Assembly (NCBI GenBank): GCA_012719235.1
Contig: JAAYAR010000066.1
Coordinates: forward strand, 1,400-65,399
DNA: 64,000 bases
Origin: Clostridiales bacterium
Lineage (GTDB): Bacteria; Bacillota; Clostridia; Oscillospirales; Oscillospiraceae
Reading direction: 5' to 3'
Position 1 is the stretch's first letter; each line of letters opens with the position of its first letter. A program made the translations under genes and the position numbers. Shown here one piece after another: positions 1 through 64,000 of this stretch. The notes under the pieces were generated by a model that worked only from the letters and a program-made list of their open reading frames with translations, made no database searches and had not been told where the DNA came from.

Positions 1-372
1 AATATTAATGATGACTTAAAAGAAATAATGGATTACGCGCACTGCTCGTCCTGATTTGTGATGGCGATCACTTTGCAGTTGCTCATATGGTTTCCTCCCT
101 TCATATAGATTTAGCCGCCTCCGATTGGAGACGGCTATGTAAAAGAACCTGTATTTGACTGGACAATGTATTGAACCTTCCACCTTCAATTAGCAGACTG
201 TTCTGAAGATCGGTTTTGGGCGCGATTAGCAGGAGGGGGTTTTTGATTAGCAAATTCGGAAAATCGTGCTAATCAAATTAGCAAAACGATCGGCCTTTTC
301 GCAAAGCAAAAAGTCGGACAACCTCTTAAATGCGGCAGCCAAAGCTTTTTTAGTAAAACTATAAGAGGATAG

Positions 373-409
373 AAAAAGTGCCGCAAATCATTGATTTTCG
401 GCACTTTTT
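373..409. terminator. Hairpin terminator next to the tRNA-Arg 3' end
   Basis: AAAAAGTGCCG, a 15-nt loop, then CGGCACTTTTT. The 11-bp arms are perfect and flanked by A/T runs on both sides. Confidence 0.6.
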
Positions 410-410
410 C

Positions 411-487
411 TGGCACGCCTGTCCGGATTCGAACCGGAGGCCTCGGGCTTAGGAGGCTCGCGCTCTATCCTGCTGAGCTACAGGCGC
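411..487 (-). tRNA. tRNA-Arg (anticodon CCU)
   Basis: The reverse complement reads GCGCCTGTAGCTCAGCAGGATAGAGCGCGAGCCTCCTAAGCCCGAGGCCTCCGGTTCGAATCCGGACAGGCGTGCCA. It has a 7-bp acceptor stem, a GCTC/GAGC D-arm, a CTCCTAA anticodon loop, a TCCGG-TTCGAAT-CCGGA T-arm and an encoded CCA. Confidence 0.9.
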
Positions 488-777
488 ATGTCGTGATTTT
501 TTCTTTTATTGAAGCAGGGAAAACCCTGTATTCAAGCGAGTTTCGGAGATTATCGGCGTATCATGCAATTCATATAGACAGCGCTCGACAGTCGTTTTTT
601 TCTGAGCGGCGCGACGAATTTCTGCGTCAAATAAGCACAATTCGCTGAGCTTGCTGAGAAAATTACCTTCCACGGAAATTAGCAGAGGATGTGTAGAGTT
701 TGCTATACTATAACACATGGCAGAATCTGTCTCTCGACCATTCACCGAAAACGATGAGGTGGAAGGTGGCTCGTGAC

Positions 778-817
778 CTTAGGAGGCGGATGCTCTATCC
801 TGCTGAGCTACGGGCGC
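778..817 (-). pseudogene. Truncated tRNA-Arg(CCU)-like copy (acceptor 5' strand, D-arm and anticodon loop only)
   Basis: The reverse complement GCGCCCGTAGCTCAGCAGGATAGAGCATCCGCCTCCTAAG is nearly identical to the 5' 40 nt of the tRNA at 411-487. There is no complementary anticodon-stem 3' strand, no GGTTCGAATCC T-arm and no acceptor 3' strand. Confidence 0.55.
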
Positions 818-867
818 ATATCTGATTTTCGGGGGCCGGAGCGGAATAAACGTTCCGCCGCCCGCTG

Positions 868-896
868 ATTTTACAGTACCGGAGGGTATTTGTCAA
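868..896 (-). promoter_or_regulatory. Sigma-70-type promoter reading toward the tRNA fragment and tRNA-Arg
   Basis: Minus strand: TTGACA (896-891), 17 nt, TAAAAT (873-868). Confidence 0.5.
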
Positions 897-962
897 GTGC
901 CCGGCTTTCGGGCCGATGACCGTTGCCGTGCCGCCCGGCACGGGGTTTATTTTCTAAAAGTC

Positions 963-991
963 TTGCATTAACAGCCGTCAAGTCATATAAT
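963..991 (+). promoter_or_regulatory. Sigma-70-type promoter for typA
   Basis: TTGCAT (963-968), 17 nt, TATAAT (986-991), about 80 nt upstream of the typA GTG start. Confidence 0.5.
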
Positions 992-1071
992 TTCGTGATG
1001 CCGTAAACCGGGGCGGCAGTCCGGCGGAAATCGATCGCATTCGATCCATCGAAACAGAGGAGAATTCTCGC

Positions 1072-2892
1072 GTGAAGAACGAAAAACTCAGAAATATAGC
1101 GATTATCGCGCACGTTGACCACGGCAAAACGACGCTTGTAGATCAGATGCTGCGCCAGAGCGGCGTATTCCGAGCCAATCAGGCCGTCGTGGAGCGCGTA
1201 ATGGACTCGGGGGAACTGGAGCGCGAGCGGGGTATAACGATCCTTGCCAAGAACACGTCGGTACGCTGGCATGACATAAAGATAAATATCATAGACACGC
1301 CGGGCCATGCCGATTTCGGCGGCGAGGTGGAGCGCATCCTGAAGATGGTAAACGGCGTTCTGCTCCTCGTGGACGCCGCCGAAGGGCCGATGCCTCAGAC
1401 CAGGTTTGTGCTTGAGAAGGCTCTGTCGCTCGGCCACAGAGTCATAGTAGTCGTCAACAAAGTCGACAGGCCGGACGCGCGCTCAAACGAAGTCGTAGAA
1501 GAGATACTTGAACTCCTTCTTGATCTGAACGCCACCGACGAGCAGCTTGACTCCCCTATGCTGTTCTGCTCGGCCCGGCGCGGCACGGCGTCCTATTCGC
1601 CCGAGAAGGAGGGGGAGGACCTCACTCCTTTGTTTGAAACCATCGTGGGATATATAAACGCGCCGGAAGCGCCCGTTGAGGAGCCGCTCCAGATGCTTGT
1701 ATCCGCGATAGATTACAATGATTATGTCGGCCGCATTGCAATAGGCCGCATTGAGCGCGGCACGATCAGGCAGGGACAGGAAGTGGTCGTTTGCGACTGG
1801 CGCGACCGGGAAGCGCAGCCCAGGCGGTTCAAGGTCGTGAGTCTCTATGAATTCGAAGGCCTTGAGCGCGTAACGGTACCCGAATCCTCCGCCGGCAGCA
1901 TCGCCGCACTTTCCGGCATTGAAGGCATAGAGATCGGTAATACGATATGCGCCGTGGACGCGCCCGAACCGCTACCTTTTATGCATATCTCCGAACCGAC
2001 GCTTGAGATGACGTTCTCGGTCAACGACAGTCCGTTTGCCGGGCAGGACGGAAAATATGTGACCAGCCGGAATCTTCGCGACAGGCTTATGCGTGAGCTG
2101 CTTAAGGACCTCGCTTTGCGGGTTACAGAGCTTGAGCAGACCGATTCGTATAACGTGGCGGGAAGGGGAGAGATGCACCTGGCCATCCTCATTGAGACGA
2201 TGCGCAGGGAGGGGTATGAGTTTCAGGTATCGACCCCGAGGGTGCTCTACAAGGATATTGACGGAAAGCGCTGCGAACCTGTGGAGAGAATGGTCGCGGA
2301 CGTGCCGGAGGGGTGCGTCGGAGCGGTCCTCGAGAAAATGGGCGCCCGCAGGGGGGAGCTCATTTCTATCAACAGCGCCGGGAGCCGTATGAGGCTCGAA
2401 TTCAGGATCCCGTCGCGGGGGCTGTTCGGTTACAGGAACGACTTCCTTACGGATACGCGCGGCAGAGGGGTCATGAGCTCGGTTTTTGACGGGTACTTCC
2501 CCGTGAGCGGTGAGATCGTCCGCCGCCAGTCGGGCTCACTGATCGCTTTTGAAACGGGCGAAGCCGTGACATACGGCCTGTATAACGCGCAGGAGAGGGG
2601 CCAGCTGTTTATCGGGCCGGGCACGCCGGTATACGCGGGCATGGTAGTGGGCGTGAGTTCGCGGGGAGAGGATATTACCGTGAACGTGTGCAAAAAGAAG
2701 CAGCTCACGAATATGCGCGCCTCCGGCAGCGACGAGGCTCTGCGCCTCATACCCCCGAGGATAATGAGCCTGGAGCAGTGCCTTGAGTTCCTGGCGGACG
2801 ACGAGCTGCTTGAGGTCACGCCCAAAAACCTGCGTATAAGAAAAAGGATCCTTGATCACGGGCGGCGCATGCGCGCAAAGGCAAACGCATAG
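1072..2892 (+). CDS. typA: Translational GTPase TypA/BipA
   Basis: 606 aa. The N-terminus is [17 protein letters not shown] (G1), followed by [14 protein letters not shown] (G3) and NKVDR (G4). GAGGAG RBS before a GTG start. Confidence 0.95.
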
Positions 2893-2924
2893 CGCCCGGC
2901 GCGGCAGCTGTTTCGGAGAACATA

Positions 2925-2956
2925 CCGCCGCGGGCACCGGTACGGTGCCCGCGGCG
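2925..2956. terminator. Bidirectional hairpin between convergent typA and the anti-sigma gene
   Basis: CCGCCGCGGGCACCG-gta-CGGTGCCCGCGGCG. Confidence 0.6.
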
Positions 2957-2981
2957 TGATTGTCTGTTGTTATTCCGGCTT

Positions 2982-3827
2982 TTACTGTGCCGAGGTTATC
3001 AGCAGTATCCAGCCGTCGCTCGTTATCTCCGAGTAAAGCTCCAGGTTGTAATCGATTTTCAGATTATCCAGGCTGTCGATAAGCTCGTCATACAGGTCAC
3101 CCGAGATGATCAGGTAAAGGCTGTGCGACTCCTGCCAGGAATAATAAGTGTACTGGTCGAAAACGTCCGGAGGAGAGACTTCGGGATCGAGAACGATTAT
3201 CGCGGAACAGGTGTAGCCGTTGATCTCAACGGGCGAGCTGTCGTTTTTGCTCCCCGGGGCCGCGGCCTGACCGGGATCACGCGGGGATCCCTCACTGCCC
3301 GTTTCAATATTCTCGCCTGCCGTCAATGCGCTGCTGTCGTCCTGTTCACCTGAGAGAGCGCCCTCGACCGAGGATCCGCCGCCATCCATTTCAACCTGTG
3401 GGGCCTCCGGTGCGCTTTCGGCCTGCTTGATGCTGGAGTCCATGGCTGAAAACAACATATCGGGCGCTGCGGACGAATCGGCAGTACCTTTCTTGCGGTT
3501 CAGCAGCTGCGGGGCGGCGATAGCGGTGACTATCACAAAAACAATAACGGCTGCGAGCGCTCCGATCGTCTTCAGCGGACGAACAGCCAGGCGTTTTTTA
3601 TGCGCGGAGATCCTGTTCATGACAGAGGGCAGGAGCGCATCGGGAGGTTCGGTTTCACCGTCCGCTATTGCTTCGTTGATCGACTTATATGCCAAAGATG
3701 CGTTAAAACATCCGGGACAGTATCTCAGGTGCTCGGAAAGTTCGGCACGGCTCTCCTCGTCCAGTTCGCCGTCCATAAACGCGTTCATCATTTCAAGATA
3801 TTCTGTGCAGCCGATCATTCCGCTCAC
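2982..3827 (-). CDS. Anti-sigma factor (zf-HC2 type) with one TM helix and an extracytoplasmic domain
   Basis: The N-terminus is C-x-...-H-x3-C-x2-C (CTEYLEMMNAFMDGELDEESRAELSEHLRYCPGC). The TM segment is LKTIGALAAVIVFVIVTAIAA. The start overlaps the stop of the ECF sigma gene. Confidence 0.8.
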   Translation of the reverse strand: MSGMIGCTEYLEMMNAFMDGELDEESRAELSEHLRYCPGCFNASLAYKSINEAIADGETEPPDALLPSVMNRISAHKKRLAVRPLKTIGALAAVIVFVIVTAIAAPQLLNRKKGTADSSAAPDMLFSAMDSSIKQAESAPEAPQVEMDGGGSSVEGALSGEQDDSSALTAGENIETGSEGSPRDPGQAAAPGSKNDSSPVEINGYTCSAIIVLDPEVSPPDVFDQYTYYSWQESHSLYLIISGDLYDELIDSLDNLKIDYNLELYSEITSDGWILLITSAQ

Positions 3828-4438
3828 CTCCTTACACTCAGATTTGACGGTTCACCGGGGAAAAAGTTCCCGCTTTCAGTCAAAACTTTGCGAAGGTATT
3901 CCCTGGCGCGGAAAATGCGCGATTTTACGGTGCCCGGCTTAAGATTCAGTTCGCTGCCAATTTCATCATATGACAGTCCGCCTGTCTCGCGCATTACGAT
4001 GACGGTGCGATACTCCTCCGGCATCCCCGCGAGAGCTTCGTTCAGAGCGGCGGCGAGCTCTTCGCGCTCGTACGCGGTCTCGGGGGAATAGCGCATATCG
4101 GGGACATCAACAGTCATCTCTTTTCCGTCGTCGTCCTCCGTATACAGCGGTACGACGTTATTGCTGTGCTTTTTCTCTTTCCTTAAAAAATCTCCGCAGG
4201 TATGTACCGTGAGCCTGTATAGCCACGTACCGAAGCTGCTCTCGCCGCGAAAACCGCTGAGACCGAGGAAAGCGCGCAAAAACGCCTCCTGGGAAACGTC
4301 CATTGCGTCCTGGGGGTTCCCGACTATCCGCAAAGCCAGATTATATACTTTTTTCTGGTGTAGTCTGACAAGTTCCTCGAAAGCTGATTCGTCCCCGTGC
4401 TGGGCACGTTTTACCAGTTCTGCGCTCAATCCCCTCAC
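3824..4438 (-). CDS. ECF-family RNA polymerase sigma factor (sigma-70 regions 2 and 4)
   Basis: 204 aa. Region 2 is DAMDVSQEAFLRAF...FGTWLYRLTVH. Region 4 is LSYDEIGSELNLKPGTVKSRIFRAR. Confidence 0.9.
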   Translation of the reverse strand: MRGLSAELVKRAQHGDESAFEELVRLHQKKVYNLALRIVGNPQDAMDVSQEAFLRAFLGLSGFRGESSFGTWLYRLTVHTCGDFLRKEKKHSNNVVPLYTEDDDGKEMTVDVPDMRYSPETAYEREELAAALNEALAGMPEEYRTVIVMRETGGLSYDEIGSELNLKPGTVKSRIFRAREYLRKVLTESGNFFPGEPSNLSVRR

Positions 4439-5403
4439 CCCAGATCCCGTTTTATCAACTTGGTGATGCTGTAAATGTCATCAAGAGTCGTGAGCTTCGT
4501 AGTCTTTTCTTTGTAGTAACCCGAGTACGGGATTCCTTTCAGGTACCAGGCGTAGTGCTTGCGGGCTTCGAGTACGGCCGTGCGCTCGCCTTTGGCGGCC
4601 GCCGCCTCCTCGAACTGACGGACGGCTGTGTCGCAGCGCTCTTCTATCGTCGGCGCGGGAGGTACATCCTTTCCCAGCAGAGCACATAGACATTCCCTGA
4701 ATACCCACGGATAACCGAAGGAGCCTCTGCCTATCATAAGCATGTCCGCTCCCGTGACACTGAGCGCCCTGAGCGCGGTCGTGCTGTCGTAGATATCCCC
4801 GTTCGCGATCACGGGTATGCTCAGAGATCTCTTGACCTCCGCGATAATATCCCAGTCTGCCGCGGCGGAGTAAAACTGTCTGGCCGTGCGCCCGTGGACG
4901 CAAACGGCAGCGGCGCCGTTATCCTGAGCTGTTTTTGCCAGCTCAAGAACGTTGACGCTCCCCTTATCCCAGCCTTTTCGCAATTTGACCGTGACCGGCA
5001 CCGGTACGGCCCCGACGACGGCTCCGACGATGCGCGCCGCCAGTTCGGGCGTGCGCATGAGCGCGGCCCCGTCCCCGTTGGAAACGATTTTCGGTGTGGG
5101 ACAACCCATATTGATATCGATTATTTCGGCCCCGGTCAAATCGTACGCTTTTTTCGCAGCCTTAGCCATGATTTCGGGGTCATGTCCGAAGATCTGCACG
5201 GCAAAAGGATGATCGTCGCCGCTGCGTTTGAGGAGGTCCAGGGTACGGCTGTCCTGATAGCACAGAGCCTGCGAGCTGACCATTTCGGAATAGGTCAGAC
5301 CGGCGCCCTGCCGGCGGCAGGCCATGCGAAAAGCGATGTCGGAAACTCCCGCCATCGGGGCAAGGGCCAGCAGCGAATCGATTTTTATACTGCCGATGTG
5401 CAT
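4435..5403 (-). CDS. dusB: tRNA-dihydrouridine synthase (DusB-like)
   Basis: LAPMAGVSDIAFR, IDINMGCP and VTVKLRKGWD motifs. Start trimmed to the ATG at 5403, which follows GGAGGAGA. The longer frame reaching 5469 lacks an RBS. Confidence 0.9.
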   Translation of the reverse strand: MHIGSIKIDSLLALAPMAGVSDIAFRMACRRQGAGLTYSEMVSSQALCYQDSRTLDLLKRSGDDHPFAVQIFGHDPEIMAKAAKKAYDLTGAEIIDINMGCPTPKIVSNGDGAALMRTPELAARIVGAVVGAVPVPVTVKLRKGWDKGSVNVLELAKTAQDNGAAAVCVHGRTARQFYSAAADWDIIAEVKRSLSIPVIANGDIYDSTTALRALSVTGADMLMIGRGSFGYPWVFRECLCALLGKDVPPAPTIEERCDTAVRQFEEAAAAKGERTAVLEARKHYAWYLKGIPYSGYYKEKTTKLTTLDDIYSITKLIKRDLG

Positions 5404-5624
5404 GGTCTCCTCCTTGCCGCAAAGCGAAATGCGCCCATCAAGTATATCATAAGAGAATCGGCACTGCAAGGAGGGCTTCCGGGGCGGTCGGACCGCAAAT
5501 CGCGGTTTTAACCCGCCCTTTTGAATAATTTTACATTAATTTTATGCGGAATGCTATCTTTTTTGTACCGAAAGCACCCGCAATCGTCATAAATGATCCT
5601 GCAATGGACCGGAAAAAGACAATA

Positions 5625-5653
5625 TTGCTTTTTAATTACGGGCATCCTATAAT
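5625..5653 (+). promoter_or_regulatory. Sigma-70-type promoter for the bicupin-like gene
   Basis: TTGCTT, 17 nt, TATAAT (5648-5653). Confidence 0.45.
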
Positions 5654-5694
5654 AATATGAGAATCAAGCTACAGTTATGCAAAGGAGGAAGACA

Positions 5695-6726
5695 ATGGCA
5701 CAGAAATCCCGTATCCATCAACATCTGGTGAAACCGCTGATCTGGCGTGAGGCACCGGAAGGATTGTATCCATTCCCGCTCTTCTGGATGGAAGGCAAGA
5801 AGGACATGGAGGGCTTCGGCGGCTGCTTCTCGTTCACGTTTGTCAAGGAGCCGACCCAATTCATGCCGGTTGACGGCGGCCAGCTCGTGCATTCTTTCGA
5901 TACGGTTCTCGTGTTTGTTTCATTGAATACCGACGACATCCTGGACCTCGGCGCTCAGATCGAAGTCGACATCGGCGAAGAGAGGGAGACCTACAGCTTC
6001 GATAAATCACAGGCAGTGTGCATTCCGAAGGGCACCCCGTACGGCCCGGTAAGGGTCAAGAAAGTCGACCGCCCCTTCGCGCACTTTGTGATGTCGCTCG
6101 ATCCCGAGTATACCTTCATGCACATCCCCCCCGAGCAGCTGAAAGAGCCCGTCCCCGGCAGGAAGTACGAGGGCTTTGCCCGCATATTCGCCTGGGGAGT
6201 AGACCCGAAGACAGGCCGTCCCCTGCACAGCGGCGGCGCCGACAAGAGCCAGGACGGCAGCGGCATGGGCTACGTGAACTTTGTCGACGAACGCGGCGTC
6301 ATGCACCCGAGGAACCACGGTGAGCTGGGACCCGGCAACGCGGACAACATGGTCTGGCTGTACGGCGACGAGCTGCAGAACTTCAATCTGAACTTCCTGT
6401 TCGGGCACTACTCCAAGGAGGGCGTATGGCACCGCGGAGGCGAGAGCCACAGCCATCCTCAGGAGGAGATACTCATCCATACCGGTCTTGACCCCGATGA
6501 CCCGTTCAATATCGGCGCCTGCATAGAGATTGCCATGGGCGAAGAGGACGAGCGGTATGCCTGCACCGTGCCCACGGTCTATATCCAGCCCAAGGGCTTT
6601 TCGCACCTGCCGCAGATAACCCGCTGGGTAGACAAGCCGTATGCCTTCATGGTGATGAACCTCGACGGGACGCACGACTCGCCGTGGAAAGACCGCGACG
6701 GCTCAAAAACGCAGTACGAGGACTGA
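5695..6726 (+). CDS. Hypothetical protein with an internally duplicated cupin-like module
   Basis: AAAGGAGGAA RBS precedes the ATG at 5695. The two halves align by eye: DDILDLGAQIEVDIGEERETY...IPKGTPYGPVR..VDRPFAHFVMSLD against DDPFNIGACIEIAMGEEDERY...IQPKGFSHLPQ..VDKPYAFMVMNLD. Confidence 0.6.
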   Translation: MAQKSRIHQHLVKPLIWREAPEGLYPFPLFWMEGKKDMEGFGGCFSFTFVKEPTQFMPVDGGQLVHSFDTVLVFVSLNTDDILDLGAQIEVDIGEERETYSFDKSQAVCIPKGTPYGPVRVKKVDRPFAHFVMSLDPEYTFMHIPPEQLKEPVPGRKYEGFARIFAWGVDPKTGRPLHSGGADKSQDGSGMGYVNFVDERGVMHPRNHGELGPGNADNMVWLYGDELQNFNLNFLFGHYSKEGVWHRGGESHSHPQEEILIHTGLDPDDPFNIGACIEIAMGEEDERYACTVPTVYIQPKGFSHLPQITRWVDKPYAFMVMNLDGTHDSPWKDRDGSKTQYED

Positions 6727-6739
6727 CAGTGTGAACCCA

Positions 6740-6773
6740 CAAAGCCCGCGTCCGTTACGGAACGCGGGCTTTG
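6740..6773 (+). terminator. Intrinsic terminator after the bicupin-like gene
   Basis: CAAAGCCCGCGT-loop-ACGCGGGCTTTG. Confidence 0.6.
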
Positions 6774-6806
6774 CTCGTACACCGGGGTGAGCCGATCCCC
6801 CGATGA

Positions 6807-6835
6807 TTGACTAATCGCGCCGACTCATGTAAAAT
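6807..6835 (+). promoter_or_regulatory. Sigma-70-type promoter for the DtxR-family gene
   Basis: TTGACT, 17 nt, TAAAAT. Confidence 0.5.
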
Positions 6836-6863
6836 ATATAGAATATAATGACATTTCGGGCCG

Positions 6864-7265
6864 GTGAAGGAAGTGATCGTGTTGGATGAACTGTCGGTCC
6901 CGATGCAGGGGTATCTTGAAACCGTCTATGAATGCTCCGAGGGCGAGCTGGGCGCGCGTGTCAGTGACATTGCGGCGCGTCTCAACGTATCAAAGGCGAG
7001 CGTGAGCGACGCCATGACCGTCCTTGCCAGGCACGGTATGGTCGAGAGCAGCCCGTACAGCAGGATACATCTGACTGATCAGGGGCTCCGCCTAGCTGAA
7101 ATGATATCGCTGCGCCACAACGCGATTGAGAATCTGTTTACGAAAGTGCTCGGCGTCCGGCCGTCGGTGGCATATGCCGATGCGTGCGCGATAGAGCACA
7201 TTATCAGCCAGGAATCTGTTGAGAAGATCTCCAGCTATCTCAAACAGCTCGGGCTGGATAAATGA
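6864..7265 (+). CDS. DtxR/MntR-family metal-dependent transcriptional regulator
   Basis: YLETVYE...ARVSDIAARLNVSKASVSDAMTVLARHGMV is a winged HTH, followed by a dimerisation helix region. An in-frame GTG at 6879 is an alternative start. Confidence 0.85.
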   Translation: MKEVIVLDELSVPMQGYLETVYECSEGELGARVSDIAARLNVSKASVSDAMTVLARHGMVESSPYSRIHLTDQGLRLAEMISLRHNAIENLFTKVLGVRPSVAYADACAIEHIISQESVEKISSYLKQLGLDK

Positions 7266-7293
7266 CCGGCGGCTTCACCAAAAGGGAGCGAAC

Positions 7294-8982
7294 ATGGACA
7301 TATTTGCAGTTTTTCTCGCTGACGTATATTCGACTGTCGCCCGGTACGCGCTGCCCGTTCTTGCGGCCGCTATATTGCTGCGATGCTTTGCCTCATTGAT
7401 AAAGCCGCTTCGGGAGCCGGAGATATGGGCGTATCTTCTCCTGCCGGACGGACAGAGGATCCCGGTAAGACACTGGGAGAATACGATAGGAAGGGCCTCG
7501 AGCGCCGACCTGCGGGTCGATTATTCTTCTGTATCGCGCTCTCACGCCGTTCTGACCCGCTCCGAATCGGGCGGCTGGCTGCTCAGCGACACCAATTCGA
7601 AATCGGGAGTTTACGCTGGAGGCCGCAGGATCGATAAGACGGTGCCTCTGCGTTACGGCGACGTGTTCGCGCTCGCAGACGTGGAGATGCAGCTTATTCC
7701 GATATCGCAGGCCGAAAGGCTTGAGATGGCCTCAAGACCTCAGATCGTCTACGCGAACCCCGCCCTCAGCTTCTTTTTGCTCACCGTTTTTCAGATAATG
7801 ACGGCGGTACAGCTCCTTCTGGCGGCCGGTGAGGACAGGAGCGTGATGATCCTTCTCGTGTTCTGTATCCTCGCGGCCACGATGTGGGTCTATTATTTTC
7901 TGATCAGGTTGTTCGACCGCACCGGCTTCGAGGTTGAGATCATCGCGTTTTTTCTTGTGACCCTCGGGTTTGCGTGCACGGCCTCATCGTCGCCCTCTGC
8001 TCTGCTGAAGCAAATGGTCGCCGCGGTTATGGGTCTTGCGGTTTTCATTACTCTGGGCTGGTTCTTACGCAACCTCAACCGGGCCAGAAAGACGCGCTGG
8101 CTGATGTGCGTCATTGCTCTTGCGCTTTTTGCGGTGAATATTGCGCTCGGGTTTACGGAATACGGCTCCAAGAACTGGATAGATCTCGGTTTTATTACCG
8201 TGCAGCCGTCGGAATTTGTCAAGATCGCGTTTATTTTCTTCGGAGCGTCCACACTTGACAAGCTTGTGACTAAACGGAACCTGTTTACCTTTATTATTTT
8301 TACGGCCCTGTGCGTCGGAGCTCTGGCTGTTATAGGAGATTTCGGCACGGCGGCGATCTTCTTTGTGGCGTTCCTCGTGATAGCCTATATGCGCTCGGGC
8401 AGTTTCGCCACCATCGTCCTGATCTGCGCAGCGGCGGCTTTCGCGGTGGCGCTGCTTCTGCGCTTTAAGCCGTACATAGCCGTACGGTTTCAAACCTGGC
8501 GGCACATATGGGAGTACGCGGACACGTCGGGCTACCAGCAGACACGTACTCTGATGTATGCGGCCAGCGGCGGGTTTTTCGGCCTCGGCGCCGGCAGAGG
8601 GAGGCTTGCAAACGTCTTCGCGGCGGACACCGACCTCGTGTTCGGTATGCTCTGCGAGGAGTGGGGGCTGCTGATCGCGGTAATGGCGGTGGTGTCGATC
8701 GCGTGCCTTGCGATGTTCACGGCGCGATGCGCACAAAACGGCCGTTCGTCATTCTTTGTTATCGCGGCATGCGCTGCGATGAGCATGTTCTGCTTCCAGA
8801 CGATGCTCAACGTTTTCGGTTCGACAGATATATTGCCGATGACCGGCGTGACGTTTCCGTTCGTTTCAAACGGGGGTTCAAGTATGATAGCCAGCTGGGG
8901 GCTGTTGGCCTACGTCAAGGCCGCCGACACAAGGCCGTTCGCCAGCTTTGCGGCTAAACAGGGGGGCAGCGGGGATATATGA
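7294..8982 (+). CDS. FHA-domain / SEDS (FtsW-RodA-SpoVE family) fusion protein
   Basis: The N-terminus has a TM helix plus an FHA core (NTIGRASSADLRVDYSSVSRSHAVL...GVYAGGRRI...GDVFALADVEMQL). About 10 TM segments follow, with SEDS motifs (QPSEFVKIAFIFF, GDFGTAAIFF, TGVTFPFVSNGGSSM). Start set at the ATG at 7294, after AAAGGGAG. Confidence 0.85.
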   Translation: MDIFAVFLADVYSTVARYALPVLAAAILLRCFASLIKPLREPEIWAYLLLPDGQRIPVRHWENTIGRASSADLRVDYSSVSRSHAVLTRSESGGWLLSDTNSKSGVYAGGRRIDKTVPLRYGDVFALADVEMQLIPISQAERLEMASRPQIVYANPALSFFLLTVFQIMTAVQLLLAAGEDRSVMILLVFCILAATMWVYYFLIRLFDRTGFEVEIIAFFLVTLGFACTASSSPSALLKQMVAAVMGLAVFITLGWFLRNLNRARKTRWLMCVIALALFAVNIALGFTEYGSKNWIDLGFITVQPSEFVKIAFIFFGASTLDKLVTKRNLFTFIIFTALCVGALAVIGDFGTAAIFFVAFLVIAYMRSGSFATIVLICAAAAFAVALLLRFKPYIAVRFQTWRHIWEYADTSGYQQTRTLMYAASGGFFGLGAGRGRLANVFAADTDLVFGMLCEEWGLLIAVMAVVSIACLAMFTARCAQNGRSSFFVIAACAAMSMFCFQTMLNVFGSTDILPMTGVTFPFVSNGGSSMIASWGLLAYVKAADTRPFASFAAKQGGSGDI

Positions 8983-10301
8983 AGAAAGTTGCGCGCCGTT
9001 CCGCCGCAGCCGTGATCCTGGCTGCCGTTCTGACGATTGGGCTCGGTTACTTTGTCTTTATGTATGTTACGGAAGGCAAGTCATGGGCGACCTATTACGC
9101 GAACAGTCATCTGTCCGGCGCCGTGCAGTCGAGTACGGTCGACGTCTACGACAGAAACGGGCTTCCCCTGCTTACTGCCGCGGACGGCAAGAGAGCCTAC
9201 AGCGATGACCCGGGGATCCGTATGAGCACTCTTCATACCATAGGAGATCTGGACGGATATATATTTTCGCCTGCCCTGAAGGTGTTCTCGGAAGAGCTTA
9301 CGGGGTATAATCCGTTCTCCGGAGTCTCCTCACGCGCCGATTCCCTGACGCTGTCCCTTGACGCCGGGCTCTGCAAGATCGCGCTGAGCGCTCTTAAAGG
9401 GGCGGCCGGCACCGTCGGAGTGTACAACTACAAGACGGGGGAGATACTCTGTATGGTCAGTTCCCCCACGTATGACCCGTACAGCCCTCCCGACCTGTCC
9501 GAGTCCGAGGTCGGTTACGAGGGAGTATACGTAAACAGATTCCTTTCGTCGGCATATGTGCCGGGCTCCGTTTTCAAACTAGTTACGGCGGCCTGCGCTA
9601 TAGACACGATAGACGACATCTTCACGCAGAAGTTCGTATGCCGGGGCTCGCTGACCCTCAGCGGCCAGAAGATCGTATGCAACAATGTTCACGGGGAGAT
9701 CGGTTTCAAAACTGCGCTCGCGAAGAGCTGCAACGCCGCGTTCGCCGAGATCGCAGTTCAGCTCGGCAGCGACATTCTTGGTGATTTCGTGGAGGATACG
9801 GGCGTTTGCGGGGGGATCGGCTTTCAGGGGCTGAAAACCTCGTCGGGTAATTTCGATCTTAACGGAGCGAACACCGGCGACCTGGCGTGGGCGGGCATCG
9901 GGCAGTACACGAATCTTGTCAACCCGTGCACGTTGATGACTTTCATGGGAGCGATCGCAAACGGCGGCGAGCAAAGGCTCCCGTCCCTGATAGCGGGGAT
10001 GGAAGGCAAAAAAGGAGAGCAGTTGATATCGCCTGTGACTGCCGGCCTTTTGAAAGAGATGATGGCGAACAACGTAACGCAGAGCTATGGCTCTTCAAAC
10101 TTTCCCGGCCTGAAAATCTGCGCGAAATCCGGTACGGCGGAGGTCGGTTCGGGGGCGAATCCGCACGCGTGGTTCGCCGGTTTCCTCGACGACCCGAATA
10201 ACCCGTACGCTTTCGTCGTGATATCGGAGCACAGCGGCTCCGGAAGCGAAGTGGCGGGAAGTATCGCGAACACGGTGCTTCAGGCACTTGTCAAGAGCTG
10301 A
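8979..10301 (+). CDS. Class B penicillin-binding protein (PbpA/PBP2-type transpeptidase)
   Basis: N-terminal TM anchor, with SVFK (SxxK), SCN (SxN) and KSGTAE (KTG-like) motifs. The start overlaps the stop of the SEDS gene. Confidence 0.9.
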   Translation: MKKVARRSAAAVILAAVLTIGLGYFVFMYVTEGKSWATYYANSHLSGAVQSSTVDVYDRNGLPLLTAADGKRAYSDDPGIRMSTLHTIGDLDGYIFSPALKVFSEELTGYNPFSGVSSRADSLTLSLDAGLCKIALSALKGAAGTVGVYNYKTGEILCMVSSPTYDPYSPPDLSESEVGYEGVYVNRFLSSAYVPGSVFKLVTAACAIDTIDDIFTQKFVCRGSLTLSGQKIVCNNVHGEIGFKTALAKSCNAAFAEIAVQLGSDILGDFVEDTGVCGGIGFQGLKTSSGNFDLNGANTGDLAWAGIGQYTNLVNPCTLMTFMGAIANGGEQRLPSLIAGMEGKKGEQLISPVTAGLLKEMMANNVTQSYGSSNFPGLKICAKSGTAEVGSGANPHAWFAGFLDDPNNPYAFVVISEHSGSGSEVAGSIANTVLQALVKS

Positions 10302-10386
10302 GCCGCGCAGTGCGGCACACTTTCCGGGAAAATCCCGGTATCGAATGAGGAAAAACTGCGGCATGCCGCGGTGAGGGGGGTAATAA

Positions 10387-11847
10387 GTGTTAGGATCGAA
10401 CGATTTCGGAGCGGAAGCGTCTTTGAAAAAAACAAAAATCATCTGCACGCTCGGACCTGCGGTAAACGACAGGGCATTGCTCGGAAAGCTGCTTCTTGCC
10501 GGGGTCAACGCCGTAAGGGTGAATTTCTCCCACGGTACACATGAATCACACAAAGCGATGCTCGATCAGTTTAAAGAGGTGAGGGATGAGCTGGGGCTGA
10601 GTGTCGCTACGATCCTCGATACGAAGGGCCCGGAGATCAGGATAAAGACGTTCAGAACGGGGCTCGCCGAGCTGGTCAGGGGGGAGACGTTCGTTCTGAC
10701 GACGGACGAAGCCGAAGGTGACGGGCACAGAGTCTCCGTGACCTACAAGAATCTTCACAACGAGCTCCACCCGGGAGACAGGATCCTGATCGATGACGGG
10801 CTGGTCGAGCTCAGTGCCTGCGAGATCAGGGAAAGGGACATCATCTGTACCGTTGAAAACGGCGGCGTTATCACAAACCACAAGAGCGTGAATATTCCCG
10901 GGGTGAACATCAGGTTTTCCGAGCTGTCAAAGGAGGACGAGAAGGATATCCGCTTTGCCGTCGAGAACGACATGGATTATATAGCGGCGTCGTTTATCAG
11001 GAGCAGGGAGGACGTTCTCGCCGTAAAAAACGTGCTGAGTAAGTACGGGGGCGAAGACATTAAAGTCATAGCCAAGATCGAAAACAGCGAGGGAGTAAAA
11101 AATCTTGACGAGATCATCGAGGTCTCGGACGCCCTCATGGTGGCGAGAGGGGATCTCGGCGTTGAAGTTCCGGCATGGGACGTCCCTGTGATCCAGAAAA
11201 GGATGATCTCGGAGGGCATCATGGCGGGCAAGCCCGTAATAGTGGCAACGCAGATGCTCGATTCTATGATAAGGAACCCGAGGCCGACGAGAGCGGAGAT
11301 CAGCGACGTGGCAAACGCGGTTTTTGACGGCGCGAGCTGCGTCATGCTCTCGGGAGAGACCGCGTCCGGAAAATACCCGCTCGAGAGCGTTATGACTATG
11401 ACGAAGACGATCCTTGCGGCTGAAGAGGCCATCAATTACTGGAAAAGGTTTCGCAGGCTGGGTTTTGAAAAAAGAAGAACGAGCGTCGCTGACGCTGTCA
11501 GCCACGCGTGCTGCATGACGGCGATGGACCTCGGGGCCAGCGCGATCATCACGATCACGTCCAAAGGCCACACGCCGAGGATGATATCGAGGTTCAGACC
11601 GGCCTGCCCGATTATAGCTGTCACCGAGAGCGAGAAAGTCAGGCGGCAGTTGTCTATCTCCTGGGGCGTAACTCCGATCGTATGTCAAAAGCACCTGAGT
11701 TCGACAGACGAGGCCTTCGAAGAGGGAGTAAGCCTGGCGGCGCGCACCCGGTTTGTAAAAAATGGAGATACGATCGTGCTGACGGCGGGCGTGCCCGTTG
11801 GTATCAGCGGTTCGACGAACCTGATAAAAGCGCAGCAGATAACATAA
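10387..11847 (+). CDS. pyk: Pyruvate kinase
   Basis: KKTKIICTLGP, NFSHG, AKIENSEGV, MVARGDLGVE and MLSGETASGKYP motifs. An in-frame TTG at 10423 is an alternative start. Confidence 0.95.
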   Translation: MLGSNDFGAEASLKKTKIICTLGPAVNDRALLGKLLLAGVNAVRVNFSHGTHESHKAMLDQFKEVRDELGLSVATILDTKGPEIRIKTFRTGLAELVRGETFVLTTDEAEGDGHRVSVTYKNLHNELHPGDRILIDDGLVELSACEIRERDIICTVENGGVITNHKSVNIPGVNIRFSELSKEDEKDIRFAVENDMDYIAASFIRSREDVLAVKNVLSKYGGEDIKVIAKIENSEGVKNLDEIIEVSDALMVARGDLGVEVPAWDVPVIQKRMISEGIMAGKPVIVATQMLDSMIRNPRPTRAEISDVANAVFDGASCVMLSGETASGKYPLESVMTMTKTILAAEEAINYWKRFRRLGFEKRRTSVADAVSHACCMTAMDLGASAIITITSKGHTPRMISRFRPACPIIAVTESEKVRRQLSISWGVTPIVCQKHLSSTDEAFEEGVSLAARTRFVKNGDTIVLTAGVPVGISGSTNLIKAQQIT

Positions 11848-11931
11848 CCGCTCCGTGGATCCGGGATTAACGGCGAGGAGCCGAAAAAGAAAAAGGCCGG
11901 AAAACCGGCCGGAAATATGCGGCAACAGAGG

Positions 11932-11956
11932 GAGCGCCCGAAGAGGCGCTCTTTTT
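11932..11956 (+). terminator. Intrinsic terminator after pyk
   Basis: GAGCGCC-cgaaga-GGCGCTC-TTTTT. A smaller GGCCGG-aaaa-CCGGCC hairpin lies at 11895-11910. Confidence 0.7.
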
Positions 11957-11957
11957 G

Positions 11958-11987
11958 CGTTTCAAAGAACGTTTGTTCTTTGAAACG
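11958..11987. repeat. Perfect 13-bp-arm inverted repeat
   Basis: CGTTTCAAAGAAC-gttt-GTTCTTTGAAACG. Confidence 0.8.
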
Positions 11988-12243
11988 GACGGGGAAAGAC
12001 CTCGCCGCTAGGGCGGAGCAGCCGGCCGGATGAGGTGTTTCCGTTCTTTCTAAGACAGCATCCCGAAGATGCGCTCCGTTTTGTTTTGATTTCACGCATT
12101 TTCTGCGGCGCGGAGCTTCGGATGCGCTCGGGCGGCATCAAATTTCGTCGGAATAGGACATGCGGGACCGTAATAGAATAATGAGAGGCAAAAATGCGCG
12201 CAGCTGATACGGCGCGCCGGAATATATGCCTGAAAGCGGGGTG

Positions 12244-12549
12244 ATGGATATGGGCGAAGGGTTGGTGAAAAACGGCAGATTTAGCGAATTGCGCTGCAAA
12301 GAAGTCATCAATATCTGCGACGGCAGCCGCCTTGGCTATGTGTTCGACCTGGCACTTGATCTGGTATGCGGAAAGATCACGGCGATCATTATACCGGGTC
12401 CGGCGAAGTTTTGCGGCATGTTCGGACACGGCGAAGAATTTGTCGTGCCCTGGGAGAAAATAGTGCGAATAGGAGAGGATATCATACTGATCGATATCGA
12501 GCACATAGAAATATGCGACACCAAACATCACAAAAAAAGGGTTTTTTAG
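12244..12549 (+). CDS. YlmC/YmxH-family PRC-barrel sporulation protein
   Basis: FSELRCKEVINICDGSRLGYVFDLALDLVCGKITAIIIPG...VPWEKIVRIGEDIILID. The exact start is uncertain (12226, 12244 or 12250). Confidence 0.8.
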   Translation: MDMGEGLVKNGRFSELRCKEVINICDGSRLGYVFDLALDLVCGKITAIIIPGPAKFCGMFGHGEEFVVPWEKIVRIGEDIILIDIEHIEICDTKHHKKRVF

Positions 12550-12775
12550 TCGTACATATCTGAACGAAAAACAGATATTGCACAGAGAAAATATCGAACG
12601 TCTTCCATCCTTTATACCCGGCGGCGCGCACGCGGCCTGCAGCGCTCGGAATGCCGTATTCTGTATAGGGTCGACTGCAGGAAATTGACACTTTATCGAT
12701 CGCGTTTTTCGTGCTCATCGAGCCATAATGAAATCGAGCTGCGGCGGAATCTTGATACGAAAGGGACGATCGAGC

Positions 12776-13813
12776 ATGAAAATGAAAAATATGAGACGCA
12801 TTGCCTGCACGCTGCTGGTCCTTGTCATCGTGTGCTTCACGGGTGCCGAAGCCGGCGTACGGAGCGGCGGACGCGAGCTGATACCGTTGGGAAAGACAGT
12901 AGGCGTTGAGATAAACGCGGGGGGACTTCTGATAACGGCGCTGACGACGGTGGAGAGCAAAGAGGGCACATTATGCCCGGCAAGAAAGGCGGGTCTCGCG
13001 TCGGGTGACCTGATCGTCGCGATCAACGGTATTGCGACGCCCGATATAAGATCCTTCGCCGAAATACTTTCGGCGGAGGGGGAAAAAAGCGCAAAGCTGT
13101 CAGTTATTCGGTCCGGGATAGCTTTTGAAACAGACGTGCTGCCGGTCTGCGACCTTGAAGGAGATATCCATATAGGTATCATGGTCAAAGATACGGTCGA
13201 AGGCATAGGTACCATGACATATTATGACCCTCAGGAACAGATTTTTGCGGCTCTCGGTCACGGAATAAATGATTCCGGTATCTTGATGCCCCTGTGGCAC
13301 GGGAGGATCACACGGGCCAGCGTGACTGCGGCTGTCAAGGGCGAACGCGGCGCTCCGGGACATCTTGAAGGCGATTTCGACCTGTCTTCAAATCTGGGCG
13401 AGATCAGGTCGAATACGGAGTGCGGCATCTTCGGCGGTCCTTTGAACGAGGACCTGTTCAAAGGCTCCGGACCCGTGCCGGTTGCGAGCATATCCCAGGT
13501 CGAATGCGGGGCAGCCGTTATATATGCCAATGTTTACGGAGAGGAAGTGCGCGAATACGGCGTTGAGATCGTAAAGATCAACGGCGATGCAAAAGACAGT
13601 TACAAGGATCTTTTAATACGCGTAACGGATCCCGAGCTGCTTGAGATGACGGGCGGGATAGTGCAGGGGATGTCGGGCAGCCCGATCATTCAAAACGGTA
13701 TGATAATCGGCGCGGTGACGCACGTGCTGGTGGACGACCCGACAAGAGGATATGCCATAAGCATAGAAAAGATGCTTGAGGCCGGAGGCTCAGCGCTCGA
13801 AAACGCGGCATGA
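12776..13813 (+). CDS. spoIVB: SpoIVB peptidase (S55) with PDZ domain
   Basis: Signal/TM MKMKNMRRIACTLLVLVIV, a PDZ-like region (AGLASGDLIVAINGI), GTMTYYDP...AALGHGI and the catalytic region GMSGSPIIQNGMIIGAVTHVLV. Confidence 0.9.
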   Translation: MKMKNMRRIACTLLVLVIVCFTGAEAGVRSGGRELIPLGKTVGVEINAGGLLITALTTVESKEGTLCPARKAGLASGDLIVAINGIATPDIRSFAEILSAEGEKSAKLSVIRSGIAFETDVLPVCDLEGDIHIGIMVKDTVEGIGTMTYYDPQEQIFAALGHGINDSGILMPLWHGRITRASVTAAVKGERGAPGHLEGDFDLSSNLGEIRSNTECGIFGGPLNEDLFKGSGPVPVASISQVECGAAVIYANVYGEEVREYGVEIVKINGDAKDSYKDLLIRVTDPELLEMTGGIVQGMSGSPIIQNGMIIGAVTHVLVDDPTRGYAISIEKMLEAGGSALENAA

Positions 13814-14021
13814 GCCGAAACAAATCTCAGGATGCCATGACAAAGCCGGAAACTGCTGCCCGGGTTTTCGGCTCGGCGGTACCCGGCGGTTCGGAACTTC
13901 CGTCCGGGATAAAACAAATGTATCGGGATCTCCCGCCCCGGAGCCCCGGGCCGTGCCCTGAATTAGTTCTTTATATATGCGGATAAAAGTAGTATAATTC
14001 CCTCTAATGGGGGGGATATAT

Positions 14022-15620
14022 ATGAAGATCACTTTTCTGGGCGCAGTACATGAAGTAACCGGAAGCTGCACGCTCATTGAGGTCGGCGGCCGGCACATCC
14101 TCGTTGACTGCGGCATGGAACAGGGAAAAGATACGTTTGTAAACTGCGAGATACCTGTGAGCCCGGACAAGATAGATTACGTTCTTCTGACACACGCCCA
14201 TATCGACCACAGCGGAAAGATACCAAAGCTGTATAAGGACGGATATACGGGAAGCGTATACGCTACGGAAGAGACCTGTAATCTGTGCAGGATCATGCTG
14301 ATGGACAGCGCGCATATTCAGGAGGTCGACAGCGAGTGGCGAAACAGAAAAGCAAAGCGCTCCGGTGAAGTACAGAGCGAGCCGGTATACACGAAGCAGG
14401 ACGCTCTTCTCGCGATCAGCCATCTGAGAAGCTGCAGGTACGGCGAGAAGATACAGATCTCCGAGAATGTTATCATTCGCTTCAACGACATCGGCCATCT
14501 GCTCGGCTCGGCGGCGATCGAGATCTGGCTGAATGAGGGCGGCGTAGAAAAGAAGATCGTTTTCTCCGGGGATATAGGGAATATAAACCAGCCTTTCATC
14601 AACGATCCCAAGCCTGTCAGCGAAACAGATTATCTCGTCATGGAGTCAACTTACGGAAACAGGCTCCACGAAGCGTCGACCCCGGGGTGCAACACTCTGG
14701 CTGACTACCTCCAGCGGACGCTCGACAGGGGCGGCAACGTGGTGATCCCCTCCTTTGCCGTCGGCAGGACCCAGGAAATGCTTTTTTTTATCAGGGAGAT
14801 AAAGGAGAAAGGGCTCGTAAAGGAGCATGACGGTTTTCCGGTGTATGTTGACAGTCCTCTGGCCAACGCCGCCACCGGGATCTTTCTGCAGGCCGACCGC
14901 GAGTGCCTCGACAGCGAAACGCTGGCACTGGTTGACGCGGGGATCAATCCGCTCATGTTTCCGGGGCTGAGAGTGTCGGAAACGAGCGAAGAATCAAAAC
15001 AGATAAACTCAAATACGGAGCCGAAGGTCATCATATCCGCAAGCGGCATGTGCGAGGCAGGCCGTATCCGCCATCATCTCAAGCACAACCTCTGGGATGA
15101 AAAAAACCTTATACTTTTCGTCGGCTATCAGGCGGAGGGCACGCTCGGCAGAGCCCTGCTGAACGGCGTTAAGCGCGTGAAGCTTTTTGGCGAGGAGATA
15201 ATTGTCCGGGCGGAGATCGGTTTTCTTCCCGGAAAGAGCGGGCACGCGGACAGGGCGGGCCTTATGGCGTGGCTCTCGCATTTTGAAAAAAAACCGGAGA
15301 TGGTGTTTGTAAACCACGGACAGGTCGAAGTGTGCGAGGAATTCACCGCATACCTCATACAGGAGGGCTACAGAGCTTACGCTCCGTTCAGCTGCACCGT
15401 TTTTGACCTGGCGCGCGGCGAGTTTGTCGAAACACCCGCGGGGATACCGGTCAAGGAGACATTCACAAAGAGCGCCGCGGGCAGGGCCGCGTACAACAAA
15501 CTGCTCCGTGCGGTAAGCCGCCTGGAGGAGATCGCCCGCAAATCGGAAGGAATGTCAAACAAAGACCTCGCGCGGTTCTCGGATCAGATCGAAGCGCTGA
15601 TCTCGAAAATGGAGAACTGA
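14022..15620 (+). CDS. Beta-CASP family metallo-beta-lactamase-fold hydrolase (RNA-metabolising type)
   Basis: MKITFLGAVHEVTGSC, LLTHAHIDHSGKIP (HxHxDH), ESTYGNR and a C-terminal GKSGHAD motif. Confidence 0.85.
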   Translation: MKITFLGAVHEVTGSCTLIEVGGRHILVDCGMEQGKDTFVNCEIPVSPDKIDYVLLTHAHIDHSGKIPKLYKDGYTGSVYATEETCNLCRIMLMDSAHIQEVDSEWRNRKAKRSGEVQSEPVYTKQDALLAISHLRSCRYGEKIQISENVIIRFNDIGHLLGSAAIEIWLNEGGVEKKIVFSGDIGNINQPFINDPKPVSETDYLVMESTYGNRLHEASTPGCNTLADYLQRTLDRGGNVVIPSFAVGRTQEMLFFIREIKEKGLVKEHDGFPVYVDSPLANAATGIFLQADRECLDSETLALVDAGINPLMFPGLRVSETSEESKQINSNTEPKVIISASGMCEAGRIRHHLKHNLWDEKNLILFVGYQAEGTLGRALLNGVKRVKLFGEEIIVRAEIGFLPGKSGHADRAGLMAWLSHFEKKPEMVFVNHGQVEVCEEFTAYLIQEGYRAYAPFSCTVFDLARGEFVETPAGIPVKETFTKSAAGRAAYNKLLRAVSRLEEIARKSEGMSNKDLARFSDQIEALISKMEN

Positions 15621-15642
15621 CTTTATATTTATTTTAATAAGC

Positions 15643-15684
15643 AGAAGCGCTTTGAAGGACCGTAGAGGCTTTCAAAGCGCTTCT
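15643..15684. terminator. Bidirectional hairpin between the beta-CASP gene and the GRE activase
   Basis: AGAAGCGCTTTGAA-loop-TTCAAAGCGCTTCT. Confidence 0.65.
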
Positions 15685-15706
15685 TATTTCGCGGCCGTGC
15701 GCGACA

Positions 15707-16696
15707 TCACACGTTTATTATATCCGAAGAACCGGCGAAAGCGGGCAGACCGTACTCGTTTCGGATCATGTCGACATAGCGCATGATCATGGGTTCCCAC
15801 TCGGTCCGCTCCGGCGGAGTATAATCGCTCATCGGGTATTCCAAGCCGAGTGAGGCGTATTTTTTTGTGCCCAGTTTTTTGAAGGGCAGAAGCTGCCAGG
15901 CGAGTATTTCGCCGTGCAGTTCTTCCGCTATGAAGCGCGACGTGGACCTGATATTTCCTTCATCTGCGTTGTATCCGACGACGACGGGGGTCCTTATGAC
16001 CGGTTTCTTTCCCATGGCATGAAGGCATTTTATGTTTGAGAGGATCCTTTCGTTGCCGCTCCCGGTCAGGGAGCGGTGGACGTCCGGGTCCATATGCTTG
16101 ATGTCCGTGATGACGAGATCGGCAGTACTTAAGACCGCGCGCATATGCTCTTCCGGGCAGTTGAGCGCCGATTCAACGCATACGTTTATCCCGGCGCTCG
16201 CGCAGGCGCCGCAGAGCATCTGCGCGAATTCCCACTGCACGAGGACTTCTCCGCCGGAGAGCGTCACTCCTCCGCCCGTTCTGTCATAGAGGCTGCGATC
16301 TTCTTCGATGATCTTCATGAGCTGCGGCACCGTCATCTTTTCTCCCCAGAGCCGTATGGCTCTGCCGGGGCAGACTTCGGCGCAGCGCAGGCAGTCTTTG
16401 CAGAGCTCCCCCATATTCACCCGCGCAACGGGACCGGATCCGTCGTGCTCGATCAGGTCCCTGCCGGGGCACACCCGCATGCAGAGGCCGCATTTTTCCA
16501 ATCCCTGACATTTTTCGGGGTAGACGCCAAGCTGCTGCCCGGGGGAGATCGCCTCGGGATTGGAGCACCAGAGGCAGCGCATGGTACAGCCTTTAAAGAA
16601 TACCTCCGTGCGTATGCCGGGCCCGTCATGTATCGTATACTTCTGTATTTCGGTGATAAGCGCGCAGGGCTCGCCTGCGGCAGTCGTGTGCAGCAT
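15707..16696 (-). CDS. Glycyl-radical enzyme activating protein (radical SAM, with two extra ferredoxin-type clusters)
   Basis: GPGIRTEVFFKGCTMRCLWCSNPE (CxxxCxxC), plus CQGLEKCGLCMRVCP and CKDCLRCAEVCP. Start set at the ATG at 16696, after GGAGGA. Confidence 0.9.
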   Translation of the reverse strand: MLHTTAAGEPCALITEIQKYTIHDGPGIRTEVFFKGCTMRCLWCSNPEAISPGQQLGVYPEKCQGLEKCGLCMRVCPGRDLIEHDGSGPVARVNMGELCKDCLRCAEVCPGRAIRLWGEKMTVPQLMKIIEEDRSLYDRTGGGVTLSGGEVLVQWEFAQMLCGACASAGINVCVESALNCPEEHMRAVLSTADLVITDIKHMDPDVHRSLTGSGNERILSNIKCLHAMGKKPVIRTPVVVGYNADEGNIRSTSRFIAEELHGEILAWQLLPFKKLGTKKYASLGLEYPMSDYTPPERTEWEPMIMRYVDMIRNEYGLPAFAGSSDIINV

Positions 16697-16724
16697 ATTA
16701 TCCTCCGCCGCCGGGGGACTGCGT

Positions 16725-19322
16725 TCAATCAAAAGAGAGTGAAGTTCGTCCTATTATGTCGTCCTGAAGAGCTCTGTCGAGCTCAACAAAGTAAGCGCTG
16801 TATCCCGCAACGCGCACGAGAAGATCCCTGTAGTTGTCGGGTTCTCTCTGCGCGGCGATGAGAGTCTCCTGATCAGCCACGGTAAACTGGCTGTGCATAC
16901 CCTTGCGGTGGATGTATTCCTCGATCAGTGCGATGAGTGCCTCCCGCCCCGTCTCGCCGGACACCGAACCGGGCGCGAACTTCCAGTTGAGCAGGGTCCC
17001 GTTCGTCGCGCGGGCGTGGTCAAGTTTGGTGACCGATCTCAGGATAGCGAGAGGACCCCGGACGTCGTGGGAGCCCAGACGGGTATGGACCGCACCCATG
17101 CAGTCGGAGACGGGCTCAAAGGCCTTTCGCCCGTCGACGGAGGCCCATTGGTTTCTGCCGTGAGCCACGTTGACCGTTACCGAGTACGCTCCGGGCTGGA
17201 AAAAGCCGCCGTGGGCCGCGGGCCGCTTTTCAATGTGTTTGCACCAGGTGTCCATCGCGAATTTCGTCAGCTCGTCGGCATAGTCGTCGTCGTTGCCGTA
17301 GTGATGCACTCTGTCCGAGTTTACGTAGGCGTACAGCGGCTCATAGCCCTCCCAGTTCGCGCGGACAGCATCGAGGAGCTCCTTGCCGGTGATCTTTTTT
17401 TCATCGAAGACGAGTTGTTTTATCGTCGCGAGGCCGTCCCCCGTGGTGCCTATCCCGATGCCCTGGGGGCCGGAAAAATTGTACTTTGTGCCGCCGAGGA
17501 CCACGTCTTTACCCGACTCTACGCAGTTATCCATCAGGATCGAGAGGAGCGGGAGCGGGCGCACCGCCATATGGGCGATATCCACGGCGTTGAGATATCC
17601 CACAAGCCTGTCGCACCAGTATTTCATCTGCTCGTCATACGCCTGCAGGACCTGATCGAAAGACGTCATCGTTTCAAGGCTGCCGGTACGCAGGCCGAGA
17701 CATGAACCTGTCGCCCCGCACTTAGCCCAGCGGGGGCAGGAGGGCCCGCAGTTAAAGCATCGCCCGTCGTTGATCGCGAGCTCCAGCACTCTGGCGATAT
17801 TCATATGCCCGCAGTCGTGCCAGCCGTATTCCTTGCCGGACACGTCCGGCTCAACGCACCCGACGACGTGGTAGTTGCGCGCGTCCTCAAGCTCGATGCC
17901 CGAAGAGAGCATGGAGGGTATCGTCACGTCATCGTTGAAGATCTTCGGCTCGCCCGTACCGAGTCGGATGGTGTTTGCTATCTTTACTTTGAGCTCCCGC
18001 GGTGTGCCGCTGTGCATCCGCACCGCGAGCCACGGGTTGGGGATCCGCACGTGGGCATGGGCGTCAAGAGCCATGAACGTGAGCTCGTTCGTGCCGTCGC
18101 TCCCGTCGGGGAGGATGCCTCCGACCGTCATCGCAGGGCCGCCGATGCCCCCGTTGCCGAACGTCTTGATGAGCACGTGGTTCCTCAGCTTGTTCATGTC
18201 CCAGATCTTTATGTAGAAGTTTTCGATGAGCTCCTGAATGGCGGCGCGGGTCGAGGTCCCCGTGTCAATATCGCGGCGGAAGAACGGGTACAAGTACTGG
18301 TCGAAACGCCCGTACGATACGGAGTGGCCGCTGGATTCGATCAGGATCATGGCATTTGCGAAGTGGAGGAGCTGCAGCGCTTCCCAGAACGTGCGGGGCG
18401 GATTGACGCTGATCCATTCGCAATTGGAGGCTATCTGGAGGAGCTCCTCCTGCCTCGCGGGGTTTTTTTCGGCCGAGGCCATCTCCCGCGCCAGCGCCGC
18501 GTACCGCTTTATATGTGCGGAGGCTGCATCGTTGACGATCCCCGCCGCTTTATAGAACACGCTTTTTTCGATATCCCCGGGTTTTGACATATCCAGCTTT
18601 GATTCGTACTCGTCGATAAGGTCCGCTATGCCGCCGAAGCCCAGCCTCATCAGGCGCTCCTGCTCAATGCCGAGATGCCCCGCGCCGCAGAAAACGTACG
18701 CGTCCGCGAAGAATACTCCCTTACCGTCATGGGAGCCTTTGACGAGCTCTTCGGTCACGAGGCTGTCGGTGTAATCCTGTACGGTGCAGCCGTCCCAGAA
18801 GCCGCGGATGGATTCGAGCTCCTCCTGTGTCCGGGGCGTGTAGGAGAAATAGTCGTGGGTCCTCTGCTCGCTGTAATCCATGAGGCCGTTGCGCATCTCG
18901 TCGACGACCCAGTTCAGGCCGAATTCGGGGTGGACGGGAGCGCCCTTTTTGTCGCAGCCCAGACAGCCGACAATAAGCTCGTCGTCATATATGTATATCG
19001 GCGTGTTGAGCAGGACGTTCGCTATCCCTCTGGCGCACTTCAGTTCCTGCGGTTCCCCGGGGTGTTCTTTGTATGCCTGCGTTACGAGCATTGCCCGCTC
19101 GGGGGATACGAAACCGTTGGTGGTTTTTTTCGTGACAGAGAGTATCCTGTTGATCCTCGGGAACGGCGACGGTTCCGGCGTGTTGCCGGAGATGGCGACG
19201 CCCCACTCCTTATCCCAGGGTTCGATCTCCCGGGGTTTTGTGTCTATCAAGAACGCGTTTTTATACGCGTCGCGGTTCAGACGCACGTTTTCTTCACTCG
19301 TCAGTGTCAATCGTTCGGACAT
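16725..19322 (-). CDS. Glycyl-radical enzyme, PFL-fold, GCxE (eliminase/decarboxylase-type) active site; substrate unknown
   Basis: The C-terminal glycyl motif is LLVRVAGYSAYFVEL. The thiyl loop is HVVGCVEPDVSGKEYGWHD. Start trimmed to MSERLTL (19322), after GGAAGGAGAG. Confidence 0.9.
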   Translation of the reverse strand: MSERLTLTSEENVRLNRDAYKNAFLIDTKPREIEPWDKEWGVAISGNTPEPSPFPRINRILSVTKKTTNGFVSPERAMLVTQAYKEHPGEPQELKCARGIANVLLNTPIYIYDDELIVGCLGCDKKGAPVHPEFGLNWVVDEMRNGLMDYSEQRTHDYFSYTPRTQEELESIRGFWDGCTVQDYTDSLVTEELVKGSHDGKGVFFADAYVFCGAGHLGIEQERLMRLGFGGIADLIDEYESKLDMSKPGDIEKSVFYKAAGIVNDAASAHIKRYAALAREMASAEKNPARQEELLQIASNCEWISVNPPRTFWEALQLLHFANAMILIESSGHSVSYGRFDQYLYPFFRRDIDTGTSTRAAIQELIENFYIKIWDMNKLRNHVLIKTFGNGGIGGPAMTVGGILPDGSDGTNELTFMALDAHAHVRIPNPWLAVRMHSGTPRELKVKIANTIRLGTGEPKIFNDDVTIPSMLSSGIELEDARNYHVVGCVEPDVSGKEYGWHDCGHMNIARVLELAINDGRCFNCGPSCPRWAKCGATGSCLGLRTGSLETMTSFDQVLQAYDEQMKYWCDRLVGYLNAVDIAHMAVRPLPLLSILMDNCVESGKDVVLGGTKYNFSGPQGIGIGTTGDGLATIKQLVFDEKKITGKELLDAVRANWEGYEPLYAYVNSDRVHHYGNDDDYADELTKFAMDTWCKHIEKRPAAHGGFFQPGAYSVTVNVAHGRNQWASVDGRKAFEPVSDCMGAVHTRLGSHDVRGPLAILRSVTKLDHARATNGTLLNWKFAPGSVSGETGREALIALIEEYIHRKGMHSQFTVADQETLIAAQREPDNYRDLLVRVAGYSAYFVELDRALQDDIIGRTSLSFD

Positions 19323-19463
19323 TATAATCTCTCCTTCCGGTCGGTCCGCTGCGGCGAGCATCGCAGAGAATGCTGATTATACAATGATCTTAATATTAAA
19401 TTATACCACTGTTTTGCGCAAAATGATAGTGGACAGCCCGCGTCTTCCAATCTTCCGGGTGGA

Positions 19464-21494
19464 TTACAATAGTTCCCTGTAGTACAGCCCGCCGGTGCGG
19501 GGGGACGCGCTTTTTTGCCCTGTCAGGTATTCGCCGATTATTTTCGAGATCTCCTCGCGGTCTTCAACGGTGAAGTACAGGAGCAGGTATTCAAGACCGT
19601 CGAGATTCCTGTCCGCTATATGGAGCGGTACGCTGTTCAGGAGCGTGCTGAAGCCTCTGCCGTCGCATACGACCGGGAAGCGTACTCCCAGCCTGTCGGT
19701 AAGGAGGGCGCTGCCGCCGCAGGATGAGCAGCCTGACGCCGGGCGGGCGGGGCATAAACGCAGACGCATAAGCGGCAGCCTCCCGTAAGCGACGATCCCC
19801 CTGGGTATAGAGCCGCCCAGCTGCTTTATGGAACGCATTGACAGTTCAAATGAGACTGTGGCCGAGATGATACCCGCGCCCCGGTATATTTCAAGGGCGG
19901 CCGTGTTGGTGATATTGAGGCCCGCACCGCCGCGAACGCTGAGACCGAGCTCTTTTCCCAGGCGGACGCCGTAGATATTGTCGGCCATGACCTCACGAAG
20001 CCCCGCGTTTTTCAGCGACCCGAGGCGGCGGACAAGATCGGCCTCGTCGTTGGGGAACAGAACTGCTGGAAGTTCGGCAATGAGTTTGCCGCCGTATTTT
20101 TCTATCGTATCCGTCGTTATCTCGTACGCCGGAAGTATGATTTTCTCAAGCTCGTCCGCTCCGGCGACACGGCCGCAGGCGGAAAACCGCCCCCACAGCT
20201 CCCCGCGCCCGGAAAAAGTGTGAGCGGGAGCGATGTTCGTGCGCCGGTTTTTCGCCTCGGCGGGTACTATATCTGCCCTCGCATTATACAGAGCGTCAAG
20301 CGCTTTCCTGCGCAGCGCGTTCAGCTCTGCGGCCGCAAGGAAAAGCCCCGGTGCGATGTTTGCGACAAAGCTTTTGACATAGAAGGGCGTTCCGCCTGTC
20401 CTTGTCAGATAATCCTCTGCGCTCCGGCCGTCAAGAGGATGGTTGAGCGCGGACACGGCGCGGGCTCCGTATATGGTGACGCTGCGGTCCCCGTCGCTGA
20501 CGGACAGCTCCGAAGGGCTGTCGGGCTCCAGGCGAAAACACATGTCAACGCCGACAAGCGGGGTCTCCGATTTGTAAAGGGAGCGCAGCGACTTCAGCAC
20601 GAGCTCCGTGCCGGCGGCGTCTTCTTTCAGACGGCGGCCGAACATGCCGTTATCGTGCTTTCCGGTGAGATATCCGTCGGTAAAGCCTGACCTTGAAAAA
20701 ACGCGCTTGAGGATCTCCGTATCGATGTCCTCGCCCGCAAGAGCGCGTTTACACGCGGTGACCGCGGCGGCTACGTACTCGGGGCGCTTCATTCTGCCCT
20801 CTATCTTGAACGACCCGATACCCGAGCGCGCCATATCACGAAGATGCGATATACATGAAAGGTCCTTAAGCGAGAGCGCGTATTCCCTGACGCCGCTGCG
20901 GAAGTTCAACCTGCAGGGCTGAGCGCACATGCCGCGGTTCCCGCTCCGGCCGCCGATGGCGGACGAAAGATAGCACATCCCGGACACGCTCATGCAGTGC
21001 GCTCCGTGGACGAAAGCTTCAGTACCTATGCTGACGGCGGCGCAGATCTTCTCCATCTCGTCGAGAGAGAGCTCCCTTGCAAGGACAATGCGGTCAAAGC
21101 CCATGTCCTCAAGCTGCCGCGCTCCGCTCACGTTGTGGACCGCCGTCTGCGTCGACGCCAGCCGCTCGATGGACGGATACTTGTTTAAAAGCAGGTCAAG
21201 CACAGCCATGTCCTGTATGATAATACCGTTTGCTCCCGAGGCGGCTATCATATCGACCTCGCGCTCCACATCGTCAAGCTCGCTGTCCGTCACAACGGTG
21301 TTCACCGTGACGTAGAGCTTTACGCCGCGGGCGCGGCAATATGCCGCCGCCTCTTTCAGTGTCGTTTCATCAAAGTTTTCGGCCCTGCGCCGGGCGTTGA
21401 AATTTTTGGTGCCGAGATACACGGCATCGGCTCCGCAGCGAACGGCGGCGGTGAGATGCTCCATTCCTCCGGCAGGCGCTAATATTTCAGGCAT
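19464..21494 (-). CDS. U32-family protein (long, DUF3656-type architecture)
   Basis: MPEILAPAGGMEHLTAAVRCGADAVYLG is a typical U32 N-terminus. Also EAFVHGAHCMSVSGMCYLS and CAQPCR motifs. About 676 aa. Confidence 0.85.
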   Translation of the reverse strand: MPEILAPAGGMEHLTAAVRCGADAVYLGTKNFNARRRAENFDETTLKEAAAYCRARGVKLYVTVNTVVTDSELDDVEREVDMIAASGANGIIIQDMAVLDLLLNKYPSIERLASTQTAVHNVSGARQLEDMGFDRIVLARELSLDEMEKICAAVSIGTEAFVHGAHCMSVSGMCYLSSAIGGRSGNRGMCAQPCRLNFRSGVREYALSLKDLSCISHLRDMARSGIGSFKIEGRMKRPEYVAAAVTACKRALAGEDIDTEILKRVFSRSGFTDGYLTGKHDNGMFGRRLKEDAAGTELVLKSLRSLYKSETPLVGVDMCFRLEPDSPSELSVSDGDRSVTIYGARAVSALNHPLDGRSAEDYLTRTGGTPFYVKSFVANIAPGLFLAAAELNALRRKALDALYNARADIVPAEAKNRRTNIAPAHTFSGRGELWGRFSACGRVAGADELEKIILPAYEITTDTIEKYGGKLIAELPAVLFPNDEADLVRRLGSLKNAGLREVMADNIYGVRLGKELGLSVRGGAGLNITNTAALEIYRGAGIISATVSFELSMRSIKQLGGSIPRGIVAYGRLPLMRLRLCPARPASGCSSCGGSALLTDRLGVRFPVVCDGRGFSTLLNSVPLHIADRNLDGLEYLLLYFTVEDREEISKIIGEYLTGQKSASPRTGGLYYRELL

Positions 21495-21516
21495 TCGGGT
21501 AAACCATCCTTGTCTG

Positions 21517-22584
21517 TCAGGGCAGGAGTTTCGCGTTGAACTCATCTGCCGCGCGTATCACGGCCCGCAGGTTTTCGCCCTTCGCTCCCATCGGAACGCC
21601 GCCGCCGACACTGAGCAGGAGCCCTCCGGGGCCGCCGTTAACATCGCAGTATCTGTGAAGGATCCGCTTTGATTCGGAGTACACCTCTTCCGGTGTCAGG
21701 CGGGACAGTGACATGGGGGGCACGTTGCCCATCAGGACCACTCTTTCTCCGACAGCCCTGCGGACGGAGCCGATATCGATCCCGTGTGAAAAATTGAAAA
21801 TGTCCACACCCATAGCGTCGAGGAACGGATAGCAGGAATCCCTCGGCGTATCGTTATGGAACATGTGGATCATGCCGGGGAAAGCGTCGAAGATCTCCCT
21901 GAAGAGCGGGAAGGCTGTTCTGAGGAACGTATCGGCGTCAAGAAACCCGCATACGTCGTCCAGGACCATGACGGCCTCCGCTGTACGGACGCTCTCCAGC
22001 TGCGCTTGAAGCCACCTTATTACAAGGCGGGTCGTCTTGCGAAGGAGCTTCAGCACGACCTCCGGTTCTTCCATGACGGATATCAACAGATCTGTCATCG
22101 GGAGCAGGTGCGACGCGATCGTAAAGGGTCCCCGCGCGCAGACCATCGGGACTATCTCGCCAATCTCTTCTATCCGGGGCATGTGCATGCGCTGCATATT
22201 CAGTATCAGCGGCATCAGGCCGTCGGCGCGCGGGTCGGGGTCGGGGAGTGAGGCGGTGATTTCCCCGATCTTATCCTGGCTGTCGATCACGGGGTAAACG
22301 GTCGGCATATTGTCGTCGGAAAAGCGGATCCGCGCACCGAATCCGCTTGGCTCGGCCGCCATTCCGTATTCGACCCACCAGTCCGGCAGGAACGAAACGG
22401 TGGGAAAATCATTGTGCACCTTCTTATAATCCTCAAACCAGATATCCGGTCGGCAGTAAAAATCAAGGAAAGAGCAGCCGCAATAACCGGGGATCCACGG
22501 ACTGTCGATTATTGCCGCAGCGGCGACACATTTGTTTGTGCCTTTCACGGTGCTCGTGATTGCTTCCCATTGGGCTCTTGTCAT
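21517..22584 (-). CDS. Uroporphyrinogen-decarboxylase (URO-D) superfamily protein, MtaA/CmuA-like
   Basis: 355 aa with the URO-D fold pattern (IIDSPWIPGYCG..., FHNDTPRDSCYPFLDAMGVDIFNFSH, VVLMGNVPP). It ends 22 nt before the U32 start. Confidence 0.75.
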   Translation of the reverse strand: MTRAQWEAITSTVKGTNKCVAAAAIIDSPWIPGYCGCSFLDFYCRPDIWFEDYKKVHNDFPTVSFLPDWWVEYGMAAEPSGFGARIRFSDDNMPTVYPVIDSQDKIGEITASLPDPDPRADGLMPLILNMQRMHMPRIEEIGEIVPMVCARGPFTIASHLLPMTDLLISVMEEPEVVLKLLRKTTRLVIRWLQAQLESVRTAEAVMVLDDVCGFLDADTFLRTAFPLFREIFDAFPGMIHMFHNDTPRDSCYPFLDAMGVDIFNFSHGIDIGSVRRAVGERVVLMGNVPPMSLSRLTPEEVYSESKRILHRYCDVNGGPGGLLLSVGGGVPMGAKGENLRAVIRAADEFNAKLLP

Positions 22585-22806
22585 ATGTGCAGATCCTTTC
22601 CTTTCCCCCGGAGATCGGCGGCGGCCGGTTTTATTTTACTATCCTGCCCGGAAACGTCAATAGAAAACGCCGCAGAGCTCCGGGGCGACGGAACAATACC
22701 CGGGATTTCATCATAAACTGCTCTGTAGGTCCGCCCGAAAAAGAGCGTGAACGCATGCGCGGGCGGGATGCGGAGTTTTGGGAGGGTATCGGGGTGAGGG
22801 CGCAGT

Positions 22807-23292
22807 ATGAGAGAGCGTTCATATAACAGGGAGGCCGCAGTCGAATATGCGGAAAGATGGGCTCTCGGCAGAAATCCAGCCTACTACAGCTTCAACGGAC
22901 TCGGAGGCGACTGTACTAACTTCGCGTCGCAGTGTATCTTTGCCGGGAGCGGCGTTATGAATTACACGCCTGTAACGGGCTGGTACTACATATCCGCGAA
23001 CAACAGAACGGCCTCATGGACGGGTGTGGAGCATCTGTACAACTTCCTCGTCGGAAATAAAGGGGCTGGGCCTTTCGCGAAGACCGTACAGAGGGGCGGT
23101 GCGGAGGCAGGCGATATAGTGCAGCTGGGCAGGGATGACGGCACGTTCTATCACTCGCCCGTTATAGTCGGCATAAAAAATGGCGAGATCTACGTAGCGA
23201 CACATACGTATGATTCACTGTGGCGGCCGCTCTCTTCATACGTGTACGCACGGGCGCGGTTTATACATATCCTCGGAGTCAGAGTATATTGA
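22807..23292 (+). CDS. Putative amidase-domain (papain-like Cys hydrolase) protein
   Basis: YNREAAVEYAERWALGRNPAYYSF..GGDCTNFASQCIFAGS...FYHSPVIV matches the 'putative amidase domain' pattern. Confidence 0.7.
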   Translation: MRERSYNREAAVEYAERWALGRNPAYYSFNGLGGDCTNFASQCIFAGSGVMNYTPVTGWYYISANNRTASWTGVEHLYNFLVGNKGAGPFAKTVQRGGAEAGDIVQLGRDDGTFYHSPVIVGIKNGEIYVATHTYDSLWRPLSSYVYARARFIHILGVRVY

Positions 23293-23307
23293 GGCGCGCG
23301 GGATGCG

Positions 23308-23343
23308 GCGCCCCGCACCGGGAACAGGTCCGGTGCGGGGCGC
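23308..23343. terminator. GC-rich hairpin between the convergent amidase-domain gene and the hydrolase gene
   Basis: GCGCCCCGCACCGG-loop-CCGGTGCGGGGCGC. Confidence 0.6.
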
Positions 23344-23419
23344 GGTCTCATACACGCGGCTATCCGGCCGTATCGCGTTCGCGAACGTACGATCGCAGAT
23401 TTGTCAAAACGCCGGAAAA

Positions 23420-25153
23420 CTAACTGAAATCGTTTGCGGTATTAAGGAAAACCGCGGCAGTGACGCAGCAGAAAGGCCAGTCGGGGGAGAAGGGTGTAAA
23501 ATCGCGCTCAGCCGTACCGGTCGGATCTATGGCAAAAGCAAAGCCCTCCTTTGCCACTGCCGCCAGGTAGTCGGCTGCCGCCGCTCTGGCGGCGTCCTCA
23601 AGACCGGAAGCCTTGAGCCCCTGAATGAGCGTCAGCTGCATCGGAGCGGCGATGCGGCCCCGCGCAGTGGCGCCGAGATCATAGCGCGGGCTTCTCAGAG
23701 ATTCGGAGCCGAAGCCGCCGCTTGTTTTAAACGTGCCGGCATTGAGTATGCCTGAGGTCAGAGCCGAAAGAACGTCGGCGGGCAGGCGCTTTCCCAGAAT
23801 AACGGGGGTCAGGGCGAGGGCGCTGTTTGAGGAGAATTTCTCCCCGGTCACCGCATTTTCGACAAGGAACACCTCGCCGTTCCACAGGTTCTTAACAAGG
23901 TAATCTATCATCGACTGCGATTTCGCGGCCCAGGAGGCGGCCTTTTCGTTTCGGCGCGTCAGCGCCGCTAGCCGGGAGCAGGCTTCAAAAAGCAGAGCCG
24001 TATATGCCAGAAGGTCCGGTGTCCGGGCGGGCAGGCCGTGGTCGAACAGGCTCGAATCATAGTATCCGCAGTCGCGCCCCGTAACGTAACAGGGAGCGCC
24101 CTTGCCTCCCGGATCGCGCGAATCCATCCACCAGTTCGCGTAGCGCGTCAGGCAGTGGTACATGTCGTCGTAGTCCATGTACCTGAGCCGCGCAGTATCA
24201 AGGTTGTCAAGTATCCAGCAGACGGCCCATCCGTAGATCGGCATTCTGGAGGAGACCCATTCGAATTGATTCTCCTCATTGATCGAATCGGGGATGTCCC
24301 CGTCCTCAGCCTGGTAGGCGAACACGTTCTTGATATATCTCCACGCGGCTTTCGCGTTTTTCACGAAAGCCATTGCGGCGATCGGCTGATGCCACATGTA
24401 CGCCCTTATAAGGTGCAGCTTCGTCGCGTAGAAAACGTTGTTCTTCAGAGCGCGGTCGGGGCCGATCTCACTTATCCAGAGCAGATATTTCGCTGCCTCG
24501 GCCATTTCCGCGTACTCGCCGGCGGGGTCCGGAAGGTCGGTGCAAAACAGCCGGAACGCTTCTTTCGTGTTCTCGTATGCGAGGTCGAAGCGTATGTACT
24601 TCTCGGCGGGCCTGTTGTTTGAATCGAAGTGGTAGAGAGCGATCTCGCCGGTGCCGCATTCGGATACCGGGTTCACCGACAGGTGAAAATCATCCGACGC
24701 GGCGTTTCTGAAGTTCCATTTTGAGTTCTCCTCCATGCAGCCGGGAACGATCGGGACAAAATCAAACTTGCCGAAAGAGCCGGCCATCTGGAAGACGTCG
24801 TCATCTACATAGCAGGCGCCTTCAAAGGCGGCGGTCTCGTAGTTGAACCGGACGCTTATGCCCGTGACGCGGACGCGCAGTATGCCGCCGGACTGAAAAA
24901 CGAACTCCGCCGTACCCTTTTCGGTCGTGACCGTCAGCTTCGCGGGCTCGCAGAAATAGGTGAACGGCAGTTCGTTCTCTCCGTCAGTAAACGTTAAGGT
25001 CAATCCCCGGGGGATACCGTCGCCGATAAACTGGGAGTGGGAAGATGTCAGCAGCAGCCCGTGATCCGGACCGTTCTCGATTATGCAGACATACGAGCCT
25101 CTTGTGCTGAAAGGCACTCTGTCAAGCCGGAATTTTTCATTTGTACCAAACAT
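23420..25153 (-). CDS. Six-hairpin (alpha/alpha)6 glycoside-hydrolase-like protein (GH63/MGH1/trehalase-like); function tentative
   Basis: 577 aa, with an N-terminal beta-rich region followed by helical repeats (YMWHQPIAAMAF, GYYDSSLFD, LALTPVILGKRLP). It is a paralog of the next gene. Confidence 0.55.
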   Translation of the reverse strand: MFGTNEKFRLDRVPFSTRGSYVCIIENGPDHGLLLTSSHSQFIGDGIPRGLTLTFTDGENELPFTYFCEPAKLTVTTEKGTAEFVFQSGGILRVRVTGISVRFNYETAAFEGACYVDDDVFQMAGSFGKFDFVPIVPGCMEENSKWNFRNAASDDFHLSVNPVSECGTGEIALYHFDSNNRPAEKYIRFDLAYENTKEAFRLFCTDLPDPAGEYAEMAEAAKYLLWISEIGPDRALKNNVFYATKLHLIRAYMWHQPIAAMAFVKNAKAAWRYIKNVFAYQAEDGDIPDSINEENQFEWVSSRMPIYGWAVCWILDNLDTARLRYMDYDDMYHCLTRYANWWMDSRDPGGKGAPCYVTGRDCGYYDSSLFDHGLPARTPDLLAYTALLFEACSRLAALTRRNEKAASWAAKSQSMIDYLVKNLWNGEVFLVENAVTGEKFSSNSALALTPVILGKRLPADVLSALTSGILNAGTFKTSGGFGSESLRSPRYDLGATARGRIAAPMQLTLIQGLKASGLEDAARAAAADYLAAVAKEGFAFAIDPTGTAERDFTPFSPDWPFCCVTAAVFLNTANDFS

Positions 25154-25167
25154 CTTTCTCTCTCCTT

Positions 25168-26979
25168 TCAGGCGCAGAAGTCATCGTCGAGCATATTGGC
25201 GATGTTCAGGTATGTGCCGCAGCCCCAGGAGGACAGGCCCGCGGGCGGATATACGGTGGGCAGGCAGTCGAACACCTTCCCCTCGATCTTCATCGGCTCC
25301 CATGTCTGGGGAGGGCTCGGCATTATCGTTTGCGGACCGTACTCGACGGCCTCTTCCGCCCAGTTCCTGGCCCTCTCCAGGGCAAAATCGATCTCTCCCG
25401 ACTGATAAAGGCCGTAGATCGCATAGAAATTAGCCATACCGAAGATCCGCCCGAGGCACATGGCCTTTCCGCGGACGTCATAATACGGGCTGTCCATCGC
25501 CTCGAGCGTGAATCCCTGCGGGGCGTTGAATCTGGATTTGTCGGCAAGCGCGGCGACCAGCTTGTCCGTTATGTGCTGCGGCAGGCGTTTTCCGAGCATG
25601 ACGACCTGAAACAGGCCTATGCTGTGGCTCGGCGGGATCTCCCCCGTGATATCGTGTTTGACGACAAATTTCTCGCCGTCCCACAGGTAGTCGATCATGT
25701 CTTTGAGCATACGATCAGAAAACTCGAACCAGTAATCGGCCTCCGCGTTCTTTCCGAGGCGCCTGGCAAGATGCCCGCAGACCTCCGTCTGCACGACGAG
25801 CCATGCCGAGATGTCGGGCGTTGTGGCAGGCACGCCCGCGAGGAACATCGTCGCATCGTTCCAGCCGCTCGAATCGGAGTGAGTATAGCCTATAATACCG
25901 TTTCCGTCGACGTCGGAGAACTCGCGCCACCACTGCGTATTGAAAACAAGGATATCGTACAGTTTCCTCGCCCACTCCTCGGAGAGACAGTCCCAGCCGC
26001 CGTGGCGTTTGACGACGTAAGCGAGCGCCCAACCGTGGATAGGGGCCATGGGATTTCTGTAATGGGCGCCGATGTTGCTTATGCCGCCCGACGCCATGCC
26101 GTATTCGTCGGCTGTCGCCGGGATCTGGTAGATGAGCTCGAGAGCCAGCTCCAGGTTGCGCCACGCGGCAGCGCCCTGCATCGCCTGATGCCAACCTTTC
26201 GCATAACGCATAACGCCGCTCTTGCCCATATACACGGCTGCGCCTTTGATCGCCCCGTAATCCGTGATAAGGTGCGACCATATCATGTAAACGCTCACTT
26301 CAAAGGGACCGCGGATCTTCTCGTCCGGCAGCTTATACGTATCGGCATAGAACTTCTCGAAATTCGCTTTATTGTCTTTGAAGCACTGTTCGATCGTGCG
26401 GGTGAGGGTGCGGCGTTTGACGTTGTGCTCCCTGTGGGCGATATAGCCCTCGGCGACGCCGTCCCGGGGCTCCCAGTATACGTACGTGTCCGACGATCTG
26501 CACTCGTCCGGAAGATACTCGGTCCTGTACGTCTGGCGGCCGCTTACAGCCTCAAACAGAAACTCGCCGGTCATCGGGCGGAAGACTGCCTCCACCGAGC
26601 CGTCGAGTCTGTCGTAAAACTGCTCGAAACGATTGAACTTCATAAAAAAACGTACTCCGAGGCCGCCCGTGCTCCTGATCCGCAGGCAGAGGTTATCCTC
26701 AAAACAGATCTCAAAGGTGCCGTGCCCGGTGTCGGCCCTGATGCCGGCGGGGGTGGTGACAGGCTCGAACGGGACCGGTTCACCGTTGTAAGTGGGCTGC
26801 ACCGCGATGAGGTCATACCGGAAGTCCCAGGTGTTTACGGGACTCGTGAGCGTTATCAGGATCGGAAGCGGTTCTCCCGGTACCGCCTTTTCGGGAAAAT
26901 CCCGGCAGAGCATTATCAGCGAATTCGGGTAGCTGAGCGGCAATGCGCTTAGATCGATGTTCTCAATGCTGTAATTCAA
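25168..26979 (-). CDS. Six-hairpin glycoside-hydrolase-like protein, tandem paralog of 23420-25153
   Basis: 603 aa. WHQAMQGAAAW, SDSSGWNDATMF and FQVVMLGKRLP align with the neighbouring gene. Confidence 0.55.
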   Translation of the reverse strand: MNYSIENIDLSALPLSYPNSLIMLCRDFPEKAVPGEPLPILITLTSPVNTWDFRYDLIAVQPTYNGEPVPFEPVTTPAGIRADTGHGTFEICFEDNLCLRIRSTGGLGVRFFMKFNRFEQFYDRLDGSVEAVFRPMTGEFLFEAVSGRQTYRTEYLPDECRSSDTYVYWEPRDGVAEGYIAHREHNVKRRTLTRTIEQCFKDNKANFEKFYADTYKLPDEKIRGPFEVSVYMIWSHLITDYGAIKGAAVYMGKSGVMRYAKGWHQAMQGAAAWRNLELALELIYQIPATADEYGMASGGISNIGAHYRNPMAPIHGWALAYVVKRHGGWDCLSEEWARKLYDILVFNTQWWREFSDVDGNGIIGYTHSDSSGWNDATMFLAGVPATTPDISAWLVVQTEVCGHLARRLGKNAEADYWFEFSDRMLKDMIDYLWDGEKFVVKHDITGEIPPSHSIGLFQVVMLGKRLPQHITDKLVAALADKSRFNAPQGFTLEAMDSPYYDVRGKAMCLGRIFGMANFYAIYGLYQSGEIDFALERARNWAEEAVEYGPQTIMPSPPQTWEPMKIEGKVFDCLPTVYPPAGLSSWGCGTYLNIANMLDDDFCA

Positions 26980-27110
26980 ACTGGATCACTCCCTTTAATC
27001 GATTATCTGAAGACACTATATACCTTTGTGCGTGAGGATTCAACCTTAACGCGCATATCGGAGGATCCGGCGCCGCGGCATTTTGCGCACAGGCACGGCG
27101 GTGAGCGTTA

Positions 27111-27139
27111 TTGACATGTCTGACAGGCGCGTATAAAAT
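27111..27139 (+). promoter_or_regulatory. Sigma-70-type promoter for the SDR/ADH pair
   Basis: TTGACA, 17 nt, TAAAAT. Confidence 0.5.
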
Positions 27140-27196
27140 TGGGTCGGATCACGGCGTACGGGAAGAGCATATCATCGGAAACGGGGAGATGAGCGT

Positions 27197-27976
27197 ATGA
27201 TCGGATACAGTAAGATCGAGGGCAGCTGCAGCCTTAACGGAAAAGTCGCCGTTGTTACCGGAGCGTCCAGGGGGATAGGCAGAGCCGTGTGCGAGCTGCT
27301 GGCAAAAAAGGGGGCGGACCTCGCCCTTGTCGCGCTGAGCGAGACGGTCGAATCGGCCGCGAAGGAGATCTCGGAACGCTACGGCGTGCGGGCATTACCG
27401 ATCAGAGGGGACATATCTTCGGAGGAAGACGTCGACCGGATGGTCGGGAGCACGCTTGATTTTTACGGAAAGGCGGACATCTTGTGCGCGGTCGCCGGTG
27501 TAACGGAACTGGGCGACGCGGAGTCCATCCCGATGGCCGACTGGGACAGGGTCATGAATATCAACGCCCGCGGGACGTTTATGACAGCCCAGAAATTCGG
27601 GGCGCAGATGATCCGCGCCGGAAACGGCGGAAAGATAGTCGTAATGACGTCCCAGGGGGGGATCGTCGCACTGGACAAGCATGTCGCATACACCATGAGC
27701 AAGGCCGCGCTGATAGGCATGATCAAATCTTTGGCGTATGAGTGGGCGGAGTACGGCATAAACGTAAACGGCGTCGCGCCCACCGTAGTGCTCACGGAGA
27801 TGGGGGAGAAGGCCTGGTCCGGAGAGACAGGCAGGGCTATGAGATCCCGCATACCAGCCGGGAGATTCGCATACCCCGACGAGGTCGCCGCGGCCGTGCT
27901 CTTCCTCGTGAGCGATGAAAGCCGGATGATAACGGGGGAGAACCTGATAATAGACGGAGGATATACGATATATTGA
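27197..27976 (+). CDS. Short-chain dehydrogenase/reductase (SDR)
   Basis: VAVVTGASRGIGRA (TGxxxGxG), NINARG, and the catalytic YTMSKAAL (YxxxK). Confidence 0.9.
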   Translation: MIGYSKIEGSCSLNGKVAVVTGASRGIGRAVCELLAKKGADLALVALSETVESAAKEISERYGVRALPIRGDISSEEDVDRMVGSTLDFYGKADILCAVAGVTELGDAESIPMADWDRVMNINARGTFMTAQKFGAQMIRAGNGGKIVVMTSQGGIVALDKHVAYTMSKAALIGMIKSLAYEWAEYGINVNGVAPTVVLTEMGEKAWSGETGRAMRSRIPAGRFAYPDEVAAAVLFLVSDESRMITGENLIIDGGYTIY

Positions 27977-28021
27977 CCGGGGAAGGGAGATACCGCCCCG
28001 AAATATGACGGAGGAGAGCAT

Positions 28022-29113
28022 ATGAATACGCTGCCTGAGAAAATGAAGGCAATAGTAGCCTACGCGCCGGGCGACTACCGCCTGGAGACTGTCGACACGC
28101 CGCGCGCGGGAGAGGGCGAGATGATCCTGAAGGTCGACACGTGCGGGATCTGTGCCGGTGATGTGAAAGCCCTGGCGGGCGCACCGAGTTTTTGGGGCGG
28201 AGAAGGAAATCCGGCCTGGATCAAAGCGCCTATGATCCCGGGGCATGAGTTTGTAGGAAGAGTTGTGGAGATCGGGCCGAACGTCAAGGGGAACTGGAAG
28301 ATAGGCGACAGGATCTGCCCGGAACAGATCGTTCCGTGCGGCGAATGCCTGTTCTGCAGAACGGGCCGCTACTGGATGTGCGAAAAACATGACATATTCG
28401 GTTACCAGAACAATGTGAACGGCGGTATGGCCGAGTATGTCAGGATGACTAAGGAGACGATATGTCATCCGGTGCCGGCGGATATGCCGATCGAGCAGGC
28501 CGCTCTGATAGAGCCGTACAGCTGCTCGTTCCACTGCGTAGACAGAGCGCAGGTCAAGACGACGGACGTTGTCGTCCAGTCGGGCTGCGGAACTCTCGGC
28601 CTCGGGATGATCGGCGCGATAAGGCAGTGCAATCCGAAGCTCCTTATAGCCCTCGACCTGGACGACGCCCGCCTCGCAAAGGCTAAAGAGTTCGGCGCGG
28701 ACCTTGTAATGAATCCGAAGAATGAGGACGTCGTCGCAAAGATCAAAGACCTGACGGGAGGGTACGGCTGCGACATATACATAGAAGCGGCCGGTCATCC
28801 GGCGAGCGTCGGGCAGGGGCTCGAGTGCATCAGGAAGCTCGGAAGGTTTGTAGAATTCTCCGTGTTCGGTCACCTTGTGACGGTCGACTGGTCCATAATC
28901 TCCGACCGCAAGGAGCTGGATGTCCTGGGCGTCCACCTGAGCCCGTACTGCTATGACACGGTCATCGAATGGATCGCCGAGGGGAAGCTGCCGACTAACG
29001 GAGTAGTCACGACAAAACTTCCTCTTGAGGAATGGGAAGAGGGGTTCAGGCTTGCAAGGACCGGCGAAAACGGCACCATGAAGGTCGTTCTGGTCCCGGG
29101 CATGACGAGGTGA
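28022..29113 (+). CDS. Zinc-dependent medium-chain alcohol/polyol dehydrogenase
   Basis: CGICAGD, GHEFVGRVVEIG, the structural-zinc Cys cluster CGECLFCRTGRYWMC, and the GCGTLG nucleotide fold. Confidence 0.9.
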   Translation: MNTLPEKMKAIVAYAPGDYRLETVDTPRAGEGEMILKVDTCGICAGDVKALAGAPSFWGGEGNPAWIKAPMIPGHEFVGRVVEIGPNVKGNWKIGDRICPEQIVPCGECLFCRTGRYWMCEKHDIFGYQNNVNGGMAEYVRMTKETICHPVPADMPIEQAALIEPYSCSFHCVDRAQVKTTDVVVQSGCGTLGLGMIGAIRQCNPKLLIALDLDDARLAKAKEFGADLVMNPKNEDVVAKIKDLTGGYGCDIYIEAAGHPASVGQGLECIRKLGRFVEFSVFGHLVTVDWSIISDRKELDVLGVHLSPYCYDTVIEWIAEGKLPTNGVVTTKLPLEEWEEGFRLARTGENGTMKVVLVPGMTR

Positions 29114-29141
29114 GCATTTCCGGCGCGAAAAAATACAAAAT

Positions 29142-29172
29142 ATGAAGGGGAGGCCGGCGGCCCCCCCTTCAT
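29142..29172. terminator. Hairpin between the convergent ADH and enoate-reductase genes
   Basis: ATGAAGGGG-loop-CCCCTTCAT. Confidence 0.55.
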
Positions 29173-29200
29173 TCATTACATTGTCTGCGGGGTAATATTC

Positions 29201-31228
29201 TCAGATGTGTATGCAAGCCTGGAAGGCCTGGTTGACCGCCTCCGCGATCGTGCCGACGTTCCGGCAATCACCCACGATGGCGACATTGCTCTCGGGCGCG
29301 CAGTGGCGCAGTTCCTCAACGAGAGCCCAGCGCTCGCGCATCCCCATCGCGAGAAGAACCGTGTCGCATTCAAGCTCCCGGGTCTCTCCGGTGGCGGTGT
29401 CCAGACAGACTATGCGGTCATCACGGACCTCGGAGAGCGCGAGACCGTAATAAACGGGGATATTCTTGTTTTTGAATATGCTCAGAAGCTCGGTGGCTCC
29501 GCTGCCCGCGCTGGCGCGGAGGTTGAGCTTTGCTTTTTGCTCGTCCATCATTTCGATGAGGCAGACGTCTTTGCCGAGATCCGCATAGTCGAGGGCCGCT
29601 TCAAATCCCACCGCGCCGCCGCCGACAACAACGATCTTGTCGCCGACCGTGCATTTGCCCTCCTCCGCGTCGGGCGCCCAGTGGACGTGAGGCTTGTTGA
29701 TGCCGGGTATGCTCGCGGGGATCAGGGGGTCTGCTCCGACCGCGATCACGACGGCGTCGTAGTTTTCGAGGTCGAGCATCTCTTTTGTTGCCTCCGTATT
29801 CAGGAGAATGCGCGCTCCGGCGTTTGCGCACTGGGCCGCCGTATGGCGGAGCCACTGCAGGTAATCCTGGGCGTCGATCTTCCGCGGGGGCACTGCCGCA
29901 CCGATGACGTTGCCGCCGAGGCGGCCGGTTTTTTCGTAAAGAGTGACGTCGTGGCCGCGCTGCAGCAAAGTCTGCATGGCCGTTATGCCGCCCGGCCCTC
30001 CGCCTATCACCGCGACTTTCTTTTTTACCTTTGCCTCAGGCACGACTCCGTCGCGCAGTTCGGAAGTCATGGCGCACATCGGATTGACCGCACAGTAGAT
30101 CGGTTTCGGCACCATCAGATGTTTTGCGCACGTGTCGCAGCGCAGACAGGGGCGCCTGTCTTCGGGGCGATTCTCCGCGTACTTGTTCGGCATCTCCGGG
30201 TCCGCCATCAGCGGGCGGCACATGGACACAAAATCCGCCCAGCCGTTTGCGATGATCTCCTCCGCGTAATCGATGCTGGTGATGGATCCGACCGTGCTGA
30301 CAAGCATATCGGGGTGCGCTTTTTTTATGTCGCGCGCGTAGTGCACGTTGAAGCAGCGGTCCATCAGGTAGTTCTGGCACCAGTTGCGGTAATACAGATG
30401 CGGTCCGCGCGGGTCGCTGTGGAGGCCCGCGGAGACGTGCAGGATATCGATATGATCTTTCAGATATCCTGCAAGTTCGATAGTCTCGTCTATGTGCATG
30501 CCTCCGGGCGCGATCTCGTCGCCGGAACAGCGGTACTCTATAACAAAATTCTCGCCGCAGTGTTTCCTTATGGATTCGCACACCTCGATTGCGAAGCGGG
30601 CCCGGTTTTTGGTGCTTCCTCCGTACTCGTCCGTTCGGCGGTTAAAGAGCGGGCTCGTGAATTGCGATATGAGGTTGCCGTGGCCGCCGTGGACCATAAC
30701 GATATCCATACCGGCCCTCTTCATGCGGGCTGCCGCCATGCCGAATTTCTCGACCGTCTCTTTTATTTTTTCCTTTGACATTTCGATCGTCGGGATGGGC
30801 TCGCGGTTGTTGCGCGCCGCCCGCAGTATCTCATCTTCCGATATAAAGGAGGAGGAGGAGTAGGGGGCGTGTCCAACCATTTCATAGGGGACGCCCTCTC
30901 CGCCGTGGTTGATCTCCAATGAGGCGTGACAGCCGAATTGCTTGCACATATCGGCGTACAGCGAAAGAGGATAGATGCAGTCATCCTTGCCCAGTTCAAG
31001 CTGGTAGCCCTGATCGTTGTTCTCGGTAAGATCGATAGAGCAGTTGCCCAGATACAGCGTGCACACGCCGCCGCGGGCGAACATACGGAACCAATCGACC
31101 AGTTCGCGCGTTACATATCCGTCGGGTGTGCTGAGGACCGGAGTTGTGGGAGCAAGAAAGATGCGGTTTTTGAAGTCGACACCGCGGATCCGGATGGGTG
31201 AGAAGACGTGAGTGTACCTGGATCTCAT
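29201..31228 (-). CDS. Old-yellow-enzyme-type FMN/FAD/[4Fe-4S] oxidoreductase (2-enoate reductase / 2,4-dienoyl-CoA reductase family)
   Basis: 675 aa. It has an OYE TIM-barrel N-terminus (VMVHGGHGNLISQF), a Cys cluster (RRPCLRCDTCAKHL...YCAVNP) and VAVIGGGPGG plus VVVGGGAVG dinucleotide folds. Confidence 0.9.
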   Translation of the reverse strand: MRSRYTHVFSPIRIRGVDFKNRIFLAPTTPVLSTPDGYVTRELVDWFRMFARGGVCTLYLGNCSIDLTENNDQGYQLELGKDDCIYPLSLYADMCKQFGCHASLEINHGGEGVPYEMVGHAPYSSSSFISEDEILRAARNNREPIPTIEMSKEKIKETVEKFGMAAARMKRAGMDIVMVHGGHGNLISQFTSPLFNRRTDEYGGSTKNRARFAIEVCESIRKHCGENFVIEYRCSGDEIAPGGMHIDETIELAGYLKDHIDILHVSAGLHSDPRGPHLYYRNWCQNYLMDRCFNVHYARDIKKAHPDMLVSTVGSITSIDYAEEIIANGWADFVSMCRPLMADPEMPNKYAENRPEDRRPCLRCDTCAKHLMVPKPIYCAVNPMCAMTSELRDGVVPEAKVKKKVAVIGGGPGGITAMQTLLQRGHDVTLYEKTGRLGGNVIGAAVPPRKIDAQDYLQWLRHTAAQCANAGARILLNTEATKEMLDLENYDAVVIAVGADPLIPASIPGINKPHVHWAPDAEEGKCTVGDKIVVVGGGAVGFEAALDYADLGKDVCLIEMMDEQKAKLNLRASAGSGATELLSIFKNKNIPVYYGLALSEVRDDRIVCLDTATGETRELECDTVLLAMGMRERWALVEELRHCAPESNVAIVGDCRNVGTIAEAVNQAFQACIHI

Positions 31229-31306
31229 TGAAAACTTCCTTTCTGTTCTTTTGAATCTGCAAAGGGTCGTTGTTTATTGAAACCGAAGGTCATCGGGCCG
31301 CTTGCT

Positions 31307-32266
31307 CTAGGCGGTGCCCTCCCCTTCTTTTAAGCGCCCTGTGAAAAAATCCGCAAAGATCTCGACTTCCCTTTCTTTTCTGCCCTTCATCGACAAAAGA
31401 TAATAGCTGGAAGAGAAACCGGGGTCAAGTATATGGAGATAGGTTATCCCTCCCAGATCCCTCCAGCACTTGGGGGTGTGGCAGGGGAATACTCCGCGGT
31501 TTTCCATCGCAAGCCGGTAGCGGATCTCCAGCATGTTGTCGGGGATCTTCATAACCTTCGGTGTAAAGCCGTACATGCTCTCCACGCGGCGGACGAACCG
31601 CTCGGAATTGGCGAAAATGATGCCGGGAAGGCGTCCGCTCGAGTCATCGTTCAGGAGAAAGACTTCGTCCTTCAGGTCCGATATGTGTGCGCTGCGCAGT
31701 TTTGACAGCGGGTTCATATCCGACACGCCGACAGAGAAGCTGGACTGTCCGAGCAGCGTGATGTTCATGTCCTCCGGATGGCGGAATTCCACACGGTCCA
31801 GTTCGTCACAGAAGAACAACACTGCGTCCAGCCGGCCCAGCGCCAGATCCGGCAACAACGAAACGATATCGTCGTATCTGGATTCGATCCTGATATTCCC
31901 GTGCGCTTCAATGAAATCCGCCTTCAGCATGATCAGGCCCATCGGGGCAAGAAGGTTCTTGCGAAGGCCCAGATTGAGCGAAGAGGTGCTGTCCGGAGAC
32001 GGTTGTGAAGCGACGGTATAGAGCTCCCCGAAATCCTCGAGGATCTTCGCCATGACCGGGATGATGCGCTCGCCTGCGATGGTCAGTTCTGTCGATCTGC
32101 CCTCCTGGCCCCCGGGGCGCGTGAAGATCTTCACCCCGAGCTCGGACTCTGCGGATTCTACACGGCGTGAAACGGAGGACTGCGAGCACGGTATCACGTA
32201 AGCGGCCGCGCTGAAGCTCTTAAGGCGTGCAACAGTCAGGACTGTTTTGATGACCTCAAGATCCAT
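31307..32266 (-). CDS. LysR-family transcriptional regulator
   Basis: MDLEVIKTVLTVARLKSFSAAAYVIPCSQSSVSRRVESAESELGVKIF is an HTH. The ATG at 32266 follows AAAGGAGGAA. It is divergent from the MFS gene. Confidence 0.9.
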   Translation of the reverse strand: MDLEVIKTVLTVARLKSFSAAAYVIPCSQSSVSRRVESAESELGVKIFTRPGGQEGRSTELTIAGERIIPVMAKILEDFGELYTVASQPSPDSTSSLNLGLRKNLLAPMGLIMLKADFIEAHGNIRIESRYDDIVSLLPDLALGRLDAVLFFCDELDRVEFRHPEDMNITLLGQSSFSVGVSDMNPLSKLRSAHISDLKDEVFLLNDDSSGRLPGIIFANSERFVRRVESMYGFTPKVMKIPDNMLEIRYRLAMENRGVFPCHTPKCWRDLGGITYLHILDPGFSSSYYLLSMKGRKEREVEIFADFFTGRLKEGEGTA

Positions 32267-32594
32267 GCGGTTCCTCCTTTTACAATTTAAATGTATAATT
32301 TCCTCTCGCCGGTCGCGCCGTATCACGTTTTGCGCGGGATCTCCCGGGCGTATAACTCGCGGCCCGGCCCGTGCAGCCGTTGGCGGACCCGACAGGGATT
32401 AATTATAGGGCACAAAGCTCTCATTAGCAAGGTGTTTTCGAGGTTTCGGGGCAAGCGGGAAAATCCATGGTGCGGATCATGTTATCCGCGGCCGCGGATG
32501 TGGCCATTGGTTTTTTGCATTGCAGGTTTCGGCCCGATGCCTGATAATAGGTCCGGTCTTTTGAAAGCAAGAAACGATAACGGAGGAAGAAGTT

Positions 32595-33857
32595 TTGAAA
32601 ATCAGCAGGCGCGATCTGAGCAGCTCGTATTTCAGCTCGGGATTGCAGGGTTCCGCTCTTTGGAACAGGTATTTTTGTCTGGTCATACTCATCTCCAGCG
32701 CCGTAAGCTTCGGCAATTTTTTTGTGGGTGTCGCGTTTTCGTACTGGGTAGTGGATATGGGGGGGTCAAACGGCACGTTCGGCCTAATCCACGGGCTGTA
32801 CTCCTTCCTCATTATGCTCGCAAGGCCCGTCACGGGCTGGCTTGCCGATAACGGAGACCGCAGGAAGACGTTCGTATTCTCCTGCGTGGTCTATGTCTCG
32901 AGCATGATACTTATGCTTATATCGCCGTATTTCGGCCTCTTCGTAGCCCTTCGGCTCATCCAGGGCGCCGGCACCGGCGGAGCGTCGACGATCATCACGA
33001 CGAGCTCGTACGACTACATACCCCCTTCAAAAATGGATAAAGGCATAGGCTATATCTCTCTGTTCGGCAGCATAATACACGCCGTGACGCCGGCGCTGAG
33101 CGTAGGCACGTACAACACCGGGGGGCCTGCCGCGCTCGTCATCTGGTCGGCGGCCGCGACCGCTCTGGGAGTCGCGCTGTCATGGCTCGTTGTTTTCCGC
33201 ACACCGAAGGAGCCGAAGAAATTCAGTATAAAAGAGGTATTCAACCTCGGCGTGCTGTTTGAGAAGCGGTCGATCAAGCCCGCTCTTGTGATGGCGTTCT
33301 CGCTGAACCTGGGACTCGGGGCAAATACGTTCATAGTGCTCTACGGGCGTTCGCTGGGCATCGGGAACCCGGGCTGGTACTCGACGATAAGCGCGGCAGG
33401 GCTCCTCATCGTCAGACTGATCCTTGACAAGGTCAGGACGAACGAGGTCTTTCCGCGCAAGCGTATATATCTCGCGTTTGCGACTTTTGTAGCAAACCTG
33501 GTGTGCCTCGCGCTGTGTAAGAACATCTACATGTTTTTTGCGGCGGCAGTGCTCTGGTCGGTCACCTTCGGGATACTGATGCCCTCATTTACAAGCATGG
33601 TGATAAAGGCAGCTCCCGCCGACAGGCGCGGGGCCGCAACCAGCACCGCGGGCGTCTCATCCGACGTCGGAATGATCCTGGGCAGCACCCTCGGCGGTTT
33701 TATTGTGGACGGGCTCGGATATCCCGCTCTTTTCGCCGTGGTCATCGCCCCGGTCATATTGTGCTGCATAGCTTACCGGCTGTTCATCGACGGCAAATTC
33801 AAATCGTGGGAAGAGCAGGAAGTGTCAAACGCGGAAAAGACTGAGACCGCCCGATAG
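32595..33857 (+). CDS. MFS transporter
   Basis: About 12 predicted TM segments and a loop motif MLARPVTGWLADNGDRRK. GGAGGA RBS before a TTG start. Confidence 0.85.
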   Translation: MKISRRDLSSSYFSSGLQGSALWNRYFCLVILISSAVSFGNFFVGVAFSYWVVDMGGSNGTFGLIHGLYSFLIMLARPVTGWLADNGDRRKTFVFSCVVYVSSMILMLISPYFGLFVALRLIQGAGTGGASTIITTSSYDYIPPSKMDKGIGYISLFGSIIHAVTPALSVGTYNTGGPAALVIWSAAATALGVALSWLVVFRTPKEPKKFSIKEVFNLGVLFEKRSIKPALVMAFSLNLGLGANTFIVLYGRSLGIGNPGWYSTISAAGLLIVRLILDKVRTNEVFPRKRIYLAFATFVANLVCLALCKNIYMFFAAAVLWSVTFGILMPSFTSMVIKAAPADRRGAATSTAGVSSDVGMILGSTLGGFIVDGLGYPALFAVVIAPVILCCIAYRLFIDGKFKSWEEQEVSNAEKTETAR

Positions 33858-33991
33858 CGCCGCATGCCGGCATCGGGAGATCCGGCACAGCCGCATACAA
33901 AGAGTTCAAAGGCTGTGCCCTCACTTAACATCTGCCTGCGGTTGTACTGACTTTACAAATACACAGCCAAGCGGATATAGAAGCGGTTCGT

Positions 33992-34019
33992 GGGGCCGGG
34001 CACATTTTTGCCCGGCCCC
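33992..34019 (+). terminator. Intrinsic terminator after the MFS gene
   Basis: GGGGCCGGGCA-cattttt-TGCCCGGCCCC. Confidence 0.6.
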
Positions 34020-34342
34020 CTCGTTTTGCGCGGACATACGGACCGTCTCCCGGCATACTCCCGACATGCGAAGCAGATGCAGACCTGTCGCGCCGAAAAT
34101 GGGATCCGGCCGGTTTTATGTCGGGATGATGTCTGCCGCGGTTGAAGCGGGCAGATAAACGGCTCGATGAATAATTGTTATATTGTAGGAAATACTAATA
34201 TAAACCCGAAAAATTGAGCAATATTCACTAAATTTTAAGAAATTATTACACGTATTCTTGGGTGTTAATATGGTAGTAATAATATTACGAAACGGCTATA
34301 ATGATGCGCGAAGTCGGCTTCAGTTTCAGATTAGTTTCCGAT

Positions 34343-34366
34343 AAAAACAATGCCCGCATTGTTTTT
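34343..34366 (+). promoter_or_regulatory. Leader palindrome upstream of SBP copy 1
   Basis: AAAAACAATG-cccg-CATTGTTTTT, ending 7 nt before the AGGAGGA Shine-Dalgarno. Confidence 0.5.
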
Positions 34367-34386
34367 AATAAACAGGAGGAAGAATA

Positions 34387-36090
34387 ATGAGTAAAACCCG
34401 TTCCGTATTGTGCGCCGTTTTAGCGCTTGCCATGATCTTCGCTTTTGCGGCATGCGGCAAGCCCGCCGACAATGGCGACAAGACCCCGCAGGGCACAGAA
34501 CCCGCAGGGACCCAATCACCCGGCGCATCCGGAGAACCCACCGATGCACTGCCCACTTCCCCGACGGGGACCGACATCGTGTACAACTCCACTCATCTTG
34601 TTTTCAGTATGGATGAGTTCGACAACAGACCCAGGCAGATCCAACCCGGCACCGAGCTGAATTTCCTTGCCGGCAACGACGTCCCCTCTCAGCTCCCCTG
34701 GAACTGTACGTCCGAGGGCTGGCTGTGGAGCAACGTATACGACGGTCTTCTGTACGCGTATCTCGGCGACGTGACCGATATCCGCGGCAGTATCGCAGAG
34801 AGCTGGGAGCATTCGGAAGATTATCTTACATGGACATTTAAGATCCGCGAGGGTGTAAAGTTCCATGACGGCACGATTTGCGACGCCCCCGCTATTGTGA
34901 GAGCCTGGGAGTATACACAGCAGGCTACCCCCGCAAATATCACGAACTTCCATATCGAATCATGGGAAGCCGAGGACGATCTGACCTTCGTCGTAAAGCT
35001 CTCTGCTCCCTGCGCGTATTTTGAACAGACCCTGGCCGGCATCCAGCTCGTACCCGTGAGCCCGACAGCGCTCGATATGTACGGCATCGGCGACAACAGA
35101 GCTGCCATCGGCACCGGCCCGTACTATATCTCCTCTTATACTTCGGGAACAAACATCCAGCTCAAAGCCTTTGCAGACTACTATCTCGAAGATAAGATGC
35201 CCAGCATCGAGACGATCAACTTCCCGATCATCGCAGACGAGAACACACTGACGATGGCCCTTATGAACGGCGACCTGGACGGCGCAAGACTGCGTTCCGT
35301 CGAGCAGTATTACAACCTGTCGGACAACGGATATGAAGGACAGATCGTTAAGACCATCGGCGGCGCGAACCCGCTGTGGCTCAACGCAAAGAAAATCGTC
35401 GAATTCCAGAAAAAAGAAGTCCGTATGGCCATCGACCGCTTTATTGACAACGCTGCTATCGACCAGCTCATAAACGACGGCCTGGGCATCGTCGGCGACA
35501 GCATCTGGCCTGTCGGCACCCCGGGTTATGTTCCGTATGACGGATTCTACTATGATCCCGATGAGGGCAACGAGCTTCTGGCATCTGTAGGCATGACAGC
35601 GGGCGACATCAAGTTCCACACCACGGTGCCCGATTTCGCGAAGAGCCAGTTCGAAGCGATCCAGGACCAGCTGTCCAAATCAGGCGTGGAGATCACCCTG
35701 GAGATCATTGAGGCCGAGGCAAACTTCACCTATCTGAGAAACGGAGACTGGTCCCTGCAGGTCGGTTCCACGGGCTACAGCAGCACAGGACCGTATCTCC
35801 CCTGGACCTATATTCTCAAGCCCGACGCCCTCATCAAACAGTGCTGGCAGGATGTTTACGATCCCGACCTGTATCAGAAGATGCTCGACGAGTACGATCT
35901 GATGGTCACCGCCTCCACCTGGGATGAGATGCTCGAGCACTGCAAACAGCTCACCGTCTATCAGCAGGAGGACTTCGGCGCTCTGGCGGGCATTCAGAAC
36001 CCCGGCTTTGTGGCATTCAGCAAGGAGTTCAAGGGCGTTGTCTTCACGACCGACAACATCTACCTGCAGGCATACTATATGTATGTGTAA
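34387..36090 (+). CDS. Family-5 (OppA/DppA/NikA-type) solute-binding lipoprotein, copy 1
   Basis: Lipobox LAMIFAFAAC, a Pro/Thr/Gly-rich linker, YLTWTFKIREGVKFHDGT and the shared YMYV tail. Confidence 0.85.
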   Translation: MSKTRSVLCAVLALAMIFAFAACGKPADNGDKTPQGTEPAGTQSPGASGEPTDALPTSPTGTDIVYNSTHLVFSMDEFDNRPRQIQPGTELNFLAGNDVPSQLPWNCTSEGWLWSNVYDGLLYAYLGDVTDIRGSIAESWEHSEDYLTWTFKIREGVKFHDGTICDAPAIVRAWEYTQQATPANITNFHIESWEAEDDLTFVVKLSAPCAYFEQTLAGIQLVPVSPTALDMYGIGDNRAAIGTGPYYISSYTSGTNIQLKAFADYYLEDKMPSIETINFPIIADENTLTMALMNGDLDGARLRSVEQYYNLSDNGYEGQIVKTIGGANPLWLNAKKIVEFQKKEVRMAIDRFIDNAAIDQLINDGLGIVGDSIWPVGTPGYVPYDGFYYDPDEGNELLASVGMTAGDIKFHTTVPDFAKSQFEAIQDQLSKSGVEITLEIIEAEANFTYLRNGDWSLQVGSTGYSSTGPYLPWTYILKPDALIKQCWQDVYDPDLYQKMLDEYDLMVTASTWDEMLEHCKQLTVYQQEDFGALAGIQNPGFVAFSKEFKGVVFTTDNIYLQAYYMYV

Positions 36091-36127
36091 TCAGGTAAAA
36101 GATAATATCGTATAAAAATCGTATAAA

Positions 36128-36165
36128 AAACGCCCGGCGGCCGCATTGGCTGCCGGGCGTTTGAT
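36128..36165 (+). terminator. Intrinsic terminator after SBP copy 1
   Basis: ACGCCCGGC-loop-GCCGGGCGT-TTGATCGTTT. Confidence 0.65.
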
Positions 36166-36228
36166 CGTTTCGAAGAACACTTGCTGCCTGACACGGACCG
36201 GGTTAAGACCCCGCCGCTGAGGGGCCGG

Positions 36229-36885
36229 TCAAGGGCTCAGCAGGCTTGAAGCGCCGCACCCCGCGTACGGGCGCAGCCTTTCCTCCAGCCGCATGAGCGA
36301 TTCCTCCGGACTGCGTCCGTACGCCCCGCGGACGATATCTTCACCAAAGACAAGCTCGGGCGGTGACAGCTCGGCTATCGGCCATCCGTACTCCTCCGAA
36401 CGCTTGTTTCTCCTGCGCGTAAAGCCGGAGATCGTGAGGTACGTTTGGATCTGGAGACGCGCGACAGCGCTTTGAAAACCCTTTTGTATTCCGGACAGAG
36501 CCTTTATCTCATATGACGGTATGGAATTTCGGTTTTCGAAGAGCTTCATAATGCACATGGAGGAATGGGGGGCCTTCCCGTCTTCATACAGCGCGTCAAA
36601 ATCATAGCCGTCGCGTCTGAGATTGGCAAAATCGGAATAGCAGTTCAAAGAGACGAACCCCGCTTTGCCTCCGAAAACCTTGCCGTAGGCGATCCTGCGG
36701 CCCGAGGCGATCCTGATGCGCCATTGCCAGGGGTCGTATTCGGGGTCGTCTGTCCACCATACCCGGCTGTCCGTTATCTCAGCGACAGAGAAACCGGGGA
36801 TCGGGCAAGGAAAAAAAGGGAGCATGCCGATCTCATCTATCAGCCCGACAAGTTCACTCAGTGTTTTTACGTGCGGGAGCGGCAT
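36229..36885 (-). CDS. Hypothetical protein (218 aa); possibly related to winged-helix AlkZ/YcaQ-like proteins
   Basis: The frame is coherent, with non-biased composition and a conserved-looking WWTDDPEYDPWQWR segment. I cannot assign a family with confidence. Confidence 0.55.
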   Translation of the reverse strand: MPLPHVKTLSELVGLIDEIGMLPFFPCPIPGFSVAEITDSRVWWTDDPEYDPWQWRIRIASGRRIAYGKVFGGKAGFVSLNCYSDFANLRRDGYDFDALYEDGKAPHSSMCIMKLFENRNSIPSYEIKALSGIQKGFQSAVARLQIQTYLTISGFTRRRNKRSEEYGWPIAELSPPELVFGEDIVRGAYGRSPEESLMRLEERLRPYAGCGASSLLSP

Positions 36886-37009
36886 CAGTATTCTCCTTCA
36901 ACTTCAACTTCATCATGATCGGAATGCGGCTGTAATATTCAGGGGACATGCACACATAAGATGTACAGTTATATAAGGCGTATATCTTTTGGTCGATGGG
37001 TGATGAGGT

Positions 37010-37924
37010 GTGTACAAGGCTGGATATCTCCTCGGCCGGTTTGAGCAGGCGGTCTCGGTCCTGCCGATGAGTCTGAGGCAGGCGGCGCTTCGCCTGCCTG
37101 CGGAGGACAGGCTGACAGCCGAGGAATTGCGCCTGAGAGCCGGACGGCCGCCCTGCGTCGTCCTTCCCGGCCGTGAGAGGGAACTGCTCGACCGGGCGGT
37201 TACAGGCAGCGACATCATGTCCGTGATCGAGATCGCGACGAAAGCTTCCGCACACTGGGCCCTGAGCAACGTGTGTTCGGGCTTTATCACGATCGAGGGC
37301 GGGCACAGGCTGGGCCTGTGCGGGACAGCCGTGATGAAGGAAGGGGATGTCATGAACCTAAGAGACGTATCGTCGGTCTGCCTGAGGATCGCAAAGGAGA
37401 ACCGGGGCATAGCTGCACCCCTCCTGGGGCAATTGACAAAGAGCGGAGTACCGACAGATACGTTGATCATAGCGCCTCCTGGGGGAGGAAAAACGACTTT
37501 TCTTCGCGATCTCGTGCGGCTGCTGTCAGACGGGGCATCGGGTACGTACACCCGGGTGGCGCTTGCAGACGAGCGGGGGGAGGTGGCTGCCTGCTGCGCG
37601 GGTGTACCGCAGCTGGATGTGGGGTCGCGGACAGACGTGCTGACAGGCTGCCCCAAAGACAAAGCTGTCATGATGCTGCTGCGTTCGATGTCGCCGGGCC
37701 TTGTGGCTGTGGACGAGATAACGGCCCCCGAGGACCTGGGAGCGATGCGGGCGGCCGCAAACTGCGGCGTCCGGCTGCTGGCTACCGCACACGCCGAAGA
37801 TACCCGGGACCTTCTCCGCAGGCCGCTGTACAAAGAACTCCTTGAGAGCCGGTTGTTTAGTAAGGCTGTAACAATCACCGTTGTACACGGAAAGAGGGAA
37901 TACAGGGTGGAAGACCTTGATTAA
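37010..37924 (+). CDS. spoIIIAA: Stage III sporulation protein AA (ATPase)
   Basis: EELRLRAGRPP, GFITIEGGHRLGLCG, Walker A IIAPPGGGKTTFLRD, and DEI (Walker B). Confidence 0.85.
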   Translation: MYKAGYLLGRFEQAVSVLPMSLRQAALRLPAEDRLTAEELRLRAGRPPCVVLPGRERELLDRAVTGSDIMSVIEIATKASAHWALSNVCSGFITIEGGHRLGLCGTAVMKEGDVMNLRDVSSVCLRIAKENRGIAAPLLGQLTKSGVPTDTLIIAPPGGGKTTFLRDLVRLLSDGASGTYTRVALADERGEVAACCAGVPQLDVGSRTDVLTGCPKDKAVMMLLRSMSPGLVAVDEITAPEDLGAMRAAANCGVRLLATAHAEDTRDLLRRPLYKELLESRLFSKAVTITVVHGKREYRVEDLD

Positions 37925-38429
37925 GCTGCTTGGGGCCGTCCTGCTCGTAGGTGTGACTACGTGGGTCGGAGTGAACGCTTCGTTCAGGCTCAGACAGCGC
38001 GAGCGCGCCGCTCGCGCATTTGCGTCCGCGCTCGAACAGCTGGCCGCGGAGCTGTCTTTCGAAATGGCCAGGATCCCGGACGTGCTGTTGAAGCTTTCAA
38101 AAACGGCGCCGGAGATAACACGCCCGTTTTTTCATATGTGCGTTAACGCGACAAAGCAGATCGGCGAGCTGCCGTTTTCCGTGATCTGGAGAGAGTCGCT
38201 CCTTAAGTCCCATACCGGGCTTGGAGATGAGGAGCGTCTGGAAGTGATTCAAGCGGGCGTTATTCTGGGCCGATATGGCATTGAGGCGCAGCTGGGCGCC
38301 GTGATGAACTGTATTCAGCGCCTCAGAGCGCTGGCTGACGAGGCCTCGGTGATGAACCGCGACAAAGGGAAGGTGTACACCGCGCTGGGCATATGTTCGG
38401 GCATTATGGCTGTTATCGTACTCTTATGA
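37917..38429 (+). CDS. spoIIIAB: Stage III sporulation protein AB
   Basis: From the in-frame TTG at 37917 the product starts MIKLLGAVLLVGVTTWVG, matching the canonical SpoIIIAB N-terminus. This start overlaps the spoIIIAA stop. The longest frame starts at 37881. Confidence 0.8.
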   Translation: MIKLLGAVLLVGVTTWVGVNASFRLRQRERAARAFASALEQLAAELSFEMARIPDVLLKLSKTAPEITRPFFHMCVNATKQIGELPFSVIWRESLLKSHTGLGDEERLEVIQAGVILGRYGIEAQLGAVMNCIQRLRALADEASVMNRDKGKVYTALGICSGIMAVIVLL

Positions 38430-38557
38430 ACTGATGCCGAAAACCGCGGACATACAAAACTATACTCTTTATCACGGATAAATACAATCGTATCACAAAC
38501 TGCCGGGCTCAGCCGGGATCCCGGCAACAGGGCCGCGTATACAAGCGGCGGGACCGC

Positions 38558-38587
38558 GTATCAAATCTCATACCTCGGGAAATACTC
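38558..38587 (+). promoter_or_regulatory. Possible forespore (sigma-F/G-type) promoter for sigG
   Basis: GTATC, 15 nt, GGAAATACTC, resembling the sigma-F consensus GYATA-N15-GGnRAnAnTW. It lies about 45 nt upstream of the sigG ATG. Confidence 0.35.
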
Positions 38588-38632
38588 TGACCATGGTGAG
38601 CCGCCTGCGGGCGACAACACAGAGAACGAGGT

Positions 38633-39418
38633 ATGGATACAATGCAGAACAAGGTAGAGATCTGCGGCGTCAACACATCCCGACTTAAAGTGCTCAAGAA
38701 TAAGGAAACGCTCGAACTGCTCGAGCGGGCAAAGCAGGGTGATAAAAAAGCAAGGGAGGAGCTCATAGGCGGAAATCTGAGGCTCGTACTGTCGGTCATT
38801 CAGAAGTTCGTCGGCAGAGGGGAACCTCCGGACGATCTGTTTCAGGTGGGGTGTATCGGACTGATCAAAGCGATCGATCATTTTGACACCTCCCTTATGG
38901 TAAAATTCAGCACATACGGTGTGCCGATGATCATCGGAGAAATACGCAGGTATCTGCGTGACAACAGCTCTATCAGGGTCAGCCGCAGCGTTAGGGATAC
39001 GGCTTACCGCGTGATGCAGGCCAGAGAGGCCCTGGTCAACGAACACAACAGGGAACCGAAGATCGAAGAGATAGCCGAGCGCCTCGGTATCCGAAGGGAA
39101 GAGGTCGTCTATGCTATCGACGCCATCGCGGATCCCGTCTCGCTATATGAACCGGTCTATTCCGGGACAGACGATCCGGTATACGTGATGGATCAGATCA
39201 AAGACAAGCGGAATACCGACGAGGAGTGGCTTGAGCAGATCTCTCTGAAAGACGCGCTGGACAGGCTCGACAAGAGGGAGCAGCGTATCCTCGCTCTGCG
39301 GTTCTACGAAGGAAAAACGCAGATGGAAGTCAGCAGGGAGATCGGGATCAGCCAGGCGCAGGTCAGCCGCCTTGAAAAGGGGGCCATAAGTCAGATCAAA
39401 AAATTTTCGAGGGAATAA
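38633..39418 (+). CDS. sigG: Sporulation sigma factor SigG
   Basis: NKVEICGVNTSRLKVLKN, GNLRLVLSVIQKF, DDLFQVGCIGLIKAIDHFD, FSTYGVPMIIGEIRRYLRDN and ISQAQVSRLEK closely match the SigG signature. Confidence 0.88.
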   Translation: MDTMQNKVEICGVNTSRLKVLKNKETLELLERAKQGDKKAREELIGGNLRLVLSVIQKFVGRGEPPDDLFQVGCIGLIKAIDHFDTSLMVKFSTYGVPMIIGEIRRYLRDNSSIRVSRSVRDTAYRVMQAREALVNEHNREPKIEEIAERLGIRREEVVYAIDAIADPVSLYEPVYSGTDDPVYVMDQIKDKRNTDEEWLEQISLKDALDRLDKREQRILALRFYEGKTQMEVSREIGISQAQVSRLEKGAISQIKKFSRE

Positions 39419-39496
39419 TTTCACGTACTTTACAGAATACTTCTTTTCCCATATAATTAACGAGAACGAATATTCTGTTTATATGTCGGAAAGAAG

Positions 39497-40717
39497 GTGA
39501 AGTGCGGAGTGCACCCACAGATTAGGAAGAAATGCAGGGACTTCTGCGAGCATATGGAAGCGGTCACGGGGGTGCGCTGCGCGACCGTAGATATTGCCGA
39601 GGAGACAGTCCTTTACGGTACGGACAACAAGCCCCGGTTTTGCACCAAATGCCAGAACAAAGATTGCCAGGAGATCAGCGTCCATCTTTACGGCCTGAAC
39701 GAGGCGTGCAGATGGCAGGGAAGATATATTTACCACTGTCCGATCGGGATAATATTCTCATGCGCGGCCATACTGGACTGGGACAAGAAACTGAGCGGAG
39801 GTTTTGTTATAGGGCCGATCCTTATGGGGGATCTCCAGGATATGCTCTTTGATTTCCCGTACTCTTCGATGGAGGAGGATCTGAGCAAGCTGCCCCGCTA
39901 TTCCTCATCCGCAATCCAACACATGACCGAGGCATTTTCAATGTTCGCCAGCGCGTACAGCCAGGCCGACCACACCGGGGATCTGCTTTTCAACCAGCAC
40001 AATTACCTTAACACGCTGTACCAGGTAAAGGATCTTTACAAGAGCGAAACGGTCCCCGAGTTTCCCAAAGAGATCGAGGATCAGCTTGTCGAGCACATCC
40101 GCAAGGGCAGAAAGGCCGAATCACAGGAGCTGCTCAACGAACTGCTGGGCCACATCTATTTCGCTTCGGATTTCAAGCTGAACGAAGTTAAATCAAAGAT
40201 GCTGGACCTTATCGCCGTCCTCTCCCGCGCTGCAATCGCTTCCGGCGCGGATGTCGGCGAGATATTCCGGTTCAGTACACAGTCGATACTCGATATCGAG
40301 CATTTAAACGGCATAGACGACGTCGGCCTGTGGTGCTCCGGCATCCTGCACCGGTATATCACGTCGGCATTTGACCAGCCGCAGATCAAGCACTCCGATA
40401 TGGTTTTCAAGGTAACGGACTATATCAAAAACCACTATCGAGAGAAGCTGACTCTTGACGAGATCGCGCGGTACGTCAACCTGAGCAGTTCTTACCTGAG
40501 CAGCATCTTTAAGAAAGAGACCGGTGAAAACCTTACGTCATATATCAATCGCGTGAAGATAGAAAACTGTAAGCGTCTCCTGCGCGAGACCAACCACAGC
40601 CTGTCATATATCGCGCACGAATGCTGTTTTGACGACCAGAGCTATTTTTCGAAAGTGTTTAAGAAATATGCCGGAGAATCTCCGAAAAACTACAGGCTAA
40701 ATACCCGAAGGAGATAA
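39497..40717 (+). CDS. AraC-family transcriptional regulator with N-terminal PocR-type sensory domain
   Basis: The N-terminus is Cys-rich and PocR-like (FCTKCQNKDCQ...HCPIGIIFSCAAI). The C-terminus is a double HTH (LTLDEIARYVNLSSSYLSSIFKKETG...SLSYIAHECCFDDQSYFSKVFKK). Confidence 0.85.
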   Translation: MKCGVHPQIRKKCRDFCEHMEAVTGVRCATVDIAEETVLYGTDNKPRFCTKCQNKDCQEISVHLYGLNEACRWQGRYIYHCPIGIIFSCAAILDWDKKLSGGFVIGPILMGDLQDMLFDFPYSSMEEDLSKLPRYSSSAIQHMTEAFSMFASAYSQADHTGDLLFNQHNYLNTLYQVKDLYKSETVPEFPKEIEDQLVEHIRKGRKAESQELLNELLGHIYFASDFKLNEVKSKMLDLIAVLSRAAIASGADVGEIFRFSTQSILDIEHLNGIDDVGLWCSGILHRYITSAFDQPQIKHSDMVFKVTDYIKNHYREKLTLDEIARYVNLSSSYLSSIFKKETGENLTSYINRVKIENCKRLLRETNHSLSYIAHECCFDDQSYFSKVFKKYAGESPKNYRLNTRRR

Positions 40718-40829
40718 AAACATTCCCTTTTATCGTAAAGTATTTATAGAATTCATGTTGACTTGCGATGTAGAATAGAGTAAAGTTATCATACTTAATA
40801 TAGTTACTATAAATTAAGGAGGAACAATA

Positions 40830-41468
40830 ATGTCCATACTCGAAGAGATTTCTTCGGCACTGCAAAGAGGCAAGAGAAAAGAAGTTACCCAGCTTGTACA
40901 GCAGGCAATTGATGAGGGCCTCAGCGCCGCTAAGATCCTTGAGGAAGGCCTGCTTGCCGGGATGAGCGTCATCGGCGGCAAGTTTAAGAACAATGAAGTT
41001 TTCGTACCTGAAGTTCTCGTCGCAGCCCGCTGCATGAACGCCGGCAGCGCTCTTTTGAAGCCGCTCCTGCAAGAGGAAGGCGCAGAGCCTCTCGGAACCG
41101 TCTGCCTCGGCACGGTTAAGGGAGACCTTCATGATATCGGCAAGAACATTGTCCGCATGATGGTCGAAGGAAAAGGCATTAATGTTATCGACCTCGGAGT
41201 TGACGTTGAGTCCGAGAAATTTGTCGAGTGTGCGAAAGAGAACAACTGCAAGCTGGTTCTTTGCTCGGCTCTTCTGACCACAACAATGCCCGCCCTGAAA
41301 GAAGTCATCGAGAAGTTCGTCGAGGCCGGCTACCGCGACCAGGTCAAGATCATGGTCGGCGGCGCCCCCGTGACCCAGAGCTTCGCTGACAGCATCGGCG
41401 CCGACGCCTACACCCCCGACGCAGCTTCCTGCGCGGAGAAAGCGGCCGAGCTCCTCAGGGCCATGTAA
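40830..41468 (+). CDS. Corrinoid (B12-binding) protein of the methyltransferase-cognate type (MtaC/MtbC/MttC-like)
   Basis: 212 aa. It has an N-terminal helical cap and a Rossmann domain with DLHDIGKNIV (DxHxxG), SALLTTTM and MVGGAP. Confidence 0.9.
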   Translation: MSILEEISSALQRGKRKEVTQLVQQAIDEGLSAAKILEEGLLAGMSVIGGKFKNNEVFVPEVLVAARCMNAGSALLKPLLQEEGAEPLGTVCLGTVKGDLHDIGKNIVRMMVEGKGINVIDLGVDVESEKFVECAKENNCKLVLCSALLTTTMPALKEVIEKFVEAGYRDQVKIMVGGAPVTQSFADSIGADAYTPDAASCAEKAAELLRAM

Positions 41469-41508
41469 CCTTCGGACTTTATATAGTCTTATATTAGTTG
41501 GATGATAC

Positions 41509-41543
41509 TTCGGCAAGCAGCCTTGGCTGCTTGCCGAATTTCG
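41509..41543 (+). terminator. Intrinsic terminator after the corrinoid protein gene
   Basis: TTCGGCAAGCAGCC-tt-GGCTGCTTGCCGAA-TTTCG. Confidence 0.7.
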
Positions 41544-41750
41544 CTGATAAGCCTGAACGGCGCATATCGCGCGCCCGCGCGCTGCCGTTTATAACTCATG
41601 CCGGACCGCAGAGTCCGGCATGAATATGAGGTGTTACGGCCGGATCCGCTCTGGCGGGAAGTAAAGCGGCAGGACACCGCTGCGGAGCATTGTTGGATCC
41701 CGATCCCCGGTGGCGGCGGAATGAACGGGACGCGTGTCCCGTTACGGAGC

Positions 41751-42782
41751 TCAGATGCTCCGCCCGTGGTATTCCGCGTAGAACCGGTCGTAATCGTCAA
41801 GCATGTACTTTAAAAGGTTCGGGGTGTCAAGCTCGTAGGGGCAGTGATCTTTGCAGTGGTTGCAGCCGATGCAGTCGTCTATCCTGTGCATCATTTTCCG
41901 GTATTCCTCGCTCATAAAGGCCGCGCTCGGCGCGCGCCTGAGAAGCCTCTCCATTCTGGCGGCCTGCGGGATATCTATACCGGCAGGGCAGGGCAGACAG
42001 TATCCGCAGGAACGGCAGAAGCTGCCCAGAAGCTCGGCCCTGTCTTTTTCGATAATTGCGCGTGAGGCGTCGTCCATCTGCGGGTCCTCCCTGTCAAGAG
42101 CCAGGAATTCCTCGAGCTCCCACATGTGCTGCATGCCCCATATGGGGACGACGTTATCAAACTGGCGGATGAAGCAGTAGCAGGCTCTGGCACTGGTCAG
42201 CATGCCGCCCGCGAGCCCCTTCATAGCGATGAAACCGACGTCTGCAGCTTTTGCGCGCCCGGCCAGCGCTATTTCGCGGTCGGAACCTATGTAGGAAAAC
42301 GGGAACTGGACAGTCTCGAACAGGCCACTGTCCACGGCCTGCTCGGCAACATCGATGCGGTGGCTCGTGACCCCTACGTGGAGGACTTTCCCCGCTTTGA
42401 CGGCGTCCATGGCGGCCGCGTACGCGCTCTGCTCGTCGGAAGGATCGGGAACTTCTTTTATATTATGAAGCTGAAGAAGATCGATATAGTCTGTTTTCAG
42501 CTGCATGAGGCTCTGGTCTATGTGCTTTTCGGCTGTTGACCTGTCGGTCGCCCCCGTTTTTGTTGAGATCACGATATCGTGCCGCACGCCGGACAGAGCC
42601 GCGCCGATCTTTATTTCGCTGTCCGTATAGGCGTTAGCGGTATCGTAATAGTTGATGCCGGCGTCATACGCTCTTTGCAGGATGCGCACGGCTTCTTCCA
42701 TGGGCGTACGCTGCAGGGGCAGCACGCCGAAGGCTGTTTTTGTCACCATGAGTCCGGTCTTGCCGAGTCTGATCTTTCGCAT
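41751..42782 (-). CDS. Aldo/keto reductase with C-terminal Fe-S cluster domain
   Basis: MRKIRLGKTGLMVTKTAFGVLPLQR is an AKR N-terminus. The C-terminus has CRSCGYCLPCP and CIGCNHCKDHCP. Confidence 0.9.
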   Translation of the reverse strand: MRKIRLGKTGLMVTKTAFGVLPLQRTPMEEAVRILQRAYDAGINYYDTANAYTDSEIKIGAALSGVRHDIVISTKTGATDRSTAEKHIDQSLMQLKTDYIDLLQLHNIKEVPDPSDEQSAYAAAMDAVKAGKVLHVGVTSHRIDVAEQAVDSGLFETVQFPFSYIGSDREIALAGRAKAADVGFIAMKGLAGGMLTSARACYCFIRQFDNVVPIWGMQHMWELEEFLALDREDPQMDDASRAIIEKDRAELLGSFCRSCGYCLPCPAGIDIPQAARMERLLRRAPSAAFMSEEYRKMMHRIDDCIGCNHCKDHCPYELDTPNLLKYMLDDYDRFYAEYHGRSI

Positions 42783-42884
42783 TTTAAATCCTCCGATGTA
42801 TCAATGCTCTGCGCGTTTTTCCGCGCAGCCGCGGATTTTTCTGATAGGACAATAACATATGGCGCGATCAAATAAAAGCGTAAT

Positions 42885-42922
42885 GGAAAAGCTCCGCTTG
42901 CGGTATACCGGACGGCGGAGCC
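42885..42922 (-). terminator. Probable terminator after mgtE
   Basis: Minus strand: GGCTCCGC-loop-GCGGAGC followed by TTTTCC. Confidence 0.5.
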
Positions 42923-42936
42923 TGATTTTTTCGGCG

Positions 42937-44313
42937 CTATATTCGCAATATGAGCGTAGCGATACGGAAGTATATCAGCAGCGTAAGGGCGTCAAGCGCG
43001 GTCGTTATGATCGGGCTCGCCATGACCGCGGGGTCGAAACCGACCTTCGCCGCCACCATGGGCAGTACGCAGCCTATGACTTTGGCCACGAGCACTACGA
43101 CCACAAGCGTTATACTGACTACGAGCGCTACGGGCACCGTCACCGAATAGTTTTGCAGGATAAGGCGGTCTACAAGCATTATCTTGCAAAAGCCCGCGAT
43201 CGCGAGGGTCACGCCGCAGAACAAGGAGACGCGGACCTCTTTCCATACGACTCTAAGAAGGTCGCTGAACTGGATCTCGTTCAACGATAGGTTTCGGATC
43301 GCTGTGACCGAGGACTGACTGCCCGAGTTGCCGCCGGTGCCCATGAGCATGGGAACAAACGACATGAGCGCGACCTGCGCGGCGAGCGCGTGCTCATAGT
43401 TTGTTATTATGAGCCCCGTAAACGTGGCGGAGATCATCAGCAGAAGCAGCCAGGGGATGCGGTTGAGCCAGAGCCTGTATACCTCCGTCTTCAGATACGG
43501 TTTCTCGGACGGCGTCATACCGGCCATTTTCTCGATGTCTTCGGTGGCCTCTTCGGTAATGACCTCAAAGGCGTCGTCAAACGTCACTATGCCGACGAGC
43601 CGGTTCTCTTTGTCCACCACCGGCATAGCGTCAAAGTTATACTTTGAGATCATCAGCGCAACTTCCTCTTTGTCCTGGGTCGTTGTAACGCTGATGACGT
43701 TTGACTCCATCTTGTCGCGGACGTACGCGTCCGGGTCGGACAGGATTATGGTGCGTATGGATATGGCGCCGATAAGCCGCTTGCTGCGGTCTGTGACATA
43801 GCAGGTGTTTATTGTCTCTTTATCTATACCGGTGCGGCGTATATGGTCCTCGGCCTCCCGGATGGTCATATCCGGCCTGAGGTCCACGTACTCCGTCGTC
43901 ATGATGCTGCCGGCCGAGTCCTCGGGGTATTTGAGTATTTCGTTGATCAGTTTGCGCGTGTCGGGGTCGGCCTGCTGCAGGATGCGCTTGACAACGTTCG
44001 CGGGCATCTCCTCGACCAGATCAACAGCATCATCAATGTACATTTCGTTGACTACAGCCTTCAGCTCGCTGTCCGAAAATCCCCGTATGAGCAGTTCCTG
44101 AAGATCGGAATCCATCTCAACGAAGGACTCGGCCGCAAGCTCTTTAGGCAGCAGCCTGAACAGCAGGGGCAGTAATTTTTCACCCAACTCGTCGAACACG
44201 TAGGCTATGTCCGAGGGGTTCATCGTTATCAGCACTTCCCGCAGCGCGGAGTATTTCTTCGCGGCGGCCAGAGCCGAGAGCGTGCTTTCAAGTGTGGCTG
44301 TTCTTTCTGTCAT
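42937..44313 (-). CDS. mgtE: Magnesium transporter MgtE
   Basis: An N-domain, tandem CBS domains (YPEDSAGSIMTTEYV..., FDAMPVVDKENRLVGIVTFDD) and five TM helices with GTGGNSGSQS. The ATG at 44313 follows GGAAAGGAGA. Confidence 0.92.
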   Translation of the reverse strand: MTERTATLESTLSALAAAKKYSALREVLITMNPSDIAYVFDELGEKLLPLLFRLLPKELAAESFVEMDSDLQELLIRGFSDSELKAVVNEMYIDDAVDLVEEMPANVVKRILQQADPDTRKLINEILKYPEDSAGSIMTTEYVDLRPDMTIREAEDHIRRTGIDKETINTCYVTDRSKRLIGAISIRTIILSDPDAYVRDKMESNVISVTTTQDKEEVALMISKYNFDAMPVVDKENRLVGIVTFDDAFEVITEEATEDIEKMAGMTPSEKPYLKTEVYRLWLNRIPWLLLLMISATFTGLIITNYEHALAAQVALMSFVPMLMGTGGNSGSQSSVTAIRNLSLNEIQFSDLLRVVWKEVRVSLFCGVTLAIAGFCKIMLVDRLILQNYSVTVPVALVVSITLVVVVLVAKVIGCVLPMVAAKVGFDPAVMASPIITTALDALTLLIYFRIATLILRI

Positions 44314-44329
44314 CGCCTTATCTCCTTTC

Positions 44330-44565
44330 CGGATTCCGATTGCGGGGCCGCCGGAACCCAATTGATTCGCGACGCGGGGCCCGCGCGCGAAAAAGCAGGC
44401 TACAGCACAGGATAATGCCGACAGCCTTATTCTTGACAGGAGCAAGGCACAATATAGGTGAGCGTCAGGCGCTTTCGGCGAACGCCGGCAAACTGCGCCC
44501 GGATCGTCTTCGGCCTATGGGTGTGCCGCTACTACTGCCAGCGTCCATCAACTTTCACCTCATTT
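44330..44565 (-). ncRNA. Candidate M-box (ykoK) Mg2+ riboswitch leader of mgtE
   Basis: The minus strand contains GAGGTGAAAG...ACGCTGGC...CACCCATAGGCCGAAGACGATCCGGGCGCAG...CCTGTGCTGTAGCC. This resembles the M-box core segments GGUGAGG / ACGCUGCUGCCC / GUCCAAAGACGCUAAUGGGUCAACAG / ACAGUGCUAAAGC. The position in front of mgtE is canonical. Compared from memory only. Confidence 0.4.
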
Positions 44566-44608
44566 CAAAATCAGAACAAAACCCACGCGCCGAAACGGCG
44601 CGCGGGTT
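44566..44608 (-). terminator. Strong intrinsic terminator ending the upstream non-coding transcript
   Basis: Minus strand: AACCCGCGCGCCG-ttt-CGGCGCGTGGGTT followed by TTTGTTCTGATTTT. Confidence 0.75.
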
Positions 44609-44825
44609 CTACCCAACACAGCGCACCGTTTGAACTTCAGCATCGCAGGGCAATGAAATCGCGTTAGACGGCGCCTTGTGCTTCGACGTCGCCTGCTCAA
44701 ACCATCTGCCGGTGTCTCCACCGGTTCGCGGCAGCGATCCGTATCCCTTGCGGTAGCCTTGTCTACCGGGATTGTTCAATTGTCCTGCGGGACAAGCGGC
44801 TGCCGGCCGGATGCCCCGTCTTTAC
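44570..44825 (-). ncRNA. Unclassified structured RNA candidate (about 255 nt, bounded by promoter and terminator)
   Basis: There is no RBS-preceded ORF. Nested helices are visible by eye: AGACGGGGC/GCGCCGTCT, CGGCAGC/GCTGCCG, TTGTCC-cgca-GGACAA, ATCCC[GGTAG-acaagg-CTACC]gcaaGGGAT and CCGGTG-GAGA-CACCGG. Confidence 0.4.
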
Positions 44826-44831
44826 TAAACA

Positions 44832-44860
44832 ATTCTAGCATCACACTCAGTATATGTCAA
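44832..44860 (-). promoter_or_regulatory. Near-consensus sigma-70 promoter with extended -10
   Basis: Minus strand: TTGACA (44860-44855), 17 nt, TGcTAGAAT (44840-44832). The -35 overlaps the TGA stop (44857-44859) of the isomerase gene. Confidence 0.6.
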
Positions 44861-45582
44861 GAATACGCCTTTGTGCGCCCGTCGTCCGCCTTCAGGCAGG
44901 GAACAAGCCTTGTGTATTCGTTGCACAGCGGGTGAAGCGGCGGTTCATCCTCTTCGATCCTGGCAAAACGCGGATAGCTCTCCGTGAAATAATTGTCGGT
45001 ACGGTCATCGTTGACGGATGAGACCTCGCCGCATATGAGCGGGCCGCACCCGGTCTTTGCGCCGAACACGTGATACATCCCGGGGACCAGGCGGACGCTC
45101 TGTCCGGGAAGGACGTCAAACGGTTCCCCGGCTGCGACCGTGCGGACAAGGCCGTCGGAGCGCACGCGCACGACTCCGTTCATATTCGGTCCGCCGCCCG
45201 GCAGGCTGTTCCACAGGCGCACGCGCATGACGCCGCCCGCCCTGTTGATTATGTCCTCCGTTTTTACTTTATGGCAGTGGCAGGGGAGGTACTGGCCCTC
45301 ATCCAGGATGATATACTTTTCGGCGTAAGGGGAGCCTATCTCCGGGTGCGCCAGCACGCCGTTGCGGACAGTGAACAGGACCGCACCGCATTCTTCGAAC
45401 CTGCCCGTGCCGTAGTCGGTCACATCCCATCCGAGCATTGCCGAGCGGATCTCGTCGGTCTCGGCGGCATGCCTGTTCCACTCGGCAAGTGACCAATACG
45501 CGAATGCGGGAAGAGTAATATGGTACTGTCTGAGCAGCCCGATCGATTTGACAATCTGATTATTGATCTGTGATCTCTTCAT
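44857..45582 (-). CDS. D-lyxose/D-mannose ketol-isomerase family cupin
   Basis: YIILDEGQYLPCHCHKVKTEDIINRAGG...PGMYHVFGA matches the YdaE-type lyxose isomerase pattern. The ATG at 45582 follows AAGGAG. The longer frame reaching 45834 is rejected. Confidence 0.8.
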   Translation of the reverse strand: MKRSQINNQIVKSIGLLRQYHITLPAFAYWSLAEWNRHAAETDEIRSAMLGWDVTDYGTGRFEECGAVLFTVRNGVLAHPEIGSPYAEKYIILDEGQYLPCHCHKVKTEDIINRAGGVMRVRLWNSLPGGGPNMNGVVRVRSDGLVRTVAAGEPFDVLPGQSVRLVPGMYHVFGAKTGCGPLICGEVSSVNDDRTDNYFTESYPRFARIEEDEPPLHPLCNEYTRLVPCLKADDGRTKAYS

Positions 45583-45824
45583 TATTTGCGCGCTCCTTAA
45601 AGCCTTCGTTAATTTCACGGGATGTGAAAAGCATATGTTCCGGACAGCCGTGAGGACTCTGCCCCTGAAGAGCCGTATAACACGGAGTATTATACGGCGT
45701 CCGGGGGGAAAGGGCAAGTTTTTGCCGCCCGGGCGGTCGTGATCTGTCGAAAGCAGGGATTTCCCGGCGATGTTGATTCTCCCGCGCAGCAATGTTAAAC
45801 TGTTGCGGAACAGGAGGGTTAATA

Positions 45825-46535
45825 TTGAAACCACGAAATCACCGCATGAGGGCGCTGGCCGCGGCTTTTCCGTATACAGTTCCGATATTTGCAGGCTTTT
45901 GGTTTCTCGGACTTACATACGGAATTTATATGAACGTGTCCGGGTTCGGCTTCTGGTATCCGATGCTGATGAGCCTCACGATATTCGCAGGATCGGTCGA
46001 ATTTGTAACAGTAAATATGCTTCTCGGCGCGTTCAACCCCGTTCAGGCGCTGGCGATGACGCTGATGGTCAACGCAAGGCATATATTCTACGGAATATCG
46101 ATGCTCGACAAGTATAACACGGCGGGCCTGAAGAGGATATACATGATATTCGGAATGTGCGACGAGAGCTTTTCGATAAACTACACCGCAAAGATACCGG
46201 AGGATGTCGACAGGGGATGGTTCATGTTTTTCGTCACGCTGCTCAATCACTTCTACTGGTTTTCCGGCTCGACTCTGGGCGGCCTTTTCGGCTCGATAGT
46301 CACCTTCAACACGGAGGGGATCGGCTTCGTGATGACCGCGATGTTTACGGTCATATTTATCGAACAGTGGCTGAAGGATAAAAATCATCTGAGCGCTCTG
46401 TTGGGGCTTGCGCTGTCGCTGCTGTGTCTTTTCGTTTTCGGCCCGGGGAAATTTGTCGTTCCTTCGATGCTCGCCATACTCGGTGTGCTGACCCTCCTGC
46501 GAAAACCGATAGAGAAAGCCGGTGAGCAGGCATGA
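45825..46535 (+). CDS. azlC: AzlC-family branched-chain amino acid exporter subunit
   Basis: Multi-TM protein with [20 protein letters not shown] and ARHIFYG. The TTG at 45825 follows CAGGAGGG. The ATG at 45846 is an alternative start. Confidence 0.85.
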
Positions 46536-46858
46536 CGACGGCGCAGGAGATCGTTACGATCGGTATGGTGGTTCTGGGGACGGTCATTACTCGCTTTTTG
46601 CCTTTCTGGGTTTTTCCTCCGGGAAAAAAGACGCCGGCCTACGTGAGCTTCCTGGGCAAGGTGCTTCCTGCCGCGGTGTTCGGCCTTCTTGTTGTCTACA
46701 GCGTCAAGGACGTCGAAATACTTACGGGGACCCATGCTGTCCCCGAGCTCATATCAATTGCGGCAGTCACCCTGCTCCATCTGTGGAAGCGCAGGATGCT
46801 GCTGTCGATCGCAGGCGGTACCGTATGCTATATGCTGCTCGTGCAGTTTGTGTTCTGA
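46532..46858 (+). CDS. azlD: AzlD-family branched-chain amino acid transport protein
   Basis: 108 aa with 3-4 TM helices. The start overlaps the azlC stop. Confidence 0.85.
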
Positions 46859-47050
46859 TAGGTCCGCCCGGGTAATAAAGTATATACGTGTGCTGAAATG
46901 AGGTGCGGCTGTAAGCGATTGTTTGCTTATGCCGCACCTCTGAGCGTTTCAACGAACGCTTGTACTTTGACACGGAACGGGGAGAGGCCTCGCCGCTGCG
47001 GGGCTCGGAAGGAAAGCAGCCGGGAGAAAGCGGGAAACACCCGAGCGTTG

Positions 47051-47092
47051 AATAAATTAATTATGACTTACTAAAATTCAATAAATTAATTA
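47051..47092 (+). repeat. 13-bp direct repeat AATAAATTAATTA (two copies) upstream of the DUF2089 operon promoter
   Basis: Copies at 47051-47063 and 47080-47092, with starts 29 bp apart, just upstream of the -35 at 47111. Confidence 0.7.
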
Positions 47093-47110
47093 ACAATATT
47101 AATTTTACTA

Positions 47111-47139
47111 TTGACAAAATAAAAGAAGTCGTATATATT
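47111..47139 (+). promoter_or_regulatory. Sigma-70-type promoter for the DUF2089 operon
   Basis: TTGACA, 17 nt, TATATT. Confidence 0.5.
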
Positions 47140-47169
47140 CATGCTATCATTAGACAGGACGGTGAAAGC

Positions 47170-47574
47170 ATGAAGTATAAAGCGCCCGGGAAGTGCCCTG
47201 TGTGCGGGGAACGCCTGTCCATTACGAAACTCGGCTGCCCGAAATGCTCGACGTTGATAGAGGGGGATTTCCAGCCCTGTGAGTTCTGCCGCCTTCCTGA
47301 GGAGGACCTCGAGTTTCTGAAGGTATTTGTCAAGAACCGCGGCAGCATAAAGGACGTTGAAAGGGAACTGGGGATATCATACCCCACCGTTCGCGGCAGG
47401 CTGGACGCGCTCATCAGGAGCCTGGGATACGATGCGGTCGGAAAAGAGACTCAGCAGGATACCCGAACGGAGGAGGCCGCGAGGTCTGAGATAATCGAGA
47501 AGCTGTCAAAGGGAGAGATATCCGCCAAAGAAGCGGCTCAGAAATTAAAAAATCTACAAATACCGGAGGCATGA
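47170..47574 (+). CDS. DUF2089-family protein (zinc ribbon plus HTH)
   Basis: CPVCGERLSITKLGCPKCSTLIEGDF..CEFC is followed by DLEFLKVFVKNRGSIKDVERELGISYPTVRGRLD. Confidence 0.85.
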   Translation: MKYKAPGKCPVCGERLSITKLGCPKCSTLIEGDFQPCEFCRLPEEDLEFLKVFVKNRGSIKDVERELGISYPTVRGRLDALIRSLGYDAVGKETQQDTRTEEAARSEIIEKLSKGEISAKEAAQKLKNLQIPEA

Positions 47575-47577
47575 AAA

Positions 47578-48024
47578 ATGAGTGACCAGCTGAAGATCCT
47601 TGAAATGATCGAAAAAGGCCGGATCACCGCAGCGGAGGGCATGGAACTGCTGGAGGCCCTTAAAGCGTCCGGCAGCGGAGAGGAGCCCTCAAGAGCGGAA
47701 ACCCTTCCCGCGGGAAACAGGCGAACGTACAAGTTCCTGAGGATAAAAGTCACGTCTGACAACAAATCGGTCAACGTGAACGTGAACATCCCCATAAGGC
47801 TCCTCTCGGCTGTTGGAGAGATTGCGGGCAAGATCTCGTCCTTTGTTCCGAAGGATGCCAGGGAAAAGATGGAGAGCGGGGGCGTAAACCTGTCTGAGAT
47901 CGATTTCAGTAAAATTATCGACGAATTGCTCAGCGGCACGCTCGACGATCCGACTATCGTGGACGTGAGTGCCTGGGATGAAGAGCACAACTCCATGATA
48001 TACGTCAAGATCTATGTCGAGTAG
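47578..48024 (+). CDS. SHOCT-like domain protein
   Basis: The N-terminus is ILEMIEKGRITAAEGMELLEALK. The C-terminal domain is YKFLRIKVTSDNKSVNVNVNIPIRLL... Confidence 0.75.
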   Translation: MSDQLKILEMIEKGRITAAEGMELLEALKASGSGEEPSRAETLPAGNRRTYKFLRIKVTSDNKSVNVNVNIPIRLLSAVGEIAGKISSFVPKDAREKMESGGVNLSEIDFSKIIDELLSGTLDDPTIVDVSAWDEEHNSMIYVKIYVE

Positions 48025-48325
48025 GGTAATTCGGATCCTGTGGGTCAAAGTACGAACCGATCCGAAGAACGGGGGAGGTCTGCGCCTGAACTTTCCGATA
48101 TCACTGAACGTGCTGCTGGAACTGCTCGACTGTTTCGGTGATATCGCGGCCGTACTGGGTGTTTTTACCCGGCCAGGCCCCGCATCCCAGCGCTTTACGG
48201 TCCGTACGCTCAAAGAACTGTTTGCAATGCTGACTGAGCTGGTCGCCTCTGTAGCGGATAAGGAGCCGTACGATCTGGCAGAGGTTTCGGACGGCAATGT
48301 GCTTGTATCAATAAGGGTCAGGTAG
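48014..48325 (+). CDS. Hypothetical protein, paralogous to the C-terminal domain of the preceding gene
   Basis: RILWVKVRTDPKNGGGLRLNFPISLNVLLELL... aligns with FLRIKVTSDNKSVNVNVNIPIRLLSAVGEI... The ATG overlaps the upstream stop. Confidence 0.65.
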   Translation: MSSRVIRILWVKVRTDPKNGGGLRLNFPISLNVLLELLDCFGDIAAVLGVFTRPGPASQRFTVRTLKELFAMLTELVASVADKEPYDLAEVSDGNVLVSIRVR

Positions 48326-48330
48326 TCAGG

Positions 48331-48687
48331 GTGAAGAGTGTGAAATTCATTATAAAGTACGTTATCATTGTTCTTGCGATATTCCTCACTGCAGTCATTG
48401 TTGACGCCGCATACGTCGGGAGCCTGTTCTCGCTCCTTGCATTCGGGGTCATTCTGCTTATCGTCAATCTGATCGTCAGGCCTATCCTGTTGATAATCGC
48501 GCTGCCGCTGAACATTATCACATTCGGGCTGTTCAGCTTCGTTGTCAACACGATTACGATCATGATCGCCGACGGATTTGTGAGGGGAGTCCATATGGGA
48601 GGGTTTCTGCCCTCACTTTTGGCAGCGGTCATAATATCGGTGTTTCAGTGGCTGCTGACCGGCACAAAATGCAAATCTGCGAGATAA
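48331..48687 (+). CDS. Phage-holin-family-4 / DUF360 membrane protein (YvlD-like)
   Basis: Four TM segments, with NLIVRPILLIIALPLNIITFGLFSFVVNTITIMIAD. Confidence 0.8.
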   Translation: MKSVKFIIKYVIIVLAIFLTAVIVDAAYVGSLFSLLAFGVILLIVNLIVRPILLIIALPLNIITFGLFSFVVNTITIMIADGFVRGVHMGGFLPSLLAAVIISVFQWLLTGTKCKSAR

Positions 48688-48698
48688 ACGGCCGAATT

Positions 48699-48746
48699 AA
48701 AGGGCTTGCCGCACCGCCTAAACGAACGGATCGGCAAGCCCTTTTT
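48699..48746. terminator. Bidirectional hairpin between the holin-like gene and the flavodiiron gene
   Basis: AAAGGGCTTGCCG-loop-CGGCAAGCCCTTT-TTACATTTT. Confidence 0.7.
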
Positions 48747-48778
48747 ACATTTTCGGGATGAGAGAGGCGGCGCGGCTT

Positions 48779-49981
48779 TTATTGAGCGGCGGCCTGCCCC
48801 GCGGCGATCTTCTTTCCGAATTCGTGCGCCTTGTCCAGAGCATCGCCGTCCGGGTTCCACATGTTCCTGAATCCCGGGTCTATCAGTCTGAATCCCGCGT
48901 CCTGAAGCAGTTTGTTCAGTTCTCCGACGCCCTCGCCGCTCCAGCCGTAACAGCCGAACGCGGCGGCGCTTTTATTCCGGAACTTCAGTTCTTTTACAAG
49001 ATGCAGAAATCCGGCGATTGAGTGAAGTATGCTCCTTGATATCGTCGGCGAGCCGATGACGACGGTCTTCGATCTGAACACCTCGGTAATCACGTCGTTT
49101 ACGTCGCTTTTTGTGATGTTGAACACCTTGACCGCGACCTTGGGGTCGGCCGATCTTATGCCTTCCGCTATCGTATCGGCGAGTGTCCTGGTGCCGTTCC
49201 ACATGGTGTCGTATACAACAGTGATCTGGTCCTCCTGATAGTCCGCAGCCCATTCGGCATACTTTTTGACTATCTGCATCGGATCGTCGCGCCAGATGAC
49301 CCCGTGACTCGTCGCTATCATATCTATCTGCAGGTTTAAAGACGCTATCTCGTCAAGCTTTCTGCGCAGCATCGGACTGAACGGGTTGATAATATTGGCG
49401 AAATACTTCATGGCCTCGTACATCAGGACATTCTGATCCACCCCGTCGTTGAAAAGGGCTATATTCGCGTAATGCTGCCCGAAAGCGTCATTGCTGAACA
49501 GTATATTGTCCCCTGTGAGATAAGCGGCCATGCTGTCAGGCCAGTGGAGCATCGGCATTTCTACGAAGATAAGCTCTTTGCCGTTTCCCACGCTGAGCCT
49601 GTCGCCTGTCTTTACCACGTTGAAGTTCCAGTCCCTGTGATACTGGCCCTTCAAAGACTTCACCGCGTTCGCCGAGCAGTAGATGGGAGTGTCGGGGATC
49701 TGCTCCATCAGGAGGGGGAGCGATCCGCTGTGATCGACCTCGCCGTGGTTTGCGATAATATAGTCAATAGAGTCAAGCCTGACCTCTTCGCTCAGGTTGC
49801 CGACGAACTCCTTCGCATACGGAGCCCACACCGTATCGATGAGCACGGTCTTTTCCTCTTTTACCAGGTACGAATTGTATGTCGAGCCGCTGTTCGTTGA
49901 CAGTTCGTCTCCGTGAAACCTCCGGAGCTCCCAGTCGACCTTCCCGACCCAATAAGTGTTGTTCTTGAGCAGTTTCTTCAT
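48779..49981 (-). CDS. Flavodiiron protein (FprA-type: MBL-like di-iron domain plus flavodoxin domain)
   Basis: MKKLLKNNTYWVGKVDWELRRFHG, YNSYLV, ANHGEVDHSG, and a C-terminal flavodoxin region (VVIGSPTISRS, FGCYGWSGEG). The ATG at 49981 follows AAGGGG. The 122-codon upstream extension is rejected. Confidence 0.9.
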   Translation of the reverse strand: MKKLLKNNTYWVGKVDWELRRFHGDELSTNSGSTYNSYLVKEEKTVLIDTVWAPYAKEFVGNLSEEVRLDSIDYIIANHGEVDHSGSLPLLMEQIPDTPIYCSANAVKSLKGQYHRDWNFNVVKTGDRLSVGNGKELIFVEMPMLHWPDSMAAYLTGDNILFSNDAFGQHYANIALFNDGVDQNVLMYEAMKYFANIINPFSPMLRRKLDEIASLNLQIDMIATSHGVIWRDDPMQIVKKYAEWAADYQEDQITVVYDTMWNGTRTLADTIAEGIRSADPKVAVKVFNITKSDVNDVITEVFRSKTVVIGSPTISRSILHSIAGFLHLVKELKFRNKSAAAFGCYGWSGEGVGELNKLLQDAGFRLIDPGFRNMWNPDGDALDKAHEFGKKIAAGQAAAQ

Positions 49982-50212
49982 TGAGCTATACCCCTTTCTT
50001 CGGCTCGCGCCGCTTTGCGCCCGAGCATTCGCCGATCTCATTATAGTTGCCCCCGGGAGTTCAGTCAATGCGCCGCGCAGGTGAAAAACGGCAGTAAACT
50101 GTGATACGTTCGTATTTATGTCCGCTCCGAAATGTGGTATGCTGTCATTGATATCCTCGGGAAGCGAACCATCCGGCGAGGAACCGGTTTTTTCGCGGAA
50201 GGGCGGTTTTGT

Positions 50213-51232
50213 ATGTGGTATCTGATAATCCCTGCGGCAGCGGCGGCGATCATCCTCGGGGCTGCCTATGCCGTATACCTCGCCGCATTTCGCTGCGGCG
50301 CAAAATATTGTTCGGGACTTCGTGATGTCCGCGATACCGAGCAGCACAGGCCGTACAGGGAAGCTATTCTTGCTCTTGTCGACGAGCAGGCATCAAGACC
50401 GTATGAGCCGGTCGGGATAATATCCCGGGACGGCCTGAGGCTGTTCGGCAAGTATTACCATAATGCGGACGGGGCGCCTTTGCAGATAATGTTCCACGGG
50501 TACCGCAGCTCTGCCGACAGAAACTTCTGCGGCGGCATGAAATTGTGCCTGGAGCTTGGATGCAACGCGCTGCTTGTAGATCAAAGGGCGCACGGTCAAA
50601 GCGAAGGGCGCACTCTGACGCTGGGAATAAAAGAGCGGTACGACTGCTGCGACTGGGTGGATTACGCCGTGAAAAGGTTCGGCAGTGACGTAAAGATAAT
50701 CCTCAGCGGTATATCGATGGGGGCGGCGACTGTTCTGATGGCTTCGGACCTGCTGCCCGACAATGTTGTCGGGATCATCGCGGACAGCGGGTACACTTCA
50801 CCGGAAGCTATCGTTAAGAAAGTGCTTCGCGACAACAAGCTGCCGGTCCGGTCCTCGTATCTGCTCGTGAGGCTTGCGGCAAAGATATTCGGGCGTTTTG
50901 ATACGCGGGAGAGCCGGGCGGTCGATTCGCTTTCGCGCAGTAAGATACCGGTCCTTCTGATCCACGGTGAGGCAGACCGTTTTGTGCCGTGCAGCATGGC
51001 GCTTGAGAACTACAACGCCTGCGCGGGAAAGAAACGCATTTTCACGGTACCCGGCGCAGGGCACGGTCTGAGTTACTTCGGAGATACTGCCGGCTACAGT
51101 AGAGTTGTAAGGGAGTTCGTTGCGGACTCGCTGCGCGGCGGCGCAGCCGCGGACCGAGATCCCGGAGGCCGCGCCGGGGCTGGCCGAGCGGCGGCAAGCT
51201 TCCGCCGGGTAGAAATATCGGCAGATTCGTAA
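50213..51232 (+). CDS. Alpha/beta hydrolase with N-terminal TM anchor
   Basis: TM segment MWYLIIPAAAAAIILGAAYAVYLAAF, the nucleophile elbow GISMGAA (GxSxG), LIHGEADRFV and GAGHG. Confidence 0.8.
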   Translation: MWYLIIPAAAAAIILGAAYAVYLAAFRCGAKYCSGLRDVRDTEQHRPYREAILALVDEQASRPYEPVGIISRDGLRLFGKYYHNADGAPLQIMFHGYRSSADRNFCGGMKLCLELGCNALLVDQRAHGQSEGRTLTLGIKERYDCCDWVDYAVKRFGSDVKIILSGISMGAATVLMASDLLPDNVVGIIADSGYTSPEAIVKKVLRDNKLPVRSSYLLVRLAAKIFGRFDTRESRAVDSLSRSKIPVLLIHGEADRFVPCSMALENYNACAGKKRIFTVPGAGHGLSYFGDTAGYSRVVREFVADSLRGGAAADRDPGGRAGAGRAAASFRRVEISADS

Positions 51233-51285
51233 GCTCGTGACTATGCATTTCCGCTCCGCTTGCCGGTCAAACGCCTGTATGCCCC

Positions 51286-51918
51286 TTACTGAGATCCGAT
51301 TTTGCGATACGCTCCGGGGAACGCATGGTTGACGCTCTGCACTTCCTCGGCAAATTCCCGCTGGCTTTCCGTAACCTGAGTCAGGGAATCGGCCTTCTCC
51401 TGCGAATCCACGACGATCCCGGGGGGTACAAAACTGTTCGGCTTCAGTACGACGCCGCCGGTGACAAGGGCATTGTGGGATATAAAGCAGCCCTCTCCGA
51501 CGGACGCGTTGTAGACTGTCGCGTGAAACCCCACAAAAGAGTTATCCCCGATCTTGCACGGGCCGTGAATTATGCAGCCGTGCGCGCAGCTGACGTTTTT
51601 GCCTATGTATATCGAGTACTCTATTCCGTCATGGGTCACTCTGCCGTGAGCAAGGCCGTGAAGGACCGCTCCGTCCTGCAAATTCGTGCCGGAATCGATA
51701 TAAAACGGGAAACCTTCGTCAGCCCGGATACTTACAAGCGGGGCGATATAGACGTTCCCAGCGACAGTGACGTCTCCTATCACGGCGCACAGGGGGCTGA
51801 CGTGGGCCGAAGGATCAATTTTCGGCGCGCGGCTCTCGGGCGTAAAGGGCGTGACGGGATTGGGCATGATATGAAGGGCCTGTCCTGGCCCCTTATTTCC
51901 GCTTTGATCAATGCTCAT
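51286..51918 (-). CDS. Cam-type gamma-class carbonic anhydrase / left-handed beta-helix protein
   Basis: PKIDPSAHVSPLCAVIGDVTVAGNVYIAPLVSIRADEGFPFYIDSGTNLQDGAVLHGL...IYIGKNVSCAHGCIIHGP aligns closely with Methanosarcina Cam as I recall it. Confidence 0.8.
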   Translation of the reverse strand: MSIDQSGNKGPGQALHIMPNPVTPFTPESRAPKIDPSAHVSPLCAVIGDVTVAGNVYIAPLVSIRADEGFPFYIDSGTNLQDGAVLHGLAHGRVTHDGIEYSIYIGKNVSCAHGCIIHGPCKIGDNSFVGFHATVYNASVGEGCFISHNALVTGGVVLKPNSFVPPGIVVDSQEKADSLTQVTESQREFAEEVQSVNHAFPGAYRKIGSQ

Positions 51919-52062
51919 TGTTCTGCTCCTGTCGTATGTTTATCATATATCATATATAAATACTTATAGAAAGATTTTGCTGCCTGAATGAGAATACCAC
52001 GCAAGCCGGCGCAGGTAAACGTAAACTTATCTCATAGTTATCCGTTCGCCGTATATTGCATA

Positions 52063-52100
52063 GAAGGGCCCGGAACTGCCTGACGGTTCCGGGCCCTTTC
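52063..52100. terminator. Hairpin downstream of the URO-D-like gene 2
   Basis: GAAGGGCCCGGAAC-loop-GTTCCGGGCCCTTTC. Confidence 0.5.
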
Positions 52101-52129
52101 CTAAATGCGTCAGTTTAGGGTTCCGGGGC

Positions 52130-53167
52130 CTAGAAAAGGATCTGCATAGGCAGGCGCTCGATCTTCGACGCGTCGATCCCGAAAACCTCCTCGCTGTACT
52201 TGTCGATCTCTTCGCACATTACGGCATAAGCGCCCGGATAGACCGATCCGGGACCTCCCTGGGTGATACAGGGGATGAAATATTTGCTGCCGCAGCGGTC
52301 GCATGCGCTGCGGACAGCCTTACGGCAATCCTCGCGCGTCCATCCGTCGAAGTCCACTTCCTTGTTGTCGATATCTCCCATAAAACTGATCTTGCCGCCG
52401 TATTTTTTAATCAGTTCAGGGACATTGTTCGATTTCATGCAGCCCTGCCAGATGTCTATGCCCATATCGATCATATAAGGTACCAGCGGTGCCGCGTAGC
52501 TGTCGGCGTGGTGTATCACAAGTTCGACGCCGTGGTCGTGATAATAACCGTAGATCTGCTTATACGGTTCCAGGAAGAATTCCGCAAACATCTCGGGCCT
52601 CAGGAACGTGCTCTTTTCTCCGCCCCAGTCGTCATGATGGAAAATGGCATCCGGGTGGAGATGTGAGCAAATGCCCTCCGCAAGCTCGAGTTCCCAATCG
52701 GTGAGATATTTTATAAGGTCGTGCATCTCCGTGGGGTTGGTTATGTAATATACGAGCGCTTCTTCAATTGAACACAGGTGATGGGTCTGCTCAAAAAGCC
52801 CGGGAGCGATAAAGGTCGCCTTATAGGCCTGGCTGCCGTCGACAGCATCATACTGCTGCTTGAACATGGCCCATTCCTCATCGGAAAACTTCAGAGGCGG
52901 CGCGTGGACGTAATCCCGCCAGTTTTCGATATCCTTTACGACGATCTTGTCCGGGGTATGTACAGGGAAAGCGCCGGGTGTTCCGGCCGGGAAGGAGTTT
53001 GTGACGCCCCATGCGTTTACTACATTCATCTGCCCCACTGAGAGCAGTGCGTTGGAGTGCGCGATGTACGGATGAAACATCAGCATGACGGCCTCATACT
53101 GGTTCACGAACCTCTCCGGTTTGCCGCCCCTGATAGTCTCCTGCATGTTTTGTTTTGCGGTCAGCAT
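52130..53167 (-). CDS. URO-D superfamily protein, MtaA/CmuA-like (copy 2)
   Basis: 345 aa from the ATG at 53167, after GGAGGAGA. It has the URO-D fold pattern (FVNQYEAVMLMF..., IFHHDDWGGEKSTFLRPEMF, ISFMGDIDN). Confidence 0.75.
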   Translation of the reverse strand: MLTAKQNMQETIRGGKPERFVNQYEAVMLMFHPYIAHSNALLSVGQMNVVNAWGVTNSFPAGTPGAFPVHTPDKIVVKDIENWRDYVHAPPLKFSDEEWAMFKQQYDAVDGSQAYKATFIAPGLFEQTHHLCSIEEALVYYITNPTEMHDLIKYLTDWELELAEGICSHLHPDAIFHHDDWGGEKSTFLRPEMFAEFFLEPYKQIYGYYHDHGVELVIHHADSYAAPLVPYMIDMGIDIWQGCMKSNNVPELIKKYGGKISFMGDIDNKEVDFDGWTREDCRKAVRSACDRCGSKYFIPCITQGGPGSVYPGAYAVMCEEIDKYSEEVFGIDASKIERLPMQILF

Positions 53168-53408
53168 TTCTTTCTCCTCCTTTTGTGTATTATCCTGGTT
53201 ACCATTATATGGCCGGGAGAGAGCTTTTGCAATGCTAATATGACTTTCCGTGCAGTCCGGGCACAAATACACATGCGTCAAATGCCCGGAAAATCGCCGG
53301 ATTCTGTGCAGGCTGAAAAATCACCGCTAATTCGTGTGCAGCGCATGAGTGTCCAATGCGCACAAATTATGAAGTTGAAATTTAGGCATAAAGCGAATGC
53401 TGAAAGAC

Positions 53409-53437
53409 TTGTAATAATAATGACATATTATTATACT
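53409..53437 (+). promoter_or_regulatory. Promoter of SBP copy 2
   Basis: TTGTAA, 17 nt, TATACT. The same architecture precedes copies 3 and 4. Confidence 0.5.
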
Positions 53438-53509
53438 AATAACGTAATAAATTCTACATTATTACAAAGGTTCATTATTGATGTCGCGGCCGCGACGACC
53501 ACCTAAGCG

Positions 53510-53533
53510 TTTACAACGGATCTCTGTTGTAAA
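53510..53533 (+). promoter_or_regulatory. Leader palindrome upstream of SBP copy 2
   Basis: TTTACAAC-ggatctct-GTTGTAAA, ending 8 nt before AGGAGGA. Confidence 0.5.
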
Positions 53534-53553
53534 AAAAATCAGGAGGAAGAACA

Positions 53554-55260
53554 ATGAAGAAAGTCCGCAGTATACTATGTATTCTTATTGCCGTAGCAAT
53601 GGTGCTTGTTTTCGGCGCCTGCGCAAAGGACAGCGGCAAAGAGGGTACGCCAGATGCCACAGCCAAACCCACGGAACAGACCCCGGCCGATACCGATACG
53701 CCGGACTCGACGGAAGAACCCGGTGATCCGGGTGAGCCGACCGAGAAGGTCGAGAGCAAAGACACCTACATCATCAACACCGTAGAAGACTACTACAACA
53801 GGCCCAAACAGATCCAGAAGGGTACGGAAGTGACCCTGATCTGCACGGACGTTCCGTCGCAGCTCCCCTGGAACGCTGTACCCGAGGGATGGCTCACTAC
53901 GAATATTTACGAAGGTCTCCTCTATCTGCACCTCGGCAGCGTCGATGACATCCGCGGCCTGATAGCCGAGAGCTGGGAACACAGCGACGACTACCTGACC
54001 TGGACGTTCCATATCCGCGACGGCGTTAAGTTCTGGGACGGCACAGTCTGTGACGCGGCCGCAGTCGTAAAGTCATGGGACTTCTACAATGAAGCTTCAC
54101 CCGCTTCATTCACGAATATCAAGATGGAGTCCTGGGAAGCTACGGGCGATATGGAGGTCACCGTTAAGCTGAGCGCGCCCTGCTCATACTTTGAGGCCTC
54201 GATCACCCGCTTGTTCATCGTGAGCCCGACAGCTCTTCAGACTTACGGCATCAACGACAACAAAGCGGCTGTCGGCACCGGCCCGTACATTCTTGACTCC
54301 TACACCTCCGGCGTGGGCTTTGTTCTGAAGGCAAACCCGGATTACTACTTCGAAGAAAGAACGCCTCACATCGAGACGATCAATTTCAATATCATCAAAG
54401 ACGAGAACACAAAGATGATGGCGCTGCTCAACGGCGATATCGACGGCTACCAGTTCTCGGCGGTGGAGAGCTTCTACAATCTGAAAGACAACGGCTACGA
54501 CGGCACGATAATCCAGAACTACGGCAACGCCAACCCGTTCTTCTTCAACGCGAAGACCGTGCCCGAGTTCGAGATCTTCGAAGTGCGCCAGGCGTTCGTT
54601 CGCTTCATTGACCTTGAGGCTATAAACATGCTGATGTACGACGATATGGGCCTCATTCAAAAAAGCCTCTGGACCGTGGGTTCCACAGGTGATGTCCCGT
54701 TCGACGGCTTCTATTATGACAAGGAAGAGGGCCTCGAGCTGATGGCGTCCGCCGGCGTAGACCCGGCCAGCATGGCCTTCACGGCCAAGATCATCGACTC
54801 GAGCGGAGACCTGTTCGTGACGATCGCGGGCCAGCTCGAGAAAGTCGGCATCAAAATGGATATCGAACCCCTTGAGCCCGAAGCGAACTTCACATTCCTT
54901 ATGAACGGCGACTGGACGATCACCGCGGGCAACTCAGGCTACGGCGACGCGTCCCCCTACGGCCCGTGGACCTATATCCTCAGGCCCGAGCACCTCATCA
55001 AAGAGGTCTGGTCGGATATCTATAACCCCGAGCTGTACCAGCAGATGCTCGACACTTATGACAAGATGATCACCGCTCTTACCTGGGACGAGATGCTCGT
55101 GAACTGCCGCCAGCTGACGACGTACCTGCAGGAGGACTACGGCGCGATGAACGGCATCCAGGCCCCCTGGTTCGCTGCCTTCGACAAGAGCCTCAAGTGC
55201 CTCGTTTTCTCGACAGAGAACCACTTCCAGCAGCTCTTCTACATGTATAAAGATGTATAA
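53554..55260 (+). CDS. Family-5 solute-binding lipoprotein, copy 2
   Basis: Lipobox VLVFGAC, a Pro/Thr/Asp/Glu linker, YLTWTFHIRDGVKFWDGT, ANPDYYFEE and the YMYKDV tail. Confidence 0.88.
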   Translation: MKKVRSILCILIAVAMVLVFGACAKDSGKEGTPDATAKPTEQTPADTDTPDSTEEPGDPGEPTEKVESKDTYIINTVEDYYNRPKQIQKGTEVTLICTDVPSQLPWNAVPEGWLTTNIYEGLLYLHLGSVDDIRGLIAESWEHSDDYLTWTFHIRDGVKFWDGTVCDAAAVVKSWDFYNEASPASFTNIKMESWEATGDMEVTVKLSAPCSYFEASITRLFIVSPTALQTYGINDNKAAVGTGPYILDSYTSGVGFVLKANPDYYFEERTPHIETINFNIIKDENTKMMALLNGDIDGYQFSAVESFYNLKDNGYDGTIIQNYGNANPFFFNAKTVPEFEIFEVRQAFVRFIDLEAINMLMYDDMGLIQKSLWTVGSTGDVPFDGFYYDKEEGLELMASAGVDPASMAFTAKIIDSSGDLFVTIAGQLEKVGIKMDIEPLEPEANFTFLMNGDWTITAGNSGYGDASPYGPWTYILRPEHLIKEVWSDIYNPELYQQMLDTYDKMITALTWDEMLVNCRQLTTYLQEDYGAMNGIQAPWFAAFDKSLKCLVFSTENHFQQLFYMYKDV

Positions 55261-55298
55261 TAATGTATAAAAGGCGATCCTTTACAGATGCCTGACCG

Positions 55299-55340
55299 AA
55301 CTGCCCGGAGGAAACTTCCGGGCAGTTTCTTTTCTTTTTG
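55299..55340 (+). terminator. Intrinsic terminator after SBP copy 2
   Basis: CTGCCCGGA-loop-TCCGGGCAG followed by TTTCTTTTCTTTTT. Confidence 0.75.
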
Positions 55341-55558
55341 TTATATGAGCGTTCGATCCGGGTCGGGCAGAGATCGGGGACGAGGAGTGAAGCGGCCGGT
55401 CATAATCGCCTTACACGGACAGCCTTTGAAAACCGATCACATATTATGCCAGTAATTTTGTCTGTTATGCACGATACAATGATTTATTTTCACAATAAAC
55501 GGTGTGATATGCACAGAAATCACCACAATAATTCGTCATATTGAGATGACATTATATC

Positions 55559-55587
55559 TTGTGAAAATATTATGAAGAGTATATACT
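55559..55587 (+). promoter_or_regulatory. Promoter of SBP copy 3
   Basis: TTGTGA, 17 nt, TATACT. Confidence 0.5.
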
Positions 55588-55667
55588 TATTTTGTAATTA
55601 TTAGGAACTGTATAAAGCGCTCTGCGGGCGGCTGGAGGCCGCATTATTGATGCTCCTGAAACTGTAC

Positions 55668-55690
55668 TTTACAATGAATATCATTGTAAA
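55668..55690 (+). promoter_or_regulatory. Leader palindrome upstream of SBP copy 3
   Basis: TTTACAATGA-ata-TCATTGTAAA, with perfect 10-bp arms. It ends 12 nt before the AGGAGG Shine-Dalgarno (TAGGAGGTAG). Confidence 0.55.
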
Positions 55691-55715
55691 AATATATGTC
55701 ATAGGAGGTAGTTCA

Positions 55716-57437
55716 ATGAAAAAAGTCCGCTCGTTACTGTGTATCCTACTGGCGCTGTCAATGGTGCTGCTCTTCTGCGCATGCGCCAAGGACGGCGGCA
55801 CGGAAGATACACCCGACACCACGGGCAAACCCGCGACCGCCGCTCCTACGGAAAAACCCGAGGAGAAACCGGAGGAGAAGCCGGGAGAAGAGCCCGGAGA
55901 GACCCCGGCGGGACCGGTCGAAGAGGTCGTGAGCAAGGACACATACGTCATCCACACCGTAGAGGACTATTATAACAGGCCCAAACAGATCCAGAAAGGC
56001 ACGGAGGTCACCCTGATCTGTACAGACGTCCCGTCGCACGTGCCCTGGAACGCAGTATCAGAAGGATGGCTCACAACGAATATTTATGAAAGCCTCCTGT
56101 ACCTGCACCTCGGCGACACAAGCGACATCCGCGGCCAGATCGCGGAGAGCTGGAAATACAGCGACGACTACCTGACCTGGACGTTCCAGATCCGCGACGG
56201 CATAAAGTTCACCGACGGCACGGACTGTGACGCGGCCGCAGTCAAAAAAGCCTGGGACTTCTACAATGAAGCGTCGCCCGCTTCGTTCACAAACCTGAAT
56301 ATCGTGTCCTGGGAAGCGACCGGCGATATGGAGCTCACGGTAAAACTGAAGGCTCCCTGTTCATATTTTGAGACGGCCATGACTCGTCTGTTCGTCCTGA
56401 GCCCCACAGCTCTTGAGCTGAACGGCATCAACGACAACAAGTCAGCGATCGGTACCGGCCCGTACATGATCGACGACTACACCTCGGGCGTGGGCTTCGT
56501 TCTTAAGGCAAATCCGGATTACTATTTCGAAGAGAAAATGCCCAACATCGAGACGATCAAATTCAGCATCATCAAAGACGAGAACACAAAGATGATGGCG
56601 CTGCTCAACGGCGACATCGACGGCTACCAGTTCTCGTCGGTGGAGAGCTACTACAACCTGAAAGACAACGGCTATGACGGCACGATCATCCAGAACTACG
56701 GCAACGCCAACCCGTTCTTCTTCAACGCGAAGACCGTGCCCGAGTTCGAGATCTTCGAAGTACGCCAGGCGTTCGTTCGCTTCATTGACCTTGAGGCTAT
56801 AAACAGACTGATGTACGACGACATGGGCCTCATTCAAAATAGCCTCTGGACCGTGGGTTCCTCGGGCGACGTTCCGTTTGACGGCTTCTATTACGACCCG
56901 GATGAGGGCCTTGAGCTGATGGCGTCAGTCGGCGTCGACCCGAAGAGCATGTCCTTCGCGGCCAAGATCATCGACTCGAGCGGAGACCTGTTCGTGACGA
57001 TCGCCGGGCAGCTTGCAAAAGTCGGTGTCACAATGGAAGTTGAGCCGCTCGAGCCCGAGGCGAACTTCACGTTCCTGATGAACGGCGACTGGACGATCAC
57101 GGCGGGCAACTCCGGTTACGCCGATTCAAGCCCGTACGGCCCGTGGACATTTATCCTCAGACCTGAGCACCTCATCAAAGAGGTCTGGTCGGATATCTAT
57201 GACCCCGAGCTGTACCAGAAGATGCTCGACACATATGACAAGATGGTCAGCGCTCTGACATGGGACGAGATGCTCGTAAACTGCCGCCAGCTGACGACCT
57301 ACCTGCAGGAGGACTACGGCGCGATGAACGGCATTCAGGCCCCCTGGTTCGCTGCCTTTGACAAGAGCCTCAAGTGCCTCGTATTCGCTTCGGAGAACCA
57401 CTTCCAGCAGCTCTTCTACATGTACAAAGAAGTCTAA
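55716..57437 (+). CDS. Family-5 solute-binding lipoprotein, copy 3
   Basis: The ATG at 55716 follows AGGAGG. Lipobox VLLFCAC and a (EKPE)n-like linker. It is the closest paralog of copy 2. The upstream extension to 55647 is rejected. Confidence 0.88.
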   Translation: MKKVRSLLCILLALSMVLLFCACAKDGGTEDTPDTTGKPATAAPTEKPEEKPEEKPGEEPGETPAGPVEEVVSKDTYVIHTVEDYYNRPKQIQKGTEVTLICTDVPSHVPWNAVSEGWLTTNIYESLLYLHLGDTSDIRGQIAESWKYSDDYLTWTFQIRDGIKFTDGTDCDAAAVKKAWDFYNEASPASFTNLNIVSWEATGDMELTVKLKAPCSYFETAMTRLFVLSPTALELNGINDNKSAIGTGPYMIDDYTSGVGFVLKANPDYYFEEKMPNIETIKFSIIKDENTKMMALLNGDIDGYQFSSVESYYNLKDNGYDGTIIQNYGNANPFFFNAKTVPEFEIFEVRQAFVRFIDLEAINRLMYDDMGLIQNSLWTVGSSGDVPFDGFYYDPDEGLELMASVGVDPKSMSFAAKIIDSSGDLFVTIAGQLAKVGVTMEVEPLEPEANFTFLMNGDWTITAGNSGYADSSPYGPWTFILRPEHLIKEVWSDIYDPELYQKMLDTYDKMVSALTWDEMLVNCRQLTTYLQEDYGAMNGIQAPWFAAFDKSLKCLVFASENHFQQLFYMYKEV

Positions 57438-57467
57438 AGTGTGATCCATAACAGCTGCCTGACAGAG

Positions 57468-57497
57468 CTGCCCGGAGGAAACTCCGGGCAGTTTTTA
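57468..57497 (+). terminator. Intrinsic terminator after SBP copy 3
   Basis: CTGCCCGGAG-gaaa-CTCCGGGCAG-TTTTT. Confidence 0.8.
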
Positions 57498-57672
57498 TGT
57501 GCAGATCCTGAGCCGGGTGAGGGAGGAGGTGCGGCCGGTCGTCGACGGGCTTATCTCGTTTTGCGGTACATATGAAATAATGCACTAATATTGCGCGGAT
57601 GATTATGGTTAATTAGTATAAAATGCACAATAGTGGCTTTTATATTTTGTCATGTTGCGGGACTATAAACAC

Positions 57673-57701
57673 TTGTGAAAATAAAATGACGGAGATATAC
57701 T
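57673..57701 (+). promoter_or_regulatory. Promoter of SBP copy 4
   Basis: TTGTGA, 17 nt, TATACT. Confidence 0.5.
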
Positions 57702-57794
57702 CGAACAGTAATTATTTCTTTTAGTTTTATCAGCGATAGCACTTGGGTCAGACCGGCAGAAGGGGTTTAGATATTACTCTCCCGGCAACTGTGC

Positions 57795-57818
57795 TTTACA
57801 ATGAACCCTCATTGTAAA
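57795..57818 (+). promoter_or_regulatory. Leader palindrome upstream of SBP copy 4
   Basis: TTTACAATGA-accc-TCATTGTAAA, with perfect 10-bp arms. Confidence 0.55.
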
Positions 57819-57843
57819 AATATAAGTCATTGGAGGAAGATCA

Positions 57844-59562
57844 ATGAAAAAAGCCCGCTCGATATTGTGTATCCTTCTAGCAATGGCAATGACCCTTCTT
57901 TTCTGCGCTTGCGCCAAAGACTCTGACGGAGAGACCCCCGATACCACGAGCAAACCAACACAGAGCGCTCCTCCGACGGCAAAACCGGAAGAGAAGCCCA
58001 CGGAGACACCAGAGAGCAAACCCGGGGAGACACCGGCGGGACCGGCCGAAAAGGTCGAGAGCAAGGACACGTTTGTGATCAGCACTGTCGAAGACTATTA
58101 CAACAGGCCGGCCGGGATACAGAAGGGCACTGAAGTGACCATGATCTGCAGCGACGTCCCCTCTCACGTGCCGTGGGGCGCGGTATCGGAGGGCTGGCTG
58201 ACTATGAATATCTACGAGCAGCTTATCTATACCCATATGGGCAATGTCAACGACATCCGTGGCCAGATAGCGGAGAGCTGGGAACACAGCGCCGACTACC
58301 TGACCTGGACGTTCCGGATCCGCGAAGGAATCAGATTCTGGGACGGGACCGTCTGTGACGCCGCCGCGATAGCCAAATGCTGGGATTATTATTACGAAGC
58401 CTCCCCCGCCTCGTTCAATAACTCAAATCTTATATCCTGGGAAGCGACAGGCGAAATGGAGCTCACATTAAAACTGAGCGCTCCGTGCCCTTATTTTGAA
58501 ATTGCTCTGACCAGACTTTCCATACTGAGCCCGACCGCTCTTGAGACCTACGGCATCAACGACAACAGAGCCGCGATCGGCACGGGACCGTACATGATCC
58601 ATTCCTACACCTCGGGAGTGGGCTTTGTTCTGAAGGCCAACCCCGACTATTACTTTGAAGAAAAGATGCCGCACATCGAGACGTTCAATTTCAACATCAT
58701 CAAAGATGACAACACAAGACTGCTGGCGCTGCTGAACGGCGATATAGACGGCTACCAGTTCTCCGCGGTCGAGACATTCTACAATCTGCAGGAGAGCGGC
58801 TATGACGGCACGCTGATCCGGAACTACGGCAACGCCAACCCGTTCTTCTTCAACGCGAAGACTGTCCCGGAGTTTGAGATCTTTGAAGTCCGCAAAGCGA
58901 TGAACCGTTTCATAGACCTCGACGCAATCAACCAGCTGATGTATGACGACATGGGTCTCAAACAGAAAAGCTTGTGGACCGTCGGCTCTTCGGGGGACGT
59001 TCCTTTCGACGGATTCTATTTCGACAGGGACGAGGGGCTTGAACTGATGGCGTCGGTCGGTGTCGACCCGAAGAGTATGTCCTTTTCAGCCAATATCATT
59101 GACTCCAGCGGTGATCTCTTTGTAACGGTGGCGGGACAGCTTGAGAAGGTCGGCATCAAAATGGAAGTCGTGCCCCTGGAACCTCAGGCAAACTTCACGT
59201 TCCTGAAAAACGGGGATTGGACTATCACCGCCGGCAATTCGGGCTATGCCGATTCTTCCCCCTACGGCCCGTGGACGTATATCCTCAGGCCCGAGCACCT
59301 CATCAAGGAGGTCTGGTCGGATTTATATAACCCCGAGCTGTACCAGCAGATGCTCGATACATATGACAAGATGATCACCGCTCTTACCTGGGACGAGATG
59401 CTCGTAAACTGCCGCCGGCTGACAACGTACCTGCAGGAGGACTTCGGCGCGATGAACGGAATACAGCCGCCCTGGTTCGCGGCTTTCGACAAGAGCCTCA
59501 AGTGCCTCGTATTCGCCTCCGAGAACCATTTCCATCTGCTGTATTACATGTACAAGGCATAG
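57844..59562 (+). CDS. Family-5 solute-binding lipoprotein, copy 4
   Basis: Lipobox TLLFCAC, a Pro/Thr/Glu/Lys linker, YLTWTFRIREGIRFWDGT and the YMYKA tail. Confidence 0.88.
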   Translation: MKKARSILCILLAMAMTLLFCACAKDSDGETPDTTSKPTQSAPPTAKPEEKPTETPESKPGETPAGPAEKVESKDTFVISTVEDYYNRPAGIQKGTEVTMICSDVPSHVPWGAVSEGWLTMNIYEQLIYTHMGNVNDIRGQIAESWEHSADYLTWTFRIREGIRFWDGTVCDAAAIAKCWDYYYEASPASFNNSNLISWEATGEMELTLKLSAPCPYFEIALTRLSILSPTALETYGINDNRAAIGTGPYMIHSYTSGVGFVLKANPDYYFEEKMPHIETFNFNIIKDDNTRLLALLNGDIDGYQFSAVETFYNLQESGYDGTLIRNYGNANPFFFNAKTVPEFEIFEVRKAMNRFIDLDAINQLMYDDMGLKQKSLWTVGSSGDVPFDGFYFDRDEGLELMASVGVDPKSMSFSANIIDSSGDLFVTVAGQLEKVGIKMEVVPLEPQANFTFLKNGDWTITAGNSGYADSSPYGPWTYILRPEHLIKEVWSDLYNPELYQQMLDTYDKMITALTWDEMLVNCRRLTTYLQEDFGAMNGIQPPWFAAFDKSLKCLVFASENHFHLLYYMYKA

Positions 59563-59585
59563 CTATAACGCCGATCCATCGAAAA

Positions 59586-59614
59586 CTGCCCGGGGGAAAC
59601 CCCGGGCAGTTTTT
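59586..59614 (+). terminator. Intrinsic terminator after SBP copy 4
   Basis: CTGCCCGGGG-gaaa-CCCCGGGCAG-TTTTT. Confidence 0.8.
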
Positions 59615-59795
59615 GCGCGGAAAGAAACGCCTGAGATATAGTGACAGGGCCGTACTCATGAAAAATAAAGTACCGGCCCTTCAATATTGCCGTTATATGT
59701 AAGCGGGTCTGCGGAACCGGCAGCATCTGTACCAAAGACTTTGATATAAACAAACCGGTTGTCGAAAAGACATGAATTATGTTAACCGATAACGC

Positions 59796-59824
59796 TTGTA
59801 AATTATACCAGAACAGCTTATATT
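59796..59824 (+). promoter_or_regulatory. Promoter of SBP copy 5 (short leader, no palindrome)
   Basis: TTGTAA, 17 nt, TATATT, about 45 nt upstream of the ATG. Confidence 0.45.
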
Positions 59825-59868
59825 AAAAAGGGAATAAATAACAATTAATAGTTGAAGGAGGAGAACAG

Positions 59869-61542
59869 ATGAAGACAGCGCGCTCCATATTGTGCATTCT
59901 TCTTGTCGCGGCCACGGTGCTTGTTTTTTGTGCGTGCAGCAGAAACGGCGAGGAGGATGAGGCCCCCGGCACCACCGGCAATCCGGCGGAGCAGACCGCG
60001 GCGGCAAAGCCCGAAGCTGAACCGGCAGAGAAGGTCGAAAGCAGAGCAGACTATGTTATCAGCAATGTGGACGAATACCTGAACAGGCCGCGAGAGCTGC
60101 AGCCCGGCAGCAAAGTAACTCTGATCTGCTCGGACGTGCCTTCGCAGCTCCCGTGGAACTGTACGCCCGAGGGTTGGCTGACATACAACTGTTATGAAGG
60201 CCTGTTGTACATCCATAACGGAGTGGTGACAGACATCCGCGGTTGTGTCGCGGAGAGCTGGGAACACAGCGAGGATTACCTCACCTGGACTTTCCGGATC
60301 CGCGATGGTGTCAAATTCGCCGACGGCACCGTATGCGACGCGCCCGCCATAGCGAAATCATACGACTATTACAATGAAGTGAGCCCCGCAACCTTCAGCG
60401 GTCTGAACATGAAATCATGGGAAGCGACAAGTGAGAAGGAGCTTATTGTGCATATGTCCGGGCCCTGCGCATATCTGGAATCCGCGCTGCCGAGGCTGTA
60501 CATAGTCAGTCCGACCGCGATGGAGACGTACGGAGTCAATGACAATAAAGCCGCCGTCGGAACTGCGCCATACTACATAGAATCTTATACATCGGGGGTT
60601 GGGTTTACATTCAAAGCAAACCCGTATTACAATTTTGAAGAGAAGATGCCCTGCATCGAAACTGTCAGACTCAACATCATCAATGACGAGAACACGAGGC
60701 TCATGGCGCTGCTCAACGGCGATATTGACGGTTTCCAGTTCTCGTCAGTTGAAACATACTATAACCTCAAAGACAACGGCTTCGACGGTACTTTTATACA
60801 GTCATACGGAAACGCGGACCCGTTCTGGCTGAACGCCAGGAAAGTCCCGGAGTTCCGGATCTTTGAGGTGCGAAAAGCAATAAACCGTTTCCTGGACATG
60901 AACGCCGTCAACACGCTTATGTTCGATGATTTGGGTCTGGTACAGGACAGCCTCTGGTGCGTGGGCTCTTCGGGCTCAGTGCCGTCTGACCAGTTCTATT
61001 ACGATGAGGCCGAAGGTCTGGAGCTTATGGCCGCCGCGGGTGTAGACCCGAACAGCATGTCCTTCGCAGCTAAAATAATAGATTCCGGCGCAGACCTGTT
61101 TGTAACGATCGCAGGACAGCTTGGCAAAGTAGGCATTACGATGGAGATCGAACCTCTGGAACCTGAGGCGAACTTCACGTTCCTGATGAACGGCGAGTGG
61201 TCTATCACTTGCGGGAACTCCGGCTACGGCGACACATACCCGTATCTGCCCTGGACATTCATCCTCAAACCCGAGCACCTCATCAAGGAGTGCTGGCAGG
61301 ATATATATGATCCCGGGCTCTATCAAAAGATGCTCGATGAGTTCGATGCGATGGTAAATTCTCTTACCTGGGACGATATGCTCAAACACTGCACCCAGCT
61401 TACTAAGTATTGTCAAGACGATTTCGGCGCGTTCCCGGGTATCCAGAGGCCCTGGTTTGCAGCGTACAACAAGGACCTGAAGAGCCTGGTATTCTCTACG
61501 GAGAACCACTACCTGCTTCTGTACTACATGTACAAAGCATAG
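59869..61542 (+). CDS. Family-5 solute-binding lipoprotein, copy 5
   Basis: Lipobox VLVFCAC, a shorter linker, YLTWTFRIRDGVKFADGT and the YMYKA tail. It is the most diverged of the tandem set. Confidence 0.88.
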   Translation: MKTARSILCILLVAATVLVFCACSRNGEEDEAPGTTGNPAEQTAAAKPEAEPAEKVESRADYVISNVDEYLNRPRELQPGSKVTLICSDVPSQLPWNCTPEGWLTYNCYEGLLYIHNGVVTDIRGCVAESWEHSEDYLTWTFRIRDGVKFADGTVCDAPAIAKSYDYYNEVSPATFSGLNMKSWEATSEKELIVHMSGPCAYLESALPRLYIVSPTAMETYGVNDNKAAVGTAPYYIESYTSGVGFTFKANPYYNFEEKMPCIETVRLNIINDENTRLMALLNGDIDGFQFSSVETYYNLKDNGFDGTFIQSYGNADPFWLNARKVPEFRIFEVRKAINRFLDMNAVNTLMFDDLGLVQDSLWCVGSSGSVPSDQFYYDEAEGLELMAAAGVDPNSMSFAAKIIDSGADLFVTIAGQLGKVGITMEIEPLEPEANFTFLMNGEWSITCGNSGYGDTYPYLPWTFILKPEHLIKECWQDIYDPGLYQKMLDEFDAMVNSLTWDDMLKHCTQLTKYCQDDFGAFPGIQRPWFAAYNKDLKSLVFSTENHYLLLYYMYKA

Positions 61543-61568
61543 CAAGAGATCGGAGTATATAAAGCATT

Positions 61569-61603
61569 CGGAGCCGTCCGGGCATCAATACCGGGCGGCT
61601 CCG
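61569..61603 (+). terminator. Hairpin after SBP copy 5 (no U-tract)
   Basis: CGGAGCCGTCCGG-loop-CCGGGCGGCTCCG. Confidence 0.4.
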
Positions 61604-61646
61604 ATCATTACAGGCTGCTCTTCTTTACAGGCTTCATCGCCGAGGA

Positions 61647-61696
61647 GGGGCTGCATCGGGTCCGGTCCGGACCGAATGCAGCCCCCGTATCTTTTT
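61647..61696 (+). terminator. Second hairpin, with a U-tract
   Basis: GGGGCTGCAT...ATGCAGCCCC, then cgtatcTTTTT. Confidence 0.5.
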
Positions 61697-61766
61697 CGGT
61701 TAAGTTGTTCGGACCAGAGCTCCCTTGACGGAAGCGGGCGGGATCTGCGCGCGTCCGGTCCTCTCG

Positions 61767-63080
61767 TCAATACTCGAGCGTGACCCAGATATACAGATTC
61801 AGATTGTCCGACGAAACGAACAGGTCGACAAGTATGCCGTCCTTCTCGTTCAGGTAATAGTACGATGTGCCGCCGCTGAACACCTCATGGTCCTGGTATA
61901 CGAAACCTATGCTCTTCAGGTAAGCGACATACTCGTCGTACTCGTCAACATTATAGTAGTAGACGTAGTGCTCGCTCATATCGTAATAGCCGTCGTAATA
62001 CTCATCGAGGTCGGCATCATAGGAATATAGGCAGTACGAACCGGTGACTATATCATATCTGTTCACCGTGGAATAATAGTAGTCGCTGCCGTCATAGGGG
62101 CTGTATGAGCGGGAAGTCTCGGTTATGTACCATTCCTTGTAGTCGTTTGCCGTGTAACTCTTGGAGCGGTCAAGTTTATCAAGATTGGAGGTCTTGATAG
62201 CGAGGTTCAGGTTTTCGCCCCCTATATAGCTGAACGCGTTTATGCCGACCACCTCGCCGTAAATGTTGACGAGCGGGCCGCCGCTGTTGCCGGAGGAGAT
62301 AGCCGCGTCCATTTGTATGCAGTCGATGAGACCGACGGCACGGGATGTAGAGGATACGATGCCGGCGGTAAATGACCCTGTCAGAGTGCCCAGGGAGGAG
62401 CCGACGGCGTAGACCTGCTCGCCGGTCTTGACGTTCCCGTCATATATTGTGAGGAAGTCGTTGCCCGATATATCTATCTGCAATATGGCGAGATCATACA
62501 CCTGGCTGAAAGCGAGGATGTTCTTAACGTTATAACTGCCCCCGTCGCTGACCTGTACGCTCAGGGAGGTAGCGCTCTCTATAACGTGGTAGTTTGTCAC
62601 GATCGTTCCGGCGTCATCGATAAAAAGCCCGGAGCCCGCGGAGCGCCCGCCGCCGATCGTTGTGACATTGACCGTGACGGTCCTCTTTTGCACGTATTCG
62701 GCAAGGTCGGTAGTGCTCATCGCGACTTTGTTCCACTTTGCGGTCACGGTCACGTCGCCCTTCACGTTGGTAAAATCCCCGTCCCAGGACAGTTCAAGGT
62801 TGCCGTTTTTTACTTCCGGGGCTTTGGCCGCGCCGCCGTCTTCGACGATCTGCACCGCTTCTCCAGAGACAAGTTCACCGCCGTTAAGGTCAAACGTCAC
62901 GGTGTATTTAGTCGGTTCGGGTGTCGCCGTGGGTGAAGGTTCAGCTGTTTTTTCAGGTTCTGCCGAAGTGGACGGCCCGGGCCCGTCCTTTTGCCCGATC
63001 TGAAACACGCTGCACGAACTCGTCGAAAGCAAAACCGCAGCTGCAATAAATAATAACCAGACTGTTTTGACCCTCTTCAT
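61767..63080 (-). CDS. Secreted/lipoprotein trypsin-like (S1/HtrA-type) serine protease with a Listeria-Bacteroides-type repeat and a Tyr/Asp-rich C-terminal domain
   Basis: Signal and lipobox MKRVKTVWLLFIAAAVLLSTSSC. A repeat-like segment TVTFDLNGGELVSGEAVQ...VTVTAKW. The protease core has TNYHVIE (His) and GNSGGPLVN (Ser). The C-terminal ~110 aa are very rich in Tyr and Asp. Confidence 0.85.
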   Translation of the reverse strand: MKRVKTVWLLFIAAAVLLSTSSCSVFQIGQKDGPGPSTSAEPEKTAEPSPTATPEPTKYTVTFDLNGGELVSGEAVQIVEDGGAAKAPEVKNGNLELSWDGDFTNVKGDVTVTAKWNKVAMSTTDLAEYVQKRTVTVNVTTIGGGRSAGSGLFIDDAGTIVTNYHVIESATSLSVQVSDGGSYNVKNILAFSQVYDLAILQIDISGNDFLTIYDGNVKTGEQVYAVGSSLGTLTGSFTAGIVSSTSRAVGLIDCIQMDAAISSGNSGGPLVNIYGEVVGINAFSYIGGENLNLAIKTSNLDKLDRSKSYTANDYKEWYITETSRSYSPYDGSDYYYSTVNRYDIVTGSYCLYSYDADLDEYYDGYYDMSEHYVYYYNVDEYDEYVAYLKSIGFVYQDHEVFSGGTSYYYLNEKDGILVDLFVSSDNLNLYIWVTLEY

Positions 63081-63296
63081 ATAATCCCCTCCACTATCCA
63101 AATGCAGATCAGATAGTTCATTTTATCGTCATAAAGCAGCGAATGCAACGGTCAACTCGGAAATATTTGCAGAAATATGAAAAATTTTGACGAACATTAA
63201 CCGGATCCGGACAAAGCTCGTCATGGGTACGGAAGCGGCGGGCGCTTCCGATCAGGCTGGCCGACCGGAAAGCAGTTTACCTTACGTGACGCGGTA

Positions 63297-64000
63297 TTAC
63301 GGCAAGATCGCGCCGTATCGGAGCAGCTCGCTTTTCAGTGCGGCAAAGTTCACGTCTCTGACGCCGACTCCTGTTTTTACTGCGATCGCAGCCGCCGCTC
63401 CCGCGGCCTGGCCGAAGCACATGCAATGCGGAATGAGATTGAAAAACTCGCTGAAATCATGGTCCGCGGAAAAGGCGCGGCATGCGACAAGCAGGCCTTC
63501 CGTACCCTTCGGGATGAGAGCCCTGTAAGGCACGTATGTTCTCGGATACTGCAGGGACTTATCTCCACGGTCGTTATCCGCGAAGACAGCTATCGTATCC
63601 TCGAACGGTTCGTCCGTGTCCATGTCCTTTGCGGTCAGGAAATACTCGCCTATTATCCTGCGGCCGCCGGAAGTTCCGAGCTGCGGGGCGGAGAGCATGA
63701 TAAAGCTCTTTTCAAACCCCGGCATGTATTCTCTGAGGAGTTCCCAGGTTTTTACCGACTGCTTTCGCGTCGTCACGTCAATGTATGTCATCTCTTCGGC
63801 GTCGGTCTGACAGGTCGACCCGATAAGGCGATGGATCCAGACAACACCTTCATGCCTGTCAAGAAGACCCTTCGAAAAACGGGGCGAACCACCGAGCTTC
63901 GTTATTTTTTCAACCACGCACGCGAAAGTGTCAGGTTCGGAATCCTTAAACCTCTCGTACTTGTCAAGGTCAACGCCGCAGATCCAATAGACGTAGCCGA
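63297..64000 (-). CDS. FAD-dependent oxidoreductase (C-terminal part; the gene runs off the window end)
   Basis: The frame stays open to position 64000. The C-terminus is CFGQAAGAAAAIAVKTGVGVRDVNFAALKSELLRYGAILP, typical of the FAD_oxidored family. Confidence 0.7.
   Translation of the reverse strand, partial: GYVYWICGVDLDKYERFKDSEPDTFACVVEKITKLGGSPRFSKGLLDRHEGVVWIHRLIGSTCQTDAEEMTYIDVTTRKQSVKTWELLREYMPGFEKSFIMLSAPQLGTSGGRRIIGEYFLTAKDMDTDEPFEDTIAVFADNDRGDKSLQYPRTYVPYRALIPKGTEGLLVACRAFSADHDFSEFFNLIPHCMCFGQAAGAAAAIAVKTGVGVRDVNFAALKSELLRYGAILP

Follow-up and report, generated by a model that had tools for sequence, protein, structure and literature searches.

An M-box riboswitch leader upstream of mgtE in a Clostridia genome, followed by a candidate uORF-containing regulatory element

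Results

The mgtE locus and its transcription signals

We analysed a 64-kb stretch of DNA from a Clostridiales bacterium (the window), concentrating on the interval 44566–44860, which is read on the minus strand. The interval is preceded by a gene for a D-lyxose-isomerase-family protein (44857–45834; Pfam PF07385, E 8e-82) and followed by mgtE, whose product carries MgtE_N, CBS and MgtE domains and whose start lies ∼260 nt past the terminator that closes the interval. The coordinates of the features are collected in Table 1. Elsewhere in the window, a tRNA gene is present at 414–487 on the minus strand (62.6 bits).

Table 1. Features of the mgtE leader in the window and of its counterparts in related loci
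Feature	Position	Strand	Basis or remark
−35 box TTGACA	44855–44860	−	overlaps the TGA stop (44859–44857) of the upstream gene
Extended −10 box TGcTAGAAT	44832–44840	−	consensus scan; TAGAAT at 44837–44832
5′ leader of ∼48 nt ahead of the aptamer	44778–44826	−	folding; predicted hairpin ∼44818–44788, −20 kcal/mol
M-box (Mg2+) riboswitch aptamer, P1–P5	44615–44777	−	Rfam RF00380, RNAalifold
P4 tip CCGGUG-GAGA-CACCGG	44709–44724	−	cmscan alignment
UUUCAYY linker replacing P6	∼44650–44660	−	L066 ∼2250–2262; L045 ∼2278–2290
Antiterminator 5′ strand AACGGUGCGC	44621–44630	−	overlaps P1 3′ strand; pairs with GCGCGCCGUU (44603–44594)
Intrinsic terminator	44567–44614	−	scan and folding; stem 44614–44574 (core 44607–44581), U-rich tract 44580–44567
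Diverged copy of the mgtE-leader uORF element	44433–44564	−	model R1, 23.2 bits, E ∼4e-4
Possible second intrinsic terminator between uORF and mgtE	44390–44427	−	inferred from folding
mgtE	42937–44330	−	RBS GGAAAGGAG 44330–44322; CDS 44313–42937, 458 aa; MgtE_N, CBS and MgtE domains
Typical members of the uORF element	L027: 2317–2454; L056: 2337–2472; L146: 1336–1471		
Loci with variant uORFs	L038, L063, L142, L030, L025; L044, L062; L068, L074, L075; L003–L010		

A first-pass annotation of the sequence had described the interval as a structured, non-coding transcript of about 255 nt with its own promoter and terminator, and these boundaries were recovered. The candidate promoter, of the sigma-70 type, overlaps the stop codon of the isomerase gene; it matches 11 of the 12 consensus positions across a 17-nt spacer and also carries the TG extension. 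Two promoter-like sites were detected in the 1.3 kb scanned, against 0.5 expected from shuffled sequences. Judging from the promoter spacing, transcription probably starts near 44826–44825. At the other end lies a strong intrinsic terminator with a core stem of ∼12–13 bp, including one G-U pair, and a U-rich tract. A transcript running from the predicted start to an end near 44567 would measure ∼255–260 nt. The consensus scan found no further minus-strand promoter-like site between the terminator and mgtE, and therefore mgtE should depend on transcription reading through the terminator.

We found no minus-strand reading frame preceded by a Shine–Dalgarno (SD) sequence in the interval. The sole notable ATG frame, 27 codons from 44643, lacks an SD and passes through the terminator, as the earlier reading had pointed out. 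The predicted fold of the interval (−113 kcal/mol, z = −3.2) is matched by one of 200 shuffled sequences. The hairpin predicted in the 5′ leader is not significantly more stable than in shuffles (z = −1.6).

The leader RNA is an M-box

The Rfam search (cmscan) of the whole window returned a single riboswitch match, and it falls inside the interval. The match is to RF00380, the M-box or ykoK leader, with a score of 81.4 bits (E 4e-16) against a gathering score of 44 bits, and it spans model positions 1–169 without truncation. A permissive search (E ≤ 10) of 44250–44950 recovers the same M-box at the same position. The RNA had been thought to fit no known family; with a significant full-length match it is a known RNA rather than a novel one.

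The cmscan alignment contains the conserved M-box nucleotides GGCU, GGAUA, the GAGA-type L4 loop, CGAA..AAGG in L5 and CUAA, and the aptamer precedes a Mg2+ transport gene, as part of its 5′ leader. P1 is weak in this alignment, with three non-canonical outer pairs. P6, a small hairpin of 3 bp in the consensus, is missing, and 11 consensus positions (∼115–128) are deleted in the window copy. We treat P6 as peripheral rather than defining for membership of the family, since even in its absence the score reaches almost double the threshold.

The complementary words from which a folded RNA had originally been recognised all exist in the sequence, but not all of them fit the fold supported by the family. 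The hairpin CCGGTG-GAGA-CACCGG, read as having a GNRA loop, forms the tip of P4 in the M-box. The pairings AGACGGGGC/GCGCCGTCT, which contains one mismatch, and CGGCAGC/GCTGCCG, both put forward as closing helices, clash with the covarying P5 and P3/P4 and were rejected. For the 5′ strands of P1 and P2, the nested word ATCCC[GGTAG..CTACC]..GGGAT represents a local alternative. Its RNA form, the hairpin GGUAG-N6-CUACC flanked by AUCCC/GGGAU (44752–44772, minus strand), lies within these strands, and the three M-box copies that we compared (the window and two related loci, L066 and L045) all retain GGUAG/CUACC. The Mg2+-free state might adopt this hairpin as an alternative fold, or the hairpin may simply follow from the conserved M-box nucleotides.

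The expression platform

The terminator of the leader competes with an antiterminator. The 5′ strand of the antiterminator overlaps the 3′ strand of P1, as positioned by the Rfam alignment, and it forms a 10-bp helix with a segment within the 5′ arm of the terminator. We folded the nascent RNA up to 44594, the point before the 3′ arm of the terminator is made. Without this arm the RNA folds into the 10-bp antiterminator; when the arm is added, the terminator wins.

The arrangement suggests the following switch. Transcription would start at the sigma-70-type promoter. At high cytoplasmic Mg2+ the aptamer would compact and hold the 3′ strand of P1, the terminator with its U tract would form, and transcription would stop after ∼255 nt with mgtE off. 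At low Mg2+ P1 would not be held, its strand would be free to pair as AACGGUGCGC with the 5′ arm of the terminator, and polymerase would read through into the remaining leader and mgtE, with a consequent rise in Mg2+ uptake. The response to Mg2+ and its direction are taken by analogy from the Bacillus subtilis ykoK (mgtE) leader, which follows the standard M-box logic of OFF at high Mg2+ and read-through at low Mg2+ (PMC12810186).

The same boundaries could belong to a stand-alone sRNA of ∼255 nt acting in trans, a possibility raised in the first-pass annotation. A discrete promoter and a strong terminator do bound the interval, and terminated riboswitch leaders accumulate as short RNAs; beyond this, nothing speaks for such an sRNA. 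A full-length M-box aptamer makes up the body of the RNA, the terminator competes with an antiterminator drawn from the aptamer's own P1 strand, which is a cis-acting design, and mgtE lacks any further promoter-like site of its own. A trans-acting sRNA is thus very improbable. The evidence supports the other proposal made for the interval, a structured, non-coding, cis-acting leader that governs mgtE by termination or read-through. We have little doubt that the interval represents the mgtE mRNA leader, made up of an M-box Mg2+ riboswitch aptamer and a transcription-termination platform.

The leader past the terminator

At ∼260 nt, the distance from the terminator to mgtE is greater than is usual in a simple M-box leader, which argues that the M-box is not the only control of mgtE. 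This is where the M-box had initially been placed, in the stretch 44314–44573 described as an M-box-like mgtE leader. No M-box match is found there or anywhere in 44250–44614, even at E ≤ 10. The search for a second M-box or another known RNA in 44250–44614 returned only noise, all far below threshold (ClpQY_promoter 16 bits, Leu_leader 15 bits, R1162 15 bits).

What follows the terminator is a diverged copy of a uORF-containing element that we modelled from related mgtE loci (model R1, described below). The window copy keeps the SD, the start codon and the first 14 codons: the SD (SD1) is GAGGUG at 44561–44556, and the uORF at 44548–44465 encodes MDAGSSSGTPIGRRRSGRSLPAFAESA. A counterpart of the Pb helix of the family is formed by GGCACA (44527–44522) with UGUGCC (44451–44446), and UCACCU (44461–44456) is complementary to the window's own altered SD1 (AGGUGA). 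An nhmmer search with the window leader matches many related loci, only over the part just past the terminator. Folding points to a possible second intrinsic terminator after the uORF, in which GCUUUUU follows a singly bulged stem of 12 bp (−17 kcal/mol); it is not among the results of the consensus scan. The R1 model also gives a weak match at 5364–5415 on the minus strand (16 bits, E 0.04), which probably reflects similarity of the SD and start codon only.

These observations bear on the idea of a tandem of two riboswitches, in which a new class would precede a downstream M-box. Two regulatory modules do stand in series before mgtE, and to this extent the tandem reading holds. However, the upstream module is itself the M-box, the downstream leader lacks an M-box match, and the downstream module has an RBS and a uORF, unlike a plain ligand aptamer. 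We regard a new riboswitch class at this position as next to impossible, and keep to an M-box followed by a second element of another kind.

M-boxes in related mgtE loci

Relatives of the downstream MgtE protein were collected from 80 genome loci and 80 metagenome loci, 160 in total. Most of the records that carry a name are Oscillospiraceae, Ruminococcaceae or unclassified Clostridia MAGs of rumen and gut origin. No MgtE with more than 70% identity to the window protein was found in either the genome or the metagenome scan, and the window leader downstream of the uORF therefore has no comparative check.

An M-box is present in 2 of the 60 loci scanned with Rfam: L066 (93.5 bits) and L045 (84.1 bits). 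An nhmmer profile searched over all 160 loci recovered no M-box beyond these two, with the proviso that the profile was built from three close copies and may miss divergent M-boxes in the 100 loci that had no Rfam scan. Both loci keep the order seen in the window, with a promoter, the M-box, a hairpin with a U tract and mgtE. The extra ∼48-nt 5′ leader and its hairpin are absent from both.

RNAalifold, applied to the window sequence together with L066 and L045 without the Rfam model, recovers P1–P5. At 12 of the 49 pairs at least one of the three sequences is changed on both sides with the pair kept. A small protein encoded by the minus-strand GTG/TTG frames of 53–56 codons that exist here, or by the 27-codon ATG frame, is hardly conceivable, as no frame has an SD before it, the frames cross conserved RNA helices and the terminator, and base pairs are maintained through the substitutions that separate the three homologues.

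P6 is absent from all three M-boxes of this MgtE clade, and a short UUUCAYY linker is found in its place. The P6-less M-box may be a clade-specific minimal variant.

A uORF element upstream of mgtE

The uORF element is part of the mgtE leader at 75 of the 160 related loci, and every strong match lies directly upstream of mgtE. The typical architecture consists of a strong SD, 7 nt, an ATG GAC start and a short ORF of 24–31 codons. The consensus of the relatives reads AAGGAGGAAACGUC-AUG GAC GnU GGA AGC AGU ACC GGC ACn .. GCA GGC CGA AGU, and continues with a hairpin ending in GCGUUUCCG and then the stop codon. Past the uORF stop follow CUUCGGCCUG-CGUGUCGG-nCUUCC, a small hairpin, and the SD and start of mgtE. 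Codons 4–14 of the uORF make up the 5′ strand of a long helix of three segments (Pa, Pb and Pc), whose 3′ strand sits just past the uORF stop.

The covariance model R1 comprises 33 sequences, 138 positions and 33 pairs. It gives 42 strong matches (75–131 bits) in the genome loci, 9 of them outside the building set, and 33 further strong matches in the metagenome loci. Covariation was assessed in an alignment of 75 sequences with 68 distinct rows, which was fitted to R1 and thus favours the structure. Across the distinct rows, 89.8% of cells pair, compared with 39–48% with slid partners, and 20 of the 33 pairs are changed on both sides. The number of cells changed on both sides is 113, against 33 in shuffles, and none of 500 shuffles reaches 113. 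RNAalifold run on a plain MAFFT alignment finds Pb and Pc independently, with compensatory changes.

The reading frame of the uORF also appears constrained. The first in-frame stop falls inside the short linker before the 3′ strand of Pc in 63 of the 68 distinct sequences, at a median of 11 nt ahead of the strand, compared with 19 of 68 and 4 of 68 for the other two frames. The uORF itself thus looks selected. Two relatives have GTG at the start position. The family consensus peptide is MD[ADG]GSSTG..GRS. The frame across the conserved GCGUUUCC differs between loci, and GRS becomes GRC in loci in which the 3′ strand of Pc carries the compensating change. The amino acid sequence looks, from these patterns, to be largely a by-product of the RNA.

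A typical member of the element has no Rfam family even at E ≤ 10, and the uORF peptides have no NCBIfam or Pfam match. We found no published description of such a bacterial mgtE uORF leader in the literature searched. Neither of the two related M-box loci has a match to the uORF model, and among the 161 loci examined only this window carries both modules in series.

The SD and spacer of the uORF, GGAGGAAACGU, are 93.5% complementary to GCGUUUCC, and SD1 may pair with this conserved segment; covariation between the two is not significant, as the observed count of both-side changes is attained in 76 of 500 shuffles. We also asked by partition-function modelling whether translation of the uORF frees an anti-SD that masks the SD of mgtE (SD2). 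In 38 leaders, a few of them with mis-picked SD2 sites, the unpaired probability of SD2 shifted only from 0.42 to 0.34–0.37. Separately, RNAalifold pairs the start context of the uORF (GUCAUGG) with that of mgtE (CCGAUGGC) in columns 19–25 and 235–241 of alignment A1; in L027, for example, ∼2328–2334 pairs with 2498–2504. Both contexts are almost invariant, hence covariation speaks neither for nor against this pairing.

More distant mgtE loci carry variant uORFs 100–200 nt upstream of mgtE, with peptides of the forms MEFDDS.YRS.., MDGTDS..YRS.., MDSGNNKGSDGYRLS.. and MESGHSTSGTGEGRLS.. (Table 1). These loci retain the SD-N7-AUGGA start, together with a YCGAAGU/CCGAUU core. Their helices are unlike those of the main family, and their R1 scores are only 11–27 bits.

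Discussion

An M-box with a terminator ahead of mgtE is an already known, canonical type of leader. The window adds one more, which any Rfam-based annotation would label; the useful correction is that the M-box lies inside the interval and not downstream of it. The leader shares with that of B. subtilis ykoK the aptamer family, the type of platform, in which an intrinsic terminator competes with an antiterminator using the 3′ strand of P1, and the type of gene regulated. Unlike the B. subtilis leader, it has no P6, as is also the case for the two related copies, and it has an additional ∼48-nt 5′ leader and ∼260 nt more leader before mgtE, with the uORF element and possibly a second terminator. 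The departures from the textbook M-box, namely the missing P6 and the long downstream leader, are modest.

Of the precedents for a small uORF after an M-box, the pe20 leader of Mycobacterium tuberculosis comes closest; there, too, the M-box precedes a small conserved uORF ahead of the main Mg2+-related genes (PMC12810186). In pe20 the aptamer controls the SD of the uORF directly, through a translational platform and Rho (PMC12810186), whereas in the window the aptamer and the uORF have an intrinsic terminator between them. The uORF peptides of the two show no sign of relatedness. Also unlike in M. tuberculosis, the element of the window type occurs in 75 loci, most of them without an M-box.

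The mechanism of the uORF element can be approached through Salmonella, where the leaders of mgtA (a Mg2+-sensing RNA with the mgtL ORF) and mgtCBR (tandem attenuators) likewise combine an RNA sensor with short ORFs ahead of Mg2+ transporter genes, and where translation of the short ORF decides between alternative stem-loops (PMC3641672). To translate the uORF, a ribosome would have to open Pa, Pb and Pc along their 5′ strands, and it would terminate beside the 3′ strand of Pc. Translation of the uORF and the long helix should therefore be mutually exclusive. When Mg2+ is adequate, efficient translation of the uORF could prevent the helix from closing, with shut-off by Rho or by masking of the SD as the result; at low Mg2+, poor translation would let the helix form and allow expression of mgtE. 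Drawn as it is from mgtL/mgtA and mgtCBR (PMC3641672), we hold this mechanism with low to moderate confidence. The Salmonella leaders are unrelated to that of the window in sequence and fold, and the Rfam Mg_sensor family matches neither the window leader (cmscan at E ≤ 10 of 44250–44950) nor a typical member of the uORF element. Unlike mgtL, the window uORF and the family consensus peptide have no run of proline codons. The Salmonella examples also differ from the window in coming from Rho-using Proteobacteria.

The "mgtE motif" riboswitch candidate, reported only in the genus Thioalkalivibrio (PMC11109978), is likewise a candidate structured RNA that precedes mgtE and takes in an SD and a start codon. 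That motif encloses the SD and start codon of mgtE itself and not a separate uORF, and, unlike it, the leader with the uORF element has no Rfam match at all; the two are different RNAs.

In the window, read-through transcripts from the M-box would meet the uORF-containing part of the leader, and this second element probably adds a translation-dependent checkpoint before mgtE. We tentatively propose, rating it at somewhat under an even chance, that the leader is composite: a classical M-box followed by a member of a uORF class of which we found no description, present in at least 75 Oscillospiraceae-type loci and in most of them without an M-box, which is perhaps a translation-coupled, Mg2+-responsive attenuator that replaces the M-box in this clade by an mgtL-like logic, with the window alone, among the loci examined, stacking both sensors.

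The main lead is thus the neighbouring uORF element, which lies outside the coordinates of the interval. In most relatives of the window mgtE no M-box was found, and a conserved uORF embedded in a covarying helix stands in the leader instead. Should translation be the means by which this element senses Mg2+, we would have in it a Gram-positive equivalent of mgtL-type control, and the window would then hold two Mg2+ checkpoints in series.

Follow-up and report, generated by a model that had tools for sequence, protein, structure and literature searches.

Gene array and putative transcription cassettes

Five intact open reading frames for family-5 solute-binding proteins (SBPs) were located on the plus strand of the window (the whole 64 kb stretch of DNA analysed). 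Four lay in tandem: copy B (53554-55260, 568 aa; PF00496 E 5e-56), copy C (55716-57437, 573 aa; 2e-55), copy D (57844-59562, 572 aa; 5e-52) and copy E (59869-61542, 557 aa; 3e-46), the most diverged member of the array. Copy A (34387-36090, 567 aa; 2e-58) stood alone, 17 kb from the array. The five gene positions given in the initial annotation were confirmed, with every ORF matching PF00496 (SBP_bac_5) at E values of 3e-46 to 2e-58 and at 158-198 bits against a gathering cutoff of 32.4. An identical array layout was recovered in independent assemblies, one from an ENA and one from a JGI metagenome, and the array is therefore not an assembly artefact. It was flanked by opposite-strand genes, comprising URO-D2, a URO-D-family gene (PF01208; 52130-53167, minus strand) divergent from the array, and an HtrA-like protease gene (minus strand). 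An MFS transporter gene (PF07690; 32595-33857, plus strand) was found immediately upstream of copy A, with a strong terminator between the two. Its best NCBIfam match was CntE-like, below cutoff (75 vs 235).

Intergenic spacers measured 272-455 bp, with a GC content of 0.39-0.43 vs 0.55 window-wide. Each of the four tandem copies was preceded by a promoter-like site, TTGT[AG]A-N17-TATA[CT]T, identified by consensus match only. On the plus strand these sites read TTGTAA-17-TATACT for B (53409-53437; leader approximately 110 nt), TTGTGA-17-TATACT for both C (55559-55587) and D (57673-57701), and TTGTAA-17-TATATT for E (59796-59824; short leader of approximately 40 nt). A leader stem-loop was located 12-20 nt 5' of the SD in B (53510-53533, plus strand, 10 bp), with equivalents in C (55668-55690), D (57795-57818) and A (34343-34366); its pairing was preserved through compensatory changes. 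No such stem-loop was found before E. Strong hairpin terminators stood 3' of all five genes. Those of B (55298-55328; 14-bp stem and T-run), C (57466-57496) and D (59582-59614; repeat I3), all on the plus strand, were near-identical and had CTGCCCGG(A/G)GG-AAAC-CC(T/C)CCGGGCAG plus a T-run in common. Copy E was followed by a GC-rich hairpin (61568-61604, plus strand) unlike these, and a second hairpin (61647-61685) lay past E between the convergent genes. The near-identity initially ascribed to the terminators after copies 2-4 (B, C and D) thus held. The description of separate cassettes stood, each tandem copy having an AT-rich spacer, a promoter-like site and a terminator. Each cassette of approximately 2.1 kb would form its own transcription unit, comprising promoter-like site, structured leader, CDS and terminator.

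Lipoprotein architecture and ligand class

Lipoproteins were recognised by a signal peptide plus the lipobox [LIVMFWSTAG]2-[LIVMFYSTAGCQ]-[AGS]-C, a Gram-positive signal from which lipidation was predicted for all five copies. The lipobox cysteine was Cys23 throughout, within AFAAC (A), VFGAC (B), LFCAC (C and D) or VFCAC (E). Every copy carried a linker of 31-46 aa, of which P/E/T/A/K/G/D made up 82-98% of residues, and the C-termini read, from A to E, YMYKDV, YMYKEV, YMYKA, YMYKA and YMYV. The lipobox, the Pro/Glu/Thr-rich linker and the common C-terminal tail reported earlier were therefore present in all five proteins. Each product would be lipid-anchored at Cys23, with the tether spacing the body from the membrane.

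The AF2 model of copy B had a mean pLDDT of 88.3 and a pTM of 0.82. Its best Foldseek matches were NikA, GsiB, AgaA and DppA, and against NikA, GsiB, DppA, AgaA and SatA the probability was 1.0 and the target-normalised TM 0.74-0.85. As modelled, the copies have the two-lobe fold of cluster-C (Opp/Dpp/Nik-type) SBPs. Identity to solved OppA/DppA structures was approximately 18%. In a PDB profile search, OppA matches were weaker than the Nik/Gsi/Dpp group, and the top match was AapF, which binds a signalling molecule. The best sequence and structure matches were NikA/CntA/opine-type SBPs (E. coli or Brucella NikA, S. aureus CntA, AgaA, MoaA, AapF and GsiB), which are small-ligand cluster-C proteins.

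Known ligand-class identities were rejected on NCBIfam scores for DppA (equivalog, 19-40 bits vs cutoff 1005), OppA (equivalog, 29-46 vs 947), NikA (82-104 vs 393) and CntA (48-69 vs 800). The DppA clamp residue R383 (precursor numbering) aligned to Ala in B-E and Thr in A. At DppA D436 (precursor numbering) the copies had Gly, Ala or Ser; in B-E only, an Asp stood at the adjacent position, and the alignment uncertainty was +/-1 residue. The aligned motif differed among copies (GDAS, ADSS, ADSS, GDTY, SSTG). The comparison with NikA took in R97, which aligned to Ala, and R137, which fell within an insertion that these SBPs lack, the H416 region being unalignable. No metallophore-biosynthesis genes were found near these SBP genes. 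The S. aureus cnt locus, like the surroundings of copy A, pairs a family-5 SBP with an MFS protein (the exporter CntE); unlike NikA, CntA and CntE, the window proteins score far under the respective cutoffs. The ligand is probably something other than a canonical dipeptide or Ni-chelate. Neighbourhood genes included URO-D/MtaA-like methyltransferases, a corrinoid protein, ene-reductases, glycyl-radical enzymes and a DAPG/phloretin-hydrolase-family gene. Next to a more distant relative lay genes for C-glycoside deglycosidases. This gene context hints weakly at plant-derived or methylated aromatics, or other small organic substrates, as the ligand class.

Divergence, gene conversion and clade

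Amino acid identity was 83% between B and C, 78-80% between D and B/C, 66-67% between E and B-D, and 51-53% between A and B-E. Synonymous divergence (dS) was 0.47 for B-C, approximately 1.05 for B/C-D and approximately 2 for E, and body dN/dS was 0.10-0.16 among copies. These values point to old copies, each maintained by purifying selection. The linker was fast-diverging and variable in length (dN/dS 0.2-0.4). Among B-E, 41% of body positions differed, 44 of them with three or more states. Uniform divergence had been put forward in the initial annotation as the mark of an ordinary transporter expansion, and the amino acid differences among B-E were indeed even along the linear sequence (window-count variance test, p=0.80).

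The 118-nt tract noted earlier between B (54511-54628, plus strand; within a broader synonymous-poor zone) and C (56688-56805, plus strand) was real, with 1 mismatch. Synonymous-site scans marked B-C at alignment positions 990-1154 (2/50 synonymous differences vs 25% background, p=0.003) and B-D at 1452-1625 (p=0.0004), PHI gave p=0.04 with four sequences and 0.001 with five, and run-length tests gave p=0.001-0.007, all uncorrected for multiple pairs. Gene conversion in short tracts was thereby supported. A conversion mosaic was present at synonymous sites and overall homogenisation (low dS) was absent, so that "concertedly evolving", as the set had been called, was an overstatement. As judged from the alignments, the copies diverge largely independently, with what would be occasional short conversion tracts between neighbours. 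Such long retention with rare conversion fits non-redundant binding specificities.

The SBPs fall within a small, rare clade from Oscillospiraceae/Clostridiales; a search of 1.84 billion representatives gave 59 clusters at E<=1e-30. Copy A grouped in the tree with L020, L021 and L017, in a subclade that differs from B-E and is older. Within-genome copies clustered in three organisms, which argues for separate tandem expansions in each. Two distant relatives, P0049 and P0053 (31-36% identity), were encoded in SBP-OppB-OppC-OppD-OppF operons, which implies that the clade descended from a canonical ABC SBP. Linkage to an ABC importer operon (BPD_transp_1 plus ABC_tran/oligo_HPY) was seen for both relatives and for none of the window copies. 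At L011, from another organism, the order was MFS, URO-D, SBP, SBP on one strand with short gaps, apparently a single operon; the URO-D gene lay directly 5' of the tandem SBPs and was 52% identical to URO-D2 (tblastn). The window MFS shared 47-54% identity with its L009 and L011 homologues, both near clade SBPs, and a URO-D gene also adjoined the L020 copy. The L014 SBP lay directly 3' of a C39-peptidase ABC exporter (PCAT), near a histidine kinase, and a 5'-truncated SBP copy was found at L021/L026.

Candidate translocator and alternative explanations

ABC_tran and BPD_transp domains were absent from every large ORF of the window, and tblastn with OppB, OppC, OppD and OppF queries returned no match there at E<1e-5, in agreement with the initial annotation. 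No ABC genes were found in the 7.5 kb past the window end or in the 2.2 kb back to the contig start. Together with the opposite-strand flanks, this excluded co-transcription with a nearby transporter. The SBP shared an operon with an Opp-type permease gene in 0/13 clade loci examined. No direct link was seen between these SBPs and any given translocator. All tight-clade members examined were orphans, and their conserved MFS and URO-D-family neighbours could point to a non-ABC role.

A full OppBCDF set was present on contig k141_326070 (L009), within an MFS-OYE-OppBCDF-SBP operon. This contig came from the same sample (ERZ27268617), and its tetranucleotide correlation with the window was 0.97, equal to within-window values; it is probably from the same genome as the array, as judged by composition and common sample only. 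It also carried one more paralog of the orphan clade. The SBP inside the operon was unrelated to that clade, and OppB and OppC were only 36-39% identical to the permeases of the distant relatives, no closer than to E. coli DppBC/NikBC. The earlier proposal of a receptor or scavenging repertoire in place of uptake was without positive evidence. A shared translocator is more parsimonious, because the distant relatives are canonical and OppBCDF is encoded on a probable same-genome contig.

We lean towards a lineage-specific tandem expansion of orphan cluster-C SBP lipoproteins that share an Opp/Dpp-type ABC translocator encoded elsewhere. The host would be an anaerobic-digester Clostridiales/Oscillospiraceae-like bacterium. 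Each SBP would bind its own small ligand and pass it to the translocator, for which the k141_326070 operon is the candidate. By analogy, many SBPs on one translocator is an arrangement already known. In Borrelia burgdorferi one OppBCDF serves OppA1-5, which differ in specificity and regulation, and three of the genes (oppA1-3) are in tandem directly upstream of the permease genes (PMC5736914, PMC7822543). Both sets comprise five paralogous family-5 lipoprotein SBPs, part in tandem and the rest elsewhere with their own promoters; unlike that of Borrelia, the window array has no permease for at least 10 kb on each side, and its candidate partner is on another contig. Pseudomonas aeruginosa DppA1-A5 have distinct substrate profiles and a common DppBCDF (PMC4206461, PMC12728205), as would the several SBPs proposed here; unlike the window lipoproteins they are Gram-negative periplasmic proteins with established di-/tripeptide ligands. 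E. coli MppA, working through OppBCDF (PMC3173086), and pneumococcal AliA/AliB, with AmiCDEF (PMC11192437), are likewise orphan family-5 SBPs encoded apart from their permease, although they are single genes with known peptide ligands.

That the copies are functionally redundant, through gene-dosage amplification or as decaying paralogs of undiversified specificity, would agree with the even spread of B-E differences and with the birth-and-death turnover shown by the truncated L021/L026 copy. It is distinctly unlikely in view of the long selective maintenance of each copy (dS 0.5-2, dN/dS 0.10-0.16), the proportion of differing body positions and the varying D436-aligned motif. A concerted surface-variation system, in which conversion shuffles exposed lipoproteins against phage or host, is scarcely credible: conversion tracts and variable linkers are present, but the tracts are few and short, dN/dS is well under 1 even in the linker, each tandem copy has a promoter-like site with no silent-cassette layout, and no promoter-flanking inverted repeats or invertons were found at the array. 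Binding without transport, by peptide-pheromone or signal receptors, adhesins or sequestering proteins like PrgZ/TraC or moonlighting OppA lipoproteins, is given little weight. The exporter and histidine kinase beside the L014 SBP, a tether long enough to put the domain out in the wall, and the AapF match speak for it. However, L014 is a single such context, adhesin-like repeats are absent, and strong purifying selection across the body is typical of a ligand-binding fold. PrgZ-type receptors, moreover, still depend on Opp permeases, so that this explanation largely merges with that of a shared translocator.

It is unlikely, if less so than these, that the clade has left ABC transport for a surface role with a non-ABC partner (MFS or sensor) or for substrate concentration in a URO-D-containing catabolic pathway. 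The L011 gene order, the MFS homologues beside copy A and in the vicinity of the L009 paralog, the URO-D genes adjacent to the array and the L020 copy, and the missing same-operon permeases would all be accommodated. SBP-dependent MFS transporters are not known. SBPs do serve secondary transporters (TRAP, TTT) and activate sensor kinases elsewhere (PMC11452294, PMC11113362). Against such a role stand the terminator separating the MFS gene from copy A and the canonical ABC SBPs among distant relatives; moreover, URO-D-family genes are frequent here (2 in the 64 kb window, another at L020), so that their adjacency may partly reflect chance or inherited synteny. In its strongest form, to which we attach a small probability, the clade would be permanently uncoupled from ABC importers and would work with the MFS and a URO-D-family enzyme in surface capture or reception of methylated or plant-derived aromatics. 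If true, this would be the first case of an MFS transporter assisted by an SBP, or of a family-5 SBP used outside ABC transport, and tandem expansion would serve to diversify the substrate range.

Five intact binding-protein genes

Five genes for family-5 (SBP_bac_5) solute-binding proteins (SBPs) were analysed, all on the plus strand: copy A (34387-36090), which stands alone, and copies B (53554-55260), C (55716-57437), D (57844-59562) and E (59869-61542), which form a tandem array. All five open reading frames are intact and match PF00496 at 158-198 bits (Pfam cutoff 32.4). Each product carries a lipobox with Cys23, a tether of 31-46 aa rich in Pro, Glu, Thr, Ala and Lys, and the C-terminal end YMY(K/V); gene positions, lipobox, varying linker and common tail are thus as described in the initial annotation, which was made from the sequence alone. 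The array layout was also assembled independently in a JGI metagenome. NCBI names for the family proteins are generic (NLT39685.1, NLT39705.1, NLT39708.1).

AF2 gives a confident model (mean pLDDT 88.3) in which the tether is disordered; this model matches small-ligand cluster-C SBPs at 17-23% identity (NikA, GsiB, AgaA, AapF, DppA, CntA and SatA). No NCBIfam equivalog came near its cutoff for A-E. For residue checks, E. coli DppA and NikA were aligned to the family profile. DppA R383 aligns to Ala or Thr in the window copies, DppA D436 to a variable motif (GDAS, ADSS, ADSS, GDTY, SSTG), and NikA R97 and R137 are without counterpart. By profile and predicted fold, A-E are bona fide binding proteins; judged from the aligned residues, they probably bind neither dipeptides nor nickel in the canonical way.

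Amino acid identity is 83% for B-C (dS of the body 0.47), 78% for B-D (about 1.05) and 80% for C-D (about 1.1). Copy E is 66-67% identical to B-D (dS about 2) and A is 51-53% identical to all others (dS 1.4-2.3). Body dN/dS among B-E is 0.10-0.16, indicating purifying selection. On sequence grounds, the copies are old duplicates, each maintained intact. Among B-E, 41% of body positions differ in amino acid (206 variable positions, 44 multi-state). The initial annotation had named uniform divergence, rather than divergence concentrated at the binding cleft, as a sign of an ordinary transporter expansion; along the linear B-E sequence the differences are evenly distributed (p=0.80).

The 118-nt tract shared by B (54511-54628) and C (56688-56805) was confirmed with its single mismatch. 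Identity along the array is mosaic: B-C reaches 96-99% at alignment positions ~870-1080, B-D reaches 94-97% at ~1440-1530, and the linker of C is nearer to that of D. In synonymous-site scans, 2/50 sites differ in B-C, where the background is 25% (p=0.003), and 5/50 in B-D, where it is 37% (p=0.0004), and PHI gave p=0.04 with four sequences and 0.001 with five; short gene-conversion tracts are therefore real. Of the proposal of gene conversion with concerted evolution, the short tracts stand but homogenisation does not, since dS runs from 0.47 to about 2. Despite the tracts, the array is not homogenised.

Separate cassettes and a leader stem-loop

Each copy occupies a separate cassette, in agreement with the initial annotation. 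Spacers are 272-455 bp, with a GC content of 39-43% vs 55% for the window. The promoter-like site TTGT[AG]A-N17-TATA[CT]T precedes each tandem copy (B-E), and a strong hairpin lies 3' of all five copies, near-identical and with a T-run in the case of B, C and D.

A 10-bp stem-loop lies 12-20 nt 5' of the Shine-Dalgarno (SD) sequence in A (34343-34366), B (53510-53533), C (55668-55690), D (57795-57818) and the family copy of locus L020 (L020 about 6085-6110); it is absent before E and has no Rfam match. Its core is ACAAYG...CRTTGT, with pairing maintained by compensatory and G·U changes (B: ACAACGG/CTGTTGT; A: AAAAACAATG/CATTGTTTTT). In minimum free energy folds of A, B and C, the SD is paired with a CU-rich stretch located 5' of the hairpin. 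RNAalifold recovered the hairpin with copy A misaligned. The predicted arrangement of CU-rich stretch, hairpin and SD suggests a leader acting on translation or stability. At ~50-70 nt 5' of the -35 element, copies B, C and D share a conserved imperfect palindrome, GTGT/GTAT-N5-7-GCAC ('...AATGCACA'; 53330-53365, 55495-55520 and 57610-57635), which could be a shared regulator site.

Three further candidates were rejected. Rfam searches for a riboswitch 5' of the SBP genes had no relevant match at the gathering threshold or at E<=5; the spacers held only two ORFs of 19-24 aa, unconserved, as pheromone-type small peptides; and a search for inverted repeats flanking invertible or phase-variable promoters found none.

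An orphan clade and its candidate translocator

A Pfam scan found no ABC ATPase or permease domain among all substantial window ORFs, and tblastn with OppB, OppC, OppD and OppF queries gave no window match at E<1e-5, bearing out the earlier observation. The window corresponds to positions 2265-66264 of a 128.9-kb ENA contig, in which ABC genes are absent from the 2.2 kb before and 7.5 kb after it. The array is flanked by minus-strand genes, the divergent URO-D-family gene URO-D2 (52130-53167) and a gene for an HtrA-like protease. With these flanks and ABC-free flanking DNA, co-transcription of the array with a transporter just outside the window, which the initial annotation had named as refuting its reading, is excluded.

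The family forms a small clade. A word-based search returned about 55 clusters at 30-100% identity, whose sparse names are generic and refer to Oscillospiraceae or Clostridiales MAGs. An exhaustive HMMER scan gave only 59 matches at E<=1e-30 among 1.84 billion representatives. The sole match among GTDB representative genomes, from which the window species is absent, was the related Oscillospiraceae MAG RGIG5710, and a metagenome scan yielded seven loci. None of the 13 tight-clade loci (the array, A, L006, L007, L009, L011, L012, L014, L017 with L030 and L031, L020, L021 (=L026), L027 and L029) has an Opp-type permease in the same operon. L006 (four copies) and L011 (two or more) also have tandem arrays; copies cluster by organism in a neighbour-joining tree, and the expansions therefore arose separately. 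One family copy (L021 9947-11305; L026 5901-7259) is 5'-truncated, encodes 452 aa without signal peptide and overlaps a cation-efflux (CDF) gene at that gene's end. It shows that copies turn over, and is likely a paralog undergoing decay within the same genome. The more distant relatives P0049 and P0053 (31-36% identity) lie in canonical SBP-OppB-OppC-OppD-OppF operons; a standard ABC-importer SBP is therefore the probable ancestor of the orphan clade.

Several family-5 SBPs serve one translocator in Borrelia (OppA1-5; PMC5736914, PMC7822543), as do several SBPs in Pseudomonas (DppA1-5; PMC4206461, PMC12728205); MppA is an orphan that borrows a translocator (PMC3173086), and the pneumococcal Ami system has multiple or orphan family-5 SBPs with a shared one (PMC11192437). 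The window SBPs would likewise share a translocator encoded elsewhere, a model we slightly favour. A reasonable candidate partner is encoded at L009 (contig k141_326070), which comes from the same sample, ERZ27268617, and has a tetranucleotide correlation with the window of 0.97, equal to within-window values (L020 and L021: 0.955). This contig carries another family paralog and, 6 kb from it, the operon MFS-OYE-OppB-OppC-OppD-OppF-SBP (549 aa). Its MFS protein is 53-54% identical to that adjoining copy A (32595-33857, plus strand) and its OYE-type reductase about 32% identical to the window OYE; the L009 permeases resemble those of the distant relatives no more closely than they resemble E. 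coli DppBC or NikBC. Unlike the usual multi-SBP cases, the window clade is orphan at every locus examined, shows recurrent tandem expansion and has conserved synteny with MFS and URO-D-family genes. A non-ABC role coupled to the MFS protein is improbable; if true, it would extend the known roles of family-5 SBPs. Among multiple or orphan SBPs of family 5, those of the window form a subfamily that is new and uncharacterised. Overall, the initial description was accurate and its interpretation supported in part only.

Gene neighbourhoods and ligand class

In L011, from the sheep-gut MAG RGIG5710, the order on a single strand is MFS, URO-D, SBP, SBP, and the URO-D protein is 52% identical to URO-D2; a URO-D gene also adjoins the L020 copy. 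URO-D2 had no match in the PDB, and no link to an SBP or MFS protein is mentioned in a paper on gene clusters with MtaA homologues (PMC10418091). Copy A has genes for a glycyl-radical enzyme and its activase about 15 kb away, and such genes recur in L017, L020 and L030. OYE-type ene-reductases, a DAPG/phloretin-hydrolase-family gene (L031) and, beside P0049, genes of C-glycoside deglycosidase type likewise count among the recurring neighbours; a corrinoid protein is encoded in the window as well. These neighbours give a weak, context-only hint of small organic ligands rather than peptides, possibly plant-derived or methylated. A corrinoid or tetrapyrrole ligand, with anecdotal leads in the URO-D neighbours, the L006 btuF/FecCD-cobT-cobU genes and the NikA-like matches, was not adopted, being without conserved binding residues or repeated context.

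Two tandem 590-aa UGSC-family proteins are encoded 3' of the family SBP in L017 (11919-15629) and L031 (2054-5764), followed by genes for a DAPG/phloretin-hydrolase-family protein, ferredoxin, fumarate-reductase-like flavoprotein, SDR and 3-hydroxyacyl-CoA dehydrogenase. The P0049 OppBCDF operon (L024 2804-17623) lies among CGDB, AP_endonuc_2, GFO_IDH_MocA and SnoaL genes, a set typical of C-glycoside deglycosylation that suggests a non-peptide substrate for that system. In L006 (1-11693), from a different organism (GC 0.50, TNF r 0.49), the four tandem copies precede, on the same strand, Peripla_BP_2, FecCD, ABC_tran, CobT and CobU genes, a cluster of corrinoid-salvage type. In L014 (4503-19890) the SBP gene has on one side the gene for a C39-peptidase ABC exporter (1461 aa, two ABC_tran stretches) and on the other a pair of giant ORFs (1359 and 1394 aa) that match nothing in Pfam; a LytS-type histidine kinase is encoded upstream.

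Within the window, an M-box (Mg2+) riboswitch (44615-44777, minus strand; Rfam 81 bits, E 4e-16) lies 5' of mgtE (42937-44445). An apparent minus-strand operon (15707-22584) encodes URO-D/MtaA-like and U32 (UbiU/TrhP-like) proteins, a glycyl-radical enzyme and an activase; the enzyme reaches 985 bits with the profile of (2S)-3-sulfopropanediol dehydratase HpfG, whose cutoff is 1000, and could be a dehydratase acting on a sulfonate or diol, with unusual partners. At 39497-41468, a PocR-AraC regulator gene is followed by one for a 212-aa corrinoid protein (B12-binding and B12-binding_2), the latter masked by a longer opposite-strand ORF; with the two URO-D-family genes this suggests corrinoid-dependent methyltransferase systems. 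A minus-strand cluster (23420-31228) comprises a pair of paralogous genes for MGH1-like glycoside hydrolases, one for a 593-aa protein that matches no family, and one for an OYE/Pyr_redox flavoenzyme whose best NCBIfam matches, bilirubin reductase (long form) and BaiCD, are below cutoff. L009 carries a similar gene set.

The window array is a well-documented case of a known phenomenon. Orphan and multiple SBPs determine which substrates ABC importers accept. The conserved MFS, URO-D-family and catabolic gene links provide concrete candidates for ligand screening. In Oscillospiraceae of anaerobic digesters and the gut, which are poorly known, the repeated expansion of an uncharacterised, always-orphan clade suggests that its substrate class matters to the organisms.
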